From NCBI GenBank assembly GCA_049515915.1, contig JBEKTP010000001.1, forward strand, positions 6,855 to 70,854: a stretch of DNA of 64,000 nt. The letters are read 5' to 3'. The stretch's first letter is position 1, and every line of letters starts with the position of its first letter. Both the position numbers and the translations under genes were made by a program. The stretch is from Patescibacteria group bacterium (GTDB lineage Bacteria; Patescibacteriota; UBA1384; UBA12157; JAENIV01). Below the pieces are notes generated by a model. That model was not told where the DNA came from. It did not search any database and was given only the letters and a program-made list of their open reading frames with translations. This document shows, in pieces, positions 1-64,000 of the stretch.

Positions 1-225
1 CGTTAGTCACCAGATTGACAATAAAAGGTATCACGAGAAGTCCGGGGATATTTCCTTTTATCGCTTGATAAAAAACAAAGCCATAGGAAATGGCGATCAA
101 AATATACAAAAATGGCCAAACAATACCGAAGAGGTAAGGAGGCGGTGACAGCGGCGGCCGCTTAAAAGTTTTGTAGGTTTTCTGATAGTCCATATTTTTA
201 TTTTACTCCAAACTTTTGATGAATT

Positions 226-240
226 TGACGATTTTTAGTT
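226..240 (-). repeat. recurring intergenic motif AACTAAAAATCGYCRAR (instance 1)
   Basis: The plus strand reads tgacgatttttagtt. It overlaps the last codon and stop of the gene ending at 235. Confidence 0.5.
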
Positions 241-501
241 TATTTTTCTTAATTCTATTTTGACTTTTTCTAATATTTTTTTGCGATTCTCGGGTAAGTT
301 TTTGCCGGCGCGATTGATGTAAAAGGAAAGCATGCTCATGGCCGAATTATACGGCATCCGGGCTTTGCGCCGAGTGCTAGTTTTGGCCGATTTCATTAAG
401 GAACGGGCGATCCGTTTCGGATCATCAAAACTAAAAATTCCCGGCTCCAAATCCAAAGCATTACTTTCTTTTGTAACTTTCCCCGACCAATATTTTTTCA
501 T
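235..501 (-). CDS. DUF3175-like small protein
   Basis: 88 aa; the motif SAMSMLSFYINRAGKNL resembles the DUF3175 family. The start is 8 nt after the intergenic motif instance. Confidence 0.45.
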   Translation of the reverse strand: MKKYWSGKVTKESNALDLEPGIFSFDDPKRIARSLMKSAKTSTRRKARMPYNSAMSMLSFYINRAGKNLPENRKKILEKVKIELRKIN

Positions 502-507
502 AAAATA

Positions 508-527
508 TCTCGGCGATTTTTAGTTCG
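508..527 (-). repeat. recurring intergenic motif (instance 2)
   Basis: The plus strand reads ctcggcgatttttagttcg. It lies right after the protease stop and 8 nt before the ATG of the DUF3175-like gene. Confidence 0.5.
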
Positions 528-924
528 ATTTATATTCTTTAGGTATAATTTCGAATTGCTTTTTACCTACTTCAAAAGTTAATTTAACTTTATTAAAGAA
601 TCCTTCGTGACCGAGAATCCCGAATCCATACGGGTTAATATCTCGTGTGAATATTATCGGCACATCTTTAAAAAGCCAACCGCCAATTTCTAAATCTACT
701 TTGTGAATATAACCTCGACCGGTACCGCATATTCCACCGAAGGGGTATTCGTCGCCTTTTTCCAAATCGATATGAAGTTGTTCGGCAACCTCCGCATGGA
801 CAATTGCTATATCGGCACCAGTATCAATTAACGCTTGATAGGGAAAAGATTTGCCGCCGGATTTAAAAACAACCGGCAAAACCGGTTTGTAAAACATCTG
901 AAATTTTACATATGGAAATTTCAT
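520..924 (-). CDS. retropepsin-like (clan AA) aspartic protease
   Basis: 134 aa; the D-T-G-A active-site signature (LIDTGADIAIV) is typical of retroviral-type aspartyl proteases. It is translationally coupled to the upstream small ORF. Confidence 0.6.
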   Translation of the reverse strand: MKFPYVKFQMFYKPVLPVVFKSGGKSFPYQALIDTGADIAIVHAEVAEQLHIDLEKGDEYPFGGICGTGRGYIHKVDLEIGGWLFKDVPIIFTRDINPYGFGILGHEGFFNKVKLTFEVGKKQFEIIPKEYKSN

Positions 925-925
925 T

Positions 926-1126
926 TTAACAGCCGATGTAGGACAATATTTTTTCAGGAACTTTAAAAGTTAGAGGGACTTTTCTCTTACCATATTTCTT
1001 CTCAAACTTATTTAATGCCTGAGATAGTTTTTTGTCTGCAGAAAGAACCGTCGTCTGATTAGAATCCAAAACCACCCATTGCCCTTTATAATCTTGATAA
1101 ATTTTTGTCTGATCAATAACTTTCAT
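926..1126 (-). CDS. small hypothetical protein, partner of the retropepsin-like protease
   Basis: The likely true start is MKVIDQ at 1126, with a GGAGTG RBS and a TTGGAT-N15-TGnTATAAT promoter-like element upstream. It is about 66 aa and ends 1 nt before the protease start. Confidence 0.4.
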   Translation of the reverse strand: MKVIDQTKIYQDYKGQWVVLDSNQTTVLSADKKLSQALNKFEKKYGKRKVPLTFKVPEKILSYIGC

Positions 1127-1178
1127 TTTCACTCCAACATTATTATAACACAATTATTTGACATCCAAAATTTGGAGG

Positions 1179-1196
1179 TTCGACGATTTTTATTGC
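1179..1196 (-). repeat. recurring intergenic motif (instance 3)
   Basis: The plus strand reads ttcgacgatttttattgc. It is preceded on the minus strand by TTGACG-N14. Confidence 0.5.
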
Positions 1197-1702
1197 TATA
1201 TTATTTCGTCAATTAAACCTGCCTCGAGGGCTTCCCCTGCAGAAAAATATTTGTCTCCCAACGCAGCAGCCTCGATTTGTTTAACTTTCTCGCCACTTCT
1301 AGTAGCATAAATTTCAAAAAATTTTTCATCCAATTTTCTAAAAGTGTTTAATGCTTCCTGAGCATTATCAACATAACCGGCCACTTGAACACTACTTTTA
1401 TGGAGCATCATTTGACTATTAGTTGTCATCAACCTTTTTTCACAAGCTTGTAATATCAAAGACGCCCCAGAAAAAGCAATCCCTGATACAACTCCAACGG
1501 TTTTTCTTTTGCAATTTTTAAGTAAGTCGTAAAGCCCAAGAGCAGTATGAGTATCGCCGCCAGGCGAATTGATAAAAACAGTTACTTCATCATTTTCTTT
1601 AGTGGAATTCATGACCGCTGAAAATCTTGCCGTAAAGTTAACATAAAATTCTTTATTATCTATCGGCCCCGCTACCCAAATTGAATTTTTGTATTCAGTC
1701 AT
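1196..1702 (-). CDS. ClpP-like serine protease (S14 family), stand-alone
   Basis: 168 aa. The INSPGG motif and the GIAFSGASLIL segment (Ser nucleophile) are present, with His in MLHKSS. It is shorter than canonical ClpP. Confidence 0.6.
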   Translation of the reverse strand: MTEYKNSIWVAGPIDNKEFYVNFTARFSAVMNSTKENDEVTVFINSPGGDTHTALGLYDLLKNCKRKTVGVVSGIAFSGASLILQACEKRLMTTNSQMMLHKSSVQVAGYVDNAQEALNTFRKLDEKFFEIYATRSGEKVKQIEAAALGDKYFSAGEALEAGLIDEII

Positions 1703-1740
1703 CGAGTTATCCTTTTTAATTATAATTTTTCAACTTTGAG

Positions 1741-2421
1741 TTAAAAGGGTGTTTCATTGTCTGGACTTTTGTAGCCGTGAGTTATTTGGTCACCAACATG
1801 GCGGTATTTGCACCACTTGCAGTCTTCGGCTTCGGCTGGCAAGGGCCCAGATAAAAGATCATCAATAATTTTGGCGAACCTAAGAAAATGCGCCTCATCG
1901 CAAGGAATTTCCAGCCACTTGGGCGGAAAATCTATTTTAGCAATGCCATTCTTGAACTTCACCATGTCTGGATAAAAAATCAAAAGCCCAAGCTTGGTAA
2001 TTTTTAACGACTCGCCGCTACTCGGATTTTCGAGAGCAAATTTATAAGCGCCGAGCTGGGTTTTATACTTTTCGATTTTATCTTCGGCCGGCTGGCTGAT
2101 TTTTAAGTCAATTAAAGTGTGGGTACCATCGCTATTTTTGACCAATAAATCGTATTTTCCTTTGATGTAAACATTCGTTTCCGGCACCGGCATCGATTCG
2201 ACCCAGCCTTCTTGTTTGATAACTTCTCCCTCAGGTAGATCTTTGGAAATGGATTGTAAATTTCTCCCGACTAAATCTCCTTGGAGCCGACTGTTGATCG
2301 CCGCAAAAACTCCCGGCATCGGCATGCTAGGCTGATAGATTCCAGCTTTGACTTTTAAGCAATAGCAAAGCTTACATTCTTCGTAAAGGTAGGCGAAATC
2401 CGACGGTGACAGTTTATACAT
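1741..2421 (-). CDS. Cas4/RecB-like PD-(D/E)XK nuclease with Cys clusters
   Basis: 226 aa. The D..(I)DLK core and a QxxxY motif (TQLGAY) are present. Cys cluster CKLCYC lies at the N-terminus and C175 plus CKWC near the C-terminus, resembling the Fe-S staple of Cas4/AddB-type nucleases. Confidence 0.55.
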   Translation of the reverse strand: MYKLSPSDFAYLYEECKLCYCLKVKAGIYQPSMPMPGVFAAINSRLQGDLVGRNLQSISKDLPEGEVIKQEGWVESMPVPETNVYIKGKYDLLVKNSDGTHTLIDLKISQPAEDKIEKYKTQLGAYKFALENPSSGESLKITKLGLLIFYPDMVKFKNGIAKIDFPPKWLEIPCDEAHFLRFAKIIDDLLSGPLPAEAEDCKWCKYRHVGDQITHGYKSPDNETPF

Positions 2422-2430
2422 AAAGTTATC

Positions 2431-3342
2431 CTATCTATCCGGTGCGTTATCGTAACCTTGCTTGATAACCGACATAATATAATCGGCATTGGCGTTGTTG
2501 ACAAAATCGTGATACCACAGAGCGGTCGTGCCCCATTTGTAATTCGCCGGAACTTTCTTAAATATCTTTTTGGGATCGTCAATTTTTGTCGATCGAACAT
2601 ACACTCTAATTTTTTCTTTTGACAAGTTCAACGAGCAAAAATTATGATATTGAACTTTATAGCCAATATAATTTTTAACCGGTTTTGCCTGAATACGACT
2701 ATCCAGATTTATTATTCGCTCATGCATTTCCTCGAAAAGTGTTTTCACATTTCCACTGACGCGACTTAAGTGATCGGCAATCGTATATTCTTGAATCTCC
2801 CGACTAACTTCTTTGACTGGTTTAGTTTTTAAAATTGATGAAATCGAAATGTCCGATTTGGGAGTTTCAATTTGCTGAATTTGAAAAATATCATTTGACC
2901 AATCATACTTCCAAAGTTCAAAAGGAACACCTTTAAATCCCAAGGCGTTTGTTTGGTGAGTGTTAAAACTTCGAGCAATAAAAATTACCCGCGCTTGAGA
3001 CCAATCAATTTCTTTTTTTCCAATTTTACTTTCAAGAACAATTTGATAGTCACCTTTGTGGTTTAAGAGCCAGCTTAAGTAAGCCATGCCTTGATCAATG
3101 ACGCTTTCATGAGAATCTTTTTTATATTCTATAAGCACGGGGCCTTTTGTTTCTGAATCGTAGGCAATCGTATCAATCGAAAGTCCCTGACCTCCGAATT
3201 CAGTTCTTAGAAATTCTAAACCAAAAATCTCTTTGAGATTATTGTCAACTAATGTCTGCAACTCAAGTTCACTTTTAAAACTTTCTGACTTAAGGGCCTT
3301 GAACTTGTTATTTTCAATTTTAAATATCGGCATAATACCCAA
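2431..3342 (-). CDS. RecB-family PD-(D/E)XK nuclease domain protein with C-terminal unknown domain
   Basis: 303 aa. The N-terminal IDTIAYD...LIEYKK (D-E-K) is followed by a QGMAY (QxxxY) motif. The C-terminal half is uncharacterised. Confidence 0.5.
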   Translation of the reverse strand: MGIMPIFKIENNKFKALKSESFKSELELQTLVDNNLKEIFGLEFLRTEFGGQGLSIDTIAYDSETKGPVLIEYKKDSHESVIDQGMAYLSWLLNHKGDYQIVLESKIGKKEIDWSQARVIFIARSFNTHQTNALGFKGVPFELWKYDWSNDIFQIQQIETPKSDISISSILKTKPVKEVSREIQEYTIADHLSRVSGNVKTLFEEMHERIINLDSRIQAKPVKNYIGYKVQYHNFCSLNLSKEKIRVYVRSTKIDDPKKIFKKVPANYKWGTTALWYHDFVNNANADYIMSVIKQGYDNAPDR

Positions 3343-3385
3343 ATTATATTACTTTAGGACTTTTTAATCCAGAAACCTCTAGTTT

Positions 3386-3529
3386 TTATTTCTTCTTTGG
3401 TTTCTTTCTTCTTCCCGTTACTAAAGTTCGTGCATATCCTGGTTCTTTTTTCTCTGGCGTATGTGGATTTTGAAGGCCTTTCCCGGCTTTACTTAGCTGA
3501 GCTTTTGTTGGTTTTTTATTTTTTGCCAT
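3386..3529 (-). CDS. small very basic protein (47 aa)
   Basis: It is absent from the ORF track because it is under 60 aa. MAKNKKPTKAQLSKAGKGLQNPHTPEKKEPGYARTLVTGRRKKPKKK is preceded by an AAAGGTGGTGA RBS 7 nt upstream. Confidence 0.35.
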   Translation of the reverse strand: MAKNKKPTKAQLSKAGKGLQNPHTPEKKEPGYARTLVTGRRKKPKKK

Positions 3530-3618
3530 TATTACTCACCACCTTTCTCAATCACTTCTTCAACTTTTTTTTCGCTTCTGCTAAAAGCGCTTTGGATTTT
3601 TGGTGAGCAGTGTGGAAT

Positions 3619-3780
3619 TCAAAATTCCTCAATACCTTGGTACTCCAGTTTCTTTTTGTATTCCGGCATTGTGTCGCCATTTTCCAAGCAAACATCGAGC
3701 ATAAAGGTTTTTGGATTCGCCCAGCTTTCGACATCCACTCGCCCTTCACCGTATTTGCTTTTCACTAAAACACAAGTCAT
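3619..3780 (-). CDS. small hypothetical protein (53 aa)
   Basis: ATG at 3780 is preceded by a strong RBS (AAAAGGAGGTATAA). The track ORF 3552..3749 is in a different frame and is probably spurious. Confidence 0.4.
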   Translation of the reverse strand: MTCVLVKSKYGEGRVDVESWANPKTFMLDVCLENGDTMPEYKKKLEYQGIEEF

Positions 3781-3802
3781 TTATACCTCCTTTTAAAAAT
3801 AT

Positions 3803-3823
3803 TCAATCGACGATTTTTAGTTC
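3803..3823 (-). repeat. recurring intergenic motif (instance 4)
   Basis: The plus strand reads tcaatcgacgatttttagttc. It immediately follows the GNAT stop codon and lies about 20 nt upstream of the RBS of the 53-aa ORF. Confidence 0.5.
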
Positions 3824-4309
3824 TTATGTTAAATCTTTTTGCAATGTTACCAATTCTAATTCTTCATTCGTTTTTTTATTAATAACATTACTAATAACTT
3901 TTCTGCTTGTGATTTGGGTAAAACCGATTTTACGGTAAAATTTGCGTGTTCGTACATAAGGTTCATATTTAATTTTTTCAGATAATGTTTCAACTTTTAA
4001 TTTATTGATGTCTAATGTTATTAATATTTCTTCTAATTCGTGGACTAAAGCTTGACCAATGCCTTTTCTTTGATAGTCTGGTAAAACTCCCAACCAACTT
4101 ATAAACACTTCTCCCTCAAAAGAGCTATAGGTTAGAAAACCAACAATTTTTCCATCACATTCGGCTACATAGCCTTGATGAAAATTCAAATCATTCGGAA
4201 TTTCGAAAGTCAGCGCGTAATTATCAAACCAATCATGAAGATTTTTAGCAATCTTTATTATTTCCGGCCGATCTCGTTGTCCAAGTTTTCTAATTTTAAT
4301 ATTTTGCAT
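3824..4309 (-). CDS. GNAT family N-acetyltransferase
   Basis: 161 aa; the acetyl-CoA binding motif QRKGIGQALV is present. Confidence 0.8.
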   Translation of the reverse strand: MQNIKIRKLGQRDRPEIIKIAKNLHDWFDNYALTFEIPNDLNFHQGYVAECDGKIVGFLTYSSFEGEVFISWLGVLPDYQRKGIGQALVHELEEILITLDINKLKVETLSEKIKYEPYVRTRKFYRKIGFTQITSRKVISNVINKKTNEELELVTLQKDLT

Positions 4310-4321
4310 TTATTTAAATCC

Positions 4322-4339
4322 CTCGACGATTTTTGATTC
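4322..4339 (-). repeat. recurring intergenic motif (instance 5)
   Basis: The plus strand reads ctcgacgatttttgattc. It lies 12 nt upstream of the GNAT ATG, and the minus strand reads TCAAAAATCGTCGAGGGATTT. Confidence 0.5.
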
Positions 4340-4442
4340 ATATTAATTATACTCCAAAAACTATATAAACCTTTATTTTTTAAATAGATATAGTATAATA
4401 AACACGATTTGGATTCCAGCGTCAGAAGGAGGTGAACAAATC

Positions 4443-4763
4443 ATGGCCGATGAGAAGACCTACGCGCAAAGACTGGCTGAGACCCAAGCGATGTCCACCG
4501 AGGAGATTCACGAAGCCATCAGAGCGCGCGAGGCAGCTGGAAAACCCTGCGGCATACTCCACAGGGTATTAGCGGATCGTTCCGACGAGCGGGCCAAAAC
4601 GCTCGGTATCGATCCGCCCAGACCAGGAAGAAAGACGTATTCTGAACGGTACTCCGAGACCAGCTCCATGTCTACAAGCGAGATCAGAGCCAAGATCGCA
4701 GAACGCAGGGCTCAAGGCAAGGAGGTCGGTGTCCTCGAGCGCGTTCTTTCAGAACGTGAGTAG
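4443..4763 (+). CDS. high-GC hypothetical protein with internal tandem duplication
   Basis: 106 aa. Two ~45-aa repeats are present (MSTEEIHEAIRAREAAGKPCGILHRVLADR / MSTSEIRAKIAERRAQGKEVGVLERVLSER). GC is about 57% against about 35-40% flanks. It has a strong RBS (GAAGGAGGTGA) and its own terminator. Confidence 0.5.
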   Translation: MADEKTYAQRLAETQAMSTEEIHEAIRAREAAGKPCGILHRVLADRSDERAKTLGIDPPRPGRKTYSERYSETSSMSTSEIRAKIAERRAQGKEVGVLERVLSERE

Positions 4764-4790
4764 CCGCCCAGGCCAGTTGAACGATCGAAC

Positions 4791-4830
4791 GAAACCGCCT
4801 AGTAGCTTTAAAGCGAACGGCGGTTTTATT
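4791..4830. terminator. bidirectional rho-independent terminator
   Basis: Hairpin AAACCGCC...GGCGGTTT with a T-run on the plus strand and an A-run upstream. It sits between convergent genes (4443..4763 + and 4894..5421 -). Confidence 0.6.
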
Positions 4831-4853
4831 TAGATAGAATAACCCAGAATTTC

Positions 4854-4873
4854 CCTCGGTGATTTTTAGTTCG
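4854..4873 (-). repeat. recurring intergenic motif (instance 6)
   Basis: The plus strand reads cctcggtgatttttagttcg. The minus strand reads TTGACT-N14-TAAAAATCACCGAGGGAAATT, about 20 nt downstream of the last gene of the R-M operon. Confidence 0.5.
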
Positions 4874-4893
4874 TGCTTTTTAAGTCAAGATAC

Positions 4894-5421
4894 CTAACTC
4901 TTTTTCTGGTTTTCTTTTGAATAGTACCAGAGAGCCTTGTCTAATGTTCGCAACGATACTTGATATTTTTCTGATAGTTTTCTTAATTCTTCAGTATATT
5001 TTTCCCAAAATCCAAAATCATAGCTTTTGGGCTGTTGCCATCCTAATGACCAAATAGCTCTGAAATCTAATATTGGATATTTATTTGGATATGCAAAATG
5101 TAAAATTACAGATGCAACCGGCCACGATGCACCTTTAATCAATAATAATGATCCAATGCTCGCTCTTTCATTTTTTGTGGATAATGCGAAGCTAGTTATT
5201 TCTCTAATAAACTCGTCGTCATTATTTTCATAATGTTTCTTGGGACGTTTTGACTTCCAAAGCCCGAGTATTACAAAATGCCTTTTATCCAAGTATTTAT
5301 TTGATAAAAACCAGTTTTTTAATTCCTTTTCATATTTTTCGTCGTCCGTTGCCCGAAAAATTGAATCGTATTTATTGCTATATTCTATTATTTTTTCTCT
5401 TGATAGTTTCATTTCTTTCAA
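4894..5421 (-). CDS. hypothetical protein (175 aa), last gene of the R-M operon
   Basis: Long ORF with a 6-nt gap to the upstream glycosylase-like gene and no recognisable motif. Confidence 0.45.
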   Translation of the reverse strand: MKEMKLSREKIIEYSNKYDSIFRATDDEKYEKELKNWFLSNKYLDKRHFVILGLWKSKRPKKHYENNDDEFIREITSFALSTKNERASIGSLLLIKGASWPVASVILHFAYPNKYPILDFRAIWSLGWQQPKSYDFGFWEKYTEELRKLSEKYQVSLRTLDKALWYYSKENQKKS

Positions 5422-5427
5422 TAATTT

Positions 5428-6204
5428 TTATTTCTCGCTTATTATCTTCGGGCACAATGAATTCAAATAACACTTTTGACAATCTGGATTTTTTGGTCGG
5501 CACCAGTTGTGCCCGATTTCCCAACAAGACAAATCAAAAATTCCAGGATAATCCGGATGAAGTTCGCGGGCAGCATATACCAATTCTTCAGAATTTTCTT
5601 TTTTTGTAAAACCAATCCGCTTAAATACCCGTCTCAAATGAACATCTGGCGAGACATCAATACAAATTTTATCTTTTACTTCAATCTTGAAATCTCTAAC
5701 AAGGATATTAGCGGCCATTGTAGAAATTTTAATCCCTACACCCCTAAATTCTTGAAACCTTTTAACTAGCAAGGCACTACTTGGTTTTCCCAACCAAATA
5801 TTTGCCGCATTGCTTTTATATTTATTTTTTATGTCTTGCAAAGCATAAAAAAAATTCTCAGCCATATCAGTATTGAATCTATGAAGTTTCTTATTATTAA
5901 AAAGTTCAATATATTGTTCTTTGCTTAATTTTAATAATTCAGTTATTTCAAAAGTATTTAACTCTTGAGAGATTTTGTAGGGTATAACCCAAGCTCTTTC
6001 GGCGGGGATTTGCCGATCCATAACACAGGCAAGCACAAATGCGTGTGGATATTTATCCAGATTATTTAATAATTTTTCGGCTTGGTTATTATTAGTAGTA
6101 AAGTTGACAATTTCTTTGGGTCTATCCAAAAGAGCCTGACCACGTTTTATCAGTAATTCGCTAATTTCCGCTTTTTTAAATTCATTATCCATCCAATTCT
6201 CCAT
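5428..6204 (-). CDS. endonuclease III-like HhH-GPD DNA glycosylase with [4Fe-4S] cluster loop
   Basis: 258 aa. An HhH motif with Lys (FRGVGIKISTMAANIL) is followed by IDVSPDVHLRRVFKRIGF, resembling Nth GVGRKTA...VDTHIFRV. The C-terminal C-x6-C-x2-C-x5-C (CRPKNPDCQKCYLNSLC) matches the EndoIII/MutY Fe-S loop. Confidence 0.65.
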   Translation of the reverse strand: MENWMDNEFKKAEISELLIKRGQALLDRPKEIVNFTTNNNQAEKLLNNLDKYPHAFVLACVMDRQIPAERAWVIPYKISQELNTFEITELLKLSKEQYIELFNNKKLHRFNTDMAENFFYALQDIKNKYKSNAANIWLGKPSSALLVKRFQEFRGVGIKISTMAANILVRDFKIEVKDKICIDVSPDVHLRRVFKRIGFTKKENSEELVYAARELHPDYPGIFDLSCWEIGHNWCRPKNPDCQKCYLNSLCPKIISEK

Positions 6205-6240
6205 TCATTGATTTGTGCAAAACCGAATCGAAAAGTTCTT

Positions 6241-7380
6241 TTATAATTCCCCTTCAAATGCGCTAGATAGGATGGATTGTTTGAGAGAGGAAAGATCGGC
6301 GAGCTGGTTTTGCTGAAGGGTTTTGAGTTTTTCGACTTTTTCTCGCAAATTATTGAGATAAGCAACAATCTTTTTTTGTTCCGAAATCGACGGAAGCGGG
6401 ATTCTTTCTTTTTTTAAAATTTTATAATGTCTGCTGTATCCCAAGCTTTCAAGATCTAAATCTTGAAGAGCATAATAAAAATATTTTGGATTGAATTCAT
6501 CTTTCGGATCTATGATTTTGGTGCCATCTGCCCCGATGGCGAAAACAAAATCAATATATTTAAAAATTCGAGTATGGTCTCCAAAAATAATTACCGGCAA
6601 TTCCCCTTGATACGTGGTATATTTATCATTTGTGTAACCGCCAATCAAAGACGCACCTTGATCAACAATTGGATAATTTCCTTCTCTATAGTAATTTGTC
6701 TTAGCAATTCCTTTTATTTTTTTTGGTAACTTTTTAATACATTCGGAAAATTCTATCATTTTATTTTTTTTACTGATATTTTGTAAAACTTTTTTAAGAG
6801 ACGAGCAGAAAATCTGATTTGTTCCTACGAGAGATTTTTGGCGGAGGACGATGGCTTTGTCAATTTTTTCAAAATATTTCTCAATCTTCGCCACGATTTG
6901 TTTTTGGATTTGGAGAGGCGGGATAGGGATTTCGAGATTAGAATATTGTTGGGCATTTATATTGGGTTGTGTAACCTGATTTAGTGTCCTTGAAATAAAG
7001 TTTTTATAATAGGGGCTTAATGAATATAGAAAGAAAAATTTGGGAAGCACTTTATTTTTATCCAGCTTAAACCGAATTAAATAAGATGCGAACAATGCGG
7101 GTTTTGGCAAATCTGTTTTATTAACTAAATACATTCTGCCAACTGAGCCGCTTCGGGCAATTAAAATATCATCATTTTCCAAAGCATATTTTTTGAAAGT
7201 TACTTCATTAGTATCAATAAACTTAGGATTAGCAAGATTTAACATTCCTGAATCATTTATGTCCGTTATCCGAAGATATAAATATGGTTTTTCTTGTAAA
7301 CTTGCTTTAGCCGTAAAACCGTATTGTGGTTTTGTCTTTAATAATTCTCCTATTTTTTTTATCGGCCAGTTAGTTTTCAT
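6241..7380 (-). CDS. hsdS: Type I restriction-modification specificity subunit HsdS
   Basis: 379 aa with two target-recognition-domain halves and conserved LPLPPLQIQKQIVAKIE / IPLPSISEQKKIVAYL repeats. It overlaps the upstream ORF by 4 nt. Confidence 0.85.
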   Translation of the reverse strand: MKTNWPIKKIGELLKTKPQYGFTAKASLQEKPYLYLRITDINDSGMLNLANPKFIDTNEVTFKKYALENDDILIARSGSVGRMYLVNKTDLPKPALFASYLIRFKLDKNKVLPKFFFLYSLSPYYKNFISRTLNQVTQPNINAQQYSNLEIPIPPLQIQKQIVAKIEKYFEKIDKAIVLRQKSLVGTNQIFCSSLKKVLQNISKKNKMIEFSECIKKLPKKIKGIAKTNYYREGNYPIVDQGASLIGGYTNDKYTTYQGELPVIIFGDHTRIFKYIDFVFAIGADGTKIIDPKDEFNPKYFYYALQDLDLESLGYSRHYKILKKERIPLPSISEQKKIVAYLNNLREKVEKLKTLQQNQLADLSSLKQSILSSAFEGEL

Positions 7381-7976
7381 TTTGATTTCCTCATCAGACC
7401 ATTAATGATTTTCCGATCGAAATAAAAAAGGAGTAATCCCAATCTTTGTAAACAGTCAATGAAAACAAAATAAGTAAATTGCCCCATCGGCGTTCGCTGT
7501 AAATCCTGTAAAATCTTTCTTTTTCTCTCATCTATGTGAAAAAACTCAGCGTTAAACCATAAATCCACAATTTCTTCTGTTTTTAAATTTTGATTATTCA
7601 CCTTAAGTCTCATCCCACCGAGAGGGAAATTATCTTTTTTCTCTAATATTTTTCCCCAATTTTCGCGACACCCAACAAGTTCTTTGATGATTTCTTCATT
7701 TTTACAATTTTGAAAAACAAAGTTACAAACTGAATAAAAATTAATCGATGAATTTTCTGCAATAAAATGCCGGAAATCTAAAATAAAGGCTTTTGTCGAT
7801 TGCTCATCCGGACCGGCCGATTTCACAGTTAGACCTTCATTTTCGCTATAGTTTAATTGCAAAGAAACATTTTTATAAAAATTCCTGTTGGAATGAAGTT
7901 TCTGAACTTTATCGTGAAAATCACTTAAAATCCTATCATATTTTTCGTTTACAATATCCTTATTATTAGTTTTCAT
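7377..7976 (-). CDS. hypothetical protein embedded in Type I R-M operon (199 aa)
   Basis: ATGA-type overlaps on both sides (with hsdS and with the 208-aa ORF). No known motif was recognised. Confidence 0.5.
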   Translation of the reverse strand: MKTNNKDIVNEKYDRILSDFHDKVQKLHSNRNFYKNVSLQLNYSENEGLTVKSAGPDEQSTKAFILDFRHFIAENSSINFYSVCNFVFQNCKNEEIIKELVGCRENWGKILEKKDNFPLGGMRLKVNNQNLKTEEIVDLWFNAEFFHIDERKRKILQDLQRTPMGQFTYFVFIDCLQRLGLLLFYFDRKIINGLMRKSK

Positions 7977-8599
7977 TTAACTAATCCAATAAACTTTAAA
8001 AATCTTATTCCTTTTTCAGTAACAATATAGCTGTCATCGATTTTTTGAATCATTATATTTTGTAATAGAACATTAAAAATCGATTCGCGTTCTAATTTAT
8101 CTGGGATTCTGGGCTCATAAATAATGTTGAACAGGTCTTTTGTGAATGACCCAAGATCGTGAGCCCACTTTAAAACAATTTTTGTGTTTGGCACAAAGAA
8201 TAGATTAAGATATAAAAATTCATACAATTCAGACCGTTGAACAAGATAATTGATGAAATTCTCTTTTTCCTGAATTTTTTTTTCCTTTTCTTCAGATTCA
8301 CCTGATATTTTCAAAAATTCTTGATCTAATAAGTTAATTTGTTCTTCTGTCAAAGTAATTCCTTTTTGTTCCAGTGAATTTTCAATCTTTCTGTCAATGT
8401 TTTCCGGTGGCCGCTGAGTCGCTTCCACAGGACCAACTCTAAGAGAGTAAATATTTTTCAGAAATTCTCGGATAGAATCACTGAATTTTAATATAAAAAT
8501 TAGTCCTAAAACGAAAATAGCAACAGGCCATGACAAGACAGCTTTTAAATATTCTGGGATGACTTTAATAATTTCTAATGTCATAAATTTCTTACTCAA
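7973..8599 (-). CDS. hypothetical membrane-anchored protein embedded in Type I R-M operon (208 aa)
   Basis: An N-terminal TM helix (WPVAIFVLGLIFILKF) is followed by a charged helical region. It is abutted to the neighbouring ORFs. Confidence 0.5.
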   Translation of the reverse strand: MSKKFMTLEIIKVIPEYLKAVLSWPVAIFVLGLIFILKFSDSIREFLKNIYSLRVGPVEATQRPPENIDRKIENSLEQKGITLTEEQINLLDQEFLKISGESEEKEKKIQEKENFINYLVQRSELYEFLYLNLFFVPNTKIVLKWAHDLGSFTKDLFNIIYEPRIPDKLERESIFNVLLQNIMIQKIDDSYIVTEKGIRFLKFIGLVK

Positions 8600-9511
8600 T
8601 TATTTTTTGGACGATAAATATTCCTCATGTTTATCAGCTATTTCGAAAAGCCATTGCACAATTTTATCAAGATAGCTTTTTATTTCTTTGGCCTGGCCTT
8701 CGCCAAATGCGATTATTGACAGATATTCTTCTAAGGTTTGTAAAACTAGTACGGATATTGTTTCAATCAGCTGTGGCCTGGGAGTGGCATATTCAAATTT
8801 TGGTAGCCGAAAACCCATCTTATCCTCGTCTCTTTCTAAGTGATCAAAGTCAAGCTCGTGCCAACTACCATGTACATAGTGAGAACTAATTTTGAATACA
8901 AGTTCATATATAGGGTAAAGACCGACATCTTCTGCCTTTCCAGATATTTCTAAGTGTTTCTTTTCGAGTCCCCATTTTGTTTTTTCGAGTTCTTTTTCCT
9001 CAAGATTATCGAGATGTGATCGTTTGTAAGTTTTATTTATACTTTCCAACATCCTTTTTTCAATGGGTAACTTATTATTCCGTTTTTGAATATTTCGAAG
9101 AACGATATTTTCTAGTTGTTTTTCGTAAGCTAACGAAGCCCTTTTATATTTTTTATAAATGTCCGTATCAAAGTATTTTATCAAATAATTTAAATTTATT
9201 ATTGTTTCAGCAAGTGACCTTAAAACAATAAAAGCAATTTCTGTCCTGCGCTCTACGATTAAAAAGGTAAAAGTGTCGTAAAGTTTGTAAATCCTGACGA
9301 GATGCCCTCGAAGAATATCTAATTTTTCTGGTTCAATTTCTTTTTGGGATACAATTCCCGCAATTAAAATGACTGCTTTACGCACATCATTTGCAACAGC
9401 CACAAGATCGACCATAAAATCATTGTTACTATTCCTTTCTTTAGTAATCAATGGCAATTTTAATTCTGGTAATTCTAGCTGGACAAATTCATCTTCCTTT
9501 GGCTCTTTCAT
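8600..9511 (-). CDS. hypothetical alpha-helical protein embedded in Type I R-M operon (303 aa)
   Basis: It overlaps the hsdM stop by 4 nt. An His-rich segment SSHYVHGSWHELDFDH is present. It is possibly a DUF5677-like family member, but that is unverified. Confidence 0.5.
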   Translation of the reverse strand: MKEPKEDEFVQLELPELKLPLITKERNSNNDFMVDLVAVANDVRKAVILIAGIVSQKEIEPEKLDILRGHLVRIYKLYDTFTFLIVERRTEIAFIVLRSLAETIINLNYLIKYFDTDIYKKYKRASLAYEKQLENIVLRNIQKRNNKLPIEKRMLESINKTYKRSHLDNLEEKELEKTKWGLEKKHLEISGKAEDVGLYPIYELVFKISSHYVHGSWHELDFDHLERDEDKMGFRLPKFEYATPRPQLIETISVLVLQTLEEYLSIIAFGEGQAKEIKSYLDKIVQWLFEIADKHEEYLSSKK

Positions 9512-10932
9512 AAATTTAGATTATTTAAAATTTTTTTAATTTCATCTTCTTTTTCTATTATATTTTTAATCAATTCCTCCGGTTTCTTAAGATCTAAATT
9601 CTCTTTCCCATTCGGATTCTTGGCAGAGAGGTCATAATTTTTGGAAATAATTCCTTCATTTTTAACCGCCCAAGAATTTTCAGATTTCGTTTTCTTCTGC
9701 CATTTTTCAAGAGCATCTGCCGTATGTTCGTCTAAAATTGGGTTTTTCTTGGTGTATTTGATACCGGCAGGCGGGTTCAGTTCGTAATACCAAATTTCTT
9801 CGGTTGGTTTGCCTTTTTCAAAAAATAAAAGATTGGTTTTGGGACCTTGGCCGGATGAAGAAACATTGGCAAAAACGCCGGGCGGAAGGCTGATGATGGT
9901 ATGTAAATTACAATTTTCTAAAAGCTCTTTTTTAATATTGACATAGGTTTTTCCAGTTCTAAAAAGCACGCCTTCAGGCAAAACAATTCCGGCTCGGCCG
10001 CCGGCTTTGAGCTTTTTCATCAAATAATACAAGGCTAAAAGTTCGGTATCCGAGGATTTAATCGGAAAACCTTGCAAAACTTCTTTGTCTTCAACGCCAC
10101 CAAAGGGCGGATTAGTCAAAATAATATGGTAGCGTTCGCTTTCCGGAATAGAAGTTAAATCCTCCGCAAAAGTATTAGTTTTGGTAATGTGGGGCGATTG
10201 GAGATTGTGTAAAAGCAGGTTCATAATGCCCAAAAGATAGGGCAGGGATTTGGCTTCATTGCCATAAAAAGTCTCATTTTGGAGAACGGAAAATTGTTTA
10301 GCCGTTAATTTAGGATTTTTTTCTTGGAGGTATTTGAAACTTTCAGCTAAAAATCCACCGGAGCCAGCAAAAGGATCAAAGATTTTCTCGCCGATTTGGG
10401 GATTAATAATTTTTACCATCAGCCGAATAATTGGTCGCGGAGTATAAAATTCACCGGAAGCGCCACCCTCTTGGCCCATCTTTAAAAGCAGTTCTTCGTA
10501 GACTTGGGAAATAATGTGAGTGTCCTCGGGCTTAGAAAAATCAAGTTCATCTAAAAGATTGACGACATCTTTGAAATTGAATGGCGAGTGCATATAGTTG
10601 CGCAGATCATCAAAAAGTGAGGCAATAATGTTTTTTAATGGGGTACCGCGAAGATTTCTTAAATACGGAAACAATTTAATATTTACAAACTCTGATTGTT
10701 CTTTTGCTTCCAGCTTGCTCCAAGCAGACCATTGATATTTTTTTTCGATAACTGGCTGGTATCTTTCCCCAAAAACTTGCGCCCCCAGTCGGCTTTTATG
10801 CTCAATCTGTTCAAAAAGTTTTAAAAATAACATCCAAGAAACTTGTTCGATGTACTGCAAAAGATAGAGTTTGTCACGGCGCATAATATCGCAGGCTGAC
10901 CAGATTTTATTTGAGAGGGTTTGTCTATCCAT
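9508..10932 (-). CDS. hsdM: Type I restriction-modification DNA methyltransferase subunit HsdM (N6-adenine)
   Basis: 474 aa with an HsdM N-terminal domain, the catalytic NPPFG motif (LTNPPFGG) and an AdoMet motif (FDPFAGSGGFL). Confidence 0.9.
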   Translation of the reverse strand: MDRQTLSNKIWSACDIMRRDKLYLLQYIEQVSWMLFLKLFEQIEHKSRLGAQVFGERYQPVIEKKYQWSAWSKLEAKEQSEFVNIKLFPYLRNLRGTPLKNIIASLFDDLRNYMHSPFNFKDVVNLLDELDFSKPEDTHIISQVYEELLLKMGQEGGASGEFYTPRPIIRLMVKIINPQIGEKIFDPFAGSGGFLAESFKYLQEKNPKLTAKQFSVLQNETFYGNEAKSLPYLLGIMNLLLHNLQSPHITKTNTFAEDLTSIPESERYHIILTNPPFGGVEDKEVLQGFPIKSSDTELLALYYLMKKLKAGGRAGIVLPEGVLFRTGKTYVNIKKELLENCNLHTIISLPPGVFANVSSSGQGPKTNLLFFEKGKPTEEIWYYELNPPAGIKYTKKNPILDEHTADALEKWQKKTKSENSWAVKNEGIISKNYDLSAKNPNGKENLDLKKPEELIKNIIEKEDEIKKILNNLNL

Positions 10933-13443
10933 TTAGACTCTTTCCTTTTGATAAAGATATTTTTGTAATTTTTGAATCGCAGACCTGGCTTGTTGGGGCC
11001 CGCCGAGGGAGACAATAATTTTTTCAATCCCGATTTCTTGAAATTTTGGCAAATTGAAAACTTCTTTTCGGGATATGTCTTCGATGCCGCCAATGCGGTA
11101 TTGATCAAGTAGGGCCAAAATAATCGGTTGAGCTTCTCTGCCAAGCGATGATAAAAATTCCTGTTTTCTAATTTCGATTGCCTGGGCCCGTTCATCGCGA
11201 GAAATAATCGGCGCGTCAAAAGCAACATGAGCTAAGACATCAAAAAAGTCAGCGTCTTCGCGATCAATCAGCTTAGCTAGGGCTTCAGGCGAAACGCTTT
11301 GATCTTTTAAATTCGAAAGAAAAGTTTTTCTCTTTTCTTCATCAATCCAGATTTTTTGCAAGTCATCCAAAGTTAGAGCCAGTTTGGCGACTTCTTCTTT
11401 GGAATATTCTTTGTATTCCGCACTTTTTAAGTGATTGCCGCCGACATCAAAAGTAAGATCGGCAGTGGAATAAATGTAGACGTCAACGCCGCCAAGAGTG
11501 ATTTTGTGAGGAGTTTTTCTTTCTTTTTTAAGCTCATAGATTTCTGGTTGGGGTTCAGGGGTGGGAGTGATTCGAAGTTCTCGGCGAACAAAACCGTTGG
11601 CGGAAATTTGCAGGGTAACTTTAATTCTGGGAAGTTTGTCAAAGGCAAAAATTCCGAGTTCATTGGTGGTTGTTTGTAAGTGCTCGTGCGCTTTGGTCAT
11701 CACGGTTACTTTGGCGCCAATAATTGGCGTTTCGGTTTTGGAAATGACAATTTTTCCTTCTAAAAAGCTATCATTAGGACCAATTTCTTCGTCTTCCGCT
11801 TCCTCTTTTTCCTCGGGTGTTAAAACAGAAAATAGTCTGGTGGCATTGACATAATCAATGATGCGAAAATAATATTTACTAGTGGCGGCATCAATGCGAC
11901 TACCACGACCAATAATTTGGTTGAAAAAAACCACTGACGAGATTGGCCGAAGTAAAACAATATTTTTTACCGAAGGCATATCAATGCCCGTGGATAAAAG
12001 ATCAACGGTGGTGGCGATAACCGGTGTTTTCTTTTCCGAATCTTTAAAAGCTTGGGCCAATTCGTGAGCGCCGCCTTCTTCGGAGACAATCGTGACCGCG
12101 TAGTTGGCCGCGCCTTCGGAGGAAAAATGATTTTGTAATTCTTTAGTCATGGCCCGGGCGTGGTCATTATTAACACAAAAAACAATCGTTTTTTCGTAGG
12201 TGCCAAATTTTTTAAGAAGACCGGCGAGATGTTCTGCGATTTTTTTCGTTAGGTTAGGAATGGCGACTCTACGTTCAAACTCACCGGCAGTGTAAAAGGC
12301 TTTGATTTCGTCATCAAATTCTTCGGGATAAAAAACTTCGGCTCCCTGCAATCTTTGTTCTTCAACATCCACGCCGCCTTCTTTATGAAGGTTGGTCAAA
12401 ATTCTCTGGATCATATAATTCGCGAGAAAGCCGTCTTTGATGCCTTGGCGAAGATTATATTCATAAACAGGATTGCCGAAATATTTATAAGTATTAATAT
12501 TATCATCACGCTTTGGAGTAGCGGTCATGCCGAAGTGAATAGCGCCGGAAAAATGTTTTAAAATGTCATACCAAAGATTCCAGCCCGAGCGATGACACTC
12601 ATCAATGATAACCATGTCGAAAAAGTTTTTGGGATAAGTTTCAAAAAGCCGCTTACCATTCTTTTGAGAATAAAGAGTTTGGTAGGTAGTAAAATAAATA
12701 TCTCGCACTTGAGGCGCTTTGCCTTCAATTATCTTTTCGCGGGCGTCTTTAAGAGGACCAAACTCCAATTCATAAGCCTGATCGCGGATGAGCCGGCGGT
12801 CGGCAACAAAAAGAACACGTTTGATATACCCGGATTGGTAGAGTTTCCAGACGGTTTGAAAAGCGACTTTTGTTTTTCCCGAACCTGTCGCCATAGAGAC
12901 CAAAATCCTCTTTTGCTTTTTGACGATGGCTTCGATAACCTTTTGAATAGCTAAAAGTTGATAATAACGAGGATTTTTGCCAAAGGGGGTAATATAGAGC
13001 GGGTATTCAAGCGGATTTTTCTCAAGTTTTTTGGCCAAAACTTTACTGTAACTTTTTAAACGGGCGTAAAGTTCTTCGGGTTTCGGGAATTGTTTGATTG
13101 TTTTTTGAGTATTAGTGATAAAATCAAACTCTTCGATGGCATGGCCATTAGTAGAATAAGCAAAAGAAAGTTCAAGTTTCTCCGCGTAGTCTTTGGCTTG
13201 TTGCATGCCATCCATTGAAGTGTGGTTTTCGTCTTTGGCTTCGACAACCGCGATCGGAAAAGCGTTATTGTGAAATAAAAGATAATCGGCAATCTTATTT
13301 TTTTCTCTTTCAACCCGATCGCCTAAAATATTAACTTTGCCGGCGGTGATTTGAAATTCCCTTTGAGTGTCTTCGTCTTTCCAGCCGGAATCTTTTAATT
13401 GAGGATCAATGAGTTTTGATCTTGTATCGGATTCGTTGAGCAT
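10933..13443 (-). CDS. hsdR: Type I restriction enzyme R subunit HsdR with inserted beta-sandwich domain
   Basis: 836 aa. SF2 helicase motifs are present (MATGSGKT Walker A, DECHR). The C-terminal EcoEI_R_C-like domain is present. An inserted transthyretin/carboxypeptidase-regulatory-like segment (~residues 560-640) is seen. Confidence 0.9.
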   Translation of the reverse strand: MLNESDTRSKLIDPQLKDSGWKDEDTQREFQITAGKVNILGDRVEREKNKIADYLLFHNNAFPIAVVEAKDENHTSMDGMQQAKDYAEKLELSFAYSTNGHAIEEFDFITNTQKTIKQFPKPEELYARLKSYSKVLAKKLEKNPLEYPLYITPFGKNPRYYQLLAIQKVIEAIVKKQKRILVSMATGSGKTKVAFQTVWKLYQSGYIKRVLFVADRRLIRDQAYELEFGPLKDAREKIIEGKAPQVRDIYFTTYQTLYSQKNGKRLFETYPKNFFDMVIIDECHRSGWNLWYDILKHFSGAIHFGMTATPKRDDNINTYKYFGNPVYEYNLRQGIKDGFLANYMIQRILTNLHKEGGVDVEEQRLQGAEVFYPEEFDDEIKAFYTAGEFERRVAIPNLTKKIAEHLAGLLKKFGTYEKTIVFCVNNDHARAMTKELQNHFSSEGAANYAVTIVSEEGGAHELAQAFKDSEKKTPVIATTVDLLSTGIDMPSVKNIVLLRPISSVVFFNQIIGRGSRIDAATSKYYFRIIDYVNATRLFSVLTPEEKEEAEDEEIGPNDSFLEGKIVISKTETPIIGAKVTVMTKAHEHLQTTTNELGIFAFDKLPRIKVTLQISANGFVRRELRITPTPEPQPEIYELKKERKTPHKITLGGVDVYIYSTADLTFDVGGNHLKSAEYKEYSKEEVAKLALTLDDLQKIWIDEEKRKTFLSNLKDQSVSPEALAKLIDREDADFFDVLAHVAFDAPIISRDERAQAIEIRKQEFLSSLGREAQPIILALLDQYRIGGIEDISRKEVFNLPKFQEIGIEKIIVSLGGPQQARSAIQKLQKYLYQKERV

Positions 13444-13535
13444 ATTAAAACAGCCCCTTTCTTATCTCAATTCTACCCCAGTTAATTAATAAAGTCCAGA
13501 GAATTAACGGGGCAAGCTCCAGTAATAGGAAGATA

Positions 13536-14237
13536 TCAATCTTTCATTCTGAGATCGGTGAAGAGGAAGCCGGAGCGGAGGACGGTTTTGCCGACGCGGA
13601 TATCGAGCGGGCGGCGAAAGCCCGGGGCATCGAAAACAAAAGTGTGGAATTCGCCGTTTTCGGCACACGGATCAACGCCTTTTGGCAAAGATTTTAGAAA
13701 ATCCAAATCAAAACTTGCGCCCGCCAGTTTCGGCGGCATTTTTTTAGGATCAAGACAAACCACCTTGGCTTTGAGTCCGCCGTCAATCATTTCGTGGGCG
13801 AGTTTATTCGTGTCCTTTTTCCAAAGCGGAAAAAGCGGCGTTATGCCGGCGGGAAGGAGTTTTTCTTCGCGGTAAGCGCGCACATCTTCCAAAAACAAAT
13901 CGCCGAAAATAATTTTTTCGACGCCACAGCTTTTTGCCTCAAGCATCGCCCGGTGCATTTTTTCTTCGTAAGTATAATTTGCGCAAGCTTTCGGAATGAG
14001 AACTTTGTGTAGCGGGAGACCCAAAGCTTCAGCCTGGGCTGCCAATAAACTTTCGCGAACGCCGTGCATCGAAACCCGCCGGTAACCTTCGGTGATGGTC
14101 GTCATGATTCCGGTAACTTCAATCTCGCCGCTCGCTCTGGCAATTTTTAGCGCCCAAATGCTGTCCTTGCCGGAACTTGAGGCGAGCCACGCCTTGGTTT
14201 TCTTTGGCATGGCAATATCGTATCTCCAATCGTTCAT
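13536..14237 (-). CDS. PP-loop ATP pyrophosphatase, diphthine-ammonia ligase (Dph6)-like / MJ0570 family
   Basis: The PP-loop SSGKDS is present. The track start at 14339 would overlap the NUDIX gene, so the start is probably ATG 14237 (or 14210). Confidence 0.6.
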   Translation of the reverse strand: MNDWRYDIAMPKKTKAWLASSSGKDSIWALKIARASGEIEVTGIMTTITEGYRRVSMHGVRESLLAAQAEALGLPLHKVLIPKACANYTYEEKMHRAMLEAKSCGVEKIIFGDLFLEDVRAYREEKLLPAGITPLFPLWKKDTNKLAHEMIDGGLKAKVVCLDPKKMPPKLAGASFDLDFLKSLPKGVDPCAENGEFHTFVFDAPGFRRPLDIRVGKTVLRSGFLFTDLRMKD

Positions 14238-14254
14238 TTTTGTAAACAACAGGT

Positions 14255-14680
14255 CTATTTGAGATCTTGGATAAGACGATACAACTTCGGATGTAAAGAG
14301 GTCGTAAAATATGTCTTTAGTTCTTCGGGTTTGACCCACTTGAGTTCTTTAAATTTTTCCCCGGCTTTAACTTTCCCGCCAACAATTTCCGCCGTATAAT
14401 AAATTGATAAAAATTGGCGGTTTTCGGGATAGGTTTTAGCAAAAATTACATCTTTGATTTTAACGTCGAGATTGGTTTTCTTTTTGACTTCCGCACTTAA
14501 ATATTTTTCGAGATCATCGCCGTACTTCGGACGGCCACCAGGAAAAGACCAAGTCAGGTTTTTTAAATAGGGATCGTTTTCACGCCGGCCAATTAAAATT
14601 TTGCCGTCTTTTTTAATGACCGCCAGCAAGTTAATCAAAAACACGCCACGATCAAACTCTTGCCAATTTATTTTATCCAT
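14255..14680 (-). CDS. NUDIX hydrolase
   Basis: 141 aa with a Nudix-box-like GGRPKYGDDLEKYLSAEVKKKTNL segment. Confidence 0.65.
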   Translation of the reverse strand: MDKINWQEFDRGVFLINLLAVIKKDGKILIGRRENDPYLKNLTWSFPGGRPKYGDDLEKYLSAEVKKKTNLDVKIKDVIFAKTYPENRQFLSIYYTAEIVGGKVKAGEKFKELKWVKPEELKTYFTTSLHPKLYRLIQDLK

Positions 14681-14806
14681 AATTAAGTTTATATTACTCT
14701 AACTACAAATCAAAATCAAGATAGCGTCCGATGAGCGGTTTGACATTAACCTGTTTTATTATTACTATTAGAATAGACTTAATTACTAAGTGAGGGTTAT
14801 TTATTA

Positions 14807-17065
14807 ATGGCTAGCGAAATTAAGTTTGCGAAAATTACAAACTCAGGGAAACTCCAAGACCGGTTTTTGACGTGTCAATATGCTCAGTCGGAGGATCTTT
14901 CCCGATCAGGCATGGGGGAAATTTTTTCCATTGTGGAAATCTTGTCCCCTTGGTTTCCGACCGCTCAAATCGGCCAGTTAATCATCAATAATTTTAACAA
15001 GCATTACTATCAGGGTGGCAGCACCTCCGACCTGGTTAACTTTGAAGAATCGCTCAAAGGCGTCAATGAAAGTTTGGCTTTAGCGACCCAAGACGGGGAA
15101 ACGGACTGGATCGGTAAACTCAATGCTATTTTAGCCGTCGTTGTCGGCAGCAGTCTGCACATCGCCCCGACCGGCAAAATTGATGCTTACATTTTCCGCG
15201 ACGGAAAAGTCAATCAGTTAACCGAAGGGATGGCCGGGACGGTCGAAGTTCATCCGCTCAAAACTTTTTCCAATGTCATTTCGGGGGAATTAAAACCTCA
15301 CGATAAGGTACTCCTCACCAGCAGCGATCTTTTAAATTATCTTTCCTTAGAATCGATTCAGCAGCTCGTCGCCTTCAATAATCCGTCGGTCGCCGCCTCG
15401 CAAATCGCCAAATTGCTCCGAAAAGCGCGCGGCCGGAACGTCAACCTTGTCATTATCGGTCTTTATTCCAAAGACGAAATCTCGGCCGAACCGGCTACCG
15501 GCGAATTAGAAACAACCTATTATCTAGATAAATCGAGCGATTCGATTTTTCATCGGCTCAAAAATTTATGGCACAATATTTTGGCCCCGATTCTAAAAAT
15601 GACCGGTTCCTCTTTAGCAAAATTAACGACCAAATCTTTTAACGACGCTTCAACTAAATTCAAGAATTTAAGAGAAAAAAAACCAGCCGAAGCAAATGAG
15701 GTCAAAAGTCAAGCTTTACCTCCCTCAACCACCCCCAGCGCCCCCAGCCCGCCTGCCGAGCCGAAAGAAGATCACTTTCATCGCGAGTTTTTAAAAGATA
15801 CCCCGCGCGATGATACCCTTCTTAAAGATGAGCAGATTAACTTCTCGCCGGAATACATTCACTATTATAACGAAAACAAAAAGCCGAAAGAAAGTTATCT
15901 TAGCAAGTTATTCCCGAAAATTTTAGGGGCGATGGCTCGATTCTATCGTTTCGTGATCGCCTTAGCCCAAGATCGGAATCGCCGAAAATATCTCTACATC
16001 GCCGGCGCGGTGGTGCTCATTCTCATCATCGCCTTATTTACGCTCTTTCACGGGAAGGGCACGAAAGTCGGCAACATCCAGGCCCAAAACATTTTAGATC
16101 AGGCCCTTTCTGCCGAAAAAGACGGTAAAAATTCCCTGGCTAACGGCAATCAAGACCAAGCCAAAACTCAGTTTTCTGATGCGATCAGTAAAGCTCAAAG
16201 CATCTTAGGTAACACCTTTGTCGCCAAAGACGCCAATCAAGTTATAACCGATTCCTATAGCCAACTCGATAAGCTCACGGCGACAACCCGCTTTACGAGC
16301 TTAAACGCCCTCTCGACCAGCCCCACCGAGACCAATAATTTCTACGTTTTAAACGGGGAAATCTACTTTATTGGCCCAACGACCATCTATCAAGGCAGTG
16401 TGCTCGGCGGTACACCCGAAAAAGTCGCCGCTTTGCCCAGCGGCAAGGGCAGCATTATCGCCTCCACTCAAGCCAGTCAAATTCTTTACCTTTACACTAA
16501 TAACCAATATATGTTCAGTTTTGATGCCACCAATAACCAGCTCAATCAAATCTTGGTCAGTGGCGGCAAATGGGAAACCGCCAATGCGCTTTCGTATTAC
16601 GTGGGCAGTCTCTATCTCCTTGACGGCGTCCTGGGGCAGATTTATAAGCACACCTCCACTCAAAATACCTTTGCCGCCGGGCAAGCCTATCTGACGAGTA
16701 ACACCTCCACCGTCAAGCAAAGTCTTTCGATGGCCATTGACGGCTCGATCTATGTTTTAAAAAGCACCGGCGACGTAATCGAGTTCCAGCATTCTAAGCT
16801 GCAGGACTTTAAATTAACTGGTCTCCCGACCCCCGCCGATCAACTGGCTAAACCGATTAAAATCTATACCGATTCCGACACCCCCGCTCTTTATATCTTA
16901 GATAACTCCCAGAAAAGAATTGTCGAGTTTGATAAAAACGGCAACTTTATCCATCAATATGCTCTACCAGAAAGATTTAACGATATCAAAGACTTTGACA
17001 TTTCGATTAAATCCCGTAAAATTTGGGTCTTGCAAAAAAACAGCGTCTACGAACTAAATATATGA
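14807..17065 (+). CDS. transmembrane protein with cytoplasmic PP2C-like (degenerate) domain, Pro-rich linker and extracellular beta-propeller-like repeats
   Basis: 752 aa. The N-terminal domain resembles the PP2C fold but has a degenerate GDSR motif (AVVVGSSLHIAPTGKIDAYIFRDGKVNQLTEG). A TM helix at ~400 is followed by six or more repeats of hydrophobic-strand motifs (IYFIGP, YMFSFD, LYLLDG, IYVLKS, LYILDN, IWVLQK). Confidence 0.5.
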   Translation: MASEIKFAKITNSGKLQDRFLTCQYAQSEDLSRSGMGEIFSIVEILSPWFPTAQIGQLIINNFNKHYYQGGSTSDLVNFEESLKGVNESLALATQDGETDWIGKLNAILAVVVGSSLHIAPTGKIDAYIFRDGKVNQLTEGMAGTVEVHPLKTFSNVISGELKPHDKVLLTSSDLLNYLSLESIQQLVAFNNPSVAASQIAKLLRKARGRNVNLVIIGLYSKDEISAEPATGELETTYYLDKSSDSIFHRLKNLWHNILAPILKMTGSSLAKLTTKSFNDASTKFKNLREKKPAEANEVKSQALPPSTTPSAPSPPAEPKEDHFHREFLKDTPRDDTLLKDEQINFSPEYIHYYNENKKPKESYLSKLFPKILGAMARFYRFVIALAQDRNRRKYLYIAGAVVLILIIALFTLFHGKGTKVGNIQAQNILDQALSAEKDGKNSLANGNQDQAKTQFSDAISKAQSILGNTFVAKDANQVITDSYSQLDKLTATTRFTSLNALSTSPTETNNFYVLNGEIYFIGPTTIYQGSVLGGTPEKVAALPSGKGSIIASTQASQILYLYTNNQYMFSFDATNNQLNQILVSGGKWETANALSYYVGSLYLLDGVLGQIYKHTSTQNTFAAGQAYLTSNTSTVKQSLSMAIDGSIYVLKSTGDVIEFQHSKLQDFKLTGLPTPADQLAKPIKIYTDSDTPALYILDNSQKRIVEFDKNGNFIHQYALPERFNDIKDFDISIKSRKIWVLQKNSVYELNI

Positions 17066-18111
17066 ATTTAGACAAAAATTTTTTTTCTTGGCCGCGCATT
17101 ATTATTATCCTCCTTTTTGGGATTGCCATCTGGATTCTGATCCCCAAACTGATCGGCCTCACCCAGGCTCTTCAGCTCCTCCGGCAAATAAAATATTGGG
17201 CTTTAATTTTGGCGCTCGTCGCCGAAGGTTTTTACTATGTCGGTTCGGCCATTCTCACCCGCGCCGTTTTAAGGATGACCGGTGATAAACTGAAATTTAT
17301 CGATGTCATCAAAATTTCGCTGCTTGACTCCTTTTCAATTCAGTTTCTGCCTTTGGGCACTTTCGGCGAAGGGGCAGTCGATTACTATTTTTTAAAAGAG
17401 AAAAAAATTCGGACCGCCCATATTGTTTTAATGTTCATCGCCCGCGTCATTATCGTCTATTTAATTTTTGCTTTTATCTATCTTATCGGCGTCGCTTTCT
17501 CCCCGACGAACCACGGCTTAAGCGCCCGAGCCTTAATCGTTATTTGGATTACCTATCTGGCCGCTTTCGGGTTTTTCTTTTATCTTCTCAGTCTTTATTC
17601 TCGAAAACCGGTTTTGATTCAGCGCGTCGCCAAATTGGCCCGTTTGGCCAACCGGATTTTAAAAATTGTTAAAGTTGGCCGCATTCCACTCAATACTATC
17701 CCCGAACTAGTTCAAAAATTTTATGAAGCTGTCAAAATCCTGGCCAAGAATCGTCATTTACAAATCAATGCCGTTACGGGCGCCATCTTGTTTTGGGGCG
17801 GTGATATCATGTGTCTGTTTTTTGCTCTTTGGGGATTTGGTTATACGCCTCACCTCCCGATGGTGATTTTCGCCTATTCAGCCGCCCGCATTTTATCTTT
17901 AGTCAGTTTTATTCCAGGCGGCCTGGGAATTGTCGAAGGCACTTTAGCCCTCATTTTTATCGGGTTCGGTGTGCCGGCCGGCATCGCTCTGGCCGCCGTT
18001 TTGATTTTCAGACTCATTTCCTTTTGGCTGCCTATTCCCGTCGGCCTGGTTTCATTTTTAAGCTTAAGAAAAAAATATATCCAGGCCCGATTTGAGAACG
18101 TTCTCAGCTAA
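17062..18111 (+). CDS. UPF0104 / flippase-like (lysyl-PG synthase TM-domain-like) membrane protein
   Basis: It has an ATGA overlap with the upstream gene. About 8 TM helices with a Gly-rich C-terminal membrane segment are present. Confidence 0.55.
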   Translation: MNLDKNFFSWPRIIIILLFGIAIWILIPKLIGLTQALQLLRQIKYWALILALVAEGFYYVGSAILTRAVLRMTGDKLKFIDVIKISLLDSFSIQFLPLGTFGEGAVDYYFLKEKKIRTAHIVLMFIARVIIVYLIFAFIYLIGVAFSPTNHGLSARALIVIWITYLAAFGFFFYLLSLYSRKPVLIQRVAKLARLANRILKIVKVGRIPLNTIPELVQKFYEAVKILAKNRHLQINAVTGAILFWGGDIMCLFFALWGFGYTPHLPMVIFAYSAARILSLVSFIPGGLGIVEGTLALIFIGFGVPAGIALAAVLIFRLISFWLPIPVGLVSFLSLRKKYIQARFENVLS

Positions 18112-18170
18112 ATCGGCCGACCCCGCCAGGGTAAATATTATAAGTATATTTGAGTAAATTTTCAGACCAT

Positions 18171-18383
18171 CTACTCGAAATCAACTTCTTGAAGTTGAGA
18201 TTGTCTAAGGATAGAACGAAAAGTGCCAAACGGTATTTCGCGACGATTAGCGGGGACAATAACGGTCAAAGTCGGTCGTCCATGTCTTCGATATTTAACA
18301 TGACTACCTTTTTGAGAGACATAAACAAATTCTTGTTTTTCGAGAACTTTAATAATGTGCTGAGAAGAATATAGTTTAGGCAT
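18171..18383 (-). CDS. hicA: HicA-family mRNA interferase toxin
   Basis: 70 aa, YcfA/HicA-like with the conserved KGSHVKY segment. It overlaps hicB by 8 nt. Confidence 0.7.
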   Translation of the reverse strand: MPKLYSSQHIIKVLEKQEFVYVSQKGSHVKYRRHGRPTLTVIVPANRREIPFGTFRSILRQSQLQEVDFE

Positions 18384-18597
18384 GCTGAAATTGATGCTTG
18401 ACTATCGAAAGATTTTCAATTTTAACAATTTTGGTGGGTTTGTGATCTTCAAAATAGAGTTCTAAGGCTTCATTAAGATTATTCAAAGCCTCTTTTTTGG
18501 TTTTACCAAAACTGGAAACTTCAACATTCAAGCATTGAGCAACATAAAATTTGCCTTCCTTCCAGACCAAGTTTTGTAACTGATAAGAGTTGTTCAT
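18376..18597 (-). CDS. hicB: HicB-family antitoxin (UPF0150-like)
   Basis: 73 aa with a HicB N-terminal-type fold sequence, directly upstream of and overlapping hicA. Confidence 0.6.
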   Translation of the reverse strand: MNNSYQLQNLVWKEGKFYVAQCLNVEVSSFGKTKKEALNNLNEALELYFEDHKPTKIVKIENLSIVKHQFQHA

Positions 18598-18673
18598 ATC
18601 TAATCCTTAATTAAAATATAGACAAATAAAAACTAAAAGTCAAACCGACGAGAATGCTTAATGACCAGAATAA

Positions 18674-20245
18674 CTACATCTTTTCCGGTGCAGAGACACC
18701 CATGAGATCCAAGGTTTTTTTGAGAACTATTTGAGTCGCTTTGATTAATTCAAGTCTCGCCGAAGTGAGATTTTCATCGTCGGAGATGACTTTGCAATGT
18801 TCGTAAAAATTATGGAATTTATTGGCTAGCCCAATCGCATAAAACGGCAAGCGCTGAACTTGATAATCTTCAGCTGTTTCGATCACCACATCGGGCAATT
18901 TGACCAACTCTTTAATCAGCGACAGCTCCGCCGGGTCTTTGATTAAATCCAAATCACTTTTTGATCTTTGATCTTTAATTTTTGATTTCGCGAGGATACT
19001 ATGGATTCTGGCGTGGGCATACTGAATATAATAGACCGGATTTTTTTCCGAACGTTCTTTGGCCAGATCCAAATCAAAATCCATATGCGTGTCAAGTGAC
19101 CTTTCTAAAAAGAAAAAACGTGTGACGTCGGCCCCGACTTCATCAATCAGCTCGTCAAGCGTGACATAAGTGCCGGCCCGTTTGGACATTTTAACTTCTT
19201 GACCTTTTGACATCAATCGCACCAGCTGGGCGATTAAAATTTGAAAGTTAACGCCGGCTTTTAATTCTTCTTCCAAAATTTGGACGCCGGCTTTCATCCG
19301 ACCAATGTAGCCGTGATGATCCGCCCCCCAAATGTCAATTAAAGTATTGTAACCGCGTTTTATTTTAAGATAATGGTAAGCCAAATCGGCCGTAAGATAG
19401 GTATATTCGCCTTTTGAGGTCACCAAAACTCGATCTTTATCGTCAGAAAACTTGGTCGTCTTAAGCCACTGGGCGCCCTCTTGACGATAAATCAAATCAT
19501 TTTTGGTCAAGAGGCCCATCACTTCTTCAACCGGACCTTGAAAGAGGTGGCTTTCCGAAGACCAATGATCAAATTTAATCCCCATTTTTTGAATGGTTTT
19601 TTTAATCGATTCTTCCACCAATATCGCTGCCGCTTCTTGCCCGGCCATCATTGGCTCTTTCGAGGATATTTTCGGGGCGATTTCATCGATATAGGCGCCT
19701 TTATAAACTGCTTCCGCGTCTTTTAAAACCGAATGTCCAAGGGCCAAAATCTGAGCGCCGCGATCGTTAATATAGTACTCGCGCTCAACATTTGCGCCGA
19801 AAGCTTCCAAAACATTGGCCAAAACGTCACCAGTATATCCCCCGCGGCCATTGCCGAGCGTCAACGGACCAGTCGGATTGGCCGAAATAAATTCGAGATT
19901 GACTTTTAAATCTTGACCTAAATCAGAATGACCGTAGCTTTCCCCCGCGTTAATAATCTCGGAAATTTTTTGTTGTAAATAGGGGAGTGATAATTTGAAA
20001 TTGATAAACCCTGGCCCGGCGACACTGGCCTCTTCGATAACCTCATCTTTTTCTATCCTATTTATAATATTATGGGCGACATCCTGCGGGCTTTCCCCTA
20101 TTCCCTTGGCCAAAATCATGGCCGCATTGGTCGAATAATCACCAAATTTTTCGTCGGCCGCTTCAATATTAAAATCCGGTATCTCCACCTTTGGATAGAC
20201 CAACTTCACGGCCTCGATAATTTTTTCCCTTATCAGATCTTTCAT
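18674..20245 (-). CDS. argS: arginine--tRNA ligase
   Basis: 523 aa class I aaRS with a HIGH-region variant and KMSKR (KMSKRAGTY). It has a DALR anticodon-binding-type C-terminus. Confidence 0.9.
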   Translation of the reverse strand: MKDLIREKIIEAVKLVYPKVEIPDFNIEAADEKFGDYSTNAAMILAKGIGESPQDVAHNIINRIEKDEVIEEASVAGPGFINFKLSLPYLQQKISEIINAGESYGHSDLGQDLKVNLEFISANPTGPLTLGNGRGGYTGDVLANVLEAFGANVEREYYINDRGAQILALGHSVLKDAEAVYKGAYIDEIAPKISSKEPMMAGQEAAAILVEESIKKTIQKMGIKFDHWSSESHLFQGPVEEVMGLLTKNDLIYRQEGAQWLKTTKFSDDKDRVLVTSKGEYTYLTADLAYHYLKIKRGYNTLIDIWGADHHGYIGRMKAGVQILEEELKAGVNFQILIAQLVRLMSKGQEVKMSKRAGTYVTLDELIDEVGADVTRFFFLERSLDTHMDFDLDLAKERSEKNPVYYIQYAHARIHSILAKSKIKDQRSKSDLDLIKDPAELSLIKELVKLPDVVIETAEDYQVQRLPFYAIGLANKFHNFYEHCKVISDDENLTSARLELIKATQIVLKKTLDLMGVSAPEKM

Positions 20246-21426
20246 TTTTTTATCTTGGCAAACTTTCGGCCGCCTTTAATTACCAGGCCGGTTTTTATTT
20301 CGATATTTTGAAACGGATCAGAAACTTTTTTATCATTAATCTCAATCGCATTTTGCTCAATTAACCGTTTGGCTTCCGATCTCGATTGTTTAAAGGCCGC
20401 CGCCACAAGATCAATCGCTTTTAACTCATCTTCCGTGATGACCACTGCCGGCATTTTGGCCGGCTGTTCTTTATTGACAAACACTCTTTCAAATTCTTTC
20501 TGGGCTGTGACCGCTTCTTTTTCGGAATGATACAGCTTGACTATTTCAAAAGCTAAACGGGCTTTTTCTTTTCGGGGATCGAACGGTTCCGGAACTTGTT
20601 TCTTAAACCTTTTTGACATGTCGTCAACCTGATTATTGGGAACATCAGTCAACAGCCGAAAATATTTGACGATTAAATCATCGGGGATAGACATCACTTT
20701 CCCAAACATTTGATCAGGTTCTTCCAAGATGCCAATATAATTTCCGACACTTTTCGACATTTTTTGAACCCCATCCGTCCCCTCCAAAAGAGAGAGCATC
20801 ATGACATCTTGAGACGGCTGGCCAAAAGATTTTTGGACTTTTCGGCCCATTAAAAGATTAAATTTCTGGTCGGTGCCGCCGAGCTCAAGATCGGCTTTGA
20901 CACAGACCGAATCATATCCTTGCAAGAGGGGGTACATGGTTTCTAACATATTAATATCCCGATTCTCGGAAAGGCGTTTTTGAAAATCATCTCGCTTCAA
21001 AACCTGTTGAAGAGTGACTTTTGAGCTCAAATCAAACAAAAAAAGTGTGTCTTTTTGGTCATACCATTCACGGTTATAACGCACTTCGGTTTTTTTCAAA
21101 TCCAAAATTTTGCCCACTTGAGCTAAATAAGTCCCCATGTTTTTCTTGACTTCTTCACGGGAAAGGACTTTTCGGGCATCCTGACGCGCTGAGGGATCAC
21201 CAATGGTGGCCGTAAAATCCCCCATAATTAAAACGACCTGATGGCCTAAATCTTGAAACTGTTTTAATTTTCTTAAAGGCACGGTGTGGCCCAAGTGAAG
21301 ATCGGCGGCCGTCGGATCAATGCCAAATTTGAGGCGTAATTTTTGACCGTTTTTTAACTTCTTTTCAAGCGATTCCCGCACAATAATTTCTTCAACTCCC
21401 CTATTGAGCAATTCGTCAATATTCAT
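20242..21426 (-). CDS. tyrS: tyrosine--tRNA ligase
   Basis: 394 aa with HIGH (DLHLGH) and KMSKS motifs and a C-terminal S4 domain. Confidence 0.9.
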   Translation of the reverse strand: MNIDELLNRGVEEIIVRESLEKKLKNGQKLRLKFGIDPTAADLHLGHTVPLRKLKQFQDLGHQVVLIMGDFTATIGDPSARQDARKVLSREEVKKNMGTYLAQVGKILDLKKTEVRYNREWYDQKDTLFLFDLSSKVTLQQVLKRDDFQKRLSENRDINMLETMYPLLQGYDSVCVKADLELGGTDQKFNLLMGRKVQKSFGQPSQDVMMLSLLEGTDGVQKMSKSVGNYIGILEEPDQMFGKVMSIPDDLIVKYFRLLTDVPNNQVDDMSKRFKKQVPEPFDPRKEKARLAFEIVKLYHSEKEAVTAQKEFERVFVNKEQPAKMPAVVITEDELKAIDLVAAAFKQSRSEAKRLIEQNAIEINDKKVSDPFQNIEIKTGLVIKGGRKFAKIKK

Positions 21427-21556
21427 TTGGCTCCTTTTCAGATTGTTATCACTTTCATTTTATCGTAAAACCTGATAATATGTAAAGGTGAAAACCAAAG
21501 GAAAGGGAAATAATTATAACGGCCGAAGATAAAAAGACCGTCACCTTGCTAAAAAT

Positions 21557-24355
21557 ATGAATTTTAAGAAAATATTTCCATTAAGTAACCCCTTAAAAAA
21601 AGTCCCCAAATTTCCGACCTCAAGATTTCGAAAGATCAACTGGAAGAGAATAAAAACCTGGATCCTCCGTCTGGGCCTCGGCTTCCTTCTTTTAATGTTG
21701 GCGCTTTTTCTTTGGTTTGCGAAGGATTTACCGACGCCGGGTCATATTACCAATCTTCAGTCGGCCGCGGCCACTCAAATTTTCGATCGAAACGGCAATG
21801 AACTTTATACAATCCACGGCAATGTCAAACGCATCATGGTCGGTAATAACGACATCCCCACGAACGTGAAAGAAGCAACTTTGACCGCCGAGGACCGGAG
21901 CTTTTATCACGACTACGGGATTAATTTTAAAGGTGTTCTGCGCGCCGCTTACGACGATATTTTTCATGGCAGCGGCGGCTTGGTCGGCGGTTCGTCGATT
22001 ACCCAACAATATGTGAAAAATGCCCTTTTGACTTCCCAAAAAACTTTCACGCGAAAAATTCAGGAAGCCATTTTGGCCATCGAAATTGAAACGATGTATT
22101 CGAAGCCGGATATTTTAACCATGTATCTCAACGAGATTCCCTATGGCTCTTACGCTTACGGCATCGAGGCAGCGTCGGAAACTTTCTTTGGCAAAAAAGC
22201 CAACCAACTGGATTTAGCCGAAGCGGCCACCTTAGCGGCGCTCCCTCAAGCCCCGACTTATTATTCGCCCTATGGGATCCATCCTGACGACCGCTTGGCA
22301 CGGGTGGATTGGATCTTAGATGGTATGGTCACCCAGGGCTATATCACTCAAGATCAGGCCACCGCCGCTAAAGCCGAAGCCAAAAATATCAAATTTGTGC
22401 CTCAAAACGAACAAATCGCCGCCCCCCACTTTGTCATGTATGTCAAAGATTTACTGGCCGAAAAATACGGCGAGCAAATGCTCGAGGAAGGAGGCTTAAA
22501 AGTCTATACCACCCTCGATAGCACTGATCAACAAGCGGCTGAGCAAGCCGTCGCCGACGCCAAACTTTCAAGCGTTAACGCCACCAACGCTTCGCTTGTT
22601 TCGATTGATCCCAAAACCGGGCAGATTCTAGCCATGGTCGGCTCACGGGACTTTTTCAATCAAGCCATCGACGGTCAAGTCAACGTCGCTATTTCGCCGC
22701 GCCAGCCGGGCTCTTCGTTTAAGCCGATTATGTACGCAACCGCCTTTAAAAAACAATTTAGTCCCGGCTATACCCTTTGGGATGTAACAACCAATTTTGG
22801 TAATTACACGCCGCAAGATTACGACGGTAAAACCCGCGGCCCAGTGACGATTCGAACGGCCTTGGCCGGTTCGCTCAATATCCCGGCCGTTAAAACGCTC
22901 GCTTTAACCGGCATCAATAATGTCCTCGATCAAGCTCACAGTATGGGCATTACGACTCTCAACGATCCTTCGCGTTACGGTCTCTCGCTTGTCCTGGGCG
23001 GCGGCGAGGTGACCTTACTCGATGAGACGACCGCTTACGGCGTCTTTGCCAATAACGGCGTTCTGGCGCCGACGACCCCTATTTTGAAAGTCGTCAATCT
23101 CAAAGGAAAAGTGCTCGAACAATATAAAGCCAATCCCAAAAATGTCTTAGACCCGAGCATTTCCTACGAAATTTCCAACATTTTGTCCGACAACAATGCC
23201 CGTTCCTTCGAGTTCGGCAGTCATTCCGCTTTATATTTTTCCGACCGACCGGTCGCCGCCAAAACCGGCACGACTCAAAATAACCGCGATGCTTGGACGG
23301 TCGGCTACACGCCCTCGATCACGGCCGGCGTTTGGGTCGGTAACGACGATAATACCCCGATGTCAGCCGGCGGCGCTGGGGCCATGGCGGCCGCCCCCAT
23401 TTGGCACGAGTACATGGCCAAAGTTCTCAGCGGCACACCCGTCGAGCAGTTTAACCAGCCCAGTAACGTTAAAAGCTGCACCCTTGACCGCTACACCAAC
23501 CAATTACCCAGCGGCGGTCAAACCACGACCGACATCTGCACGCCGTGGCAAATTCCGACGGAACGCGCCCAAAGTGTCGGCACTTTAAGAATTGATAAAT
23601 ACACCGGCAAAATTGCCACCGATGACTGCCCCGATCAGTTTACGGAAACGGAAACTTTCCAGGATATTCATTCCGAACAACCCAACAACCCCGCTTGGGA
23701 AAGCCCCGTCCGAGCCTGGCTGGCGGCGGCCGGGATCTTAACCGTTGCCCCGCCGTCGGGCGATAAAACTTGCGCCGCCACGACCGACCATACAACCATT
23801 AGCCTTTCCGCCCCGGCCGCCGGGACGCAAGTGAGTGGCACAATCAACATCAACGCCTCGGTTAATTCCAATGTTTCCATTGCTAAAGTTGATTTTCTGC
23901 TTGATGGCGTTAATATTGGCACCGCCACGAATAGTCCTTATCAAATAAGCTACGATACGAGCGGCCTGGCTTCAGGGGCTCACAGCCTCAGCGCAATTGC
24001 CACCGATCAATACGGCCTGACGACCACCGCTGATTCCGTCGGCATTATTATCGCCGGCGGCCCGCCGGGTGACGTCACCAATGTTTTGCTGACCCCTGGC
24101 ACCAATACCATTGCCGCTTCCTGGAAAAACCCCAGTGATGCTGACTTGGCTTCGGTCAATATCTACATTTCCACCTCTTCCGGCACCCTCGGCAATCTTT
24201 ACGGCAATTTTAGTGCTTTACCTTCCTCAAACGGGGCCGAATCAATTAGTAGTCTCAAAAATAAAACCACCTACTATGTCACTCTAAGACCGGTGGATTC
24301 ATTGGGTAACGAAAACAATAGCACGACTCAATACTCGACCACCACTTTGCCGTAA
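21557..24355 (+). CDS. mrcA: bifunctional penicillin-binding protein 1A (GT51 transglycosylase + transpeptidase) with C-terminal Ig/FN3-like repeats
   Basis: 932 aa. The GT51 motif (EDRSFYHDYG) and the transpeptidase SxxK/SxN/KTGT motifs (SSFKP, KTGTT) are present. A C-terminal ~250 aa Thr/Ser-rich beta-rich extension is also present. Confidence 0.85.
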   Translation: MNFKKIFPLSNPLKKVPKFPTSRFRKINWKRIKTWILRLGLGFLLLMLALFLWFAKDLPTPGHITNLQSAAATQIFDRNGNELYTIHGNVKRIMVGNNDIPTNVKEATLTAEDRSFYHDYGINFKGVLRAAYDDIFHGSGGLVGGSSITQQYVKNALLTSQKTFTRKIQEAILAIEIETMYSKPDILTMYLNEIPYGSYAYGIEAASETFFGKKANQLDLAEAATLAALPQAPTYYSPYGIHPDDRLARVDWILDGMVTQGYITQDQATAAKAEAKNIKFVPQNEQIAAPHFVMYVKDLLAEKYGEQMLEEGGLKVYTTLDSTDQQAAEQAVADAKLSSVNATNASLVSIDPKTGQILAMVGSRDFFNQAIDGQVNVAISPRQPGSSFKPIMYATAFKKQFSPGYTLWDVTTNFGNYTPQDYDGKTRGPVTIRTALAGSLNIPAVKTLALTGINNVLDQAHSMGITTLNDPSRYGLSLVLGGGEVTLLDETTAYGVFANNGVLAPTTPILKVVNLKGKVLEQYKANPKNVLDPSISYEISNILSDNNARSFEFGSHSALYFSDRPVAAKTGTTQNNRDAWTVGYTPSITAGVWVGNDDNTPMSAGGAGAMAAAPIWHEYMAKVLSGTPVEQFNQPSNVKSCTLDRYTNQLPSGGQTTTDICTPWQIPTERAQSVGTLRIDKYTGKIATDDCPDQFTETETFQDIHSEQPNNPAWESPVRAWLAAAGILTVAPPSGDKTCAATTDHTTISLSAPAAGTQVSGTININASVNSNVSIAKVDFLLDGVNIGTATNSPYQISYDTSGLASGAHSLSAIATDQYGLTTTADSVGIIIAGGPPGDVTNVLLTPGTNTIAASWKNPSDADLASVNIYISTSSGTLGNLYGNFSALPSSNGAESISSLKNKTTYYVTLRPVDSLGNENNSTTQYSTTTLP

Positions 24356-24363
24356 ATAGTTCT

Positions 24364-25299
24364 CTATTTTTTCTTGGGTTGAACAAAGATCATTTTACCG
24401 GCCACCGTTTGGAAGATGCGCACCACCTCGCAATCCACTTCTTTACCGACCAAACTCTGGCCGCCCTCAACGACAATCATTGTACCGTCGGAAAGATATC
24501 CAACGCCCTGGCCCAGCTCTTTACCTTTTTGAATTACCTTGACCCGAATTTCTTCGCCGGGAATTAAAGTCGGTTTAAGACTTTCGGCCAGTTCGTTCAC
24601 ATTTAAAACATCGACTTTTTGAATTTTAGCAACGCGGTTTAAATTATAGTCGGCCGTAATGATTTTGGCATTGCGGCGTTTTGCCGTCTTAATTAACTTT
24701 TGATCAACCGGTTCGCGGGAAGACTCAAGATCATCAATGATTTCAATCTCTAATTTGGCATTACTTTGCATTTTATCCAAAGACTCCAACCCTCGTCGGC
24801 CCTTGGTGCGGCGGATCGGATCTTCGGAATCGGCAACATTTTGCAGTTCAGCCAGGACAAATTGGGGAATTAAAATATTACCTAAGATAAACCCGCTTTG
24901 AGCGATTTGTTCAAGCCGACCATCAATGAGTGAAGAGGTGTCCACGACAATACTGCAACCGGGCGCATTGTTATGTCCCATAATCCGGTCCATAATCCGT
25001 TTGAAAAAAACTGAGGCGGGCTGCCCTTGGGCAATAAACAAATCTAAAACGGCGACCGTGACAAAAACTTCCACAATCATCGGCACCCAGGTACCGTAGG
25101 CGCCCGGCAATCTCGCAAGCGGCGTGGCGGCCAGCGAGCCGATTAATAAGCCCAAAATTAAACCGATTAAACCCATGAAAAAGTAAGGAAATGAAATTTT
25201 TAGCAATCTTCTGGTTAAAAAAAGCAAAATGATCGCCACGCCTAAAATGATGAAAAAAATGGCTAAATTGGTCGCCTCCACATTGGAAAAATTAAACAT
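24364..25299 (-). CDS. membrane-anchored PIN and TRAM domain protein (YacL-like)
   Basis: 311 aa with N-terminal TM helices, a PIN segment (IVVDTSSLIDGRL) and a C-terminal TRAM-like domain. Confidence 0.7.
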   Translation of the reverse strand: MFNFSNVEATNLAIFFIILGVAIILLFLTRRLLKISFPYFFMGLIGLILGLLIGSLAATPLARLPGAYGTWVPMIVEVFVTVAVLDLFIAQGQPASVFFKRIMDRIMGHNNAPGCSIVVDTSSLIDGRLEQIAQSGFILGNILIPQFVLAELQNVADSEDPIRRTKGRRGLESLDKMQSNAKLEIEIIDDLESSREPVDQKLIKTAKRRNAKIITADYNLNRVAKIQKVDVLNVNELAESLKPTLIPGEEIRVKVIQKGKELGQGVGYLSDGTMIVVEGGQSLVGKEVDCEVVRIFQTVAGKMIFVQPKKK

Positions 25300-25311
25300 G
25301 ATTACTCCTTT

Positions 25312-26619
25312 TTAATTCAAATTTTTTTGAATTGAATCAACTAATAATTTTTGATTGATAAATTTTGAAAAACCAAGACGTTTAGCTTCAGTAATACGCT
25401 TATTTTCCATCGAAACTTTGCGAATTTCGCCCGAGAGTCCCACTTCGCCAAAAGCACAAACGCTTGGACTGATTGTTTTACCTTTATAAGCCGAGGCGAT
25501 GGCTAAAGCGACCGCGAGATCGACCGCCGGTTCTTTAACCTTAATCCCCCCCACGATATTGATAAAAATATCCTGATTACTCAAATTTAAGCCCGCTCTT
25601 TTTTGCAAAACGGCCACCAGTAATTGCAAGCGGTTAAGATCGTAGCCGGAAGATTTACGCTGAGGGAAACCAAAAGGCGTCGTCGAAGTTAAGGCTTGAA
25701 CTTCCACTAATAAGGCTCTGGTCCCTTCCATCGTCGCGGTTACGACATTGCCCGAAATATTGGGCGACCGTTCTTCTAAAAATAGTTTTGAAGGATTAGC
25801 CACTTCTTTCAGCCCTTTTTCGGTCATTTCAAAAACGCCGATCTCGTCGGTGGCCCCAAAACGATTTTTCGTCCCCCGTAAAATCCGATGATTATGATAG
25901 CGTTCACCTTCCAAATATAAAACGACATCGACTAAATGTTCCAAGGTTCGGGGCCCAGCAACCGTGCCATCTTTGGTGACATGACCGACTAAGACGACGG
26001 AGGTGGGCGTCGTTTTAGCTAATTGCTGAAGTCTCAAAGCGCATTCCCTCACTTGAACGAGCGAGCCGGGCGTCGAGGGAAAATCATCCGAATAAATGGT
26101 CTGAATGGAATCAATAATAACGAGGTCGGGCTTGACCCTTTCGACCGCCGCCAGAACACCCGCCAAGGAAATATCGGCCAAAACCATAATTTTTTTATTT
26201 TTCAGTCCCATGCGGTCGAAGCGCAATTTTATTTGACCGGGAGACTCTTCGCCGGAGACATAAAGAACATTTGAAAGTTCAGCGGCCACTTCTAAAAGTA
26301 AAGTTGATTTACCGATCCCCGGCTCGCCGCCCAGGAGAATAATCGAACCCGGGACAATGCCGCCTTTATTAGCTGAACCGCCCAAGACCCGATCAAACTC
26401 CCCGATCTTAGTGGAGATGCGCTGAAAATTGGAAGACTTAATTTTATCAATTTCAATTGCTTGGGATGAGGGAATATCTCTTCGTCCTTCGTGTTTAGAG
26501 CTTAATTTAAATTCTTTTAAAGTGTTCCACTGGCCACAATTGTCGCATTTTCCTTGCCACTTTAAATATTCTTCGCCGCAATCTGAACAAACAAAAACCG
26601 TCTGATAATTACTTTTCAT
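25312..26619 (-). CDS. radA: DNA repair protein RadA/Sms
   Basis: 435 aa with an N-terminal C4 zinc finger (CSDCGEEY...CDNCGQW), Walker A GEPGIGKST, the KNRFG motif and a Lon-like C-terminal domain. Confidence 0.9.
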   Translation of the reverse strand: MKSNYQTVFVCSDCGEEYLKWQGKCDNCGQWNTLKEFKLSSKHEGRRDIPSSQAIEIDKIKSSNFQRISTKIGEFDRVLGGSANKGGIVPGSIILLGGEPGIGKSTLLLEVAAELSNVLYVSGEESPGQIKLRFDRMGLKNKKIMVLADISLAGVLAAVERVKPDLVIIDSIQTIYSDDFPSTPGSLVQVRECALRLQQLAKTTPTSVVLVGHVTKDGTVAGPRTLEHLVDVVLYLEGERYHNHRILRGTKNRFGATDEIGVFEMTEKGLKEVANPSKLFLEERSPNISGNVVTATMEGTRALLVEVQALTSTTPFGFPQRKSSGYDLNRLQLLVAVLQKRAGLNLSNQDIFINIVGGIKVKEPAVDLAVALAIASAYKGKTISPSVCAFGEVGLSGEIRKVSMENKRITEAKRLGFSKFINQKLLVDSIQKNLN

Positions 26620-26697
26620 GTGGTTAGATTATACCACAACTTTTAGATAAAAACTCGTCATTTTCCCCGAAATCACCTCCGGCAATTGACAAAAATA

Positions 26698-26725
26698 TTG
26701 ACAGTGCTAACTTCATCGCTATAAT
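26698..26725 (+). promoter_or_regulatory. consensus sigma70-type promoter (TTGACA-N16-TATAAT) driving the high-GC gene
   Basis: -35 TTGACA is at 26698-26703 and -10 TATAAT at 26720-26725. A second TTGACA lies 12 nt upstream. The RBS GGGAGGACAAG sits before the ATG at 26773. Confidence 0.55.
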
Positions 26726-26772
26726 TATATAAGATTGCCTGCGGCTTAATTCCAGCTCTCCGGGAGGACAAG

Positions 26773-27519
26773 ATGACAGCGTTGCCATGCCGTAACCGAA
26801 CTTCAAGCGAGGTCAGAACAGGTATGTTGGAAGCCGACTGCCTCTTCGTCCCACTGGGTCTACCGACGATCAGCACGCCGGCCGTCATGGCGGTAGCAGT
26901 CAAGACGCTTTTTGCCCATGACTTCATCCCGCGCGTCGATTTGGCCCTCAAGACCGAGGTCCTCCAGGCGGCGATCAAAGCCTCTAGACGCACAGACACT
27001 CAGACCGCTCGCCCCGTCATCGCGGCTTTCAACAACATCAACTTCGCCCACAACCAGCTCGCGGTCTGTTTGGGCTTCGACATCATCGAATACGAGGGGG
27101 CGGAGCCGGACGAGCTCGCACCTTTCGCCGCGCTCTGCGCCGAAGCCGGCGTCTACGGACTGGTTCACTTCAATGATCCTGGCGTCCTCGAACTCATGTT
27201 GGCGTCAATCGAGGATCCCAACCTCCTCGCCGCTCACCTCGACTATAACGAATGCCGCCTGAAGGACTATGCCGTCGCCTATCGCCGCGTCGGCCTCGAG
27301 CCTAAAAGCCAAATCGCCATCGTCAGCTGCCCGATTACCTGGGGGACCAGTTGGCAGCGGATTATTCGCCACCAATGCGGCTTTGAGCTGATCCCGGGAC
27401 TCGTCTTGACCGATGTCTTCGCCAAGATCAACCCCAACGACACCGAAGCGATCAAGCACGCCATCGCCAATGCGCGTGAACACTTTACGCCCTTCACTGG
27501 GCACGAACCCGTCGGATGA
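26773..27519 (+). CDS. high-GC hypothetical protein (248 aa), likely horizontally acquired
   Basis: It is the longest ORF in a ~60% GC island (26.75-27.56 kb) inside a ~40% GC genome. It has a perfect promoter and RBS upstream and a terminator downstream. No family was recognised. Confidence 0.5.
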   Translation: MTALPCRNRTSSEVRTGMLEADCLFVPLGLPTISTPAVMAVAVKTLFAHDFIPRVDLALKTEVLQAAIKASRRTDTQTARPVIAAFNNINFAHNQLAVCLGFDIIEYEGAEPDELAPFAALCAEAGVYGLVHFNDPGVLELMLASIEDPNLLAAHLDYNECRLKDYAVAYRRVGLEPKSQIAIVSCPITWGTSWQRIIRHQCGFELIPGLVLTDVFAKINPNDTEAIKHAIANAREHFTPFTGHEPVG

Positions 27520-27533
27520 GATCCGTCAACGAT

Positions 27534-27574
27534 CAGGGCAGTGGGCTCATGCCCCCTGCCCTGCTACTTTATTT
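27534..27574 (+). terminator. rho-independent terminator
   Basis: A GC hairpin CAGGGCAGTGGGCTCATGCCCCCTGCCCTG is followed by TTTATTTGG. Confidence 0.55.
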
Positions 27575-28501
27575 GGAGTTCAAAAGAAGACTTAAAATTG
27601 CCATACGGACATAGAGGCCGTTTTTTATTTGTTCTCGAAAATATAATGATCTTTTGTCCTTATCAACCGCCGGTTCAATCTCGTCAATGCGCGGCAAAGG
27701 ATGCATCAAAATCAGATCTTTTCTGGTTTTTTTCATGATGTTTTCATCAATCACATACCGCCCCTTATATTTTTGATATTGGGCCTGGCTTTTAAATCGC
27801 TCTTTTTGAATTCGCGTCATATATAAAATGTCGAGCTGATTGATATTTTTAATAAGATTTTCAGTTTCGATTATTTTAATCTTATTCTGACCGGTCCGGC
27901 CAATTTCCGCCGGCATTCTAAGCGCTTTAGGTGAAATCAAATAAAAATTTTTTAAACCGATTTTTATAAGCAATTTTAATAATGAATGGACCGTCCGACC
28001 GTTTTTTAAGTCCCCGACCAGCCCGACTTTAACTTCTCTTAGATTTTTAAAATGATTTAAAATCGTCATCGCATCAAGTAACGCTTGAGTTGGATGCTCG
28101 CCCGCCCCATCACCGGCGTTAATAATAGGCACTTTGCTCTTGGCCGCCGCTCTCTCCGCCGCCCCAATTACCGGGTGGCGGACAATTAAAATATCGGCAA
28201 GCTGTGAAAAAGTTTTAATCGTATCTTCAAATGTCTCCCCTTTCGCCACCGAGGAAAAATTCATCCCGGGCATCGCAATGACCTGGCCGCCCAAACGTTG
28301 CATGGCCGCCAGAAAGGAAGCAAAAGTCCGGCTCGATGGTTCGTAAAAAAGGGCCGCCGCAATTTTACCTTTCAGGCGCGGTGTGATTTTAGAAGTTTGA
28401 AACTGCCGCCGCATTTCGGCGGCTTTTTTAAAAATTAATTTTATATCCGCGTCGGAGAGCTGATCGATGGAGATTAGATTTCGAAAAGATAATTTATTCA
28501 T
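27569..28501 (-). CDS. pyrB: aspartate carbamoyltransferase catalytic subunit
   Basis: 310 aa with the carbamoyl-phosphate motif SSRTFASF (STRTR-type), HPTQ, and HPLP (MHPLPRID), which is diagnostic for ATCase over OTCase. Confidence 0.85.
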   Translation of the reverse strand: MNKLSFRNLISIDQLSDADIKLIFKKAAEMRRQFQTSKITPRLKGKIAAALFYEPSSRTFASFLAAMQRLGGQVIAMPGMNFSSVAKGETFEDTIKTFSQLADILIVRHPVIGAAERAAAKSKVPIINAGDGAGEHPTQALLDAMTILNHFKNLREVKVGLVGDLKNGRTVHSLLKLLIKIGLKNFYLISPKALRMPAEIGRTGQNKIKIIETENLIKNINQLDILYMTRIQKERFKSQAQYQKYKGRYVIDENIMKKTRKDLILMHPLPRIDEIEPAVDKDKRSLYFREQIKNGLYVRMAILSLLLNSK

Positions 28502-30197
28502 TTTTTATATCTACAATCTTCAATTGAGGTTTTGACTCCCCGCCCCAAGTATCCTCATCGATCGTGAAGGCCAAATCTATTACTTGATTTTTTAAGTGAT
28601 CGGAAAAAGCGGCCAGATCAAACGCGATCGCTCTAAGATCTCCGACCTTAAAACTTAAATGCTTATCTTCTCTGCCGACCGTTCTCACATCGGTCGCTTT
28701 AATATTTTCTAAAGTAAAGACGGGTCGCGGATTGCCCAGACCAAACGGTTCGAGCTTTTTCAGAGACTGAAGTAAGCGATTGGTAATTTCTTTCTCCGAA
28801 ATTTTAGCCTCAATTTTTATTTTCGGGACTAAATCCTTATCTTTAAGTTTGACCGCCGCAATTTGAAGCAACTGGTCATAAAGGCTTTCCATTTTCGAAA
28901 GTTCGAAAGTCAGACCGGCCGCTTTGGCGTGACCGCCAAAAGAGGTCAACAATTGATTCGATTCTTCGAGCGCTTCAATAATGTTATAGCCATCAATTGA
29001 TCTGGCCGAACCGCGAAAATCCTTTTCTCTTTTTTCACAAACAATGACCGGGCGGGCATATTCCTCCATCAATTTGCCAGCCACCAGGCCAATAATCCCG
29101 TGCGGCCAATCCCGTCCAGAAACGATAATAACTTTTTTTTGATCCAAGCCATCTTGAATAACTTTCTCTTTGGCTGATTTTAAGACGCGATCCAATTCGC
29201 TTTGACGAAGACGATTAATTTGATCAAGTTTTGCCGCGAGCGCCGTTGCCTCTTTGGGGTCTTTGGAGATTAATAAATAAAAACTTTGATTGGCGTGAGC
29301 CATTCGGCCCGGCGCGTTTAATCTTGGCCCGATTTGAAAACCAACCGTGTAAGTATCGATTTTTTCCGGCTCGATACTCGCGGCTTGATAAAGTTTCAAA
29401 AGTCCGATTCTTTTGGTTTTTCTCAAAACGATTAAACCGAATTTGGCAAAAATCCGATTTTCGTCAACCAGCGGCACGATATCGCAGATGGTTGAAATGG
29501 CGACCAGATCTAAGAGCCATTTTAAATAGGGAATATTAATTTTATTAAATTTCTTTGATAAAGCTTGGGCCAGCTTAAAGGCCACGCCACAGCCAGAAAG
29601 CTCGCAAAAAGGATACTTGTCCCCTTTTTGTTTAGGATTAACGACAATACAATCGGGAATTTTTTCGCCTGGTTCGTGGTGATCCAAAATAATCGTTTCG
29701 ATGCCATTTTCTTTAGCATATCCAACTTGATCGAAACTCCGAATCCCCAGATCAACCGTTACCATTAAAGTGACTTTTGCTTTGGCGAATATGTCAATCC
29801 CCTCTTTGTTTAAGCCGTAACCTTCGCTTCGCGAAGGAATATAAGGCACGACTTTCAGCTCAAGTTTAGAAAAGAGATCATAAAGTAACGCCAACCCCGG
29901 AATACCGTCAGCATCGTAATCGCCGAAAATCCCGACAATTTCCTTTTGCAAGACTGCCTGTTCGATTCTTGCGACCGCTTCTTTCATGCCTTTCATCAAT
30001 AAAGGATCGTGCAAACCTTTTTCAAAATCGGGATTTAAAAAAGAGTCCCAATCCTCCTTTTCGATATGACGATTAATAAGCAGCTGCTCAATAACACTTT
30101 CAGATTTTTTAGGTAAAACAACCCAACGTTTAGTCAAATTTTTCCTCGATGATTTCTTGCCCTGAACCCATTGTGGTTTAGGGTTAGTTCGATTCAA
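28494..30197 (-). CDS. recJ: single-stranded-DNA-specific exonuclease RecJ
   Basis: 567 aa with DHH (GDYDADGI) and DHHA1 domains and a C-terminal OB-like region. Confidence 0.85.
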   Translation of the reverse strand: MNRTNPKPQWVQGKKSSRKNLTKRWVVLPKKSESVIEQLLINRHIEKEDWDSFLNPDFEKGLHDPLLMKGMKEAVARIEQAVLQKEIVGIFGDYDADGIPGLALLYDLFSKLELKVVPYIPSRSEGYGLNKEGIDIFAKAKVTLMVTVDLGIRSFDQVGYAKENGIETIILDHHEPGEKIPDCIVVNPKQKGDKYPFCELSGCGVAFKLAQALSKKFNKINIPYLKWLLDLVAISTICDIVPLVDENRIFAKFGLIVLRKTKRIGLLKLYQAASIEPEKIDTYTVGFQIGPRLNAPGRMAHANQSFYLLISKDPKEATALAAKLDQINRLRQSELDRVLKSAKEKVIQDGLDQKKVIIVSGRDWPHGIIGLVAGKLMEEYARPVIVCEKREKDFRGSARSIDGYNIIEALEESNQLLTSFGGHAKAAGLTFELSKMESLYDQLLQIAAVKLKDKDLVPKIKIEAKISEKEITNRLLQSLKKLEPFGLGNPRPVFTLENIKATDVRTVGREDKHLSFKVGDLRAIAFDLAAFSDHLKNQVIDLAFTIDEDTWGGESKPQLKIVDIKNE

Positions 30198-30211
30198 TTA
30201 TATAACAAATA

Positions 30212-32218
30212 CTAATAAAGCAGGACAGCCCCACCGCAATATCTAAAAATGATTAAAACACCGGCGATCAAAAACGGAACAATAAAAGCAGCGTATGTTA
30301 CGTAAAATACATATCTGGACGGTTTTTTAAAGTTTAGCTCAAGCAGCAATAGCGGTCCGGCGAAAAAATAATAAAAGTAAATAAAATATAAATATCTAAA
30401 AAGGGGTGATATCACAAAAATAAACCAAAAAGGCAATTGGGCGAGAATAAAAAAACTTGAACGCGCTGAAAGCGGCACCCACCGATACAAAAGAAAAATG
30501 ATAGTTAAAAATATAACCGGGTAGAGCAAATTAAAAATTGCCGGTCTTATGGGACTGATGAAAGCGATAATTTTTTGTTGGATCGTAAAAAATTTTTTGA
30601 CCGGGTTAAATTTAATATATAATCCAGTACCACCGTTCCAATCCCATAAATAGCTTTGAATGCCGGGATTACTCCAGTAATGGTTGACCCACGTCAACGC
30701 CTCGTTGGGATAGTTAGAATCCAGCATGGTTGTAAAAAGCCGAGTTCTTTCGGCGAGAAAAAGAGGCAGGTTTTGCCAGATTCTTTGATAAAACATTTTA
30801 TTAAATTGGTTAATATCTGATTGGTTTAATTGGAGGTTGAGCGTGCCAGAAAGGGGCGCCCCGTTATTTGGATCGTAATATTCTTCAATATTTTTTAATC
30901 CGATGACCTTATCAACAATGGCGCGATCCCCCGTCGGATTGTCAGAAATATATTTATTGGATAGAATCAGGGCGGCCATCGGATGAAATTTCCAGGCGAG
31001 ATTAGATTCCACTTTTGACCAACGGGGAATATTAAAAACTGCCGGAATAACAAATTTAAAAAATATCAAAAATATTAACGAGACGATGGCAAAAGTTATA
31101 AATGTTTTTTTACTCATCAGGCGACCCCACACAATTACCAATGGCAAAACTAAAAGATAGAGGTAACCGTTGTGACGAATAAGCACCACCAAAATAAAAA
31201 GCAACGATAGGATAAATATTTTTTTAAAACTGAAATTCGTTTTGATGCCTAATTTTTGACGATAACCCAGATAAAAAAGATAAAAACCCCAGAAGACGAC
31301 TAAAAGACTGAAGGGAATGTCTTTCCAGATTGTGATGTTTAGCAAGCCGATGGGGATCGAGAAAATAAAAAGTAAGTAAAATGGCAAAATAAGATAAAAT
31401 TTAATCCCGTTTTTGTAGACGAAATAGAATATATAGCTTGCGAGAGCCGAAGTGGCTAAAATTTGAAAAACAGAAACCGCCGCGAAGGAATCATGAAACT
31501 GCATCAAGGCCATCAGATACAACGTGCTCAAATACGGAAAGGCGTTCGTGATCTCGAAAGTTTTTGTTTGGATTAATTGATTAAAGGAATCGCTGGTGGC
31601 TGCGCCGGGCCATTGCCCGAGTAACCAAAATGAAAAAACTGCGCAAGCAATAAAAAACATTGCCCAAAAAACCCAACGCTGATTTTCAAAAAAAATATAT
31701 TTAATAAAATTTTTCCAATTCAAGCCAAGTCGAGATTTAAAGACAAGAAGTTCGTAAGCTGGCCATCCTATAAGGATGGCCAGCATTATCTGAACTAATA
31801 ATAAAAGAATTCTCGGACTTTCTAATTTTCGCGGATCAATTTGAGCGGAGGCGACATTAGATTTAATTTCGAACGGAATTGAGGTTCCCGACTTCAAAAT
31901 GACTATTTTCCCAGATTCAAGATTAACTTTTTGACCATTACTGATAACCTTAACGCTTTTTAAGGGAAGTTGAGGCAATAAAAAATCTACATCGAGAGTA
32001 CTTTCTTTAATCGAAATAGATCTTTTTTCAATTTCGTTGTATCCCCTCCCGGCATCCCAACTAATTTGAAACGTAGTTCCCGCCGGAAAATTACCGTCAA
32101 GATTTATATAAGAGGGCCCAAAGTAATGGTTTCTTAAAAAGAAAAATAAAAAGAAGCCGACGAAAAACACAAAAGCAATTAATAAGTTTTTCTTTGAACT
32201 TCTAAAAAATGACTTCAT
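30212..32218 (-). CDS. large polytopic membrane protein (>=12 TM) with N-terminal extracytoplasmic domain
   Basis: 668 aa. Hydrophobicity shows one N-terminal TM, a ~130-aa soluble domain, then many TM helices. It is possibly glycosyltransferase/polymerase-like, but no motif was confirmed. Confidence 0.5.
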   Translation of the reverse strand: MKSFFRSSKKNLLIAFVFFVGFFLFFFLRNHYFGPSYINLDGNFPAGTTFQISWDAGRGYNEIEKRSISIKESTLDVDFLLPQLPLKSVKVISNGQKVNLESGKIVILKSGTSIPFEIKSNVASAQIDPRKLESPRILLLLVQIMLAILIGWPAYELLVFKSRLGLNWKNFIKYIFFENQRWVFWAMFFIACAVFSFWLLGQWPGAATSDSFNQLIQTKTFEITNAFPYLSTLYLMALMQFHDSFAAVSVFQILATSALASYIFYFVYKNGIKFYLILPFYLLFIFSIPIGLLNITIWKDIPFSLLVVFWGFYLFYLGYRQKLGIKTNFSFKKIFILSLLFILVVLIRHNGYLYLLVLPLVIVWGRLMSKKTFITFAIVSLIFLIFFKFVIPAVFNIPRWSKVESNLAWKFHPMAALILSNKYISDNPTGDRAIVDKVIGLKNIEEYYDPNNGAPLSGTLNLQLNQSDINQFNKMFYQRIWQNLPLFLAERTRLFTTMLDSNYPNEALTWVNHYWSNPGIQSYLWDWNGGTGLYIKFNPVKKFFTIQQKIIAFISPIRPAIFNLLYPVIFLTIIFLLYRWVPLSARSSFFILAQLPFWFIFVISPLFRYLYFIYFYYFFAGPLLLLELNFKKPSRYVFYVTYAAFIVPFLIAGVLIIFRYCGGAVLLY

Positions 32219-32250
32219 CTTACATTAAGCGTATCAAAAAATCACTTTCC

Positions 32251-33015
32251 TTATTTATAAAAAACTTTGCCGGCGACGCGGAGATCAATATATTGAGTCG
32301 CCTCGTTGGCATGATCTTTTAAAAATGCCGTCAGTTCAGACATTTGGTCATCAACGGATCGAGTGATGTCAAACTTAATTAAGATGCCGCTTTTTAAGGC
32401 CGCGTCGACTTGGAAAGTTGTTTCGTTAATTTCAAAATGATCAACCGGCAGGCCATTTGCGTCGAGCTTCGATTTTACTGAGGAAACAAATTTAATAAAG
32501 TTATCGGTGACGACTTGCTGTTCCGATTTAACCAGTAAACTTTTATTATCTTTGACGACAATTAAACCGCCCGGGTCTGACACTTCAATATAGGCCGTGC
32601 CCAAAGCATCAACTAAATAAAATTGCGCGCCAGTTTGCCAGACTAAGACCGGTGAACGCTGACTGAAGGTTACTTTAATCGCATCAGGGATGCCTCTGGC
32701 GACATTAATACTGACCAGTTCCGGATATTTTGCCAATAAATTATCGCGAATGGCGTTTGGCTGAAAAGTAAAAATATTCTGACCTTTATACTGGGCCAAA
32801 TACTGAGTCACTTGCGGCGGCATATTTTGATCAACAATGATATTTTTAATTTGAAAATAGGGGGACTGAAATATGAAATAATAAATTCCACCTAATAAAA
32901 TCAATATCAGAATTGGTTTGTAAAGTTTAACCCGACGCTTTTTTTTCGGCGGCTCGAAGGGAAGATTGAAAACTTTCGGGTTCCGATACGCATTTTGATT
33001 AGGAGTTCGATTCAA
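32251..33015 (-). CDS. ftsQ: cell division protein FtsQ/DivIB (POTRA domain)
   Basis: 254 aa with a basic N-terminus, a single TM and POTRA-like beta-rich periplasmic part. It is positioned after murB in the dcw cluster. Confidence 0.7.
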   Translation of the reverse strand: MNRTPNQNAYRNPKVFNLPFEPPKKKRRVKLYKPILILILLGGIYYFIFQSPYFQIKNIIVDQNMPPQVTQYLAQYKGQNIFTFQPNAIRDNLLAKYPELVSINVARGIPDAIKVTFSQRSPVLVWQTGAQFYLVDALGTAYIEVSDPGGLIVVKDNKSLLVKSEQQVVTDNFIKFVSSVKSKLDANGLPVDHFEINETTFQVDAALKSGILIKFDITRSVDDQMSELTAFLKDHANEATQYIDLRVAGKVFYK

Positions 33016-33045
33016 ACCTCTCCTTGCTGAAAAAAATTTACTTTA

Positions 33046-34038
33046 CTACCATTGACCGATATATTCGATTTCTTCTTCTAAAGTGATGCCGTATTTTTGG
33101 CGGACGCGTTCGCGCATTTCTTCAATGAGTGAACGAATTTCGGTCGCTTTGGCCCCATTTTTACTTAACACCCAATTGGCATGTTTGGGGGAAACTTCAA
33201 CGGTCGAATATTTCAGTCGTTTAGCGTCCGCTTGATCAAGCATAAACCCGGCCGTTCTTTCCGGAGGAAGCTCCGGCATGCCTTTGGTGCCCGATCCGAT
33301 GACGTTAATTAAAGAGTCAGGAATGGGATTTTTAAAGATACTGCCCGTCGTCAAACCGACGGGTTGGGTGCGGCGACGATATTCTTGATATTCTTTCAGA
33401 TGTCTCATTAGCTTTTCTTTTTGAATCCGAGAAAACTGAAATCTGACCGTTAAAATAACCGGTTTCGTTTTCGATTTGAGGTTTTTTAATTTCGTTTGAC
33501 GATAGCCAAAATTCATCCAGGCCCCATCGACTTGAACGACTTTAGGCAAATTATCTTTGGGGTCAATTTTTAAAAGAGTTAGGCTTTTGACATAACTCCC
33601 GATGGCCGAACCGTGCGCCCCCGCATTGCCGTAAACCGCCCCGCCCACTGTCCCGGGCACGCCGTATAAAAATTCTAATCCCGAAAGATCATGCGAAACT
33701 GATTCCATAATAAGTTTCGTTAAGATGACGCCACTATCGGCAATGACTTGGCTTTTTTCGATCATGAAAGCCACCCGAGCCGCCATGTTTTTAATCACTA
33801 AACCAGGAAAACCATAATCGGAAAAAAGAATATTCGAACCATTACCAAGAATAAAATAAGACAACTTTTGGTTGACGGCCACCTTGACGGCTTTAATTAA
33901 ATCTTCAACCGATTTAGCTTCATAAAAATAGTCAGCGACGCCGCCCACTTTAAAAGTGTTAAAATCTCTCATCACGACTTGTTCTTTCGCCCCCGGCAAA
34001 AGATCGGTAATTTTCTTAGCCATTTTTAAGCACCTCAT
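33046..34038 (-). CDS. murB: UDP-N-acetylenolpyruvoylglucosamine reductase
   Basis: 330 aa with an FAD-binding PCMH-type domain (FKVGGVADYF, GNGSN). An alternative start MAKKIT lies at 34023. Confidence 0.85.
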   Translation of the reverse strand: MRCLKMAKKITDLLPGAKEQVVMRDFNTFKVGGVADYFYEAKSVEDLIKAVKVAVNQKLSYFILGNGSNILFSDYGFPGLVIKNMAARVAFMIEKSQVIADSGVILTKLIMESVSHDLSGLEFLYGVPGTVGGAVYGNAGAHGSAIGSYVKSLTLLKIDPKDNLPKVVQVDGAWMNFGYRQTKLKNLKSKTKPVILTVRFQFSRIQKEKLMRHLKEYQEYRRRTQPVGLTTGSIFKNPIPDSLINVIGSGTKGMPELPPERTAGFMLDQADAKRLKYSTVEVSPKHANWVLSKNGAKATEIRSLIEEMRERVRQKYGITLEEEIEYIGQW

Positions 34039-35416
34039 AGATTCGATCTTGCAGTTTATAGATATCCCCCGCGCCCATCGTCACAATCACGGTTGGCTTC
34101 TTGATATTGTCATTGATTTCCTCGGCAATTTTCTCCCAATCATCAATGAATTTAACATTATGTTGATGCTTGCGTACTTCCAAAGCTAATTCCTGTCCGG
34201 TGATTGTCTGATCTTGCTCGCGCGCCGAGGCGTAAATATCGGTGACGATGACTTTATCAGCTAAATCAAAGGCTTGAGCAAACTCCCGCAGCAGCCCCCG
34301 CGTGCGTGAATAAGTATGGGGCTGAAAAATACACCATATTTTTGCTTTCGGATTCTTTTTTTTAATCGCCTCAAGCGTCAAAGAAATAGCGCGGGGATGA
34401 TGAGCATAATCATCCATTAAGACCACTTCATCAAATTTTCGAATAATTTCAAAGCGTCTTTTTATGCCGCTGAATTCGGCCAGACTTTTTTTAATCAAAG
34501 TTTCTGAAATTCCTAACTTCAAAGCCAAGACGGCCGCCGCGGCGGCGTTGAGGACATTACCTTTGCCGGGCATTTTAAGACTAAAAGGGCCGAAGATTTT
34601 TTCATCGTGTTGGATATTAAAAGAGGTCTTTTCTTCATTTTCAACTAAATCAACCACCTGCCATTTGGCCTCTGGTAAAAAACCGTATGTTTCAAAAACC
34701 CGATCGGCAATGGTATTAGCCAACTTTCTGGCTTTAGCATAATCAGCGCAAAGAACGATGAAACCATTTCTCGGGAGAAGGCAAGCAAAATCATAGAAAG
34801 CCTTAAAAACTTCTTCCTCCGTCGCAAACATATCAGGATGATCTAGCTCAATACTGGTGATAACTTCGATTGCCGGCGAAAGATCTAAAAATTTTGGCGT
34901 CGGATCATCTTGGCTTTTTTTATATTCATCCGCTTCTAAGACAAAATATTCTCCTTGTCCGTGATGCGCGCTGCCTCCTAAGGAAGCGACAATGCCGGCA
35001 CCAATCAAATAACTCGGATCTAAATTAGCGCGTGAAAGAATAAAACTGACCATCGCCGTGGTCGTTGTTTTTCCATGGATGCCACCGACGGCGATCACTT
35101 TTGAACTTTTCGAAAAATGAGCTACCGCTTCGGAATAGGAAATTATTTCAAGATGCTGCCGATGAGCTTCTTTGACTTCGATATTATTTTTATCGTAGGC
35201 GGCGGAGACAACCACTAAATCTGGTTTGGTTTTGAGATTTGCGACGTCAAATTCAAAAACGGGAATTTGAGCTTTTTGTAATTCCTCATCGGTCACAAAA
35301 GTGTTCGCTTCATCGGAACCGGTCACGGTCGACCCCATTTCCTGAGCCAAGATGGCCAGGGCGGCCATGCCCACCCCTTTAATGCCGATAAAATGAATTG
35401 TTTGAAAATTTGTCAT
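34016..35416 (-). CDS. murC: UDP-N-acetylmuramate--L-alanine ligase
   Basis: 466 aa with an N-terminal Rossmann segment (HFIGIKGVGMAALA) and a Mur ligase P-loop (GIHGKTTTTAM). Confidence 0.9.
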   Translation of the reverse strand: MTNFQTIHFIGIKGVGMAALAILAQEMGSTVTGSDEANTFVTDEELQKAQIPVFEFDVANLKTKPDLVVVSAAYDKNNIEVKEAHRQHLEIISYSEAVAHFSKSSKVIAVGGIHGKTTTTAMVSFILSRANLDPSYLIGAGIVASLGGSAHHGQGEYFVLEADEYKKSQDDPTPKFLDLSPAIEVITSIELDHPDMFATEEEVFKAFYDFACLLPRNGFIVLCADYAKARKLANTIADRVFETYGFLPEAKWQVVDLVENEEKTSFNIQHDEKIFGPFSLKMPGKGNVLNAAAAAVLALKLGISETLIKKSLAEFSGIKRRFEIIRKFDEVVLMDDYAHHPRAISLTLEAIKKKNPKAKIWCIFQPHTYSRTRGLLREFAQAFDLADKVIVTDIYASAREQDQTITGQELALEVRKHQHNVKFIDDWEKIAEEINDNIKKPTVIVTMGAGDIYKLQDRIYEVLKNG

Positions 35417-35479
35417 TTAAAAATTTGTTATTTTAAAATTTGTCATTTAATCTTCTCACATTTTAACCTAAATTGACCG

Positions 35480-36718
35480 TTAAATCCAGCCTTTCAGCCA
35501 AATCCGGTGATAAAAAGCCGGCGAGCTGATGGGCCAGCCGATCCAGATCGGGAGAAAATAAACGTATAAAATAATCAAAATTGAAAAATATAAGCCGACC
35601 AGCCATTGACCACCTTCGATTTTCGTTAATTTGTCAAGATAATAGGCAATGCCCAAACTTAAAAAAAGAAATGACGGAATGGCATGGTAGATGAATAAAA
35701 CTCTTTTCACCAAAGCCCAGGGCAACCAAAAGATCAAAAAGGCAGCGAGAATGACTAAACTGGTCTTATCTTTGTTCCTAATCCCGTCGTAAATCATTAA
35801 AGGCACAATAATCAAAGCCGACCACCAACTCAAAGGATTACCCATCCCCACCACCCCCACATATTTACCATTGACTGATTGAAAATACAACCAAATCGGA
35901 CGGAGCATCAAAAACCATGTCCACCATTTCGAACCGTAAGGATGAGTGGCGGTCAAATGAAAATTATAGCCGAGACTTTGTAAATGCCATTGATAGACCT
36001 GTTGGAAAAAATCTCGACCATGAAAATTAAACAAGAAAAAGCTCAAGTAAATAGCGCCCGGTAGAAGAATTAAAGCCAAAAAATAATCATAAATAAATTT
36101 TTTGAAAGGAATTTTTTTAATCAGACCAACTAAGATAAAAATAAAAAACAGAGAAAAGCCATTATATTTGACCGAAGCGGCCAGACCCATGAGCGCCCCG
36201 GCCAAAACCAGATTATAAAATTTTAGATTTTTCGTAAATTTTAAAAAGGCCAAAAAGGAAGCGACAATGAAAAAGGATAAGAAAATATCCATCAGCCCCA
36301 GCCGCGAATAGACGGTCAGCATGCCGTCAAAAGTGATGACCGCGGCGGCAAAGATGCCCGCCAATTTTCCGCCTAATTCTTTGCCGGCAAGATACATGAG
36401 CGGTATTAAAAGAGTGCCAAAAACGACCGACATCATCCGCCAGCCAAACGGTGAGTCGCCAAAAACTTTAATGCCCGAGGCAATGATGAGTTTTCCTAAA
36501 GGCGGATGAATATCAAAAAAAGTGACTCCGTGCAAATAATCCTTGGCAAAGTTAACAAAATAAACCTCATCAAAAATCAAGCTTTTAATTTGACCAAGAT
36601 GATAGATCCGAACTAAAAATCCAATCAAAGTGAGTAAGCCAACAAGAATCCAAGGACGTTGAAAAATATTTTGACAAAATCTATTTTTCATAAGTCGCCT
36701 CAAAAATCGCATCGACAA
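35480..36718 (-). CDS. GT-C fold glycosyltransferase, family 39/83-like (PMT/ArnT-type)
   Basis: 412 aa. A first-loop DE motif (IFDEVYF) and DIHPPLGK are present, followed by >=9 TM helices. It lies between murG and murC. Confidence 0.7.
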   Translation of the reverse strand: MSMRFLRRLMKNRFCQNIFQRPWILVGLLTLIGFLVRIYHLGQIKSLIFDEVYFVNFAKDYLHGVTFFDIHPPLGKLIIASGIKVFGDSPFGWRMMSVVFGTLLIPLMYLAGKELGGKLAGIFAAAVITFDGMLTVYSRLGLMDIFLSFFIVASFLAFLKFTKNLKFYNLVLAGALMGLAASVKYNGFSLFFIFILVGLIKKIPFKKFIYDYFLALILLPGAIYLSFFLFNFHGRDFFQQVYQWHLQSLGYNFHLTATHPYGSKWWTWFLMLRPIWLYFQSVNGKYVGVVGMGNPLSWWSALIIVPLMIYDGIRNKDKTSLVILAAFLIFWLPWALVKRVLFIYHAIPSFLFLSLGIAYYLDKLTKIEGGQWLVGLYFSILIILYVYFLPIWIGWPISSPAFYHRIWLKGWI

Positions 36719-37739
36719 TTTCCGCCACGGCTTGCGGTCTGGCCAAAGCCGCCGCGTGATGACCCAAAAGATCTCGGAGTGAATCGTCGGCCATCAAATC
36801 ATTAATAATGCTTTCAAGCGAACTAGCCGTCAGACCGGCTTCGGAACAGACGATGGCCGCGTTTAAATCGGTATAAACTTTGGCGTTTTTAGTCTGATGG
36901 TTGTTAGCCGATTCGGGCAAGGGAATAATGATGGCGGCTTTTTTCGCCGCGGAAATTTCGGCCAAGGTGCTAGCTCCCGCTCGGGTGACCACCAAATCCG
37001 CGTCGCGGACTAACTTCGACATTTCATAAGAAAAATCAAAAAGATGATAGCTCGGATGCTTAAACTGTGACAATTCTTCATAATCCCCTTCGCCGGAAAG
37101 ATGCCAAACTTCATATTTTTCAATCAATTTCGGCAGGATTTCAGAAATCACTTTATTAATTCGCCTCGAACCTTGCGAGCCGCCGGTGATTAATAACTTT
37201 TTGGTTTCTCCGGTTTTAACCGGCGTTTGATAAAAGTCAGTCTTAATCGGGATACCGGTATAGATTAATCTCTCCAACGGCACCGTTAAATTGGCGTAGT
37301 ATTTGACCGGAAAACCTAAGCAGATTTTTTTCGCTCGCGGCGCCGCCCATAAATTAGCTTGTCCCATGACCGAATCTGATTCGTGAATCACTAAAGGCAC
37401 TTTAAAAAATTTCGCCCAGAAAATGACCGGCACGGTGACATAGCCGCCTTTGGCAAAAATGACCGCCGGTCGAAAAAAAAGGAATAAGAAATATGATTGT
37501 AAAATGCCTAAACCGGTTTTAAAAACATCAAAAATATTGAGGATTGACGAATAGGCTCTTTTTTTGCCCGCGATAATTCGCTTAAAGGTAATCCCCGATT
37601 TTTGCGATAATTCCTTTTCGATTTTAGCCGAACCAACGTATAAAACCTGGTTGCGCTTATTTTTAGAGAGGGCTTCCGCCACCAGAATGACCGGCCAAGC
37701 ATGGCCGGCCGTGCCGCCGCCACAAAGTAAGATTTTCAT
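36681..37739 (-). CDS. murG: undecaprenyldiphospho-muramoylpentapeptide beta-N-acetylglucosaminyltransferase
   Basis: 352 aa with an N-terminal GGGTAGH motif and GT28 architecture. Confidence 0.85.
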   Translation of the reverse strand: MKILLCGGGTAGHAWPVILVAEALSKNKRNQVLYVGSAKIEKELSQKSGITFKRIIAGKKRAYSSILNIFDVFKTGLGILQSYFLFLFFRPAVIFAKGGYVTVPVIFWAKFFKVPLVIHESDSVMGQANLWAAPRAKKICLGFPVKYYANLTVPLERLIYTGIPIKTDFYQTPVKTGETKKLLITGGSQGSRRINKVISEILPKLIEKYEVWHLSGEGDYEELSQFKHPSYHLFDFSYEMSKLVRDADLVVTRAGASTLAEISAAKKAAIIIPLPESANNHQTKNAKVYTDLNAAIVCSEAGLTASSLESIINDLMADDSLRDLLGHHAAALARPQAVAEIVDAIFEATYEK

Positions 37740-38857
37740 ATGGTCTTCTCCATATTCCGGGAAAATTTCGAAATATTTAGCAAAATGCCAATGCCAAAAA
37801 GTGAAAACATCAGTGATGACCCGCCAAAACTAATAAATGGTAACGGGATGCCGGTCATCGGCATGACCGAAAGCATGGACCCGATATTGATAAAGGCCTG
37901 AATGACAATCCAGGTTGTAATGCCCACCGCTAAAAATTTAGCGAAATTATCGGGCGCATTTTTAGCGATCCTAAAGCCGCGTAAGGCAAAAAAGACATAA
38001 GCCCCGATGACTAAAATTGTCCGAACAAAACCGAGCTCTTCACCAATAATCGCAAAAATTGAATCCGTGTGCGCCTGAGGTAAATAAAAATATTTTTGTT
38101 TACTTTGGCCAAAGCCCAAGCCCCAAAGGCCGCCCGAGCCAATGCCCAACAAGGCCTGGTTGATGTGATAAGCCGCTCCTTGAGTTTGGCTGCCAGGATT
38201 TAAAAAAACGGTAAACCTTGACATGCGGTAGGGCGCCGCTTTAATTAAGGCCGCCACCAAAACGACGGCCGAAGCTAAAGCTAAACCTAAATGAGAATAC
38301 CTCGCGCCGGCAATATAAAAGACGACCACGGAAGTGATGACAATGACCATCAATGTTCCCATATCCGGCTCGATAATAATTAAAAACCCTAACACCGCAA
38401 CCAAAAAGAGAAATGGGATAAAGCCAGTCATGAAATTTTTAACGCCTTCGCCTTTTTTCTCCAGCCAAAAGGCCAGATAAATAAGGAAGGTTAACTTCAC
38501 AATTTCGGAAGGTTGAATAATATGACTACCCAGGCCAATCCAACGATGAGCGCCGCCGTAGGCTTTGCCGATACCGGGGAAAAAGACGGCAATCAGTAAA
38601 AGAAGGCTCCCCAAAAATAACGGCAGGGCAATTTTTTTCCAAAAACGATAATCGACTAAATAAGCAATAATCATTAAAACTAGCCCCACGACCAGCGAGA
38701 TAATTTGATGATAAGCGTAATAGTAACTGTTGTTGAAATATTCCTGGGAAGTCACCGCCGAAGCCGAAAATATCATCACAATACCAAATAAACATAACAA
38801 AAAAACGGTCAGGGCTAAAACATAATCTGGTTTACCACCCTCGTGCCTTCGCATCAT
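37736..38857 (-). CDS. ftsW: SEDS-family peptidoglycan glycosyltransferase FtsW
   Basis: 373 aa with 10 TM helices, FtsW/RodA conserved segments and position in the dcw cluster. Confidence 0.85.
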   Translation of the reverse strand: MMRRHEGGKPDYVLALTVFLLCLFGIVMIFSASAVTSQEYFNNSYYYAYHQIISLVVGLVLMIIAYLVDYRFWKKIALPLFLGSLLLLIAVFFPGIGKAYGGAHRWIGLGSHIIQPSEIVKLTFLIYLAFWLEKKGEGVKNFMTGFIPFLFLVAVLGFLIIIEPDMGTLMVIVITSVVVFYIAGARYSHLGLALASAVVLVAALIKAAPYRMSRFTVFLNPGSQTQGAAYHINQALLGIGSGGLWGLGFGQSKQKYFYLPQAHTDSIFAIIGEELGFVRTILVIGAYVFFALRGFRIAKNAPDNFAKFLAVGITTWIVIQAFINIGSMLSVMPMTGIPLPFISFGGSSLMFSLFGIGILLNISKFSRNMEKTI

Positions 38858-40221
38858 TTTAAGACAAGCTCCTTAAACAATTGACCTCTTTCTTGATAAT
38901 TTTTATAGCGGTCAAACGAAGCCGAAGCCGGTGAAAGAATGACCACGTCACCCGGCTGGGCTTTTTCTTGAGCCAGCGATATTGCCTCCGACATTGATTT
39001 AATCCCCGAAATTATCTCAATTTTCGGATTGGAAATTTCTTTGATAATTCTATCGGCCGTCAGCCCGATCGGCACAACCATTTTGACCGTACTTTGGGTA
39101 ATTACATCGGCAAGCTCACGGTAGTCAGCGTTCTTTTCTGATCCGCCCAAAAACAAAATAATTGGCTCAGAAAATGACTTGATGGCGGCGATAGCCGTGT
39201 CGGGGGTCGTGGAGAAAGAATCGTTATAATATTTAACGCCCGAAACTTCGCCTACTAATTCCAAACGATGCTCAAGTCCTTTAAAACCCGCCACCGTATT
39301 TTGAATCGATGAGATGTCAGCCCCAGCTAAATACGCCGCCGTCACCGCAGCGCAGATATTTTCCAAATTATGCGACCCGCGTAATTGAACTTTGGCAATA
39401 TCAATGATTTCTTTTTCAAAATCTTCAGTCCTTAAGATGATTTTTCCATCCAAAACAAAGGCGCCCAAATCGACGGATTTTCTTCTTGAAAAATAATAAA
39501 CTTTGGCCGGTGTTTGGGCGGCAAACTCAAAACTAGTCAAATAGTCAGCGCAGATGACGGCAAAATCAGAATCTTGCTGAAAGTCAACAATATTTTTTTT
39601 GGCTTCGATATATTCCTTCGGACCGCTATGATAATCTAAATGGTCAACTTTAATATCTAAAACCACGGCAATGTGCGGCGATTTTTTAAGATCTTGAAGT
39701 TGAAAACTCGAAAGTTCCAAGATGACAAGATCATTGACTTTTAGTTGATCCAGAAATTCAATCGGGGGTTGGCCAATATTACCGCCCACAAAAACATGCT
39801 TGCCGCTTTGCTTGAGGATCTCGCCGATTAAAGTCGTGGTCGTGCCTTTGCCTTTAGTCCCGGTTACCCCAATAATAGGGGATGGACACCTTGCAAAAAA
39901 CAATTTGGTTTGGGAAGAAATTTCGGCCCCGCTGTTTTTTGCCTCCCGAATTTTTGAATGAAGATAGGGGAGTCCGGGCGTGCGAAAAATAATGTCGTAA
40001 TTTTTAAGATTATCCAAATAGTCTTCGCCGAGTTGATAGTCAATCCCGTCTAAATTCTTTAATCGCGCCAAATTTTCTTTGAGCTCCTCTCTACTCTTTT
40101 GATCGCAAACTGTAACTAAAGCCCCCTCTTTTATCAGATAGGAGACCAAGGCGACATTCTCGTCACCCAAGCCCAAAACAGCTACCCTCTTATTTCTAAG
40201 TTTTTCTTTGATACTCTTCAT
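38854..40221 (-). CDS. murD: UDP-N-acetylmuramoylalanine--D-glutamate ligase
   Basis: It has the Mur ligase P-loop GVTGTKGKGTTTTL. The start was chosen at MKSIKEK (40221) to avoid overlapping pgeF, whereas the track ORF begins at 40302. Confidence 0.85.
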   Translation of the reverse strand: MKSIKEKLRNKRVAVLGLGDENVALVSYLIKEGALVTVCDQKSREELKENLARLKNLDGIDYQLGEDYLDNLKNYDIIFRTPGLPYLHSKIREAKNSGAEISSQTKLFFARCPSPIIGVTGTKGKGTTTTLIGEILKQSGKHVFVGGNIGQPPIEFLDQLKVNDLVILELSSFQLQDLKKSPHIAVVLDIKVDHLDYHSGPKEYIEAKKNIVDFQQDSDFAVICADYLTSFEFAAQTPAKVYYFSRRKSVDLGAFVLDGKIILRTEDFEKEIIDIAKVQLRGSHNLENICAAVTAAYLAGADISSIQNTVAGFKGLEHRLELVGEVSGVKYYNDSFSTTPDTAIAAIKSFSEPIILFLGGSEKNADYRELADVITQSTVKMVVPIGLTADRIIKEISNPKIEIISGIKSMSEAISLAQEKAQPGDVVILSPASASFDRYKNYQERGQLFKELVLK

Positions 40222-40225
40222 AATA

Positions 40226-40972
40226 TTATTCAGTTTTAAGGCCGATGATGGCCGCCGAGACCGGTGCTTTTTCTTGTTCAAGCCGATGACTGCCAAAGAC
40301 ACCGTTATGACAGACCGGGCAAATCTGACTGATTTCGATATTTTGATGGGTTATCCCTGCCTCGTTTAAATCACTCCGGATGGCCTTCCTTAAATCAACA
40401 TAACCGTCTTTATTGCGGACTAAAGAGGCCATCGGATAAAGCCCCAGAAATTTTTTTAACACGTCCCGGCCAATCACAAAATGTCTCTGACAAATCCCCG
40501 GGGCAACGCCAATCATGAGACTTGGCGGCTCGGCCCCACTCATTTGTAAACCATGGATTAAATTGGTCACGATGCCCGCCATAATCCCCCGCCAGCCGGC
40601 GTGAGCGATGCCAATAACATGATTGAGCGGATCATAAGCCAAAATCGGGAAACAATCGGCGGCGGTGACCATCAAATTTAAGCCCCGAGCAGTGGTGACC
40701 AAGCCGTCTACTCCTTTAATATCGTCAGGGGCGGTGGCGCCTTTTCCCTTTTCAGCTAAACCGACGGCGATCACTTTAGCGCCATGAACAATTTCGGGCA
40801 TGACCACCTCGGCCAGATTTAAACCCAACTCTTTAAGAAAATGCTGCCGGTTTTGGATGACTTTGCCCTGCTCGCCCCGGTAAAAACTCATATTGCCGTC
40901 AGCGCGATTGGAAATCCCCTGGCTGATTTCCGGAAATTTGGAAAATAAAGAAAACTTAAAACAAGATTCCAT
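40226..40972 (-). CDS. pgeF: peptidoglycan editing factor PgeF / YfiH (DUF152) family
   Basis: 248 aa with the conserved His/Cys segments of the YfiH laccase-domain family (GIAHAGWRG, CPVCH). It is located inside the dcw cluster. Confidence 0.7.
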   Translation of the reverse strand: MESCFKFSLFSKFPEISQGISNRADGNMSFYRGEQGKVIQNRQHFLKELGLNLAEVVMPEIVHGAKVIAVGLAEKGKGATAPDDIKGVDGLVTTARGLNLMVTAADCFPILAYDPLNHVIGIAHAGWRGIMAGIVTNLIHGLQMSGAEPPSLMIGVAPGICQRHFVIGRDVLKKFLGLYPMASLVRNKDGYVDLRKAIRSDLNEAGITHQNIEISQICPVCHNGVFGSHRLEQEKAPVSAAIIGLKTE

Positions 40973-41090
40973 TACGTTTATTGTATCAAAATGACCGCTT
41001 ATATGGAAGAAGAAATCTTGCTGAGAGTAAAATCCAAGCTTTAAACCCAGTCACTAAGCACTGTTGGATAACCAATTGATAATTCCTTGA

Positions 41091-42116
41091 TTAAATGCCC
41101 CGACCAATGAGGGCAATCATTAAGCCGATGGAGGCCATGATGGCCGAGATTACCCAAAAACGCATCGTCACTTTGGTTTCCGGCCAGCCTAGCGCCTCCA
41201 AATGATGGTGAACCGGGGCGGAAAGAAAGACTTTCTTTTTAAAAACTCTTTTGGAAAAAATTTGAATAATGACCGAAAATGCTTCAATAACAAAGACAAA
41301 ACCGATGATCGGCAAAACCGCCACCGTGTTAGTCAAAAAAGCAATCACGCCCAACGTCATCCCCAAAGCCATCGAGCCCGTATCACCCATAAAAAATCGG
41401 GCGGGATAAATATTAAACCACAAAAAGGCTAGCAAGGCGCCCACCACCGTTCCGCAAAAAGCGGCTAAAGCGAATTTACCCAGGACAAAAGCAATGACAG
41501 CATAGGCGGCGTAGGCAATCACTAACGTGCCGCCCGCCAAACCGTCTAACCCGTCAGTCTCGTTGACGGCAAAAGCAAAAAAGGTAATGACCACCATAAA
41601 CAAAGGAATATACCAGAGTCCGAGCGAATAATCGCCGACCCCGGGTAAATGAAACATATCCCAGCCAAGTTTAAAGTAGAACCACCCCGCGCCTACCACC
41701 GCGATGGTCAGATAGATCAACAATTTATAGCGAAAACGCAACCCGCCGTTATTCGGTCCCCGTCCTTTAATATTGGCTAAATCATCAATCGCCCCGATCA
41801 TGCCGGTGGCAACCAACGCAAATAAAGGTAACCAGGTCCCGGCGCGGGAAAGATTAAAAAGTAAGGTAATAACGGCAACCGTCACCCAGATTAATAAACC
41901 GCCCATCGTCGGCGTATTTTCTTTGCCTTTATGGAGACGATAAAAAATCGGCGCGGTTTTCTCATCGTAACCAGTTTTTCTGATCCTTTTCCCCAGACGG
42001 TTGCGATACAAAAAATCAGTAAATAAGGGCGTCCAGATAACCGCGATAATAAAGGCCAGTGATGTCAACCAAAAAATCTTGGCTAAGTCCGGCACGTAAA
42101 GTTGAATCGTTTCCAT
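41091..42116 (-). CDS. mraY: phospho-N-acetylmuramoyl-pentapeptide-transferase
   Basis: 341 aa with 10 TM helices and conserved NETDGLDGLA and DTGS motifs. Confidence 0.9.
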   Translation of the reverse strand: METIQLYVPDLAKIFWLTSLAFIIAVIWTPLFTDFLYRNRLGKRIRKTGYDEKTAPIFYRLHKGKENTPTMGGLLIWVTVAVITLLFNLSRAGTWLPLFALVATGMIGAIDDLANIKGRGPNNGGLRFRYKLLIYLTIAVVGAGWFYFKLGWDMFHLPGVGDYSLGLWYIPLFMVVITFFAFAVNETDGLDGLAGGTLVIAYAAYAVIAFVLGKFALAAFCGTVVGALLAFLWFNIYPARFFMGDTGSMALGMTLGVIAFLTNTVAVLPIIGFVFVIEAFSVIIQIFSKRVFKKKVFLSAPVHHHLEALGWPETKVTMRFWVISAIMASIGLMIALIGRGI

Positions 42117-42119
42117 AAA

Positions 42120-43304
42120 TTAATCCGCTTTTAAGGCTTCCACGATTTTTTCTAAACCCATGCCTCGGGAGGCCTTAATTAAAATTATATCACCTTTTTG
42201 AATCTCACCCAAAAGGTAAGCAATAACCTCTGCTTGTTTTTCAAAATGTTTTTTTGCCCCGTACAATTTCGCCAATGGGCCAATGGCCAGAACTTCGTCC
42301 GCACTCTCGGCGGCGTATTTTCCAATCAATTGATGCGCTTCCTCTTTGATCGTGCCCAGTTCGAGCATGTCGCCCAAAACGGCAATTTTTCTTGAGCCTT
42401 CTGTTTTTCGCAGCACATCGAGAGCCACCTTCATAGAAAGCGGATTAGCATTATAAGCGTCATCAATTAAGACTGACTTATTTTTTCCTTCAAAAACTTG
42501 CAGGCGGTGTTTTTCACTCTGAATTTCAAGGAGTCCCTTTGTCATATCTTTTTGATCAATCTTAAAAATTTCACCGCAAGAGACCGCGGCCAAAGCCGCA
42601 TAAACATTGCCCACTCCGCCCAAAGTGTTCAAAAAAAGTGAAAACTCATCGACTGATGTTTTGATAGTCAAATCCGTTTTTGGCTGAAAATTGATAATTT
42701 TAGTTTGGATATTTTTTGCCATCACGTCAGCCGATTCGTAAATGGCGAAAGTTTTAATATTCTTGAGATTATTTTTTAACTTTTTTAACTCTTTATCGTC
42801 CACATTTAAAACGACCCAACCATCACTTTTAAGGGCTTCGAGAAGAGTCATTTTTTCTTTGATGAGATTTTCCATTGAGCCAAAAATCTCAAGGTGAGCC
42901 GGCCCAATATTGGTTAAAACCACAATATCGGGTTTAATAAAGCTGGTGATAAAACCAATATCCCCCGGTTTGTCCGCCGCTATTTCTAAAACTAAAAATT
43001 TTACTTTCTTCCCCAAATAGGCCATTAAAGGACTTGATATGAGCGGCCAGAGCCACTGATAAAATATGGCGGGCGATTTTTTAAACCCCAAGACGGCCAG
43101 GCCAACCCCGTTTTGAGTATTGAGATTGCCATAAGATTTTCGGACCTTTTTACCAAACCGAATTTTTAAGACGGCAAAAATGGCCTCTTTGGCGGAAGTT
43201 TTACCGGCCGACCCGGTCACGGCCACTATTTGAGGTTGAGCGCGCTGAAGATAAATCCTCGCCCAAAAGCGAAGATAATTTCGTAATAATTTCGATGGTC
43301 TCAT
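42120..43304 (-). CDS. murF: UDP-N-acetylmuramoyl-tripeptide--D-alanyl-D-alanine ligase, N-terminal domain reduced
   Basis: 394 aa. The P-loop VAVTGSAGKTS lies only ~27 aa from the N-terminus, so the usual N-terminal domain is absent. Confidence 0.75.
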   Translation of the reverse strand: MRPSKLLRNYLRFWARIYLQRAQPQIVAVTGSAGKTSAKEAIFAVLKIRFGKKVRKSYGNLNTQNGVGLAVLGFKKSPAIFYQWLWPLISSPLMAYLGKKVKFLVLEIAADKPGDIGFITSFIKPDIVVLTNIGPAHLEIFGSMENLIKEKMTLLEALKSDGWVVLNVDDKELKKLKNNLKNIKTFAIYESADVMAKNIQTKIINFQPKTDLTIKTSVDEFSLFLNTLGGVGNVYAALAAVSCGEIFKIDQKDMTKGLLEIQSEKHRLQVFEGKNKSVLIDDAYNANPLSMKVALDVLRKTEGSRKIAVLGDMLELGTIKEEAHQLIGKYAAESADEVLAIGPLAKLYGAKKHFEKQAEVIAYLLGEIQKGDIILIKASRGMGLEKIVEALKAD

Positions 43305-43350
43305 TGGCTTTGTTTATTCTACCACTAAACCGGTTGTTTGTCGAGGGAAC

Positions 43351-45045
43351 CTACGATGATGGCGCAATGCCAAAATATTGCAAGAGCCACTGCGCCATTT
43401 CGCCAAAGGCGGGTGCGGCCGAATCCTCCGCCCAAGCCACCGTTTTAGGCTGGTCCAACCGGACAAGCATGACAAATTTAGGATCTTCCGCCGGCGCAAA
43501 GCCAACAAAAGAGCCGATTTGCCGATCAGTATAATAACCACCACTGGGATCAGGAATCTGGGCTGTTCCGGTCTTACCAGCAATATTATAACCAGCCACG
43601 CCGGCTTTTTTACCCTGACCGTCTTTGACGACCGAAACCATCATCTGAGTTACCTCCTGAGCAGTTTGAGCGCTTAAAACCGTTTTAACTTCCTCCGGGC
43701 TCTGCTTATCCACTTTGCCATTGGCTTCATGGATTTCGGAAACAATATATGGTTGCATTAAATGGCCGCCATTGGCAATGCTGGCAATGGCGGTGACAAG
43801 TTGTATGGGGGTAACCGAGATACCCTGACCAAAGGCAATCGTCGCCGCCTGAACATCGGACCATTTTTTTACGTCCGCCATAATGCCGGTCGATTCTGTA
43901 TTTAACTCAATCCCGGTCTTTCGGCCGAACCCAAAATTGGTTAAATATTGAGCTTCGGCCGCCTTACCCAGCTGCTGAGCTACCCAGACCATCCCGACAT
44001 TATCCGAGTTTTCCAAAACATTAGTCATCGTTTCCTTGCCGTAAGCGTGATCGGTGGCCGTGTGAATCTCATAACCATTAACCTTAACCATATTGGAAAA
44101 AGTTTGAGTGGTATCCGGCGTTACTTTGCCCTCATTAATGGCCGCCGCCATGATCAAAGGTTTAAAAACCGAGCCAGGCTCCCAAGCATTCGCAATGACC
44201 GGATTATTAAAAACGTTCTGCTCTCCTGAAGGAACCTGGTTGTAATTATTCGGATCGTAAGTGGGGTTGCCGGCCATGGCGTAAATGGCCCCCGTTTTCG
44301 GATCCATAATCACAATCGAGCCAGAATCGGCTTGATATTTCTTAATTGCTTCGGCCAAGACTTGTTCGGCCTGATATTGAATGGCATGATCAATCGTCAA
44401 AACCAAATCAGAGCCATTTTGGGGATTGATTTCCTCGCCGATACTAAAGAGACGCCCGGTAATATCTTTTTCGGCAGAAAGCAGACCGCTATCGCCTTTA
44501 AGTTCATCGTTATAATACCCTTCAAGACCGTATTGGCCGTCGCCATCTTTATTAACAAATCCTAAAACTTGAGAAGCCAGTTGCCCTTCCGGATAGACCC
44601 GCCCCATCTCCGGTAAAACGGTGACCCCGTTAATTTTTAAGGCGGCAATTTTATTGCCCTCTTCTTCAGTCAGACCATGTTTGATCGGCGGAAGATAGTT
44701 TTTATTATTATTGATCAAATTAAAAATATCCGCCTGACTCATTTGTAAAATGGAGGCTAATTCGCCAGCCACTTGATCGGGATTGGTGATTTGGCTGGGG
44801 ACCGCTAAAACTTGATAGCTTTGAACGTTCGTCGCCAAAGGAAACATATCGGAGGCGTAAATTTGGCCGCGTTGGGAAGGTAATGACTCCTTAACCATAT
44901 ATTGATTTTCCGCCGCCGTGGCGTAAACACCATGCTCAAGAACTTGTTTTTGAAAAAGACGAAAGCCCAAAATCAGGCCTAAAATTACCACCAAGCCAGT
45001 CGCGATGCGAATTCTTTTGTTCCAGACATCGTCTTTAATCATCAC
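43351..45045 (-). CDS. ftsI: peptidoglycan D,D-transpeptidase FtsI (class B PBP)
   Basis: 564 aa with an N-terminal TM and the transpeptidase motifs SVFKP, SDN and KTGT. Confidence 0.85.
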   Translation of the reverse strand: MMIKDDVWNKRIRIATGLVVILGLILGFRLFQKQVLEHGVYATAAENQYMVKESLPSQRGQIYASDMFPLATNVQSYQVLAVPSQITNPDQVAGELASILQMSQADIFNLINNNKNYLPPIKHGLTEEEGNKIAALKINGVTVLPEMGRVYPEGQLASQVLGFVNKDGDGQYGLEGYYNDELKGDSGLLSAEKDITGRLFSIGEEINPQNGSDLVLTIDHAIQYQAEQVLAEAIKKYQADSGSIVIMDPKTGAIYAMAGNPTYDPNNYNQVPSGEQNVFNNPVIANAWEPGSVFKPLIMAAAINEGKVTPDTTQTFSNMVKVNGYEIHTATDHAYGKETMTNVLENSDNVGMVWVAQQLGKAAEAQYLTNFGFGRKTGIELNTESTGIMADVKKWSDVQAATIAFGQGISVTPIQLVTAIASIANGGHLMQPYIVSEIHEANGKVDKQSPEEVKTVLSAQTAQEVTQMMVSVVKDGQGKKAGVAGYNIAGKTGTAQIPDPSGGYYTDRQIGSFVGFAPAEDPKFVMLVRLDQPKTVAWAEDSAAPAFGEMAQWLLQYFGIAPSS

Positions 45046-45097
45046 TTTAAAAAATAATTCCCAATTTTTTAAGATTGAAAGTGAATTTTTTCAGAGA

Positions 45098-45403
45098 CTA
45101 ATTGGTCGGCACCAAACCCATATTCGTCGCACTGGTTTTAATTTCGTTGAGAGACTGCAGCCGGGCCGATTCAACCTGGAGTTGTTTTAAATCCATTTGT
45201 TCATTGCCGACTTTGGTCTGTAAATTCATCACCTGATATTTCAAAGAAGTCGCCTGCGTGCTTTGAGCCAAATAAAACAAGGCCGCCGTCGCGATAAGAG
45301 CAATGGTGACAAATTTCAAAGAAACTGGCCCTAATTTTAATTCACTTTTAACCGTTCTTTTTCGAATTCCCGCTTCCCAACTGTTCGATTGAGTGATGAG
45401 CAT
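45098..45403 (-). CDS. ftsL: FtsL-like cell division protein
   Basis: 101 aa with a single TM followed by a coiled-coil. It is positioned between rsmH and ftsI. Confidence 0.55.
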   Translation of the reverse strand: MLITQSNSWEAGIRKRTVKSELKLGPVSLKFVTIALIATAALFYLAQSTQATSLKYQVMNLQTKVGNEQMDLKQLQVESARLQSLNEIKTSATNMGLVPTN

Positions 45404-45430
45404 TTCCCCTCCAAAGACTTAGATGATTAA

Positions 45431-46306
45431 TCATGTTTTAATGGCTGCCCGGAGCTTGGCCGAGCGCGATCTCGGGTTGGCCCGAATTTCTTCCATAGAT
45501 GCCGTTATCGGCTTCCGTGTTAAAAGAGTCAAATTATTTTCCTTAAAAAACCTTTTAACAATTCTGTCCTCAAGCGAATGAAACGAGATCACGACGATTC
45601 TCCCGCCTGGAGACAAAATTTGTAAAGCTTGTTTTAAACCGCTTTCCAGCACTTTTAATTCATCGTTGGTCGCAATCCGAAAAGCTTGAAATGTTTTGGT
45701 CGCCCAATGAATTCGACCGGTCTGAAATCTTAAAGGGATGACCCGAGAGACAATTTCCACCAGTTCCGCCGTCCGGGTAATCGGCTTTTGCGCTCTTACC
45801 TTAACGATTTCGGCCGCAATTTTAGCCGCCCATGGCTCTTCCCCATAATCTTTTAAAATTCTTTTCAGCTCCTGAAATTTGGCTCGATTAATTATTTGAG
45901 CGGCTGTTATTTGGATTTTGGGCGACATTCTCATATCGAGAGGCGCATCACCCCTAAAAGAGAAGCCACGCTCCTCGGAGGTTAACTGATCAGTGGAAGT
46001 GCCTAAATCAAAGAGAATCCCGGCAATTTCTCCCACTTTCCAATCGCGGATGACTAAACCCAATTCGGCAAAATTCACCTGAGCAAACTGAACCCGTCCA
46101 AGATAATTTTTAAGCTGCTTTTTGGCTTCTTCGATAGCCACCGGGTCCTGATCAATCGCGAGGAGCTGACCTTTGGGAAAAGTTTTTTTCAAGATTTCTC
46201 GAGCATGGCCGCCAAAACCGACGGTGGAATCAATAAAATTTTGGTTGGGTTTTGGTTTTAAAGATTCCAATACTTCAGAGACCAGCACCGGAATGTGTTC
46301 AGGCAT
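45431..46306 (-). CDS. rsmH: 16S rRNA (cytosine1402-N4)-methyltransferase
   Basis: 291 aa with the MraW family N-terminus (HIPVLVSEVLE), SAM motif DSTVGFGGH and position after mraZ. Confidence 0.9.
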   Translation of the reverse strand: MPEHIPVLVSEVLESLKPKPNQNFIDSTVGFGGHAREILKKTFPKGQLLAIDQDPVAIEEAKKQLKNYLGRVQFAQVNFAELGLVIRDWKVGEIAGILFDLGTSTDQLTSEERGFSFRGDAPLDMRMSPKIQITAAQIINRAKFQELKRILKDYGEEPWAAKIAAEIVKVRAQKPITRTAELVEIVSRVIPLRFQTGRIHWATKTFQAFRIATNDELKVLESGLKQALQILSPGGRIVVISFHSLEDRIVKRFFKENNLTLLTRKPITASMEEIRANPRSRSAKLRAAIKT

Positions 46307-46339
46307 TTTTTCCTTTGCGGGCGGCTAGTCTTTAAGGGC

Positions 46340-46540
46340 CGGCTTGTCAGGCTTTAAAAGGCGCGGCGGGCAGGGCGCTGGAAAGAGATTAGCAGCCAGT
46401 GCCCCTCCTTAATTTGCTTTAAGCTTTCGCCTAGAGCAAAAATAACCAATTTTGTTTTGCCCCACGCCGGCCCAATATGGGACGGGCAGGGCCTGAAAAA
46501 TATTTCCGTGCAGCCTTTTGTTTTACCTGGCTGCTAATCT
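46340..46540. ncRNA. candidate structured RNA / palindromic element between mraZ and rsmH (unidentified)
   Basis: The GC-rich 300-nt spacer is atypical for an mraZ-rsmH junction. A perfect 14-nt inverted repeat AGATTAGCAGCCAG / CTGGCTGCTAATCT lies at ~46388 and ~46519. The segment GGGCAGGGC is duplicated. An inner hairpin GCAAAA...TTTTGC is present. Confidence 0.25.
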
Positions 46541-46610
46541 TACAAGAAAGTTTATTCGAGATGGAAAATGCGAGCTGTTAGCGCTCTCTCATTTCCCAGG
46601 CCGAATTTTC

Positions 46611-47042
46611 CTACACCCCCAGATCCATCATGTGTTTTGAAATTTCGTCAGTCTGCTTTTCGGTCGTTTCCTTAAATTTCTGCCAAGCCGATTTCTCCCA
46701 GATCTCTAAACGATTATACAAACCGGCGATCACCGCCTCCCGTTTTAAGTTTGCATATTCCTTAAGATATCCCGGTAGAAGCGCCCTTCCTTGAGAGTCA
46801 AATTCAACCTCCATCGCCCCCGCCAGCATTAATCGGGAAAAAGCGCGTGATTTCGGATCGGAAATTGGCAACTGGGCCAACTTCCCGGCCAAATTTTCCC
46901 ATTCTTTTTTTGTAAAAACCCAAAGACATTTATCCAAACCGCGGGTAATGACCGCCCCACCCCCAAGTTCCCTTCTCATTTTGGAAGGAACAGCCATCCG
47001 ACCTTTCGGGTCGATTATATGTGTGTATTCTCCTATGAACAT
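46611..47042 (-). CDS. mraZ: transcriptional regulator MraZ
   Basis: 143 aa with two MraZ repeats carrying DxxxR (DPKGRMAVP, DSQGRALLP). Confidence 0.85.
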   Translation of the reverse strand: MFIGEYTHIIDPKGRMAVPSKMRRELGGGAVITRGLDKCLWVFTKKEWENLAGKLAQLPISDPKSRAFSRLMLAGAMEVEFDSQGRALLPGYLKEYANLKREAVIAGLYNRLEIWEKSAWQKFKETTEKQTDEISKHMMDLGV

Positions 47043-47060
47043 TGATCTATCTTAGAGTTA

Positions 47061-47086
47061 TCCCCAGCTTCCCTTGGTTTTCCCCA
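47061..47086 (-). promoter_or_regulatory. candidate MraZ operator (three TGGGR direct repeats at ~10-nt spacing)
   Basis: The minus strand reads GTGGGGAAAACCAAGGGAAGCTGGGG between the predicted promoter and the mraZ start. Confidence 0.3.
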
Positions 47087-47115
47087 CTTTTATCCACAAT
47101 TTGACACTCTGGATT

Positions 47116-47144
47116 TATCTTATGTCACCGTGATACCTAAGTCA
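47116..47144 (-). promoter_or_regulatory. putative mraZ/dcw promoter
   Basis: On the minus strand, -35 TTGACT (47144..47139) and -10 TAAGAT (47121..47116) are separated by a 17-nt spacer. Confidence 0.4.
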
Positions 47145-47184
47145 ACATTTTGTCAAGACCTTCAAGCTCAAAAACTCCCCAAAA

Positions 47185-48330
47185 CAAAAAAACACCTCTA
47201 AAAAGAGGTGAAGCCGGGAGCCGCGGAGGAGGCTCCCGGCGTTCAAGCGAACCAGTATGTGGCTACCGGTTCGCAAAAGTTGGGTAGTGCTCGGCAGCAA
47301 TCATGGCCGCCGAGCGGAAGGGTCGAAGAGAGCTTGGATAAGACCCCAAGCTATCTCCGCCAGGCGGTGAGCGGGCGCGCGAGATCACGAGCAGTCGATT
47401 TGGGACCGGTCGCGGGCTCAACCTCTGATGAAACAAGGTTTCGCCCAGCAAACACGCGGCCGAAAGACAAGGCTGCTCGGGCAACGCTCCCGTTTCGGTG
47501 AAGCCCAACAGAGCGCCGGTCAAAACCGGAAAAGCCACGACCTGCATCATGCTCTGTCCCCCGATTACGCCCAAGATACCACACCGAACCGACCAATGAA
47601 CCTTCCATCAAAAGTGCAAGGAGAGGAGCCGCTCAGGACTGTTCATCTTAGAACGGTACTTACCGTTACATTTGCTGGTACTTAACTGTCACTCAGCCGC
47701 AACTAGAGTCCTTCCACCCATAACGCCGTTCGACTTTCGAACAGCTCCTCTAAATCTATTTAACCGCAAGCTTTTGGCAGCGTCAAGACTCTCAACAAAA
47801 AAGATCAAGGCTCGAGACGAATCTCGAGCCTTGTAAATGAAACGGCTTTTGGCCGGGTGATTTTTCGGACTCCGCAGTGACACTGCGGAGTCCGAGTACC
47901 CAGAACCCAGATACATAGGAGATACGGGATCAGGGCGGTGTCCACCGAGGGGGACTAACTGAACGGTGGACACCTTGGCGCGGGAGGGAGTTGCGCTGAT
48001 GAGGGCACTAGGCCTTGGCGATGCCAAGACCCAGTGTAAAGGGAGGGTGCCAGTCCGAAGAAGATCGAGAATGTTTCCCGGCCGTCCGGTCTCCACGGAC
48101 AGCCGGGTTAAAGCAGGAGGTCGCATGACGAGTTGGCTTCGGACGCTGACACCGAAACCAACCCAGGATGAGAGCACTTCCGGCCCTTAAGGGGACCTAA
48201 GGAACCGGAAGTGTCATGAGAGGGAGACGACCCAACGATGGTTAGAAAAGAGCAAGGAGATTGCGTTTCGAGACATTCGATCGCCTCATCTGCCGTTTCT
48301 TCGCTTTTTTGGGTTTGCAAGGATCAGCCT
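47185..48330 (-). ncRNA. GC-rich ORF-free structured region; candidate ncRNA gene(s), unidentified (tmRNA and RNase P RNA were considered but neither was established)
   Basis: About 1.15 kb of ~58% GC with only spurious overlapping ORFs in all frames. It is densely packed with perfect hairpins (GGGAGCC..GGCTCCC, GGACTCCGCAG..CTGCGGAGTCC, GGTGTCCACC..GGTGGACACC, AAGGCTCGAGA-TTCG-TCTCGAGCCTT, CTTCCGG..CCGGAAG). Minus-strand hairpin+U-run terminators lie at ~47800 and at 47185-47210 (CACCTCTTTTTAGAGGTG+T7). Only a weak resemblance to the RNase P segment UAGAUGAAUGACUGUCC was seen (UAAGAUGAACAGUCC at ~47640, minus strand). Confidence 0.3.
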
Positions 48331-48408
48331 TTTGTCACCTCAAAACGCAACCTCAAATCGATAATAACTCAAAAAGTAAGCGCTTGTCAATAAGAACAAT
48401 AATTCTTT

Positions 48409-49728
48409 TTAGAAACTGCCTAATTTCCCAAATAAATAATTTTTGAGTTCTTTGATTGCCACCCGCTCTTGTTTCATCGTATCACGGTCGCGAACGGTGA
48501 CTTTGTTGTCCTTTTCAAAATCGATCGTCACGCAAAATGGCGTGCCGATTTCATCTTGCCTTCTATATCGTCTACCGATACTGCCCGATTCATCATATTC
48601 GATCTCTCCCCAACAAGTTTTGAGGTCTTGATATATTTCTTGGGCTTTGTCCGATAATTTTTTAACTAAAGGTAAAACCGCCACTTTGACCGGCGCGAGT
48701 TTGGGCTCTAGATGAAGAATGATTTCACCACTTTCCGATTTCTCCTCCGGCTCCCCTCGCCCACCCGAGATTTCCTCAAATGCGTCGCAAATTATTGCCA
48801 ACATCAGACGCTCGATCCCTAAAGTTGGTTCAACGACATACGGCAAGATTTTTTCTTTCGTTTCTTCGTCGAAAAATTTCAGATCTTTACCCGATGCTTT
48901 TTCATGAGACGATAAATCAAAATCAGTGCGGTTAGCCACGCCGGCCAGTTCTTTTTTGCCAAAGGGAAAATTATATAAAATATCAACAGTTCTTTTTGAA
49001 TAATGCGCTAAAGATTCCTTCGGGTGCTCGTGATGTTCGATTGATTCTTTTTTAATACCAATTGATAGAACAAACTCCTCCCAATCTTTCAGCCATTCGT
49101 CGAAAGCCTTTTCATCATCGCCTTTTTTAACAAAATATTCGATCTCGGCGATTTCAAACTCGCGGACTCGAAACAAAAAATCTTTCGTATTGATTTCGTT
49201 GCGAAACGATTTTCCAATTTGGGCAATGCCAAATGGCAATTTTTGACGCGAGATTTCCATCACCTGCTTAAAATCGGTCAACATACCTTGAGCGGTCTCG
49301 GGTCTTAGATAGGTCATCGATTCATCATTCTCAATCACCCCGACATTAGTCTTAAACATCGGATTAAACTGCCTGGCCTCGGTGAATTCGTGCTCACCGC
49401 CGGCAGAACATTTTTCTTTGGGCAAATCATCGGCTTTGAAACGCTGATGGCATTTCTTGCATTCAACCAGCTTATCAATAAAATCTTTTTCATGCCCGCT
49501 CGCCTGCCAGACTTGACGATTCATTAAAATCGCCGATTCAAGGCCGACGATATCATCGCGGTCTTCGACAAACTTTTTCCACCAAAGTTTCTTGAGATTA
49601 TTCTTGAAAGTGACGCCATACGGCCCAAAATCATAAATCCCCGAAAGGCCACCATAAATCTCCGAACCCGGCATCACAAAACCCCGTCTTTTCGCCCATG
49701 AAACAATTTTTTCTAAATTCTTTTCCAT
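48409..49728 (-). CDS. glyQS: glycine--tRNA ligase (dimeric alpha2 type)
   Basis: Class II aaRS N-terminus (FVMPGSEIYGGLSGIYDFGPYG). The start was chosen at MEKNLEK (49728) with an AGGAG RBS. The track start 49776 would overlap recO. Confidence 0.9.
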   Translation of the reverse strand: MEKNLEKIVSWAKRRGFVMPGSEIYGGLSGIYDFGPYGVTFKNNLKKLWWKKFVEDRDDIVGLESAILMNRQVWQASGHEKDFIDKLVECKKCHQRFKADDLPKEKCSAGGEHEFTEARQFNPMFKTNVGVIENDESMTYLRPETAQGMLTDFKQVMEISRQKLPFGIAQIGKSFRNEINTKDFLFRVREFEIAEIEYFVKKGDDEKAFDEWLKDWEEFVLSIGIKKESIEHHEHPKESLAHYSKRTVDILYNFPFGKKELAGVANRTDFDLSSHEKASGKDLKFFDEETKEKILPYVVEPTLGIERLMLAIICDAFEEISGGRGEPEEKSESGEIILHLEPKLAPVKVAVLPLVKKLSDKAQEIYQDLKTCWGEIEYDESGSIGRRYRRQDEIGTPFCVTIDFEKDNKVTVRDRDTMKQERVAIKELKNYLFGKLGSF

Positions 49729-49768
49729 ATTTTCTCCTAATTTCAATATATCAGAAACGGCGAGGATT

Positions 49769-50494
49769 TCATACAAATTTTCTCGATTTGAATTCCTCTT
49801 GCCGAATATGACGAATGTAATTTTTCACAATCTCAATGATATCTTTTTCTTGTTTTGGGGAAATTTTGATTCGATCGATAATGGAAATATTTTCTTTGAG
49901 AAAAAGCCTTAAAACTTTAATCGATTCGGCGGAAATTTTATCGGCGTAACCGCCGCATTGACGACAAACCAGACCGCCTTCTTCAAAATCAAAAGAGTTA
50001 CCTTGGGATTCCACTAAATTTAAACATTTAAGACATTTTTTCAGTTCCGGCTCGTAGCCAATGGTTTTTAAAAAATTAATTTCAAAATAGGGCAAGCAAA
50101 GTTGTTTTGAGCTACCGTGGTCAAGTCGGGTTAAGGTTTTTAACAAAAGTTCAAAAATTTCCAGATGTTTTTCATTTTCCACCGTTAAACGGTCGACGAT
50201 TTCCGCTAAATAATGGGAGAGATTGGTGTGACCTAAATTATTTCGAATCTGAAGAAATGGCTTGATAATCTCCGCTTCGGTGATAATATCCAAATTTCGC
50301 CCTTCGGCAATAACTAAGCTCGTCAGGCAAAAAAGCTCGAGATGACCGCCGAGCCGGGAGTTCTGTTTTCTCGCTCCCTTCGCGATGGCTTTAATCTTGC
50401 CTTTTTCATAAGTAAAAATGGTCAAAAGCCGGTCGGCTTCACCAAAATGAGTTCTCTTTAAAATAATCCCCCGGGCTTTGTAATTGGCCATCAA
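49769..50494 (-). CDS. recO: DNA repair protein RecO
   Basis: 241 aa with a RecO N-terminal OB-fold (YKARGIILKRTHFGEADRLLTIFT) and a C-terminal Cys zinc motif (CLKC...CRQC). Confidence 0.8.
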   Translation of the reverse strand: MMANYKARGIILKRTHFGEADRLLTIFTYEKGKIKAIAKGARKQNSRLGGHLELFCLTSLVIAEGRNLDIITEAEIIKPFLQIRNNLGHTNLSHYLAEIVDRLTVENEKHLEIFELLLKTLTRLDHGSSKQLCLPYFEINFLKTIGYEPELKKCLKCLNLVESQGNSFDFEEGGLVCRQCGGYADKISAESIKVLRLFLKENISIIDRIKISPKQEKDIIEIVKNYIRHIRQEEFKSRKFV

Positions 50495-50495
50495 A

Positions 50496-51284
50496 TTAAG
50501 TGGCGGGTTTAAACTCCGGTGCCACCAGGCCGTTTTTCTTTAACTTGGAAATCATCGCCTTGTGGGCCAGCTGTAACTGTTCAGGCGTGTTGACGCCTTT
50601 CCACTGACTGGCATTAATCTTGTGGGCGATCACTCGCCGGCCTTCGTGATTGGCAATTTCAATTAAATCAGTCAAAAAATATTCGCCCGTGGGGTTGCGT
50701 TTGATTTTTTTTAAAGCCGGCCACAAAAAAGAAGTTTTAAAGACATAACAGGCGGCATTGATTTCCTTGATCTTTTTTTCGGCCGATCGAGCCAATTTTT
50801 CTTCGACAATACCGGTAACGTGGCCGGTCTCGTCACGGATGACCCGCCCCAAACCGGTTGGATCATTCTTTTGGACCGTCAGCATCGTAATCGACGGGCT
50901 TTTTTCTCGGTGTAAATCCACCAGTTCTGTAATGGTATCGGGATTATAAAAAGCGCTATCGTCCCCCATCACGACGACCACATCTTCGACATTTTTGGGG
51001 ACTTTCGCTTCGGCAGACATAACTGCATGAGCTGTTCCTAACCGTCGAGGCTGTTCGGCATAAATGACTTTACTGCCAAGGTGTTCTTTTATTTTTTCGC
51101 CACAAAAACCCACCACCACGACCGGTTTTAAAAAACCAGCTTTGTTCAAGTTATCCAAGCTATAATCAATCATCGGAATACCGGCAATCGGGAGCATTAC
51201 TTTGGGTAATTCTTTACAATTCAGCCGGGTGCCTTTGCCCGCCGCCAAAACGATCGCTTGGACTGGATTCGTTTTATGATTCAT
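50496..51284 (-). CDS. sugar-phosphate nucleotidyltransferase (GlmU N-terminal-domain-like)
   Basis: 262 aa with the LAAGKGTRL nucleotide-binding motif and the GT-A-like fold typical of NTP-transferases. It has no acetyltransferase hexapeptide domain. Confidence 0.7.
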   Translation of the reverse strand: MNHKTNPVQAIVLAAGKGTRLNCKELPKVMLPIAGIPMIDYSLDNLNKAGFLKPVVVVGFCGEKIKEHLGSKVIYAEQPRRLGTAHAVMSAEAKVPKNVEDVVVVMGDDSAFYNPDTITELVDLHREKSPSITMLTVQKNDPTGLGRVIRDETGHVTGIVEEKLARSAEKKIKEINAACYVFKTSFLWPALKKIKRNPTGEYFLTDLIEIANHEGRRVIAHKINASQWKGVNTPEQLQLAHKAMISKLKKNGLVAPEFKPAT

Positions 51285-51357
51285 TTCATTCTCCGTCTAT
51301 CAGAATTATTTTAACGCATAAATACAAGTTTGAAAAGAGCGAGAAGAGTCTCGTCTA

Positions 51358-52209
51358 TTATTTTTGACAAGTCGGACAATAATGAGTCCCCCGGCCGCCA
51401 ATGGTCATTCTTTTAACCACCCCGCCGCAGCCGCCTAAACAGGGTTGGCCGACCCGATGATAGACTTTAAGATAATTTTGCATCCCGCCTTTAACCCCTA
51501 AAGCGTTGACATAATCCCGGTCTGATGTTCCTCCATATTTTAACCCAAGTTTTAAAACTTTCAAGACGCTTACGTTAATTTTTTGCCATTCCGCCATCGA
51601 GAGATCTCTAAGTTTCCTCGTCGGCAGCACACCAGCAAGAAATAATGATTCGTCAACATAAATATTGCCAATGCCGGCGATGATTTCCTGATCAGTTAAA
51701 AATTGTTTGATATTCCGATTGGGAATTTTTTTGGCTTTTCTTAACAGGTAATCCACCGTAAAATCCGAAGTGAAGGGTTCGACGCCGTAGCCTTCAAAAA
51801 TTTCCCGAAGTTCTATGTCGGTTAAAACTTTACACCAACCGAACTTTCTTAAATCGTTGAAAAAGAGTTTGCTCCCATTTTTAAATGTAAATATTAACCG
51901 GGTGTTGGTATTGGGCAGTTTGGCATGCCAATCGTGTGAAGGATGGCCGCCGGCCATACGCTCACCGTTTTCGACATAAATTAATTGGCCGGTCAACTTT
52001 AAATGAAATAACAAGTTAAAACCGTTGGATAATTTCATCGAAATCAATTTAGCGCGACGACCAATTTCTTCGATCTTGGCGCCAAGGATATTTTCTTTGT
52101 CACCCTGAAAAGATTTGGTCGTTTCAATTTTAATATCAACTATCTCCTTGCCGATAATCTTTTTGGCTAGACCTTTTTTAATTGTTTCAATTTCGGGAAG
52201 CTCTGGCAT
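51358..52209 (-). CDS. mutM: formamidopyrimidine-DNA glycosylase (Fpg/MutM)
   Basis: It has the N-terminal catalytic PELPEVE, an H2TH domain and a C-terminal zinc finger (CPTC). The start was chosen at MPELPE (52209). Confidence 0.85.
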   Translation of the reverse strand: MPELPEIETIKKGLAKKIIGKEIVDIKIETTKSFQGDKENILGAKIEEIGRRAKLISMKLSNGFNLLFHLKLTGQLIYVENGERMAGGHPSHDWHAKLPNTNTRLIFTFKNGSKLFFNDLRKFGWCKVLTDIELREIFEGYGVEPFTSDFTVDYLLRKAKKIPNRNIKQFLTDQEIIAGIGNIYVDESLFLAGVLPTRKLRDLSMAEWQKINVSVLKVLKLGLKYGGTSDRDYVNALGVKGGMQNYLKVYHRVGQPCLGGCGGVVKRMTIGGRGTHYCPTCQK

Positions 52210-52228
52210 GATATTACCCTTTTGATTT

Positions 52229-53482
52229 TTAAAACAAACTTTCCTGTGACGGCGCACCAGTATTTTTGCTTAGAACCTTGACTTTACCGTAAACTCCGTC
52301 ATAGCCAGGTTCGGTTTCGACTTGACCTATTCTTGCGTTCATTATTCCGGCGGCGATTTGGGGAGGCAGATTATTTTTTAATTCTCCCTCGCCCAGATCT
52401 AAGAGAATCTTAAATTCACTTCCAAGAGTGTTGATAATTTTAAGATATTCTTGCTGAACTTTTTGGCTCGAGGGAGTTACTTTCAGTGCTTCGGCGATAA
52501 TTTCTAAGAGAGGCACCAGATGGACCGAACCAGGAAAATTATTACTTTGAAATCCGACCGGACGGTCGGCCAATTCTTCAACGCGATTGAGGACGCCGAT
52601 GGTCAGTTTCCGACCGCACTTAGGACAAATATTATCAGGATATTTGGTTTCAAACGGATTGGCAACAAGATTACAATTGCGATGGCCGTCAAAATGATAT
52701 TTTCCCTCTTCCGGATAAAATTCGATGGTATTTAAAAATCTTTTTGGATCTTTAGTCTTTATAATGTTGGCGATCTCATTGTAAGTAAAATTATTTTTAT
52801 CGAGTTCAAAAACATTGGCCTCGCGGCCTAAATTGGCCGGACTGTGGGCATCGGAGTTCGAAATTAAGGTTATTTTATCAAGAGCTGATAATCGCCAATT
52901 CATTTCTGGGTCAGACGATAAGCCCGTTTCGATACTGTAGATATTATTCGATAATTCCTCATAGCACTCCTTAATCGAATCAAAGCCAGAGTTCGAGCCG
53001 AAAATACTAAACCACGGCGTCCAGGCGTGGGCCGGGATAATCAGACACTGCGGATTGATTTCAAGAATAATTTTAGCGAGATCCTTGGCAGAAATCCCTA
53101 ATATCGGCCGGCCGTCAGAATAAAGTTTACCTAAGTTGGTGAGGCGATCAATAATCTTGGCCACCGTCGTAAAATTAGGAGCAACAAGAACAGTATGGAC
53201 TCGACGGCCCTTACTTCCTTGATTATACATATTTGATATTTCGGCTGTAAGAATAAATTTCGGATCCTCGGCACGCGAATTTTTAAGTTTCAAAATACCA
53301 CTACCGTCTTCCATCAATTTTTCTTTTAGGTTGGAAAACCAAAACGGATGGGTAAAATCACCCGTGCCGACAAGATCAATCCCTTTGTATTTGGCATAGG
53401 TGGCGATGTGATCAATGTCCATATCGCGGGAAGTGGCCCGAGAATATTTAGAATGGATATGAAAATCAGCAATGATACGCAT
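52229..53482 (-). CDS. PHP-domain protein of the endonuclease Q (TIGR00375) type
   Basis: 417 aa with an N-terminal PHP metal motif (ADFHIHSKYS) and an internal C4 zinc finger (CPKCGRK). Its length and layout resemble archaeal/bacterial EndoQ. Confidence 0.5.
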   Translation of the reverse strand: MRIIADFHIHSKYSRATSRDMDIDHIATYAKYKGIDLVGTGDFTHPFWFSNLKEKLMEDGSGILKLKNSRAEDPKFILTAEISNMYNQGSKGRRVHTVLVAPNFTTVAKIIDRLTNLGKLYSDGRPILGISAKDLAKIILEINPQCLIIPAHAWTPWFSIFGSNSGFDSIKECYEELSNNIYSIETGLSSDPEMNWRLSALDKITLISNSDAHSPANLGREANVFELDKNNFTYNEIANIIKTKDPKRFLNTIEFYPEEGKYHFDGHRNCNLVANPFETKYPDNICPKCGRKLTIGVLNRVEELADRPVGFQSNNFPGSVHLVPLLEIIAEALKVTPSSQKVQQEYLKIINTLGSEFKILLDLGEGELKNNLPPQIAAGIMNARIGQVETEPGYDGVYGKVKVLSKNTGAPSQESLF

Positions 53483-53573
53483 AATTAAATGTTAAAACAA
53501 TAATAAGAATGATAAAGGATTATTCTTTTTGTTTTGAGTTGAAGTTTTTACTTTTGAGTTTCTAGCTTTAAAC

Positions 53574-53843
53574 TTATTTCTCCCACGGTTTATCCGGATG
53601 CATTTTAATGATGAAATCGTAACGGGTTTGAGGATTATTATTTTTAACCGGCTTGCCATTAGAATAGACCGTATTGAGTGGGTCACCATAAGGGTTAAGA
53701 TCATTTTTAGCAATCCAAGTGTCAATTTGGCGATCTTCTTTATTAAGTTTTGGTCCAACGTAAGTATAAACGACCATGCCAATGATGCCAAGTGTCAGGA
53801 TGATAAATAATATCATCGAGATCCTAATCGAGGTTTTTTTCAT
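53574..53843 (-). CDS. small membrane-anchored hypothetical protein
   Basis: 89 aa with an N-terminal TM helix and a hydrophilic tail. Confidence 0.4.
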   Translation of the reverse strand: MKKTSIRISMILFIILTLGIIGMVVYTYVGPKLNKEDRQIDTWIAKNDLNPYGDPLNTVYSNGKPVKNNNPQTRYDFIIKMHPDKPWEK

Positions 53844-53975
53844 TGAGACCCTCCTCTATTAGATTATAACAAAAAAACGTCATTAATGCACTCTATTTTT
53901 TAGGGATTCTAAAAAGTCCTGTTTACCGATAAGCATTAAGTGCTTCGATATATTCGGGACGAGTCGTAATCTAAA

Positions 53976-54094
<119 letters not shown>

Positions 54095-54388
54095 TTTAAA
54101 TTACGAGATATTTTTTTCAGTGTCTTAATAGTTGTTCTAACCTAATACCTCCAAAATGGAGAAAGGTTTTCTCGGTCTATTAGTACTCCTCGGCTGAACA
54201 TCTTACGATGCTTACACCTAGAGCCTATCAACCCTGTGGTCTACAGGGAACCTTAACGAAGTCTAATCTTAAGGCGGGCTTCCCGCTTATATGCTTTCAG
54301 CGGTTATCCCAACCGAACATAGCTACCCAGCAATGCCCTTGGTAGGACAACTGGTACACCAGAGGTTCGTCCGCTCCGGTCCTCTCGT

Positions 54389-54691
54389 CAAGTGCATCCT
54401 TTATTTCTAAAGGCTTAGACTATATCTTCATCCGCCAGGTGGCGGAGTCGGCGTGTGATACCAATATAATTCGATTACCATCAAATTGGTATCTCGATCT
54501 TTCGATCTCAGTCGTTACGGGGTCACCCCGATTAATATCAGGGGACTTCCCACGGTATTCCCTTTCAAAACTTATGGTTTTTTAAGTTTCTTGAAATTTC
54601 ATTAAACCATAGATTTCATGAAGGCTCCACCGTTATTAGCCGAATTTTCAATCCCGATTACTCGGGAAAGTAGCAATGCGCTTTCGCGCCT
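54389..54691 (-). mobile_element. group I intron 1 in 23S (ORF-less, about 300 nt), inserted between CCUAGU and ACGAGAGGACC (sarcin-ricin loop region)
   Basis: The exon junction was reconstructed from flanking conserved 23S sequence. The group I core S-element GATATAGTC (plus agactatatc at 54417-54426) lies ~30 nt before the 3' splice G. It shares the internal GGGGTGACCCCGTAACGAC element with introns 2 and 3. Confidence 0.65.
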
Positions 54692-54750
54692 ACTAGGAGC
54701 AGACCCTCTCAAACTTCAACGATCACAGCAGATTAGGACCGAACTGTCTT

Positions 54751-55441
54751 CGCTTTTATCCATTATTACTAATGGTGCAGACTATATCTTCTTCCTTATC
54801 ATCCACCGATGAATAAGGAGTTGGCGTGTGTTCCGATAAATCGGAACTCAAGCTGATTGCCTAGATCAGCTATCAGTCGTTACGGGGAAAGATTATTTTC
54901 TGTCAGATACTTTAACACTTGTGGTGTGAAATTTTTCCGTTTCTTTGAAAAGTTATATTTAGCAGTGTTATCAACAAGTTGGCAAAAACTAATAAACTGT
55001 TTCTTTGATGGTTTTGGGGGTATTTTTTCAAACAGTAACAAATTTTGCGCTTGTTTCTTCTTTAAACGTAGATAAGGTAAAATCTTATGAACAACCGTGA
55101 TTACCGGCATAATTCCAACAATTGTGTATTCCGCCATGTTATCATTTCTTGTTCGAATGTAACCTGTCTTTAATAAAGATTTTAACCATTCAAGATGTCT
55201 AATATTTTGCTTGTGTTGATAGAAAACGAGACTTAATCTGATTTGAAAACCAAATTTATAGCCTTTTCTTTTTATCAACTGTGCCATTAGACATCCATCT
55301 CCATCTAAAAACCCTGCAATATAGGCTTTTATTTCTTCTGACATAATAAATCTTTCTTCCCACGGTATTACCCTCTTAACATTCGGTTGAATTAAGGAGG
55401 GCTTCACCGTTATTAGCCAAATTTATTATACAATTACTCGT
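54751..55441 (-). mobile_element. group I intron 2 in 23S with LAGLIDADG homing endonuclease ORF, inserted at GAACGUCGU^GAGACAG (I-CreI-type L2593-like site)
   Basis: The flanking exons match E. coli 23S ~2580-2610. S-element GATATAGTCTG is at 54778-54789. The 3' tail CACCATTAGTAATAATGGATAAAAGCG is similar to intron 3. Confidence 0.7.
54880..55407 (-). CDS. LAGLIDADG homing endonuclease (single-motif, I-CreI-like) encoded in 23S group I intron 2
   Basis: 175 aa with the motif YIAGFLDGDGCLMAQL. Confidence 0.8.
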   Translation of the reverse strand: MKPSLIQPNVKRVIPWEERFIMSEEIKAYIAGFLDGDGCLMAQLIKRKGYKFGFQIRLSLVFYQHKQNIRHLEWLKSLLKTGYIRTRNDNMAEYTIVGIMPVITVVHKILPYLRLKKKQAQNLLLFEKIPPKPSKKQFISFCQLVDNTAKYNFSKKRKNFTPQVLKYLTENNLSP

Positions 55442-55549
55442 ATAAGTCGCAAATAATTTACGACGTTCTGAACCCAGCTCGCGTACCCTTTTAATTGGCG
55501 AACAGCCAAACCCTTGGGACGTACTTCCGCCCCAGGATAGGATGAGCCG

Positions 55550-55868
55550 ACATCGTACCTTAATCCATAATTACTTATGGTGTAGACTATATCTTTATCC
55601 TACAACCGGACTTTAGGCATAAAGCCATATCCTTGGTTTTTTGTAGTAGGAATCGGCGTATTATTTGACTTTTTATAACTACCAAAGTCAAATCTCATCT
55701 TTCGATTCAGTCGTTACGGGGTCACCCCGATAGATATCGGAGGACTTCCCACGGTATTGCCCTTGTTGATTCTTATATTTTACCGAACATATTACGAACA
55801 AACAATAGGGGTTCACCGTTATAAGCCGATTTTTGGTATAGAATTACTTCTATAGCACCCCAATGTTA
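55550..55868 (-). mobile_element. group I intron 3 in 23S (ORF-less, about 320 nt), inserted in GGCACCU^CGAUGUCGG (L2500-region site)
   Basis: The exon junction was reconstructed. S-element agactatatc is at 55575-55584. The 5' region GGGGTTCACCGTTATAAGCC is similar to the intron 1/2 5' regions. Confidence 0.65.
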
Positions 55869-56372
55869 AGGTGCCAAACCGCATCGTCTATGTGGGCTAT
55901 TGGATGCGATCAGCCTGTTATCCCCGGAGTAGCTTTTATCCGTTGAGCTCTGGCCATATCACTTTGTGCCAGAGGATCACTAACCCCAACTTTCGTTGCT
56001 GCGCGACTTGTAGGTCTTGCAGTCAAGCTGGCTTATGCGTTTGCACTATCGCTCTGATTTCCATACAGAGCTAGCCAACCTTTGGGCGACTCCGTTACAA
56101 TTTAGGAGTCAACCGCCCCAGTTAAACTACCCACCTGACACTGTCCCTTCGTTCATTACGAGGGTTAGAATCAAACTCCCAACAGGATGGTGTTACACTT
56201 TCGTCCCCGAAGGGACTCCCATCTGCTCTATACAATTGAAAATTTAATTCAATATCAAGCTATAGTAAAGCTTCACGGGGTCTTTCCGTCTTGCTGCGAT
56301 TAACCGGCATCTTTACCGGCATTGTAATTTCACCGAGCCCTTCCCAGAGACAGTTTTCAGATTGTTATGCCA

Positions 56373-56404
<32 letters not shown>

Positions 56405-56425
56405 ATTCGCTACCATAGAACGGTT

Positions 56426-57137
56426 CATTTGTGTTTATGGCTGATTTTACAGCCCTGTATGTCTCCATACAGATCGGACTATATCATCCCACCTTGCGGC
56501 GGGTCTAGCGTATAGTCTCTGAGGATTCTCCATAAATATCCTTAAAACAATATTTTCTTGTTCTGCCAGCACCAACATTCAATTTCTCTCTTAAGAAAAC
56601 TATCTCTCGCAAACCTTTATCTGTTAAATGCTCACCATTCATTAGATTGGCTATCTGACAAAATATTTTGAAATTTTGCTTTTTACTTGCGGAGAAAAAA
56701 TTAAACTTTCTAAAGAATGGGATTATTTTTTCTTTAATCATCGCAAAGTTACAAACGTCATATATAAATAATCCATCTTGTCTCCGTTTAATTTTTCCGC
56801 AACCTAAATATCGTTTCATTATGGTGAGAATAGTTATATCTCGTTGAGAAACATTAAAGCAAAGACACACTTGCCATTTTTGCTTGTAATCTTGTTTATT
56901 TCTCAATGAAACATTAAAACTTCCTTCACCATCAACAAATCCTGCAAAATAGTAACCTATTTTATCAGGAATTTGTTTGAGCCAGTTTTCGCTCACTTGA
57001 CCTCCTTTGGAGCCTTTCCTGCTGATTGTCTCTATTCTTTGGATTTTTAGGTATAGTTAACTATTCTATAACCTACCAAAGACTTAACAAGATTTTCCAG
57101 CATATAGCTAGATTTTATAACTACTAACCGTTATTTA
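56426..57137 (-). mobile_element. group I intron 4 in 23S with LAGLIDADG ORF, inserted at GGUAACUAU^AACCGUUCUAUGGUAGCG (L1917-region site)
   Basis: The spliced junction restores the conserved CGTAACTATAACGGTCCTAAGGTAGCG-like sequence. S-element GATATAGTCC is at 56476-56485. Confidence 0.7.
56505..56996 (-). CDS. LAGLIDADG homing endonuclease encoded in 23S group I intron 4
   Basis: 163 aa with the motif YFAGFVDGEGSFNVSL. Confidence 0.8.
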   Translation of the reverse strand: MSENWLKQIPDKIGYYFAGFVDGEGSFNVSLRNKQDYKQKWQVCLCFNVSQRDITILTIMKRYLGCGKIKRRQDGLFIYDVCNFAMIKEKIIPFFRKFNFFSASKKQNFKIFCQIANLMNGEHLTDKGLREIVFLREKLNVGAGRTRKYCFKDIYGESSETIR

Positions 57138-57860
57138 ATAGTTACCGCTGCCGTTCACTAGGGCTTAAGTTCAAGCCTAGCTCTGACTTGCGTCAGAAGA
57201 TCAGCTCTCCCCGTAACCTACTAGCACTGGGCAGGCATCAGCCCCTATACATCCCCATAATGGGTTCGCAGGGACCTAAGTTTTTGCTAAACAGTCATCT
57301 GAAATACGTTTGTTGCAGCCACCTTACGGTGGCAGTGCTTCTCCCGAAGTTACACACGCTTTTTTGCCGAGTTCCTTTGGGAAAGTTAGCTCGATCACCT
57401 TGGTATCCTCTACCCATCTACCTGAGTCGGTTTGCGGTACGGGTGCTAAAAGGAGTGGATTACAGCTTTTCTCGTCACCGCTTCAGCCTTACCTTTCAAC
57501 CATACGATTGGCAGACCTCTACGATGCGTCACTGTAATATAATCTTTTAACAGTCGACGAATATCAACGCCGTGTCCATCGCCCTCGCGGGCTTAGGCCC
57601 GACTAACCCCCCGCCGATTATCGTTACGGGGGAAACCTAAGATATTTGGTGGGCAGGTTTCTCACCTGCCTAATTCGTTACTCATACCAACATTCTCACT
57701 TCTTGGCCGTCCAGCAAACCTCACAGTTTGCCTTCACCCAGCCAAGAACGCTCCCCTACCACTCCAGTAAACTGGAGTCCGCATCTTCGGTGATAGTTTT
57801 GAGCCCCGATGAATTTTCGGCGCCACAAACCTTGACCAGTGAGCTGTTACGCTTTCTTTA

Positions 57861-57891
<31 letters not shown>

Positions 57892-58451
57892 TTGTCTAAG
57901 GATTGTGACATCCTTTTCCACTTAAACTATACTCTGGGACCTTAGATGGCGGTCTGGATTCTTTTCCTTTTGACTGTGAAGCTTAGCCCCCACAGTCTGA
58001 CTGCTCGAAAATCCAAAACGGAATTTGGAGTTTGATTAGCCTTCCGGCTTTCGCCGGAATAAGCCATCCAGAGCTCTACCTCCGAATTTTAACTTCGAGC
58101 GCTATACCTAAATATATTTCGGGGAGAACCAGCTATTTCCGGGTTCGATTAGCATTTTACCTCTATCCTCAAGTCATCACATAGCTTTGCAACGCTATAG
58201 CGTGCGGGCCTCCCTCACAGCTTTCGCTGGAGTTCACCCTGCTCAAGGATAGATCACCCGGTTTCGGGTTTAGTGTATGCCACTAGCGCCCTTTCGGACT
58301 CGGTTTCCCTATGCCTTCCCACAAAAAGTGGTTAAGCTAACGCGACATACAGCTAACTCGTTGGTTCATTCTACAAAAGGCACGCCGTCACCCTTGCGGG
58401 GCTCCGACTCCTTGTAAGCATATGGTTTCAGGTACTATTTCACTCCCCAAT

Positions 58452-58501
<50 letters not shown>

Positions 58502-59842
58502 GGAAGATATTTAGCCTTAGGAGATGATCCTCCCATCTTCCTGCTGGATTTCACGTGTCCAGCAGTACTTGCCTTTACGTCTCAAAGAGACGCAAAGTAA
58601 TGATGGCAGTAAAAGTTTACTTTTCGCTTACGGGACTGTTACCCTCTTTGGTCGTCCTTTCCAGGTTCATTTAGCTAAATAAACTCACTTACCATCATCA
58701 GGCTGTTCCCTTTTCGCTCGCCACTACTAAGGGAATCACATATTGGCGCAAACCTTTCGGCTCGCGCGAATATCTCACTTTTGGTGAGTCTTGTTTTCTT
58801 TTCCACGCCTTACTAAGATGTTTCAGTTCAGGCGGTTCCCTTCCGGTTCCACCTTCCCGACACGAAATGATTGTAAAGGCCTTTTAATTTGGATCCTATA
58901 ATTTAATAGATCCTAAAGGCTCATCTCATGCCGGGAATGCGAAACCGGACTGTCGCCTCTTCGGCGACCGGGTTGCCCCATTCGGAAATCTTCGGATCAA
59001 AGGATGTTTGGCTCCTCCCCGAAGCGTATCGCACGCCTACTGCGTCCTTCATCGGTCTTCCATGCCTAGGCATCCACCTTATGCTCTTATTGAAAACCAA
59101 ATATTAGGTAGAACAACTACCAAGACACTGAATACTTCACTTGTTAAAGTTCAATGAGATAGTCGGATCATCAGATAATCTGATATTTTAAACCTCATCA
59201 ATTAATTCTCTGAATATCTGACCATCTCTAAACCAAAAACCGCCTTTCGGCGGATGAAACACAACTCAAAATTTGGATTTAAGTTTAAGTTTATCCGTCG
59301 ACCCCCTCGAATAATTTGTTGCTAATATACATCAGAAATGACTCCTTATATTCGTCTGAATTAATTTTAACAAGACTCAATAAATTTGTCAAGCAAGGTT
59401 AAAAGTGAGGTGGCGCCCGCCTTGATGGCGGGCGCCGTAGAAATCATGGCGAGAAGCTTGTATTTGTGATTTGTAGGTCTTGGTGGATACATCTGATACG
59501 TATAACAAGCTTCTCGCCAATACTTTGAGACGAAACGGTCGGGGGCCTGTAGTCAGGCCCCCGACCTCCCGAGGCCGGAACTGTCAAGCTCAAGTCAGGA
59601 AAGCACAGTCGGGGTTAACCCGGTCCGCTCTCCCGAAGAGCGTCTGACTGCGATCCGATCGCTCGGGCCCGCCATCAACCAACAACTCGAGAGGGCGGGT
59701 TTAGCGAACGAAGCAACAACTGCCCGGCCCGTTTCTGTTTTTGTGGGATGATGGCCTCATTCAAAGACACAAGTAATCACATTATACAAGTTTTTTGGCT
59801 CGTGTCAAGATAGACATTATTTCTCTTTAAAACACAAAAAAC

Positions 59843-59880
59843 GGGCTGGAGTACTCCCATAACCCGTTTTTTGTGTTTAA
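59843..59880. terminator. bidirectional rho-independent terminator
   Basis: CACAAAAAACGGGCT...AACCCGTTTTTTGTG hairpin flanked by A/T runs, immediately downstream of the minus-strand gene at 59890..60567 and upstream of the rRNA leader. Confidence 0.55.
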
Positions 59881-59889
59881 TATAGCTCT

Positions 59890-60567
59890 CTACTTTAATT
59901 CTTTGCGAATTTTCTCCAAGATATCTTTGGCAACGCCTTGTCCGCCCAGACCGAAAGCCAGTCCACCGGCGATCGCCAAGAAAGCAACTAAACCGATAAA
60001 GAATGTACCAATCAAATTTTCGGCCACGCCCAATTGGCTTAAAACAGCTAAGAAGGTAAAGATAATAATCGAATAGCGAACAATTGCGGCCACGGCTTCA
60101 GAGGCGGCAAAATTGGCGGCCAGCATGGTACCTTTGACCACGTTCGAAAGAAAATGAGCCAAAACCAAGCCAATCAAAAGAATCGCACCTGCCGCAATGA
60201 CCGACGGAGTGAAAGCGAGAATTCGGTTAAGAAAGTCGGCCACACTAGGCAATTGTAAAGTATTCGCCGCCGCGATGAAGGCCACCAAATAGATAATCCA
60301 CTTGGCCACGCCCGCTAAAAGAGCGGTCGTATCTTTATCAATGTTGCCTTTTTTGAGAAGATCCTCAACTTTGGCCTTTTCGAAGAGTGTCTGCAGTCCG
60401 ATGATTCTAAAAAGCCGGTCGATAACCATCGCCACCAGCATGCCGACAATCCAACCAAGTACCAGAATAATGAAGGCACCAACGATATTCGGCAGAAAGT
60501 TAATGAACCGATCCCAAATACTCCTCCAGCTGTCCGAAACCGCGGTTGACCAATCTGTAATAACCAT
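59890..60567 (-). CDS. membrane protein with repeated TM-helix modules (mechanosensitive-channel/CmpX-like)
   Basis: 225 aa with 5-6 TM helices and Ala/Gly-rich repeats (LAFGLGGQGVAKD). The family assignment is tentative. Confidence 0.45.
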   Translation of the reverse strand: MVITDWSTAVSDSWRSIWDRFINFLPNIVGAFIILVLGWIVGMLVAMVIDRLFRIIGLQTLFEKAKVEDLLKKGNIDKDTTALLAGVAKWIIYLVAFIAAANTLQLPSVADFLNRILAFTPSVIAAGAILLIGLVLAHFLSNVVKGTMLAANFAASEAVAAIVRYSIIIFTFLAVLSQLGVAENLIGTFFIGLVAFLAIAGGLAFGLGGQGVAKDILEKIRKELK

Positions 60568-60777
60568 GATTTACCTTAGAAGGATTTAGATGGATTTAAC
60601 AGATCCATCTAGTATTATAACTTGCCTGTCCCGACCAAAGTCGGCTAACAGAGATAGATCGACCCTTTTCTCCCGTGAAATTTTACAAAAGTTAAGGGAT
60701 TTCTATCCACCCCCAGAATATGGCTTTAGAAATCAAAAATCAATCTAAATGTCAACCCCCACACCTAAACCTTGAGA

Positions 60778-61563
60778 TTACGGGGTCGAAATGATTTTAA
60801 GCGGATTATCGTGAATTTTTTGCTTGAGTTGTTGGCTAGTTAAAGTTTTATCCAACACTAAGCCGTGGCAAAGAGGAATAAACGATAAAAATGAGGCAAA
60901 ACCCGTCCCTTTTGGTCGCGGGATAGGCGCGTAGTCAGAGGAAACACAATCAATCGTCCCGTCCTTAAGTGCCGCTTTAATTGCCTTGATATCTTCGATA
61001 TCACCCAGCGGTGGATTAACCGGCTTATCTTCAACTTCGCTATTATAGCTAAAATAATGTGGGCAAGTCTCAGCGGTAAATCTTAGGCCCCGTCTTTTGT
61101 ATTCGCGAATGACATTAATAGTTGAGGCTTTAGAAATATGTTGAAGATGCAGCCTTCCGCCAACTTTTGATAACACCTGGAGATATTTTTCGACCATTTC
61201 CGTCTCTGGCTCGGCATGAAGCATCACTAAAACATTCTTTTTCAATACCGTCGCGAGTAATTGTAAATCTTTCAGACAATCGCCATCGTCGGAAAATCCA
61301 GCCACATATGGTTTAATTGAATCGATATCAGCCAGATCTTTTCCCTTCCGGCCAATCGTAATCGCACTGACCGGCATGGCTTTAATATGTCTTTTTTTCT
61401 TCAACGACGCTTTGATGGCTGCCACATTATCTAAGCAGGGATGAGTATTGGCCATATATAAAACCATTCCAATCCCCGCTTCTTTGGCTAATCGCGTATG
61501 GAATGGGATATTGTCTCTGAGATGCGTATGCAAATCAATTACTTCATATCCTAAATTAATCAT
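60778..61563 (-). CDS. pyrC: dihydroorotase-like metal-dependent amidohydrolase (short form)
   Basis: 261 aa with the N-terminal DLHTHLR (HxH metal site), carbamylation-region Lys in MLHAEP/ETCPHY and a C-terminal DCVSSDYAP (Asp). It is shorter than canonical PyrC, so the function is tentative. Confidence 0.55.
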   Translation of the reverse strand: MINLGYEVIDLHTHLRDNIPFHTRLAKEAGIGMVLYMANTHPCLDNVAAIKASLKKKRHIKAMPVSAITIGRKGKDLADIDSIKPYVAGFSDDGDCLKDLQLLATVLKKNVLVMLHAEPETEMVEKYLQVLSKVGGRLHLQHISKASTINVIREYKRRGLRFTAETCPHYFSYNSEVEDKPVNPPLGDIEDIKAIKAALKDGTIDCVSSDYAPIPRPKGTGFASFLSFIPLCHGLVLDKTLTSQQLKQKIHDNPLKIISTP

Positions 61564-61568
61564 TTTTG

Positions 61569-61641
61569 TGGACCGTGCCGGATTCGAACCGGCGACCTCG
61601 ACATTGCAAATGTCGCGCTCTACCAGCTAAGCTAACGGCCC
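61569..61641 (-). tRNA. tRNA-Ala (anticodon UGC)
   Basis: The minus strand reads GGGCCGTTAGCTTAGCTGGTAGAGCGCGACATTTGCAATGTCGAGGTCGCCGGTTCGAATCCGGCACGGTCCA. It has the G3:U70 identity pair, a TGC anticodon in a 7-nt loop and a GGTTCGAATCC T-arm. Confidence 0.85.
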
Positions 61642-61653
61642 ATCGTATCTATT

Positions 61654-61866
61654 TTACCAATGAACAGTCGTGACAAAAACTAAACTGCCGATGATAAGAA
61701 TGATGCCAATCAATTTCCAAACGGTGTAGGTGCTGCCGGCACCTAGTCTGATCTCGGCCCAGTCCATTTTGCCAAACATTCGGACAATCGGCTCGGTGTA
61801 CATTAAAATCAAAAGTCCAAGAGCGGTGCAAGCTAAAAAAATTAAAACCTTTTCAATAAAAACCAT
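61654..61866 (-). CDS. small two-TM membrane protein
   Basis: 70 aa with two hydrophobic helices. Confidence 0.4.
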   Translation of the reverse strand: MVFIEKVLIFLACTALGLLILMYTEPIVRMFGKMDWAEIRLGAGSTYTVWKLIGIILIIGSLVFVTTVHW

Positions 61867-61877
61867 CTTTCCTCCGT

Positions 61878-62381
61878 CTACTTAAAGATAAGCCAAAGAC
61901 TGCCGGCGATAATAATGACTTCGCTTAAAAGTCCCCAATACCATTTCTTGGGATCTAGATTGTAATGGACTCGGTGGTGTAAATAATGAATTTGTTTTAA
62001 GACTGGCCAGGAAAGCGTCGGGTAAAAGACCGGATTATCCAAAATATCAACCGCCATCCCTAAAAACCCGCCCAATATAATCCAGCCAAAGTTTGGCCGG
62101 CCGTAAAACAAGACAACCACCAGAATCCAAGCAAAAATAAATTCTAAAATTACGAAAAGGTAAATCCAGAGCGGCCACGGCCGATCATGGCGGTGCACTT
62201 CCTCAAGCTTAACGACTTTCTGGTAGCCCAGTTGTCTTTGATTGTGAAAAGTGCCCGGATCAAGATGTGGCAAGGCATCCAAAACGAAGTGGGAAAAAAA
62301 GGCCAGCGTTAATCCTAAAGGAATATTTTTGGTGTTCGCCACAATCGCCGCGCCGGTCAAAAGATGGGGTGTGATCGTCAT
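61878..62381 (-). CDS. membrane-bound metal-dependent hydrolase-like protein (DUF457/YdjM-like)
   Basis: 167 aa with 4 TM helices and His-rich motifs (HFVLDALPH, HYLHHRVH). Confidence 0.45.
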   Translation of the reverse strand: MTITPHLLTGAAIVANTKNIPLGLTLAFFSHFVLDALPHLDPGTFHNQRQLGYQKVVKLEEVHRHDRPWPLWIYLFVILEFIFAWILVVVLFYGRPNFGWIILGGFLGMAVDILDNPVFYPTLSWPVLKQIHYLHHRVHYNLDPKKWYWGLLSEVIIIAGSLWLIFK

Positions 62382-62440
62382 TTTAAAACCGATCCGATAG
62401 TAACTTGAATTTTATCATTTCTAAAGAACGTTTTCAAGTC

Positions 62441-64000
62441 TTAGGAGATATCCGACAAACTGACATGCAAAACGCCATGTTCTTTGATAACGCCTTCGAG
62501 CATTTTTTTAGCCAAGAGATTTTCGATTTTTTCTTCCATCACCCGGCGCAAAGGACGCGCGCCAAATTCCTGGTTATACCCCAACTCAATTAATTTCGCT
62601 AAGGCCGCGCTTTCCACTTCGACGCGGATTTTTCGTTCCTCGAGTTGTTTATTAATTTCACCAATCATCAAGCCCGCCACTAAAGTGAGATTTTCCCTTG
62701 TCAGCGGCTTAAAGGTAATGACGCCATCAAAACGGTTTAAGAACTCCGGCGTAAAAATGGCTTGCTTTTGAAGCTGATCAATTAAAGTAGTTTTTAACTG
62801 CTCGGCGCTGAGCCGACCGACATTTTCCCGGATAAATTCTGAGCCAGCGTTGGAAGTACCAATAATAATGGAATTAGTAAAATCGCTGACTTTACCGCGC
62901 GGATCGGTCAAGCGGCCGTCCTCGAAAACTTGCAAGAAAATATTAAGGACATTTTTATCGGCCTTTTCGAGTTCGTCTAATAAAATCAGCGAGAAAGGTT
63001 TAGCCAAAATCGCATCGGTTAAAATGCCGGCCGGATTTTGAACCGTTCCAATCAGCCGATCGAGCGAATCCGGTTGTTCATATTCGCTCATATCTAAGCG
63101 AATCATATTTTTTTCACTGCCGAAGTAACTTTCCGCCAGAGCTTTGGCCGTTTCGGTTTTGCCGACACCGGTCGGGCCTAAAAATAAAAATACCCCGGCG
63201 GGTCGCTTGCCCGTCGTCAAACCTGACCGGACCCGCCGTAAAGCATTGGCGACCGCGTTAATTGCTTCGTCCTGCCCAATAACTCGTTGGTGCAGAATCG
63301 ATTCTAAATTGAGAAGCCGGTCTTTTTCTTTCTCGCCGACTTGGCCAATCGGCACATTGGTTCTTTTGGAAACCAAGCTTTCAATTTCGGCTGGCGTGAC
63401 GATTTTAATTTTTTCACCCTGTAGCCCGACCGCCGATTCTTCCAGCAATCTCAAGGCTTTTTCCGGAAACGGCACTTCGTGAATATAACGCGCTGAGAGC
63501 TCCACGATTTTTTTGAGCGTCTGATACGGATAGAAAACATTATATTTATATTCGACGTAATTAACCGATTCCAACAAAATGGGCGGGACATCTTCAGGCT
63601 CAGGGGCGGCGACCTCGATTTTTTCCATTGCTTCCTCAATGCCTGTTCGACGTCTGACCACCGAAAAATAATCATCGGGGCTGACAGAGGCAATAATTCT
63701 AAGGTTTGAACTTTCCAAATAGGGAATTAAAATCTGCGAGGCATCAACGCCGCCGACGTCATTGGCCGCTGCGCTTCCGCCGAGCAAACTTTGAAAATTA
63801 TTAATATAGAGAATAATATTGCCCGCCCCGACCGCATCCGAAAGCGAGCCTTCCAGTCTGGCTCTGACGGTGCCCGCCTCGGCGCCAGCTAAAAGTTTAC
63901 CGATATTAAGTTCGCGAATTCGTTTATATTTCAAGGCCGGTAAACACCTTCCCCTTGCCAATTTTAAGGCGAGCGCGTTAATAATGGTTTGCTTGCCGAC
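62441..64000 (-). CDS. clpC: Clp ATPase (ClpC/ClpB family) AAA+ chaperone, 3' part; the gene continues beyond the window end
   Basis: The D2 AAA+ module (GPTGVGKTETAKALAE Walker A, LLDELEKA Walker B-region, sensor 2 GARPLRRVMEE) is preceded by part of D1 (signature at ~63.7-63.9 kb). No start lies within the window. Confidence 0.8.
   Translation of the reverse strand, partial: VGKQTIINALALKLARGRCLPALKYKRIRELNIGKLLAGAEAGTVRARLEGSLSDAVGAGNIILYINNFQSLLGGSAAANDVGGVDASQILIPYLESSNLRIIASVSPDDYFSVVRRRTGIEEAMEKIEVAAPEPEDVPPILLESVNYVEYKYNVFYPYQTLKKIVELSARYIHEVPFPEKALRLLEESAVGLQGEKIKIVTPAEIESLVSKRTNVPIGQVGEKEKDRLLNLESILHQRVIGQDEAINAVANALRRVRSGLTTGKRPAGVFLFLGPTGVGKTETAKALAESYFGSEKNMIRLDMSEYEQPDSLDRLIGTVQNPAGILTDAILAKPFSLILLDELEKADKNVLNIFLQVFEDGRLTDPRGKVSDFTNSIIIGTSNAGSEFIRENVGRLSAEQLKTTLIDQLQKQAIFTPEFLNRFDGVITFKPLTRENLTLVAGLMIGEINKQLEERKIRVEVESAALAKLIELGYNQEFGARPLRRVMEEKIENLLAKKMLEGVIKEHGVLHVSLSDIS

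Follow-up and report, generated by a model that had tools for sequence, protein, structure and literature searches.

Retropepsin-like genes are the 'B' genes of two two-gene PADLOC candidates, PDC-M08 and PDC-M52, which have been found embedded in defence systems and which, as PDCs, are themselves candidates. Here we describe a 64-kb stretch of DNA (the window, meaning the whole stretch analysed) that contains a retropepsin-like protease gene with weak matches to PDC-M08B and PDC-M52B. The gene is coupled to a small DUF5678 gene and lies within a longer array, and we compare this arrangement with defence candidates, type II toxin-antitoxin modules and integron cassettes.

Nine genes in a probable mosaic island

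All nine minus-strand ORFs between positions 235 and 4340 were recovered (9/9), and public annotations of identical metagenome contigs call the same nine genes. Pfam searches of the translations agreed with the domains guessed in the first-pass annotation, and its description of nine short minus-strand genes with unrelated predicted functions holds; the spacers it gave as 0–45 nt are 1–89 nt. The island is AT-richer than its surroundings (GC 0.36–0.38 versus 0.44 elsewhere in the 64-kb window), and the DNA source is a chromosome, as 23S/5S rRNA genes and tRNA-Ala are present in the window. It belongs to an uncultured Patescibacteria (CPR) bacterium, since a protein identical to the ClpP-like one is recorded under that name from a MAG. 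Beside the array lies a complete type I R-M system (6241–13443, minus strand, as the array; Pfam and PADLOC), comprising hsdS (6241–7380), hsdM (9508–10932) and hsdR (10933–13443), all on the minus strand, with embedded 199-aa, 208-aa and DUF5677 genes; a PDC-S07-like NUDIX gene is also next door.

A close relative, L028, is ~95% identical in nucleotide sequence and collinear with window positions 1–2438, 3544–3825 and 14737–18113, keeping the genes from DUF3175 through the Cas4-like nuclease and the 53-aa ORF. Positions 2439–3543 (the PDC-S18 nuclease and the 47-aa ORF) and 3826–14736 (slot B, running from the GNAT gene via the type I R-M system to NUDIX) are replaced there by unrelated genes. 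The block is thus variable, in keeping with the accessory character proposed at first reading. The segment from DUF3175 through the Cas4-like gene is kept in both closest genomes, so the independence of these genes rests on more distant comparisons. Each array family traced in other genomes has different neighbours, and in the loci inspected no two array genes other than the DUF5678-protease pair were found together outside the window lineage. We read positions 235–4340, with a probability of roughly 0.78, as part of a variable, AT-rich accessory/defence island, a mosaic of independently inherited modules and not a single system. The block would then be an otherwise ordinary defence/accessory island carrying one, possibly new, two-gene module.

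The nine genes share one strand, are tightly packed and sit in a defence-island context, as would be expected if all nine, proteases and nucleases included, co-operated in a single defence or toxin system expressed as an operon, but this reading is scarcely credible and is largely refuted. Gene content differs in the ~95% identical L028; homologues of the ClpP-like, Cas4-like and PDC-S18 genes and of the pair are each found by themselves in unrelated surroundings; and -10-like boxes stand upstream of the pair, the PDC-S18 gene and the GNAT gene. The defence-like character noted at first reading is supported by the adjoining type I R-M system and the PDC-S18 match of one nuclease. The combination of protease and nuclease does not persist as a module, and in the other genomes inspected the two nucleases occur apart.

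A conserved DUF5678-protease gene pair

The DUF5678 and protease genes are the only true multi-gene unit of the array; they are autonomous and translationally coupled. The protease gene (520–924, minus strand) encodes a 134-aa retropepsin-like (clan AA) aspartic protease, the putative effector, with Pfam matches to Asp_protease_2 and gag-asp_proteas (E ~1e-8, both above cut-offs). Its LIDTGAD motif, read from the sequence, is conserved together with GILGHEG across 18 homologues, and the best Foldseek matches of its AF2 model (pLDDT 88.5) were the HIV, SIV, FIV and EIAV proteases and Rickettsia APRc (5c9f). Separated from it by a 1-nt gap is the gene for the DUF5678 small protein (926–1126, minus strand; 66 aa from ATG; PF18929, E = 1e-7), a putative inhibitor or antitoxin; a mechanical TTG-start version of this ORF extends to 1153. 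The DUF5678 model (pLDDT 90.9) has a helix-strand-strand-helix-strand order followed by an extended C-terminal tail, and gave no informative fold or PDB match. A -10-like TATAAT (1142–1147, minus strand) is a candidate promoter of the pair's own, and TATAAT or TACAAT precedes the DUF5678 start by 15–25 nt in five of the five Patescibacteria versions inspected, all as consensus matches.

Eleven independent pairs were found in Patescibacteria, Chloroflexota and Lentisphaerota, with DUF5678 directly upstream of the protease in every one (11/11) and a spacing of either a 1-nt gap or a 4–20-nt overlap. The identities of the two partners drop in step (100/100, 98/98, 80/86, 70/69, 55/59 and 44/39%), nucleotide homology between the window lineage and locus L005 is limited to the pair, and in the loci inspected no companion from the rest of the array was found outside the window lineage. 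The small protein and retropepsin picked out as tightly coupled at first reading are a genuine conserved two-gene unit.

In layout the pair resembles a type II toxin-antitoxin module: its genes lie side by side or overlap and they co-vary, a -10-like box of their own precedes them in the five Patescibacteria versions inspected, and in Chloroflexota the DUF5678 partners carry an N-terminal region with weak RHH/CopG matches, below Pfam cut-offs. The window's DUF5678 protein differs in that no DNA-binding domain was found in it by Pfam. Judged by gene order and sequence, this is a conserved pair, not studied before, with the organisation of a toxin-antitoxin module; of the earlier suggestion of a toxin/antitoxin-like or zymogen-regulator pair, the organisation stands and the activity is putative. 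The most likely mechanism, which we propose tentatively, is that of a type II toxin-antitoxin or abortive-infection module. A homodimeric aspartic protease would be the effector, and DUF5678 would bind and restrain it, perhaps by offering its extended C-terminal tail, which is conserved, as a pseudo-substrate; the RHH-like DNA-binding N-terminus of the Chloroflexota partner could autoregulate the operon.

Alternatively, the pair could be no conflict module but a protease with a housekeeping function, resident in a conserved part of the CPR chromosome, whose small partner acts as its regulator, chaperone or substrate. TspO is found nearby in three CPR lineages and DUF4430/DUF6580 in two, which suggests that the pair may be fairly stable in position and not a highly mobile toxin-antitoxin module. 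No plasmid or viral-contig relatives of the protease were found, DUF5678 matched no PADLOC model, and the window partner's want of a DNA-binding domain also fits a housekeeping role. We nevertheless regard such a role as unlikely. The pair is patchy over three phyla (8 loci among 185,579 species genomes, in a scan of limited sensitivity that used two peptide patterns), two loci hold two copies of it each, and its immediate neighbours differ in every lineage. The neighbours in other loci include HicAB, a SocA/Panacea-domain gene, MmeI-type R-M genes and a transposase, and the RHH-like region of the Chloroflexota partners likewise speaks against it.

The two nucleases and the ClpP-fold protease

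The second nuclease (2431–3342, minus strand; 303 aa, or 300 aa from an alternative ATG at 3333) combines a PD-(D/E)xK nuclease with a DUF5655 domain (Pfam E = 3.9e-9) and is a full-length match to PADLOC PDLC04945 (E = 3.8e-84), the single-gene candidate PDC-S18. Its motif residues, read from the sequence, are D57, E72-x-K74 and Q84xxxY88; the QxxxY motif singled out in the first-pass annotation is present, but it also occurs in the Cas4-like nuclease. The gene occupies a strain-variable slot ~3 kb from the type I R-M system. At locus L034, hsdS is followed, after two small ORFs, by a 58%-identical homologue, and on the Acinetobacter plasmid pDETAB1 the gene order is hsdM-hsdS-DUF5655-hsdR; relatives on other plasmids stand alone. 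Besides the window, two of five other contexts inspected place a PDC-S18 relative inside or beside a type I R-M operon. Its probable role is that of an accessory nuclease that targets DNA in defence.

The Cas4-like gene (1741–2421, minus strand; 226 aa; PDDEXK_1, E = 2.6e-11) encodes a RecB-family PD-(D/E)xK nuclease with motif residues D91, D105-x-K107 and Q122xxxY126, cysteines arranged as CxxC and CxxC (all read from the sequence), and an SSB-like C-terminal ...PF tail. Its matches to the Cas4 models of PADLOC and the named families are weak and below cut-off, and its PADLOC matches are limited to these. More than 830 homologues were found, the top 120 of them 68–93% identical across CPR lineages, with invariant residues in the alignment and differing genomic contexts; no CRISPR linkage was found in the contexts inspected. 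The gene appears to encode a CRISPR-independent RecB-family nuclease, strongly conserved across CPR, for which a function in DNA repair or recombination is more likely than one in defence.

The ClpP-like gene (1196–1702, minus strand; 168 aa; PF00574, E = 1.7e-29) encodes a short serine protease of the phage head-maturation type, scoring 109.5 bits against NF045542 (head maturation protease; cut-off 120), 66.9 bits against clpP TIGR00493 (cut-off 308.6) and E = 1.2e-40 against phrog_94. Over its N-terminal ~30 residues there is no match to cellular ClpP models, and its triad (Ser78/His101/Asp165) is invariant in the alignment. We predict that this stand-alone gene is phage-derived; its ClpP-fold product has kept the Ser-His-Asp triad intact. 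Like the Cas4-like gene it has no defence-model match, and both are widely conserved stand-alone CPR genes.

These phage affinities raise the possibility that the block is what a prophage, or another mobile element once integrated here, left behind as it decayed; the ClpP-like protein would have served in head maturation, the Cas4-like protein as a phage exonuclease, and GNAT too would be of phage origin. The best matches of the ClpP-like protein are phage head-maturation protease families, the Cas4-like and GNAT proteins have PHROG matches (the latter to phrog_1249, E = 5e-19), and distant Cas4-like relatives, 29–37% identical, occur in three viral contigs. In addition, a Replic_Relax-like gene lies past the window start, L028 and L031 have a LexA-S24-methyltransferase fusion close to their Cas4-like gene, and a Bro-N gene occurs in L031. 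Such an origin is nonetheless quite improbable: the loci hold no portal, capsid, terminase or integrase genes, ClpP-like homologues stand alone in unrelated, non-phage CPR contexts at 60–80% identity, viral contigs yielded no close relatives, and neither attachment-site repeats nor a flanking tRNA were found.

Small accessory genes and a junction motif

We count the DUF3175 and GNAT genes and the two ORFs of 53 and 47 aa as separate accessory genes. GNAT (3824–4309, minus strand; 161 aa; Acetyltransf_7/_1/_10, Pfam E ~1e-15) is the first gene of slot B; its nearest named relatives are rimI-like, below cut-off, and no antitoxin-like gene was found upstream. The 53-aa ORF (3619–3780, minus strand) is preceded by an AAGGAGG RBS and has no family matches; it is 96% identical in L028 at the amino acid level, with six synonymous against two non-synonymous codon changes, and is probably a real gene. 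The Lys-rich 47-aa ORF (3386–3529, minus strand), with an RBS-like GGTGGTGA upstream, had no family matches in Pfam, PADLOC, named families or PHROG, nor was it found next to the L034 homologue of PDC-S18; with no homologue found, it remains a putative gene. DUF3175 (235–501, minus strand; 88 aa; PF11373, E = 2.5e-37) has 57–68% identity with megaplasmid-encoded proteins of Rhizobium, Methylovirgula and Ralstonia, which suggests transfer between phyla.

A 14-nt motif, A/C-T-A/C-AAAAATCG-T/C-CGA, recurs on the minus strand at six module junctions. J6 (CTAAAAATCGTCAA, 225–238) overlaps the DUF3175 stop codon and J5 (CTAAAAATCGCCGA, 510–523) that of the protease; J4 (ATAAAAATCGTCGA, 1180–1193) lies 2 nt after the ClpP-like stop codon, upstream of the pair, and J3 (CTAAAAATCGTCGA, 3807–3820) 3 nt after the GNAT stop codon, exactly where L028 homology starts. 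J2 (TCAAAAATCGTCGA, 4323–4336) is 13 nt upstream of the GNAT start, and J1 (CTAAAAATCACCGA, 4856–4869) is 24 nt after the stop codon of a 175-aa gene.

These copies could mark a true gene-cassette array, in which a short 3' junction site per module serves some recombinase as the crossover point for module swapping, like integron attC but a different and much shorter site. All six 14-mer matches (≤2 mismatches) in the 64-kb window fall within 225–4869, are coding-strand and intergenic, lie 0–24 nt after a stop codon in five cases, and bracket exactly the pair, DUF3175, GNAT and a 106-aa gene. A seventh copy, J7, follows TspO just outside the window; the 12-mer core has 13 matches against 2.95 expected, a number reached in 0 of 100 shuffles; and two of the six L028 homology breakpoints fall at motif edges (J3 and J7). 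A cassette array is nevertheless improbable. The other four breakpoints are without the motif, the annotated loci contain no integrase or recombinase gene, the copies do not have the inverted-repeat structure of attC, spacers are as short as 1–89 nt, and a promoter-like -10 box belongs to the pair itself. In L005, L007 and L009 the pair is flanked by no copy of the motif, which is thus specific to the window lineage; binding of a regulator or processing of RNA could account for the motif equally well. A shared motif could also link the modules through a common mechanism.

Nine genes in a strain-variable accessory island

All nine ORFs that the first-pass annotation had placed on the minus strand at 235–4340 were recovered at those coordinates, with the same nine called on identical public metagenome contigs, and each of its domain guesses was confirmed by Pfam: DUF3175 (E = 2.5e-37), Asp_protease_2/gag-asp_proteas for the retropepsin-like protease (E ~ 1e-8), DUF5678 (E = 1e-7), CLP_protease (E = 1.7e-29), PDDEXK_1 (E = 2.6e-11), DUF5655 (E = 3.9e-9) and GNAT (E ~ 1e-15). 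The two tiny ORFs (47 aa and 53 aa) matched no family. Packing of the genes is tight as described, with measured spacers of 1–89 nt in place of the 0–45 nt initially given. The absence of phage structural genes from the block also held, by Pfam and gene calls.

The window is chromosomal, since it carries 23S and 5S rRNA genes and a tRNA-Ala gene. GC content is 0.36–0.38 in the AT-rich region of the block, compared with 0.44 for 14737–53000. On the same strand as the block lies a complete type I restriction–modification (R-M) system, identified by both Pfam and PADLOC, comprising hsdS (6241–7380, −), hsdM (9508–10932, −) and hsdR (10933–13443, −), with three embedded genes including one for a DUF5677 protein. 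Past the window start, the contigs carry TspO, a weak Replic_Relax gene, an M50 peptidase, holB and PSP1.

Comparison with a close relative (locus L028, on a 542-kb contig) revealed 93–95% nucleotide identity and collinearity in three segments: 1–2438 (DUF3175, protease, DUF5678, ClpP-like and Cas4-like genes), 3544–3825 (the 53-aa ORF, which differs by 6 synonymous versus 2 non-synonymous codon changes) and 14737–18113. In place of 2439–3543, which holds the DUF5655 nuclease and the 47-aa ORF, the relative has a 94-aa ORF; in place of 3826–14736, which holds the GNAT gene, a 106-aa gene, two unknown genes, the type I R-M system, a diphthamide-synthase-like gene and a NUDIX gene, it has unrelated genes, including a LexA–S24–methyltransferase fusion. 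Because both 2439–3543 and 3826–14736 are replaced in this way, the block straddles two strain-variable slots, in agreement with the accessory character that had been proposed. In distant genomes, each family of the block has different neighbours. When all window proteins were compared with all fetched loci by tblastn, only the DUF5678–protease pair co-occurred; the two nucleases, whose joint occurrence elsewhere was to be checked, did not. A single nine-gene protease-plus-nuclease system was rejected on this lack of co-occurrence in the other loci. The original observation was thus confirmed, while its interpretation was borne out in part.

The block is an accessory and defence island of independent modules, an ordinary architecture, and it holds one conserved, uncharacterised two-gene module with a putative retropepsin-like effector. 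With a type I R-M system and PADLOC candidates in strain-variable slots, the locus has the typical make-up of a defence island, here in a genome of the Patescibacteria (CPR). To our knowledge, defence and gene exchange in these tiny, uncultured episymbionts are little known experimentally.

Several further genes of the variable slots may be described here. Between hsdM and hsdS (7377–9511, −) sit genes for a 199-aa, a 208-aa and the DUF5677 protein, of the kind proposed as defence candidates through 'guilt by embedding'; the DUF5677 protein has a weak PADLOC match to DitA. The NUDIX hydrolase gene beside hsdR (14255–14680, −) matches PDC-S07, a PADLOC phage defence candidate (PDC), at E = 9e-15, and overlaps the diphthamide-synthase-like (ATP pyrophosphatase) gene at 13536–14339. 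Adjoining hsdS, a 258-aa protein (5428–6204, −) with no Pfam match has a C-terminal Cx6Cx2Cx5C loop and weak endonuclease III/MutY matches (E ~ 0.007), and may be a divergent DNA glycosylase. Two different CPR lineages (L028, 5699–6973; L031, 3747–5240) have the fusion gene, which encodes LexA_DNA_bind, Peptidase_S24 and N6_N4 methyltransferase domains, in the vicinity of the Cas4-like nuclease gene.

A DUF5678–protease pair recurring in three phyla

The protease gene (520–924, −) lies directly downstream of the DUF5678 gene (926–1126, −). Its product is, judged by motif, HMM score and predicted fold, a retropepsin-like (clan AA) aspartic protease: the motif LIDTGAD is invariant in the family alignment, HMM scores exceed the cut-offs of PF13650 (35.6 vs 24.3) and PF13975 (35.8 vs 28.2), and the AF2 monomer model (pLDDT 88.5) adopts a retropepsin fold whose best Foldseek matches are the HIV, SIV, FIV and EIAV proteases together with Rickettsia APRc (probability 1.0, TM-target 0.59–0.78). 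The fold is like that of retroviral proteases, the eukaryotic Ddi1 RVP domain and APRc, and both the catalytic D-T-G-A motif and the G-I-L-G motif occur; in length, the protein equals one retropepsin subunit, which is predicted to need dimerisation, as in retroviral proteases. What sets the window protease apart from these relatives is its coupling to a DUF5678 partner and its free-standing bacterial form, with none of their polyprotein, UBL/UBA or membrane-anchor surroundings. Its N-terminus, MKFPY (near 910–924), is invariant in 18/18 aligned homologues (17 Patescibacteria-type and one divergent), and the Chloroflexota and Lentisphaerota proteases keep a related (F/L/T)-P-(Y/F) motif; we take the Phe-Pro to recall the autoprocessing sites of retroviral proteases.

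The DUF5678 protein was modelled (pLDDT 90.9) as helix–strand–strand–helix–strand followed by an extended tail at the C-terminus in which the motif VPxxxxxY[IV]G is conserved, and no informative structural relative was found for it. The family is small, an exhaustive search returning only 63 cluster representatives, mostly 60–85 aa long.

Eleven independent pairs of the two genes were found, separated by 1 nt or overlapping by 4–20 nt, and the identities of both partners co-vary. Within the Patescibacteria, the pair is adjacent (1-nt gap or 4-nt overlap) in five separate settings, and each of these five versions has a TATAAT-like −10 box of its own. DUF5678/protease identities of 100/100% in the window lineage fall together to 80/86% in L005, 70/69% in L009, and 55/59% and 44/39% in the two pairs of L007 (all three being other Patescibacteria loci); two pairs also occur in L026. 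At the nucleotide level, the window lineage and L005 are homologous only within the pair. Scanning 185,579 species genomes with the protease alignment identified distant relatives in Chloroflexota and Lentisphaerota, in all of which a small ORF ends at, or overlaps, the protease start. The Lentisphaerota partner is DUF5678-like and ~72 aa long. In Chloroflexota, the partner (~120 aa) joins a C-terminal DUF5678 domain to an N-terminal region resembling RHH/CopG proteins, with weak matches to RHH_1, CopG_antitoxin and TacA1 that all fall below cut-offs.

Two of these loci also show repeats around the pair. L007 contains three fragments (5714–5785, 8460–8531 and 9227–9298) matching the C-terminal ...LKQSILSSAFEGEL end of the window's HsdS, each of which trails a module (a 266-aa gene, a DUF5678–protease pair and HicAB); this suggests that modules were inserted into, or recombined via, hsdS repeats. 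In L005, the pair is flanked by a 38-nt hairpin-forming repeat (..CGCCTCA..TGAGGCG..; 7630–7667, ~7715 and 8407–8444), which differs from the repeat flanking the pair in the window.

A possible toxin–antitoxin role for the pair

The first-pass annotation had likened the small protein and the retropepsin to a toxin–antitoxin pair. A conserved, coupled pair stood up in 11 cases, and its function is a proposal. As in type II toxin–antitoxin systems (HicAB, VapBC and the RHH-antitoxin families), the pair consists of a small first gene in translational coupling with a larger second gene, the putative effector, with a promoter-like −10 box of its own, co-variation of the partners, several copies per locus in places, and varied neighbourhoods that include HicAB itself. 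The Chloroflexota partner, in which an N-terminal region with weak, below-cut-off RHH matches is fused to a putative partner-binding domain, may likewise be built as type II antitoxins are. The pair departs from these systems in that its putative toxin is a retropepsin-like aspartic protease, and in that the CPR partner, as represented by the window's DUF5678 protein, has no DNA-binding domain by Pfam. We know of no established toxin class in toxin–antitoxin systems formed by retropepsin-like aspartic proteases, and our search of a literature collection found no paper tying such proteases to these systems; searching by name for DUF5678, DUF3175/DUF5655 and PDC-S18/M08/M52 returned nothing relevant.

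Seen in the data are the order and coupling of the two genes, their co-variation and duplication, the promoter-like boxes and the neighbourhood. We put the probability that the pair works as a type II toxin–antitoxin or abortive-infection-like module at roughly 40%. In such a module, the effector would be a dimeric aspartic protease, with DUF5678 serving as its cognate inhibitor or as a labile pseudo-substrate, and the Chloroflexota versions would have added an RHH domain for autoregulation. The main competing explanation, a housekeeping protease with a regulatory partner, appears unlikely to us, though it deserves serious weight: the pair lies repeatedly near TspO and DUF4430/DUF6580, and the protease had no match on plasmids and no relative among the viral contigs scanned with its alignment, an absence that also speaks for housekeeping. 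Among the neighbours of the pair are also HicAB, transposases, hsdS fragments, MmeI-type R-M genes and a SocA/Panacea-domain gene.

Two PADLOC candidates offer a further parallel. PDC-M08, with 381 occurrences, and PDC-M52, with 55, are A>>B cassettes, and PDCs are predicted candidates chosen because they lie within BREX, DISARM or type I R-M systems (Payne et al. 2024, bioRxiv 10.1101/2024.01.29.577857). Both resemble the pair in having two genes, with a retropepsin-like B protein of about 120–140 aa. They differ from it in that the DUF5678 proteins had no match to the PADLOC A models at E ≤ 1, while the B models matched the window protease weakly (PDC-M08, E = 8e-6, 23.9 bits; PDC-M52, E = 1e-4, 20.3 bits). 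Membership of the pair in PDC-M08 or PDC-M52 fails on the unmatched A component.

Compact and made up of just two genes, the module recurs in three phyla and lends itself to direct tests in E. coli. Were the protease a toxin checked by DUF5678, aspartic proteases would join the effectors of toxin–antitoxin and abortive-infection systems, and a function would be gained for two Pfam families that lack an assigned role and, by extension, for the candidates PDC-M08 and PDC-M52.

Nuclease, ClpP-like, DUF3175 and GNAT genes

The 303-aa nuclease (2431–3342, −) carries D57, E72-x-K74 and Q84xxxY88 and matches the PADLOC model PDLC04945 (PDC-S18) over its full length (E = 3.8e-84; residues 4–297 against profile positions 1–301 of 302). 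Going by this match, it is a member of the candidate family PDC-S18, with a putative role in defence. In L034, two small ORFs separate an hsdS gene from a downstream relative with 58% identity, the order on the Acinetobacter plasmid pDETAB1 is hsdM-hsdS-DUF5655-hsdR, and on Staphylococcus, Streptomyces and Lichenicola plasmids the relative stands alone; on the strength of these contexts, we regard the protein as a mobile single-gene nuclease often found with type I R-M systems. The founding examples of PDC-S18 lie inside type I R-M operons, as does the pDETAB1 relative, whereas the window gene is ~3 kb outside the R-M operon and not embedded in it. The 47-aa ORF, a putative gene, was rejected as a partner of this nuclease, as it is absent beside the L034 homologue.

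In the Cas4-like protein (1741–2421, −; C-terminus near 1741–1760), D91, D105-x-K107, Q122xxxY126 and C16/C19/C201/C204 are invariant across the family alignment. Homologues number >830, and the top 120 are 68–93% identical across Berkelbacteria, Nealsonbacteria and Woesebacteria, a degree of sequence conservation that suggests strong constraint or frequent transfer inside CPR; homologues with 70–73% identity stand alone in Woesebacteria and Nealsonbacteria. It has the PD-(D/E)xK and QxxxY motifs and four conserved Cys in common with Cas4 and AddB-type RecB-family nucleases, but the Cys are arranged as CxxC...CxxC and not 1+3 as in Cas4, and its score against TIGR00372 (Cas4) is 22.6 bits (cut-off 65). 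There is no CRISPR-like tandem array in the 64-kb window and no cas gene among the neighbours of the Cas4-like gene here or in L028, L029 and L031; a CRISPR link was rejected, no array having been found. Most members (alignment A2) end in an acidic linker and (D/E)(I/L/T)PF, for example EDIPF, which we take to resemble the SSB C-terminal interaction tip DDDIPF, as a lead only.

The ClpP-like protein has an S78/H101/D165 triad that is invariant in the family alignment. It shares the fold and Ser-His-Asp triad of cellular ClpP, but its N-terminal ~30 residues are unmatched by cellular ClpP models, and true ClpP was rejected at equivalog level (TIGR00493, 66.9 vs a cut-off of 308.6), with only the general Pfam CLP_protease domain passing. 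Its best matches are NF045542, at 109.5 bits (cut-off 120), and phrog_94 (E ~ 1e-40). Identity as a phage head maturation protease (NF045542) was also rejected, on the sub-threshold score and the lack of structural-gene neighbours: unlike those enzymes, the protein consists of only a 168-aa protease domain, and no portal, scaffold, capsid or other phage structural genes lie near the gene, here or in three other CPR contexts. Homologues (60–80% identical) stand alone, with Trypsin_2, RidA or an MmeI-type R-M gene as their neighbour. A conserved pairing of the ClpP-like and Cas4-like genes was discarded, the two being adjacent only in the window lineage and 7 kb apart in another contig. Single-sequence scans of viral contigs with both proteins returned nothing, the Cas4-like alignment found only three relatives there (29–37% identical), and after these scans a prophage origin was rejected.

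The DUF3175 protein (235–501, −) shares 57–68% identity with proteins encoded on megaplasmids of Alphaproteobacteria and Betaproteobacteria (Rhizobium, Agrobacterium, Methylovirgula and Ralstonia), a similarity that implies probable recent inter-phylum transfer of the gene. For the GNAT, whose best named matches are rimI-like and phage acetyltransferases, a TacAT/AtaRT-like toxin–antitoxin arrangement was rejected: no antitoxin-like gene (RHH/DUF1778) lies upstream, only the divergent 106-aa gene on the plus strand.

A repeated motif at module ends

A 14–17-nt motif, on the coding strand A/C-T-A/C-AAAAATCG-T/C-CGA, occurs in six copies within 225–4869 (225–238, 510–523, 1180–1193, 3807–3820, 4323–4336 and 4856–4869, all −), which are the sole 14-mer matches with ≤2 mismatches in the 64-kb window. 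All six are intergenic and on one strand, five of them at 0–24 nt past a stop codon. A seventh copy lies after TspO, just past the window (L001, 11144–11157). The 12-mer core has 13 matches against 2.95 expected, a number reached in 0/100 shuffles. The copies bracket exactly the 106-aa gene, the GNAT gene, the DUF5678–protease pair and the DUF3175 gene, and of the six points where homology to L028 breaks off, two coincide with edges of the motif (at 3807–3820 and at the copy after TspO). Beside the pair in other lineages, the motif is absent.

Integron cassette arrays resemble the block in consisting of short, unrelated genes on one strand with a repeat at module 3' ends. However, attC sites are structured elements of 50–150 nt and the motif is linear, and some block modules carry a promoter-like −10 box of their own, unlike integron cassettes. 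An integron was rejected: no recombinase or integrase is visible in the annotated loci, no attC-like inverted repeats occur between the genes, spacers are 1–89 nt, and the pair has its own −10 box. Modules could in principle be exchanged at the 3' motif by a route using neither an integron-type integrase nor attC, but we consider the motif improbable as a cassette junction, and it is likewise improbable that the block is a cassette array exchanged at this motif and that the pair is at the same time a new aspartic-protease toxin–antitoxin or abortive-infection class. The motif may act as a crossover site specific to this lineage, as an operator or as a signal for RNA processing. Were it a recombination site, it would represent a new way of building accessory islands.

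Additional features of the window

The 106-aa gene (4443–4763, +) is the sole plus-strand gene in the island and has no family match; it contains two internal repeats of ~42 aa, has a GC content of 0.57 against 0.33–0.38 in its surroundings, and is followed 3' by a hairpin and T-run (~4795–4835). An Rfam scan of 1–5000 gave one chance-level match only. The 23S rRNA gene (55378–59103, −; also 55564–55878) measures 3726 nt against a 2925-nt model and harbours a group I intron as well as other, ORF-bearing insertions; the tRNA-Ala gene lies ~2.5 kb from it, with two ORFs between. Finally, a short tandem repeat with a 15/30-nt period and about 2–3 copies is found at 35390–35466.

Follow-up and report, generated by a model that had tools for sequence, protein, structure and literature searches.

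The window, the whole 64-kb stretch of DNA that was analysed, belongs to a chromosome of the Patescibacteria (CPR), a group of tiny uncultured bacteria, and carries a short recurring motif. The motif sits in an island of low GC content. A type I restriction-modification operon in the same island lies upstream of the motif and of an array of gene cassettes that runs in the same direction as the operon (Table 1). Most of these cassettes run with the array, but a GC-rich 106-aa gene is reversed between two co-oriented motif copies and has its own promoter and a hairpin terminator (at about 4793-4830). A longer block free of internal copies holds a 53-aa gene, an S-gene remnant (3532-3615), a 47-aa gene and genes for DUF5655/PDC-S18, PD-(D/E)XK and ClpP-like proteins, of which the PD-(D/E)XK gene is conserved across CPR.

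Table 1. Genes, motif copies (M0 to M6) and a putative promoter element in the island, listed along the direction of array transcription.
Feature	Positions	Strand	Basis or remark
Type I restriction-modification operon: hsdR, hsdM, DUF5677, two other genes, hsdS	6241..13443	-	
258-aa gene	5428..6204	-	no family assigned; last before the first motif copy
M0, degenerate copy, AAATAAAAATTATTGAA	5417..5433	-	PWM 17.1 bits; distances to codons
172-aa cassette gene	4894..5412	-	no family match; between M0 and M1
M1, AACTAAAAATCACCGAG	4855..4871	-	mismatch search
106-aa gene, GC-rich, reverse-oriented	4443..4763	+	between co-oriented M1 and M2
Perfect TATAAT, putative -10	4346..4351	-	exactly 7 nt upstream of M2
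M2, AATCAAAAATCGTCGAG	4322..4338	-	mismatch search
GNAT acetyltransferase cassette	3824..4309	-	M2-GNAT-M3
M3, AACTAAAAATCGTCGAT	3806..3822	-	mismatch search; edge of homology with L169 and L264
Block without internal motif copies	1196..3780	-	
M4, CAATAAAAATCGTCGAA	1179..1195	-	mismatch search
Two-gene cassette, DUF5678 and retropepsin-like aspartyl protease	520..1126	-	M4...M5
M5, AACTAAAAATCGCCGAG	509..525	-	mismatch search; left edge of DUF3175 homology block with L171
DUF3175 cassette	235..501	-	M5-gene-M6
M6, AACTAAAAATCGTCAAA	224..240	-	mismatch search; right edge of DUF3175 homology block with L171

The motif is asymmetric and 17-20 nt long, with the consensus G-AA(C/A)TAAAAATC(G/A)(T/C)CGAG(G). 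A search of the window allowing up to three mismatches returned nine matches against 1.47 expected, a number reached in none of 100 shuffles. Six of them are the minus-strand copies M1 to M6, which the original prediction had located correctly; the remaining three (at 19958, 50410 and 63395) carry three mismatches each, fall below the listing threshold of 12 of a position weight matrix (PWM; 20 nt wide, built from 23 copies), and are taken as chance. The PWM scan adds the degenerate copy M0, and an eighth copy lies just past the window start, after a TspO gene (L001 10719-10735). The window has seven copies in 5.2 kb and none in the other ~59 kb. Two copies had been described as ending in CGAGGGA(A/T)TT; as a correction, CGAGGGATTT stands at 4322, and the copy at 4855 reads CGAGGGAAAT.

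Placement against stop and start codons is less uniform than had been claimed. The copies were said to follow stop codons directly, which is the case for M4, behind the ClpP-like gene; at M0, M5 and M6 the motif's own TAA is itself the stop codon (of the 258-aa, aspartyl-protease and DUF3175 genes, respectively), M3 begins 1 nt past the GNAT stop, and M1 lies 22 nt past that of the 172-aa gene. The distance to the next same-strand start, given as 8-25 nt, was measured as 4, 7, 12, 25, 30 and 52 nt: the next ATG comes 4 nt after M0, that of DUF3175 7 nt after M5, and that of GNAT 12 nt after M2, whose GAGGG is in Shine-Dalgarno position, while the 53-aa gene, 25 nt after M3, has its own AGGAGG. 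M1 faces a convergent gene and has no same-strand gene downstream, and M4 precedes a TGnTATAAT promoter that serves the DUF5678/protease pair. With its weak -35, the putative -10 box ahead of M2 would make transcription begin on the first base of that copy.

All position statistics are based on 27 non-redundant copies from five related genomes. Relative to the preceding stop codon, the motif starts at -6 to +2 nt in 15 of the 27, and it supplies that stop with its own TAA in eight (including the copies at 224, 509 and 5417); its end lies 4-12 nt before the next ATG in 11, with GAGG in Shine-Dalgarno position, and in several copies the motif is the whole stop-to-start spacer of 16-18 nt. Other copies are far from both stop and start (L171 9751, L179 7004 and 8015), and because some precede a separate promoter, or have a separate Shine-Dalgarno site behind them, a ribosome-binding role cannot be general. 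A perfect TATAAT stands exactly 7 nt upstream of five of the 27 copies, in three genomes and at least two unrelated promoter contexts, which would place the motif at the transcript start and not in the promoter; the -35 partners of these boxes are weak (0-4 of 6 matches), and it is from such boxes that we infer transcripts beginning at the motif. Motif orientation always matches the direction of array transcription, and reversed genes are flanked by co-oriented copies. The A-rich half of the motif is predicted to be unpaired (probability 0.73-0.79). Neither an inverted repeat, palindrome or hairpin at or around the copies nor a stable stem-loop terminator within the motif was found; the 64-kb window contains no sequence complementary to it, and no Rfam covariance model gave a relevant match, whether the gathering threshold or a limit of E<=1 was applied.

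Motif arrays are also present in L169, L171/L172, L179/L182 and L264. With the one related genome set aside, both strands of 658 kb in 78 other CPR loci were scanned at a PWM score of at least 17; this gave three weak matches, none of them on the opposite strand, as against seven copies in 5.2 kb here, a density that bears out the proposed island specificity. No multi-copy locus was seen among viral or genome-collection matches, and viral contigs lack the motif. The motif is thus lineage-restricted, island-restricted and strictly directional, and it marks nearly every gene junction of a variable accessory and defence array in one Patescibacteria lineage.

Comparison of related genomes shows homology blocks that begin and end within the motif. 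The block around DUF3175 that is common to L001 and L171 runs exactly from motif to motif (9970-10278); in L171 the cassette, at 85% identity, has other genes next to it on either side. The blocks shared by L001 and L169 start at M3 and end in M7. In L264, where the order is X-M-GNAT-M-DUF5678-protease-M-DUF3467-M, the GNAT unit (M2-GNAT-M3) is 96.7% identical between different neighbours and is directly followed by the DUF5678-protease unit, which is 82% identical; the 2.6 kb that separate these two units in the window are missing. The GNAT, DUF3175 and DUF5678-protease units therefore recur in other genomes in other orders and with different divergence, which is the shuffling of gene-plus-motif units between strains that had been proposed as a check, and the shuffling, between species as well as strains and with homology breakpoints inside the motif, supports the suggestion of a cassette boundary. 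The apparent crossover points vary along the motif (positions about 4, 9, 14 and 16). Under any mechanism, breakpoints have to coincide with cassette borders, so finding them at the motif is not in itself proof that recombination took place there.

Among known systems, the motif resembles three kinds of phage element and belongs to none of them. The promoter-early stem-loops (PeSLs) of T4-type phages occur in hyperplastic regions, where they reach from the upstream stop codon to the Shine-Dalgarno site or start of the following gene and mediate indels (PMC2839356); as with these repeated intergenic elements among small accessory ORFs (PMC2839356, PMC4122927), the motif lies between upstream stop and downstream Shine-Dalgarno site or start in variable regions, and it stands at the borders of indels and replacements when related genomes are compared. 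PeSLs, however, are longer and include a full sigma-70 promoter and a G/C stem-loop terminator, whereas the motif, at 17-20 nt, lacks a stem-loop, does not itself hold a promoter (although five copies follow a perfect TATAAT at 7 nt, with weak -35 matches) and is found on a bacterial chromosome instead of in a phage. The start-associated sequence (SAS) of Cluster K mycobacteriophages, proposed as a site for binding of a translational regulator or small RNA or for processing, stands 3-7 bp upstream of start codons with the Shine-Dalgarno core inside (PMC3203893). It shares with the motif a short asymmetric form in a single orientation, confinement to one part of the genome, a position a few nucleotides upstream of ATG, conservation extending past the Shine-Dalgarno core, an upstream stop codon that is sometimes included, and attachment to unrelated gene families. 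The sequences differ (GGGATAGGAGCCC versus GAACTAAAAATCGTCGAGG), SAS is almost always beside a start codon whereas only 11 of 27 motif copies lie within 4-12 nt of one, and the SAS description (PMC3203893) includes no recombination breakpoints. The stoperators of Cluster A mycobacteriophages, also asymmetric and about 13 bp long, occupy more than 20 short intergenic gaps as well as promoters, with their orientation tied to transcription (PMC9283540); the many asymmetric intergenic sites oriented with transcription are matched here, but stoperators have a known cognate repressor and act in a prophage, not on a chromosome.

The array also resembles integron arrays in its co-oriented units, most of them with one gene and all delimited by a recurring site that may overlap the stop codon, and in occasional reversed cassettes with their own promoter. 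Integrons have an adjacent IntI tyrosine recombinase gene with attI and Pc, and their attC sites, roughly 57-141 nt long, consist of imperfect inverted repeats (R''-L''...L'-R') and form a single-strand hairpin. We rejected an attC identity, in agreement with the original prediction, because the motif has no inverted repeat, is largely unpaired by prediction, and can fill a whole spacer of 16-18 nt; none of the plus-strand sequences GTTCGAT, GTTTATT, GTTCTTA and GTTCGTG fits the GTTRRRY core, and neither intI nor attI is adjacent (about +/-10 kb; window, L001, L169, L171 and L179). REP/RAYT elements, palindromic hairpin repeats dispersed genome-wide with a RAYT (Y1) gene, were likewise rejected, the motif being non-palindromic and island-confined. 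Y1_Tnp genes do lie close to some arrays.

Several other readings of the motif were weighed. That it is a promoter in its own right, with TAAAAAT as the -10 element followed by a GC-rich discriminator, was suggested by the resemblance of TAAAAAT to a -10 and by TTGACK upstream of two copies; the hexamers are present (at 1179 and 4855), but a sigma-70 promoter needs a longer spacer (16-19 nt) than their 14 nt, and with a start ~7 nt past TAAAAAT the mRNA would lose GAGG and have a leader of just 4-8 nt. With stop-to-start gaps of 16-18 nt, TATAAT 7 nt upstream of five copies, separate promoters downstream of others, and a consensus sigma-70 scan that makes no call at any copy, this identification is not supported, and we regard it as extremely improbable. 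A signal acting at the RNA level only, as a site for a translational regulator, a small RNA or processing, with shuffling unrelated to it, is very unlikely: the 11 copies close before an ATG, the predicted unpaired A-rich half and the conservation beyond the Shine-Dalgarno core (the argument also made for SAS, PMC3203893) speak for it, but 16 of 27 copies are not beside a start codon, the window offers no complementary sequence, and the motifs flanking reversed genes are left unexplained.

A DNA operator of the stoperator type, bound at an asymmetric site by a monomeric or tandem-domain regulator encoded elsewhere and silencing the island as one regulon, would repress initiation where the motif occupies +1 to +17 relative to a promoter and halt elongation between genes, with shuffling as a by-product. 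Asymmetry, location in short intergenic gaps, constant orientation along transcription, the five copies just downstream of TATAAT, copies between a stop codon and the next promoter (where an insulator makes sense) and base-by-base conservation across diverged genomes, as expected of a protein-binding site, all agree with it, as does the published description of L5-type stoperators (PMC9283540). We nevertheless consider it rather unlikely, since no regulator candidate common to the flanks of motif-bearing loci was found, the LexA-like genes of L169, L171 and L173 have no counterpart near the arrays of the window or L179, and a copy that faces a convergent gene has no target for regulation. The motif might instead be the target of a dedicated site-specific recombinase encoded elsewhere, such as an HUH/Y1 enzyme or a Replic_Relax protein, as the motif-gene-motif units, the orientation kept even around a reversed gene, the overlap with stop codons (frequent in attC sites), the changing cassette order, single Y1_Tnp genes no more than ~8 kb from the L001 and L179 arrays and a Replic_Relax gene bordering those of L001 and L169 would allow. 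Pfam annotation of the island and flanks (about +/-10 kb; window, L001, L169, L171 and L179) contains no integrase, however, and none of four genomes has a tyrosine or serine recombinase gene within 10 kb; Y1_Tnp and Replic_Relax genes are inconsistently present among motif-bearing loci, the motif is without inverted repeats or hairpin, and inferred crossover positions differ from junction to junction, making this reading very unlikely. It is equally unlikely that the lineage has an integron-like capture system independent of IntI and attC, in which a recombinase would excise and insert motif-bounded units at a short (17-20 nt), unstructured, directional site.

We hypothesize, with a probability of about one half, that the motif is the joint of a gene-cassette array, at once a portable leader or intercistronic joint and a recombination point for cassette shuffling. 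Unrelated accessory or defence genes would be strung as motif-gene(s)-motif units with all motifs pointing along array transcription; behind a TATAAT at 7 nt the motif would form the first ~17 nt of the mRNA and elsewhere the intercistronic spacer, probably contributing TAA as a stop codon, an A-rich stretch free of pairing and GAGG as a site for ribosome binding. A plain ribosome-binding site or leader does not explain the base-for-base conservation of GAA(C/A)TAAAAATC, and as the genes are only ~75% identical between genomes, this conservation suggests a trans-acting factor, concerted evolution, or both. Since the motif is the only sequence common to unrelated cassettes, exchange, deletion and insertion may proceed by homology-driven recombination within it, possibly after DNA uptake and with conserved neighbours, for example the PD-(D/E)XK gene, as anchors, and would work like the PeSL regulatory cassettes in T4-type phages, although 17-20 nt is short for RecA-dependent recombination. 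As a whole, the interpretation offered by the original prediction is partly supported, and if the motif is indeed such a cassette joint, it marks the points where genes get swapped.

The window is bacterial chromosome of the Patescibacteria/CPR type, and NCBI names for the island proteins read 'Patescibacteria group bacterium'. Intron-rich rRNA is typical of CPR; the 23S rRNA gene here is 3.7 kb long against a 2.9-kb model, with a group I intron within it and two LAGLIDADG homing-endonuclease ORFs in or beside it, and the 3' end of the 16S rRNA lies outside the window. The first ~13.4 kb has a G+C content of 0.32-0.37, the remainder 0.40-0.52. This low-GC part holds a type I restriction-modification (RM) operon and, past it, a series of small minus-strand genes that are unrelated to one another (see the table). 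The source contig, L001 (JGI 3300038423), extends past the window start (window coordinate = 10502 - L001 coordinate); beyond TspO it carries an eighth copy of the motif, then a GC-rich 71-aa gene, a Replic_Relax gene and a tRNA, the last two bounding the far end of the array, ~2 kb beyond the window start. The whole region from 1 to 13.4 kb may be an island integrated beside the tRNA. The stretch between the 53-aa and 47-aa genes is a remnant of a restriction-specificity (S) gene within the cassette array: it has ~80% identity to the 3' end of such genes in two other loci, L171 and L173. A reverse gene in the array, of 106 aa, is GC-rich and has two ~45-aa internal repeats, its own TATAAT, a hairpin terminator and no family match.

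Features of the window and of the compared metagenome loci (window coordinates unless a locus is named)
Feature	Coordinates	Strand	Remark
hsdR	10933-13443		type I RM operon, in island
hsdM	9508-10932		type I RM operon, in island
hsdS	6241-7380		type I RM operon, in island
258-aa and 172-aa genes		-	no family match for either
GNAT acetyltransferase gene		-	small-gene run after RM operon
53-aa gene	3619-3780	-	after GNAT in run
47-aa gene		-	after GNAT in run
DUF5655 gene		-	match to PADLOC candidate defence protein PDC-S18, 3.8e-84
PD-(D/E)XK nuclease gene	1741-2421	-	next to DUF5655; Cas4-like
ClpP-like protein gene		-	after PD-(D/E)XK gene
DUF5678 and retropepsin-like protease genes		-	after ClpP-like gene
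DUF3175 gene		-	after DUF5678/protease pair
TspO gene		-	last of run; truncated by window start
Motif copies	224, 509, 1179, 3806, 4322, 4855	-	
Degenerate motif copy	5417-5433		
S-gene remnant	3532-3615		
106-aa gene	4443-4763	+	
Hairpin terminator of 106-aa gene	about 4793-4830		
23S rRNA gene	55378-59103	-	
Group I intron	55564-55878		
LAGLIDADG ORFs	56505-56996; 54880-55407		
Replic_Relax-family gene and tRNA	tRNA, L001 ~12495-12570		
IS200-like Y1 transposase genes	L001 17337-17756; L179 17511-18371; L262 6082-6771		
6S-like elements	L171 15536-15667; about 17545-17680		
Unrelated multi-copy repeats	L196 3173-4805; L240 955-3484; L256 3068-9117		also L247

A motif search bore out the six minus-strand copies of the original prediction; with up to three mismatches the window holds nine matches against 1.47 expected, and a position weight matrix (PWM) made from 23 copies found a further, degenerate one. 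The PWM scan detected nothing comparable in the other ~59 kb on either strand, and no reverse-complement copy, as an antisense partner would be, occurs within the window. The consensus of the 23 copies is G-AA(C/A)TAAAAATC(G/A)(T/C)CGAG(G), in which TAAAAATC is the most invariant stretch and variation is mostly G/A at position 12 and C/T at position 14. Since this consensus stays near-perfect even among genomes whose orthologues have a DNA identity of only ~75%, the motif is probably functional and not a relic.

The placement of the copies was tabulated against the called genes of five loci (n = 27, leaving out the copies in locus L169 that duplicate those of L001 and three matches inside genes). 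Fifteen copies start between -6 and +2 nt from the end of the upstream gene, the motif's own TAA being the stop codon in eight of them; 11 of the 27 end 4-12 nt ahead of the next start codon, so that the GAGG of the motif falls at the Shine-Dalgarno place; and at four junctions the motif is nearly the entire spacer of 16-18 nt. A perfect TATAAT stands exactly 7 nt upstream of five copies, in three genomes and at least two unrelated upstream contexts, with weak matches to a -35 element. Three copies (window 1179, window 3806 and 841 in L264, a locus from a sister sample) lie past a stop codon, yet before a separate promoter or AGGAGG, and two others (window 4855 and L171 11951) have no same-strand gene downstream and face convergent genes. 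All copies have in common that they lie at a junction and point the way of transcription; whether a start codon or a promoter is adjacent varies.

Blastn and pairwise alignments reveal shuffling of the units that the motif delimits. L001 and L171 share a DUF3175 block that opens immediately ahead of one motif and closes where the next one ends (9970-10278), with unrelated neighbours on each side. Between L001 and L169 one block of homology begins at the motif ahead of the 53-aa gene, and another stops within the motif that follows TspO, the site of a ~650-bp insertion in L001. In L264, whose GNAT is 98% identical, the order is X-motif-GNAT-motif-DUF5678-protease-motif-DUF3467-motif-DUF5678: measured from motif to motif, the GNAT unit shares 96.7% identity with that of the window, the protease unit only 82%, and the 2.6 kb lying between these units in the window is missing. 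The sequence past L264 motif 841 matches that past an otherwise 'empty' motif of L171. The reverse 106-aa gene of the window is flanked by two co-oriented copies; in L171 a copy precedes a reverse 140-aa gene, on the far side of which the sequence is only loosely motif-like. The apparent exchange points fall at differing motif positions (about 4, 9, 14 and 16).

Exact-motif scans of viral and genome collections gave, among the matches listed, only single-copy chance matches, nearly all within coding DNA (GAA CTA AAA ATC GCC GA encodes ELKIA(E/D)), and no locus with two same-strand copies. These scans were uninformative, and relatives were instead obtained via cassette proteins (DUF3175 and PD-(D/E)XK). 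With the DUF3175 relative that is 98% identical (L169, on a 542-kb contig) the right half of the array is common and the left half different; L171/L172 (86%) has eight gene-strand copies separating unrelated genes, the copies of L173 are weak, and L175 and L177 (76%) have none, indicating that the motif is not a general travelling partner of the DUF3175 family. Many CPR groups have the PD-(D/E)XK protein, at 65-80% identity; its gene lies downstream of the 53-aa gene in the window lineage and in both L179 and L181, and it adjoins variable accessory or defence arrays in several CPR loci examined (L179, L180, L181); the gene may mark a conserved hotspot. Among the 80 metagenome loci (658 kb) for which this gene served as anchor, a motif array is present only in the L179/L182 genome. 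It has seven copies, one of which matches exactly and has a TATAAT at -7 and an ATG 6 nt further on; the other loci give three weak matches, none on the opposite strand. We conclude from about +/-10 kb around the anchors in relatives that the motif is limited to one lineage and, inside that lineage, to the island. An 11-mer de novo search in other CPR lineages turned up nothing comparable at gene junctions; some nuclease-anchored CPR loci have unrelated repeats of their own, at least 11 nt long and in several copies. Both L001 and L179 have a single IS200-like Y1 transposase gene no more than ~8 kb from the array, and a motif-free GNAT-relative locus, L262, has one as well. L171 also carries two ~130-nt elements, 84% identical to each other, that resemble 6S RNA (RF00013; 35.4 bits, below the gathering score of 46.4), each after a -10-like box and upstream of DUF3467 and GGDEF genes.

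Several identities were rejected. The motif has no inverted repeat or hairpin and its A-rich half is predicted to be single-stranded, which excludes attC; no Rfam family matches it, which excludes a known RNA family; the 3' end of the tRNA is unrelated to it, which excludes a duplicated att core; and TCATCGA and TCGTTGA variants break, uncompensated, the palindrome TCGYCGA proposed as a dimer site. In window copies (for example 509-526) GAACTAAAAATCG matches GAA(N6)RTCG, the EcoR124I-type type I recognition site, and a type I RM operon is adjacent; this is probably a coincidence, as the 'spacer' is no less conserved than the ends and the RM types differ in other genomes that carry the motif.

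The promoter put forward in the original prediction is poorly supported. The main rival is a DNA operator like the stoperators (PMC9283540), which would account both for copies at promoter +1 and for those between a stop codon and the next promoter. It is less likely that the motif is the site of a dedicated recombinase: none is encoded within the ~10 kb read on either side, the motif lacks symmetry, and the crossover points vary. By tblastn the flanks of the motif loci share neither a regulator nor a recombinase; LexA-like genes adjoin the arrays in L169, L171 and L173, and are absent near those of the window and L179.

Given its constant junction position and orientation, and its inconstant adjacency to starts and promoters, the motif is read as a portable joint between cassettes. 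It would be transcribed, as a leader or an intercistronic spacer, could provide a stop codon, an unstructured A-rich tract and a ribosome-binding site, and would be the sole common homology for the exchange of unrelated cassettes. PeSL cassettes function as such exchange joints in T4-type phages (PMC2839356; PMC4122927). Base-level conservation of the 5' half of the motif further suggests a trans-acting reader, an argument also used for SAS (PMC3203893). In its sequence and size, its structure and its host context the motif is unlike PeSL, SAS, stoperators and attC, and a literature search found no such element described for Patescibacteria; it is a novel form of 'conserved regulatory joint mediating modular shuffling'.

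Despite their tiny genomes, CPR/Patescibacteria carry hypervariable islands of defence and accessory genes, whose turnover is, to our knowledge, poorly understood. The motif provides a concrete, sequence-defined handle on this turnover: it marks cassette borders, makes shuffled units recognisable in metagenomes, can be used to search this lineage for further accessory and defence genes that are new, and points to either a common regulator or a recombination route. If a recombinase truly uses it as its site, the motif would represent a new system of cassette capture; if it is a 'mobile regulatory joint' like the phage PeSL in a bacterial chromosome, this mode of modular evolution reaches past phages.

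Follow-up and report, generated by a model that had tools for sequence, protein, structure and literature searches.

A GC-rich, probably imported gene for a two-unit helical protein in a defence island of a Patescibacteria group bacterium

Is the small, conspicuously GC-rich gene near the left end of this Patescibacteria contig a foreign gene, where might it have come from, and what could its product do? The window, that is the whole stretch of 64,000 nucleotides that was analysed, is not uniform. Its left 13.5 kb, a defence island, is compositionally distinct, with a Replic_Relax gene just upstream, and the genes surrounding the one of interest have a mean GC of 0.35 and a GC3 of 0.32, compared with 0.43 and 0.46 in the rest of the window. 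Against this background the gene has an overall GC of 0.573 (GC1 0.59, GC2 0.50, GC3 about 0.62). In 50-nt windows, GC is 0.14-0.32 at 4341-4430, rises to 0.5-0.64 across 4421-4810 and then falls to 0.32-0.38. An earlier note on this DNA had described a gene of about 57% GC in a 35-40% neighbourhood; the GC-rich gene is real, and the neighbourhood is if anything poorer in GC than was stated. The same note had taken the organism for a CPR bacterium, in agreement with an identical protein deposited under 'Patescibacteria group bacterium'. The features of the locus are as follows.

4443..4763, plus strand: coding sequence of 106 amino acids and stop, ATG start, belonging to a family of small helical-repeat proteins without annotation
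4394..4399, plus strand: perfect -10-like hexamer TATAAT, 44 nt before the ATG, in AT-rich intergenic sequence of host-like composition
4425-4435, plus strand: Shine-Dalgarno sequence GAAGGAGGTGA, AGGAGG core at 4427-4432, 10 nt before the ATG and within the GC-rich block
4791..4834, plus strand: hairpin and U-tract, a 9-bp stem (GAAACCGCC/GGCGGUUUU at 4791-4799/4819-4827) followed by UUUUAUUU
4319..4339, plus strand: left copy of a 21-nt motif, TCCCTCGACGATTTTTGATTC, whose minus-strand reading contains the Shine-Dalgarno region of the GNAT gene
4852..4872, plus strand: right copy of the 21-nt motif, TCCCTCGGTGATTTTTAGTTC, 17/21 identical to the left copy and 22 nt past the stop of the last gene of the restriction-modification operon
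ending at 4894, minus strand: two HhH-GPD-like ORFs, last genes of the restriction-modification (R-M) operon
6241-7380, minus strand: hsdS, type I R-M operon
8600-9511, minus strand: DUF5677, type I R-M operon
9508-10932, minus strand: hsdM, type I R-M operon
10933-13443, minus strand: hsdR, type I R-M operon

The gene occupies a junction in the low-GC defence island, where a GNAT gene lies to one side and the type I R-M/glycosylase operon ends on the other. The operon runs towards it on the minus strand, from hsdR through hsdM, DUF5677 and hsdS to the two HhH-GPD-like ORFs, which confirms the convergent arrangement reported earlier. On its other side the gene directly adjoins the GNAT gene (161 aa), which is divergent and 133 nt away. 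The two flanks share the 21-nt motif as a direct repeat (P about 0.003 against a Markov null). A target-site duplication was considered and rejected, since the motif occurs in six copies at 225-4872 of the window, all of them at gene junctions; the flanking repeat is one of these island-wide intergenic copies and thus not a unique insertion scar. The right copy has no minus-strand gene after it. A reconstructed junction lacking the 533-bp cassette would read as the stop of a 175-aa gene, 21 nt, GAACTAAAAATCRYCGAGGGATTTAAATAA and the GNAT ATG.

In the strength of its Shine-Dalgarno sequence the gene stands alone in the window. With AGGAGGT, 7 nt, the gene has the longest Shine-Dalgarno match of the 34 ATG-start window genes checked, the others reaching 5 nt at most and many showing none, so that the strong ribosome-binding site noted previously stands. 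A sigma-70 scan found no full promoter and no -35/-10 pair past threshold, and the promoter is therefore an inferred one. The transcript is predicted to begin near 4406 and to end near 4834. The hairpin 3' of the gene (-18.9 kcal/mol, z = -1.8) was missed by a simple terminator scanner because of its long loop. From its sequence, hairpin plus U-tract, it is likely to be an intrinsic terminator lying between two convergent transcription units, which makes the dedicated terminator of the earlier note plausible.

Comparison within the family shows that 4443-4763 is a genuine protein gene under purifying selection. The median dN/dS is about 0.17, with pS of about 0.8 and pN of 0.15-0.27, and at the DNA level only the coding sequence resembles that of relatives, the similarity ending at the stop codon.

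The product starts with MADEKTY and is built from two related units. Residues 5-46 and 64-105 align without gaps with 22/42 identities (BLASTP E = 8e-9), and their Smith-Waterman score of 110 compares with 22.9 +/- 4.4 for shuffled sequences (z = 19.7). Two helical repeats had been proposed before, and this holds; they are not 45-residue units set head to tail, since the core is 42 residues long and recurs with a period of 59. The duplication is old, because the two copies are only 31% identical at third codon positions. Its parts are as follows.

4455..4580, plus strand: repeat unit 1, residues 5-46, KTYAQRLAETQAMSTEEIHEAIRAREAAGKPCGILHRVLADR; AF2 helices 7-15, 19-31 and 37-54
4581..4631, plus strand: linker, residues 47-63, SDERAKTLGIDPPRPGR; last part of the long helix plus the basic, Pro-rich loop that is invariant in the family
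4632..4757, plus strand: repeat unit 2, residues 64-105, KTYSERYSETSSMSTSEIRAKIAERRAQGKEVGVLERVLSER; AF2 helices 66-74, 78-90 and 96-105

The 106-residue product is all-helical and cytoplasmic, two 42-residue three-helix units joined by a helix and the loop IDPPRPGRK. AF2 predicts six helices and no beta-strand for the window protein (pLDDT 82, pTM 0.70), and pLDDT drops to 66-72 in the linker region. The number of units is modular in the family, one or two, and a one-unit relative is modelled as a four-helix domain of pLDDT 93-97 that follows a short helix at the N-terminus and a linker of pLDDT <50. The folded unit is thus predicted to consist of four helices around the invariant loop, with pLDDT >90. 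The region of repeat unit 2 is the best-conserved part of the family. The loop IDPPRPGRK is invariant; D57, P59, G62, R63, K64 and T65 are the same in 54 family members, and outside the loop R69, R88 and R100 are conserved arginines. The sole cysteine, C36, lies inside repeat unit 1, and the protein is near-neutral (pI 7.9, 19 acidic and 20 basic residues).

The family is very small, undescribed and without annotation. We found 56 homologues. An exhaustive profile search of 1.84e9 protein representatives returned 41 clusters at E <= 0.001, a few of which are repetitive false positives; the long matches P0057, P0075 and P0078 were discarded as low-complexity. None of 54 members had a significant Pfam match, NCBIfam, PHROGs, PADLOC and PDB sequences gave nothing significant for the protein, fold searches with Foldseek in PDB and BFVD yielded only generic helical matches, none of them below E = 2.6, and a full-text literature search for PRPGRKTY retrieved no paper. 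Its members come almost exclusively from metagenome assemblies, of which several carry a groundwater label. In 185,579 species-representative genomes a single scaffold matched, from a Candidatus Brocadia MAG, and in IMG/VR a single contig, which carries the only relative on a contig called viral; all other relatives lie on environmental metagenome contigs of 0.36-0.58 GC.

The genomic company of the relatives is varied. An all-vs-all comparison of neighbours that included small ORFs found none common to all loci, and the matches obtained were antisense frames of the family gene itself or came from related genomes. Transposases of the rve type adjoin the family gene in two unrelated loci, and transposon cargo was rejected for L027 and L010, where no inverted repeats enclose rve and family gene. 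The gene of locus L008 is bracketed by a large serine recombinase and by inverted repeats of 100-104 nt. A 715-bp block that includes the family gene is 93% identical between otherwise unrelated contigs. Several loci have defence or conflict neighbours (STALD, patatin/CHAT and nSTAND/TCAD9; in the window R-M, PDC-S18 and PD-(D/E)XK), and about half of the contexts consist of housekeeping or stress genes such as the Suf operon, EncFtn/thioredoxin reductase and hemerythrin. TrmB neighbours at two loci are only 22% identical and were treated as coincidence. Overall, the distribution is patchy, the contexts are unrelated and mobility genes are associated, as is expected of an acquired gene.

The best overall explanation, with a probability of roughly 0.7, is a mobile accessory gene from a small family that was imported here and for which we propose a role as a binding module. 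It would behave as a self-contained cassette with its own -10 box, a very strong Shine-Dalgarno sequence and its own hairpin terminator. The helical units may together make a small and rigid module that binds a conserved cellular partner and acts on it in stoichiometric amounts, a mechanism that we put forward tentatively and with the odds against it in this precise form; a protein would be a likelier partner than a nucleic acid. An amphipathic helix at the N-terminus, followed by a disordered Ser/Thr/Pro linker, could in many relatives anchor the module to the membrane's inner face. N-terminal extensions of at least 11 aa occur in 54/83 family proteins, 22/54 extended members reach a helical hydrophobic moment of at least 0.6 with the pattern M-F-L-K-R-F-x-Q-W-L-x-G, and in one relative (P0084) a hydrophobic, multi-pass region is fused to the N-terminus. 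Such an amphipathic helix is absent from the window protein, and the tether may therefore not apply to it. The genomic company suggests a role in conflicts among mobile elements, phages and hosts, for example in exclusion or defence modulation, rather than housekeeping. It is important to point out that the function, that of a small mobilome protein which binds a partner or serves as an adaptor, is a best guess of low confidence, drawn from architecture and neighbourhood only; neither homology nor a conserved partner gene was found. A conservation as strong as 60-80% identity across hosts is also unusual for fast-evolving anti-defence proteins. An extended version of the idea, unlikely as a whole, pictures a new class of mobile-element-borne small effectors circulating among ultra-small groundwater bacteria and their neighbours: a rigid helical module, in most cases held at the inner membrane by its amphipathic helix, might set its invariant IDPPRPGRKTY loop on a universally conserved host machine (division, envelope or translation) and so exclude competing phages or elements or tune the host, and in the L008 lineage its expression or position might be switched by serine-recombinase inversion between the 100-nt repeats.

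Several known systems can be compared. 'Moron'-type accessory genes are autonomous ORFan cassettes of prophages and genomic islands, each with a promoter and a terminator. The window gene and its family resemble them: here too a single small gene lies between transcription units, with a -10 box, strong Shine-Dalgarno sequence and terminator to itself, out-of-step composition, patchy distribution and, often, recombinases or transposases alongside. Unlike them, the window gene has no phage structural genes around it, and only one relative is on a viral-called contig. An integron cassette, which would be a promoterless ORF with an attC site in an array beside intI, was rejected: Pfam searches found no integrase among the ORFs of 1-13.5 kb, a -10 box and a Shine-Dalgarno sequence precede the gene, and the hairpin after it resembles a simple terminator. 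TPR-like and HPt-like helical-hairpin binding modules are among the closest known systems; the protein has neither the 34-residue repeat nor a model match of TPR proteins, and SAP, HeH and Rho_N motifs were rejected for want of a Pfam model or fold match. Ltp, the superinfection-exclusion lipoprotein of Streptococcus phage TP-J34 (PF07553), likewise repeats a short helical domain (about 45-48 residues) in tandem, is encoded by a mobile element and is membrane-associated. PF07553 was the only Pfam model near threshold (E = 0.009-0.013 in 2/54 members); the match aligns 15 residues and scores 16.1 bits against a cut-off of 23.2 bits, short of the gathering threshold over the 48-residue domain, and membership was rejected. 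In addition, the window protein has neither the N-terminal extension for a lipoprotein signal peptide nor a lipobox, and a family protein, if at the membrane at all, would be on its cytoplasmic side. MinD, MinE and FtsA are peripheral division proteins with amphipathic membrane-targeting helices. Many relatives appear comparable, to judge from a start of the form M-F-L-K-R-F-x-x-W-L-x-G with a high hydrophobic moment and a disordered linker, although the window protein has no such segment. A RiPP or multi-core precursor was rejected: the window neighbourhood has no maturation enzyme (radical SAM, YcaO, lanthipeptide synthetase or protease), the whole sequence is conserved where a precursor would have a variable core, and the predicted fold has pLDDT >90; of about 16 contexts, just 3 have a radical SAM or C39 peptidase gene as neighbour.

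Instead of a protein, the partner could be a nucleic acid, with the product a small nucleoid-associated protein, silencer or regulator whose PRPGRKTY loop and helices contact DNA or RNA and whose repeat number sets avidity. The invariant basic loop G62-R63-K64-T65 together with R69, R88 and R100, the modular number of units and a very strong conservation across diverse hosts, which fits a universal ligand, all point in this direction, as do the weak sub-threshold matches that 1-2 members show to models of the DNA-binding families GapR and MerR. Nevertheless, no HTH, SAP, HeH, RHH or AT-hook family was found in 54 members even at E <= 5, the protein is near-neutral, and the amphipathic N-terminal helix and the membrane-fused relative point to the membrane; we regard nucleic-acid binding as rather unlikely.

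The proposed import can be weighed against vertical inheritance, in which a native gene would owe its GC contrast to the amino-acid composition of a constrained protein. Much of the contrast is indeed of this kind. The protein is rich in Arg, Ala, Glu, Gly and Pro, its amino acids alone predict a GC of 0.49 with island codon usage or 0.53 with that of the core, where 0.575 is observed, and composition thus explains about 63-70% of the amount by which the gene exceeds its neighbours. Every relative is likewise GC-richer than its flanks (gene 0.49-0.64, contig 0.36-0.58), and among the 23 contigs of the organism that were read the gene is fixed, each having the exact protein with the same neighbours. 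Codon usage, by contrast, differs significantly from that of the host after control for amino acids, as that of an acquired gene would: GC3 is 0.62 where the gene's own amino acids would give 0.38 +/- 0.044 if encoded as in the island (z = 5.5) and 0.49 +/- 0.044 if encoded as in the core genome (z = 3.1), and GAG makes up 11/15 Glu codons compared with 17-27% in host genes. The G/C-ending codons and foreign look described earlier thus survive scrutiny, while the objection raised at the time, that composition may reflect protein constraint, is right for the larger part of the excess and leaves a codon-level residue of z = 3.1-5.5.

The relatives argue the same way. Gene GC3 lies above that of the host in the window (z = +3.4), L020 (+4.9), L012 (+3.7) and L024 (+3.2) and below it in L023 (-6.5), L026 (-6.2) and L003 (-2.4), and over 15 independent contexts the two are uncorrelated (r = 0.12). 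Since GC3 does not track the hosts and deviates from them both ways, and since transposases, recombinases and defence genes are among the neighbours, we infer from composition and comparative context that the gene is horizontally mobile, and it looks imported here. With contexts that are unrelated and rich in mobile-element genes, and a family so patchy that 1/185,579 species representatives has it, a native gene is distinctly improbable. The remaining third of the GC contrast would reflect the codon usage of a donor of moderate or higher GC. Insertion is read from composition rather than observed, because no empty site turned up among the 23 contigs or through the flanking 175-aa gene, whose closest relatives are at most 73% identical and not syntenic. 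No recent donor is identifiable, as synonymous sites are saturated relative to every known relative (pS about 0.8).

The adjacent acetyltransferase might suggest that the product is its antitoxin or regulator, in a pair like TacAT, AtaRT or KacAT. The 161-aa GNAT gene is an immediate, divergent neighbour, and a GNAT is also the next annotated downstream gene in L023 and L026. Yet the three GNATs are only 25-29% identical and not orthologous, L023 and L026 represent one lineage, most family contexts have no GNAT, and here the two genes, 133 nt apart, are not co-transcribed. The protein is all-helical, has no predicted beta-strand and shows no RHH/DUF1778 signature, and such a toxin-antitoxin pair was rejected as very unlikely.

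Still less probable is the source named in the earlier note, a high-GC actinobacterium on which the CPR cell lives or that host's phage. Some Saccharibacteria do live on Actinobacteria, and a GC3 of 0.62 with a preference for GAG, AAG and ATC is compatible with a higher-GC donor. Actinobacteria typically have 65-72% GC, well above the 0.57 of the gene, and its relatives lie on contigs of 0.36-0.58 GC. The tBLASTn check proposed in that note, run on 50,697 phage genomes, which to our knowledge include many actinophages, and on 72,556 plasmids, gave nothing at E <= 1, and a phage or plasmid origin was rejected on these grounds. No actinobacterial genome matched among the 185,579 species representatives, the one match being the Brocadia scaffold, and the donor claim is not supported.

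That the GC-rich block is a structured RNA or an opposite-strand gene can be dismissed as exceedingly improbable: long antisense ORFs are present in several relatives and the mRNA folds slightly better than shuffles, but the fold is modest (z = -1.8), an Rfam search of the block had no match, antisense ORFs are expected anyway in GC-rich sequence, and the sense frame is kept, with synonymous change saturated, non-synonymous change low and homologues about 50-80% identical in amino acids while third codon positions differ.

As a phenomenon, a small foreign accessory gene in a defence island is ordinary. The case illustrates that, in a small gene, what looks like 'foreign GC' can be mostly amino-acid composition; the argument for transfer is carried by the codon-level test and by the comparison across many hosts, and the explanation by an episymbiont and its actinobacterial host finds no support. 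What is new is the family itself, compact and highly conserved, with a confident predicted fold to which nothing solved is alike and an invariant linear motif. Since it is compact and conserved, has a confidently predicted fold and moves among uncultured bacteria, it could be expressed, screened for partners and solved structurally at little cost.

The high-GC gene described in the earlier note is a real open reading frame, which starts with ATG, spans 4443-4763 (+) and encodes 106 residues at a GC content of 0.573-0.575 (GC1 0.59, GC2 0.50, GC3 0.62-0.63). In 50-nt windows, GC rises from 0.14-0.32 directly upstream to 0.5-0.64 over 4421-4810 and then drops to ~0.35; the high-GC block thus takes in the ribosome-binding site and the 3′ hairpin and excludes the TATAAT box.

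4394-4399: TATAAT box, outside the high-GC block
4425-4435: Shine-Dalgarno sequence GAAGGAGGTGA, a 7-nt match to AGGAGGT
4791-4827: candidate intrinsic terminator, a 9-bp GC-rich stem followed by UUUUAUUU

The ribosome-binding site is as strong as had been claimed, with the longest Shine-Dalgarno match among the 34 ATG-start genes of the window, most others having 0-5 nt. A dedicated terminator is plausible from the stem and the tract that follows it, but a simple terminator scanner missed the stem because of its long loop; no complete sigma-70 promoter was found by the scanner for this gene. The gene forms an expression unit of its own.

The protein is rich in residues with GC-rich codons (15 Glu, 14 Arg and 13 Ala, plus Gly and Pro), and it was re-coded 5,000 times with the codon usage of genes in either the low-GC left 13.5 kb of the window (island) or the remainder (core).

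Composition of the window gene expected from re-coding
Island usage: expected GC 0.49, GC3 0.38 +/- 0.044; observed GC 0.575, GC3 0.62; z (GC3) 5.5
Core usage: expected GC 0.53, GC3 0.49 +/- 0.044; observed GC 0.575, GC3 0.62; z (GC3) 3.1

Set against the mean GC of neighbouring genes (island 0.35, core 0.43), these values mean that amino-acid composition accounts for ~63-70% of the GC contrast. The remainder reflects a codon choice that differs from the host's: GAG encodes 11 of 15 Glu residues, compared with 17-27% in host genes, and ATC four of six Ile residues. The gene still appears foreign once amino-acid composition is controlled for (GC3 z 3.1-5.5). Similar-GC homologues in low-GC genomes had been named as a sign of protein constraint rather than transfer, and this holds in part: in all relatives the gene exceeds its own flanks in GC, an excess that is due to protein constraint. 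The codon-level signal in GC3 is not, since it departs from host usage in both directions. These departures, scored only for loci with enough flanking genes, are significant either way.

GC3 of the family gene relative to host prediction (W, window; L numbers, loci carrying relatives)
Higher: L020 z +4.9; L012 z +3.7; W z +3.4; L024 z +3.2; L004 z +2.7; L016 z +2.5
Lower: L023 z -6.5; L026 z -6.2; L003 z -2.4

Across 15 non-redundant contexts gene GC3 and host GC3 are uncorrelated (r = 0.12, p = 0.67). The family gene never equilibrates with its hosts, which argues that it keeps moving.

The contexts of the relatives are varied, and no neighbour conserved across the family was found. Among 185,579 species-representative genomes the family occurs on one scaffold (a Brocadia MAG), with further occurrences on one IMG/VR contig and 19 JGI metagenome contigs; its phyletic distribution is extremely patchy. 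In two unrelated loci, rve-type transposases that are 36% identical to each other lie immediately beside the gene, and in L008 (Ga0210018_1000293) the neighbour is a 518-aa large serine recombinase.

L008, 5946-8482: recombinase and inverted-repeat region
L003, 5676-6539, and L035, 68-946: STALD/SLOG-domain proteins, divergent beside the family gene, 63% identical to each other

In L008, 104-nt inverted repeats (93%) flank the family gene and 100-nt inverted repeats (97% complementary) flank the recombinase; several shorter, interleaved inverted repeats are also seen. A gene-bearing block of 715 bp is 93% identical between L008 (contig GC 0.50) and L012 and L020 (GC 0.40-0.43), and the kilobases outside it are unrelated, inverted or deleted. 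L012 and L020 both keep a recombinase remnant, and four tRNA-like repeats adjoin the block in L020. The arrangement resembles a module for integration or for shufflon-like inversion at multiple sites. The STALD/SLOG protein is found near the gene on the IMG/VR contig and on a second contig, a recurrence that may simply reflect related genomes; no other recurrent neighbour has a defence-type domain, and one of the two contigs is classed as viral by IMG/VR. Other contexts hold patatin plus CHAT or nSTAND/TCAD9, and some are unremarkable, with hemerythrin, a Suf operon, or EncFtn together with thioredoxin reductase and glutaredoxin.

The suggestion that the gene came from an actinobacterial host or a host phage is left unsupported. 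The protein had no tblastn match at E <= 1 in 50,697 phage genomes and 72,556 plasmids, the species-representative genomes included no actinobacterial carrier, and the closest relative (P0007, 73% identity) is encoded by a gene of GC 0.55-0.60 on a contig of GC 0.38-0.45, with third codon positions that differ from those of the window gene. The cassette itself is bracketed by a direct repeat that contains two copies of an intergenic motif.

4319-4339 and 4852-4872: 21-nt direct repeat, 17 of 21 positions identical
225-241, 510-526, 1180-1196, 3807-3823, 4323-4339 and 4856-4872: intergenic motif TCGRYGATTTTTRRTTC

A repeat of this kind in the two flanks has a chance probability of about 0.003. 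It was rejected as a unique target-site duplication because the motif has six copies in the island, against 0.65 expected by chance. The copies are confined to 225-4872 of the window, always at junctions of minus-strand genes, and on the strand that encodes the island genes their sequence is GAAYYAAAAATCRYCGA; the motif may serve as a shared leader, a translation-initiation element or a cassette-junction repeat. No minus-strand gene follows the right-hand repeat, and removal of 533 bp would put the GNAT gene straight after the last operon gene. As a reconstruction, this fits insertion at a junction of the operon, or recombination there. A sister genome in which the site is empty was looked for and not found; all 23 contigs read with an identical protein have the same neighbours, and the homologues nearest to the flanking 175-aa gene share no more than 73% identity with it and lack synteny.

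A word-indexed search of 5.8 billion proteins yielded 56 homologues, none with a Pfam domain, and when 1.84 billion cluster representatives were searched exhaustively with a profile, 41 clusters reached E <= 0.001; a few of these, long repetitive proteins with low-complexity matches, are not family members. Members carry one or two units of the consensus [ADRSDxRAxxLxIDPPRPGR]-KTYxERYxETSxMSTxEIxAxIAEREAxGKECGVLYRVL, the most distant retaining the 45-residue core alone, and D57, P59, G62, R63, K64, T65, R88, G96 and R100 are invariant in 54 aligned members. Codon-by-codon comparison of the last unit in 21 loci gave, over all pairs, a median pS of 0.81 and a median pN of 0.27 (0.14-0.36 against the window gene), with a median dN/dS of 0.17 in the 70 pairs with computable dS. 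The sense frame is under strong purifying selection, which excludes the antisense ORFs, inevitable in GC-rich sequence. DNA similarity to relatives spans the coding sequence only, the flanks not being alignable. An RNA element is unlikely given this dN/dS of ~0.17 on the sense frame and the lack of an Rfam match to the gene.

The tandem duplication seen earlier is genuine, with units at residues 5-46 and 64-105 that are identical at 22 of 42 ungapped positions (Smith-Waterman z = 19.7 versus shuffles), but the period is 59 residues rather than 45 because a 17-residue linker (SDERAKTLGIDPPRPGR) parts the copies. Only 31% of third codon positions agree between them, so the duplication is ancient. 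The AlphaFold2 model of the window protein (15-sequence alignment; pLDDT 82, pTM 0.70) places three helices in each repeat, six in all, and helix three of unit 1 also serves as the first of unit 2. In the one-unit relative P0031 (31-sequence alignment) a four-helix domain (pLDDT 93-97) comprises the 'ADRSD' helix, the IDPPRPGRK loop and three core helices; N-terminal to it are a short helix and a ~20-residue linker with pLDDT < 50. What the gene encodes is a conserved, folded repeat protein, helical throughout, whose basic Pro-rich loop is invariant. NCBIfam, PHROGs and PADLOC, and Pfam on all 54 members, gave nothing above threshold; the sole near-miss was the phage Ltp repeat, which scored 16 bits (cut-off 23 bits) over 15 residues in two of 54 members. 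Foldseek against PDB and viral models gave no match below E = 2.6, and a PDB sequence profile search none. The family is undescribed and structurally unmatched.

Being small and helical, with a variable number of units and no catalytic signature, the protein would act through binding rather than catalysis. Many relatives would do so at the inner face of the membrane, as suggested by an N-terminal segment of the MFLKRFxQWLxG type with a high helical hydrophobic moment (>= 0.6 in 22 of 54 proteins with an N-terminal extension), a predicted disordered linker after it, and the fusion of a family unit to a multi-pass hydrophobic region in P0084; the window protein has no such segment. That recombinases and conflict systems are often nearby suggests that the protein takes part in competition among mobile elements, phages and host. 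This functional reading is tentative, at roughly one chance in four. That the protein binds nucleic acids is more doubtful still, and a GNAT antitoxin or a RiPP precursor is unlikely.

Elsewhere in the window there are further features of unusual composition or organization.

26773-27519 (+): second compositionally odd gene, a 248-aa ORF, GC 0.59, GC3 0.74 versus the genome's 0.46
55378-59103 (-): 23S rRNA gene
55564-55878: group I intron interrupting the 23S rRNA gene
54880-55407 and 56505-56996: two low-GC ORFs inside the 23S rRNA coordinates

The 248-aa ORF has no Pfam, NCBIfam or Rfam match, and its C-terminal ~190 residues look like a real protein; the two ORFs in the rRNA region look like putative homing endonucleases. 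Between mraZ (46611-47042) and a minus-strand gene (48409-49776) lies ~1 kb (47120-48100) of GC 0.56-0.61, in which none of the frames has a convincing ORF and neither Pfam nor, at E <= 0.1, Rfam has a match. It contains many long perfect hairpins and folds at -427 kcal/mol on the minus strand, versus -350 +/- 8.8 for shuffles (z = -8.8; plus strand z = -6.3). A large non-coding RNA with extensive structure is one possible reading, and an array of hairpins upstream of the division/cell-wall cluster is another.

The window gene faces the end of the minus-strand R-M operon, as had been noted, within 13.5 kb that read as a defence island, with a mean gene GC3 of 0.32 versus 0.46 elsewhere in the window.

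2431-3342 (-): PDC-S18 (DUF5655) candidate defence gene, PADLOC E = 4e-84
4894-6204 (-): two HhH-GPD-related ORFs (258 aa, 175 aa) closing the R-M operon

In the operon hsdR and hsdM come first, hsdS and the two HhH-GPD-like ORFs last, and a DUF5677 protein and two unknown ORFs are inserted between hsdM and hsdS. Besides this type I system the island holds the PDC-S18 candidate, a PD-(D/E)XK nuclease, a ClpP-like protease and a GNAT acetyltransferase; the PDC-S18 gene adjoins the nuclease and the protease, which backs the defence-island reading. On the longer contig, the window is directly preceded by a Replic_Relax-like gene. The database entry for the identical protein is a hypothetical protein from 'Patescibacteria group bacterium'. 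The 258-aa ORF matches TIGR03252 (HhH-GPD base-excision glycosylases; E = 9e-16), and the 175-aa ORF belongs to a widespread family of 207 homologues, one of which is called HhH-GPD by one source. This glycosylase add-on to an R-M system may merit a separate look. The window gene itself belongs to a familiar category, that of the mobile orphan accessory gene in a defence island.
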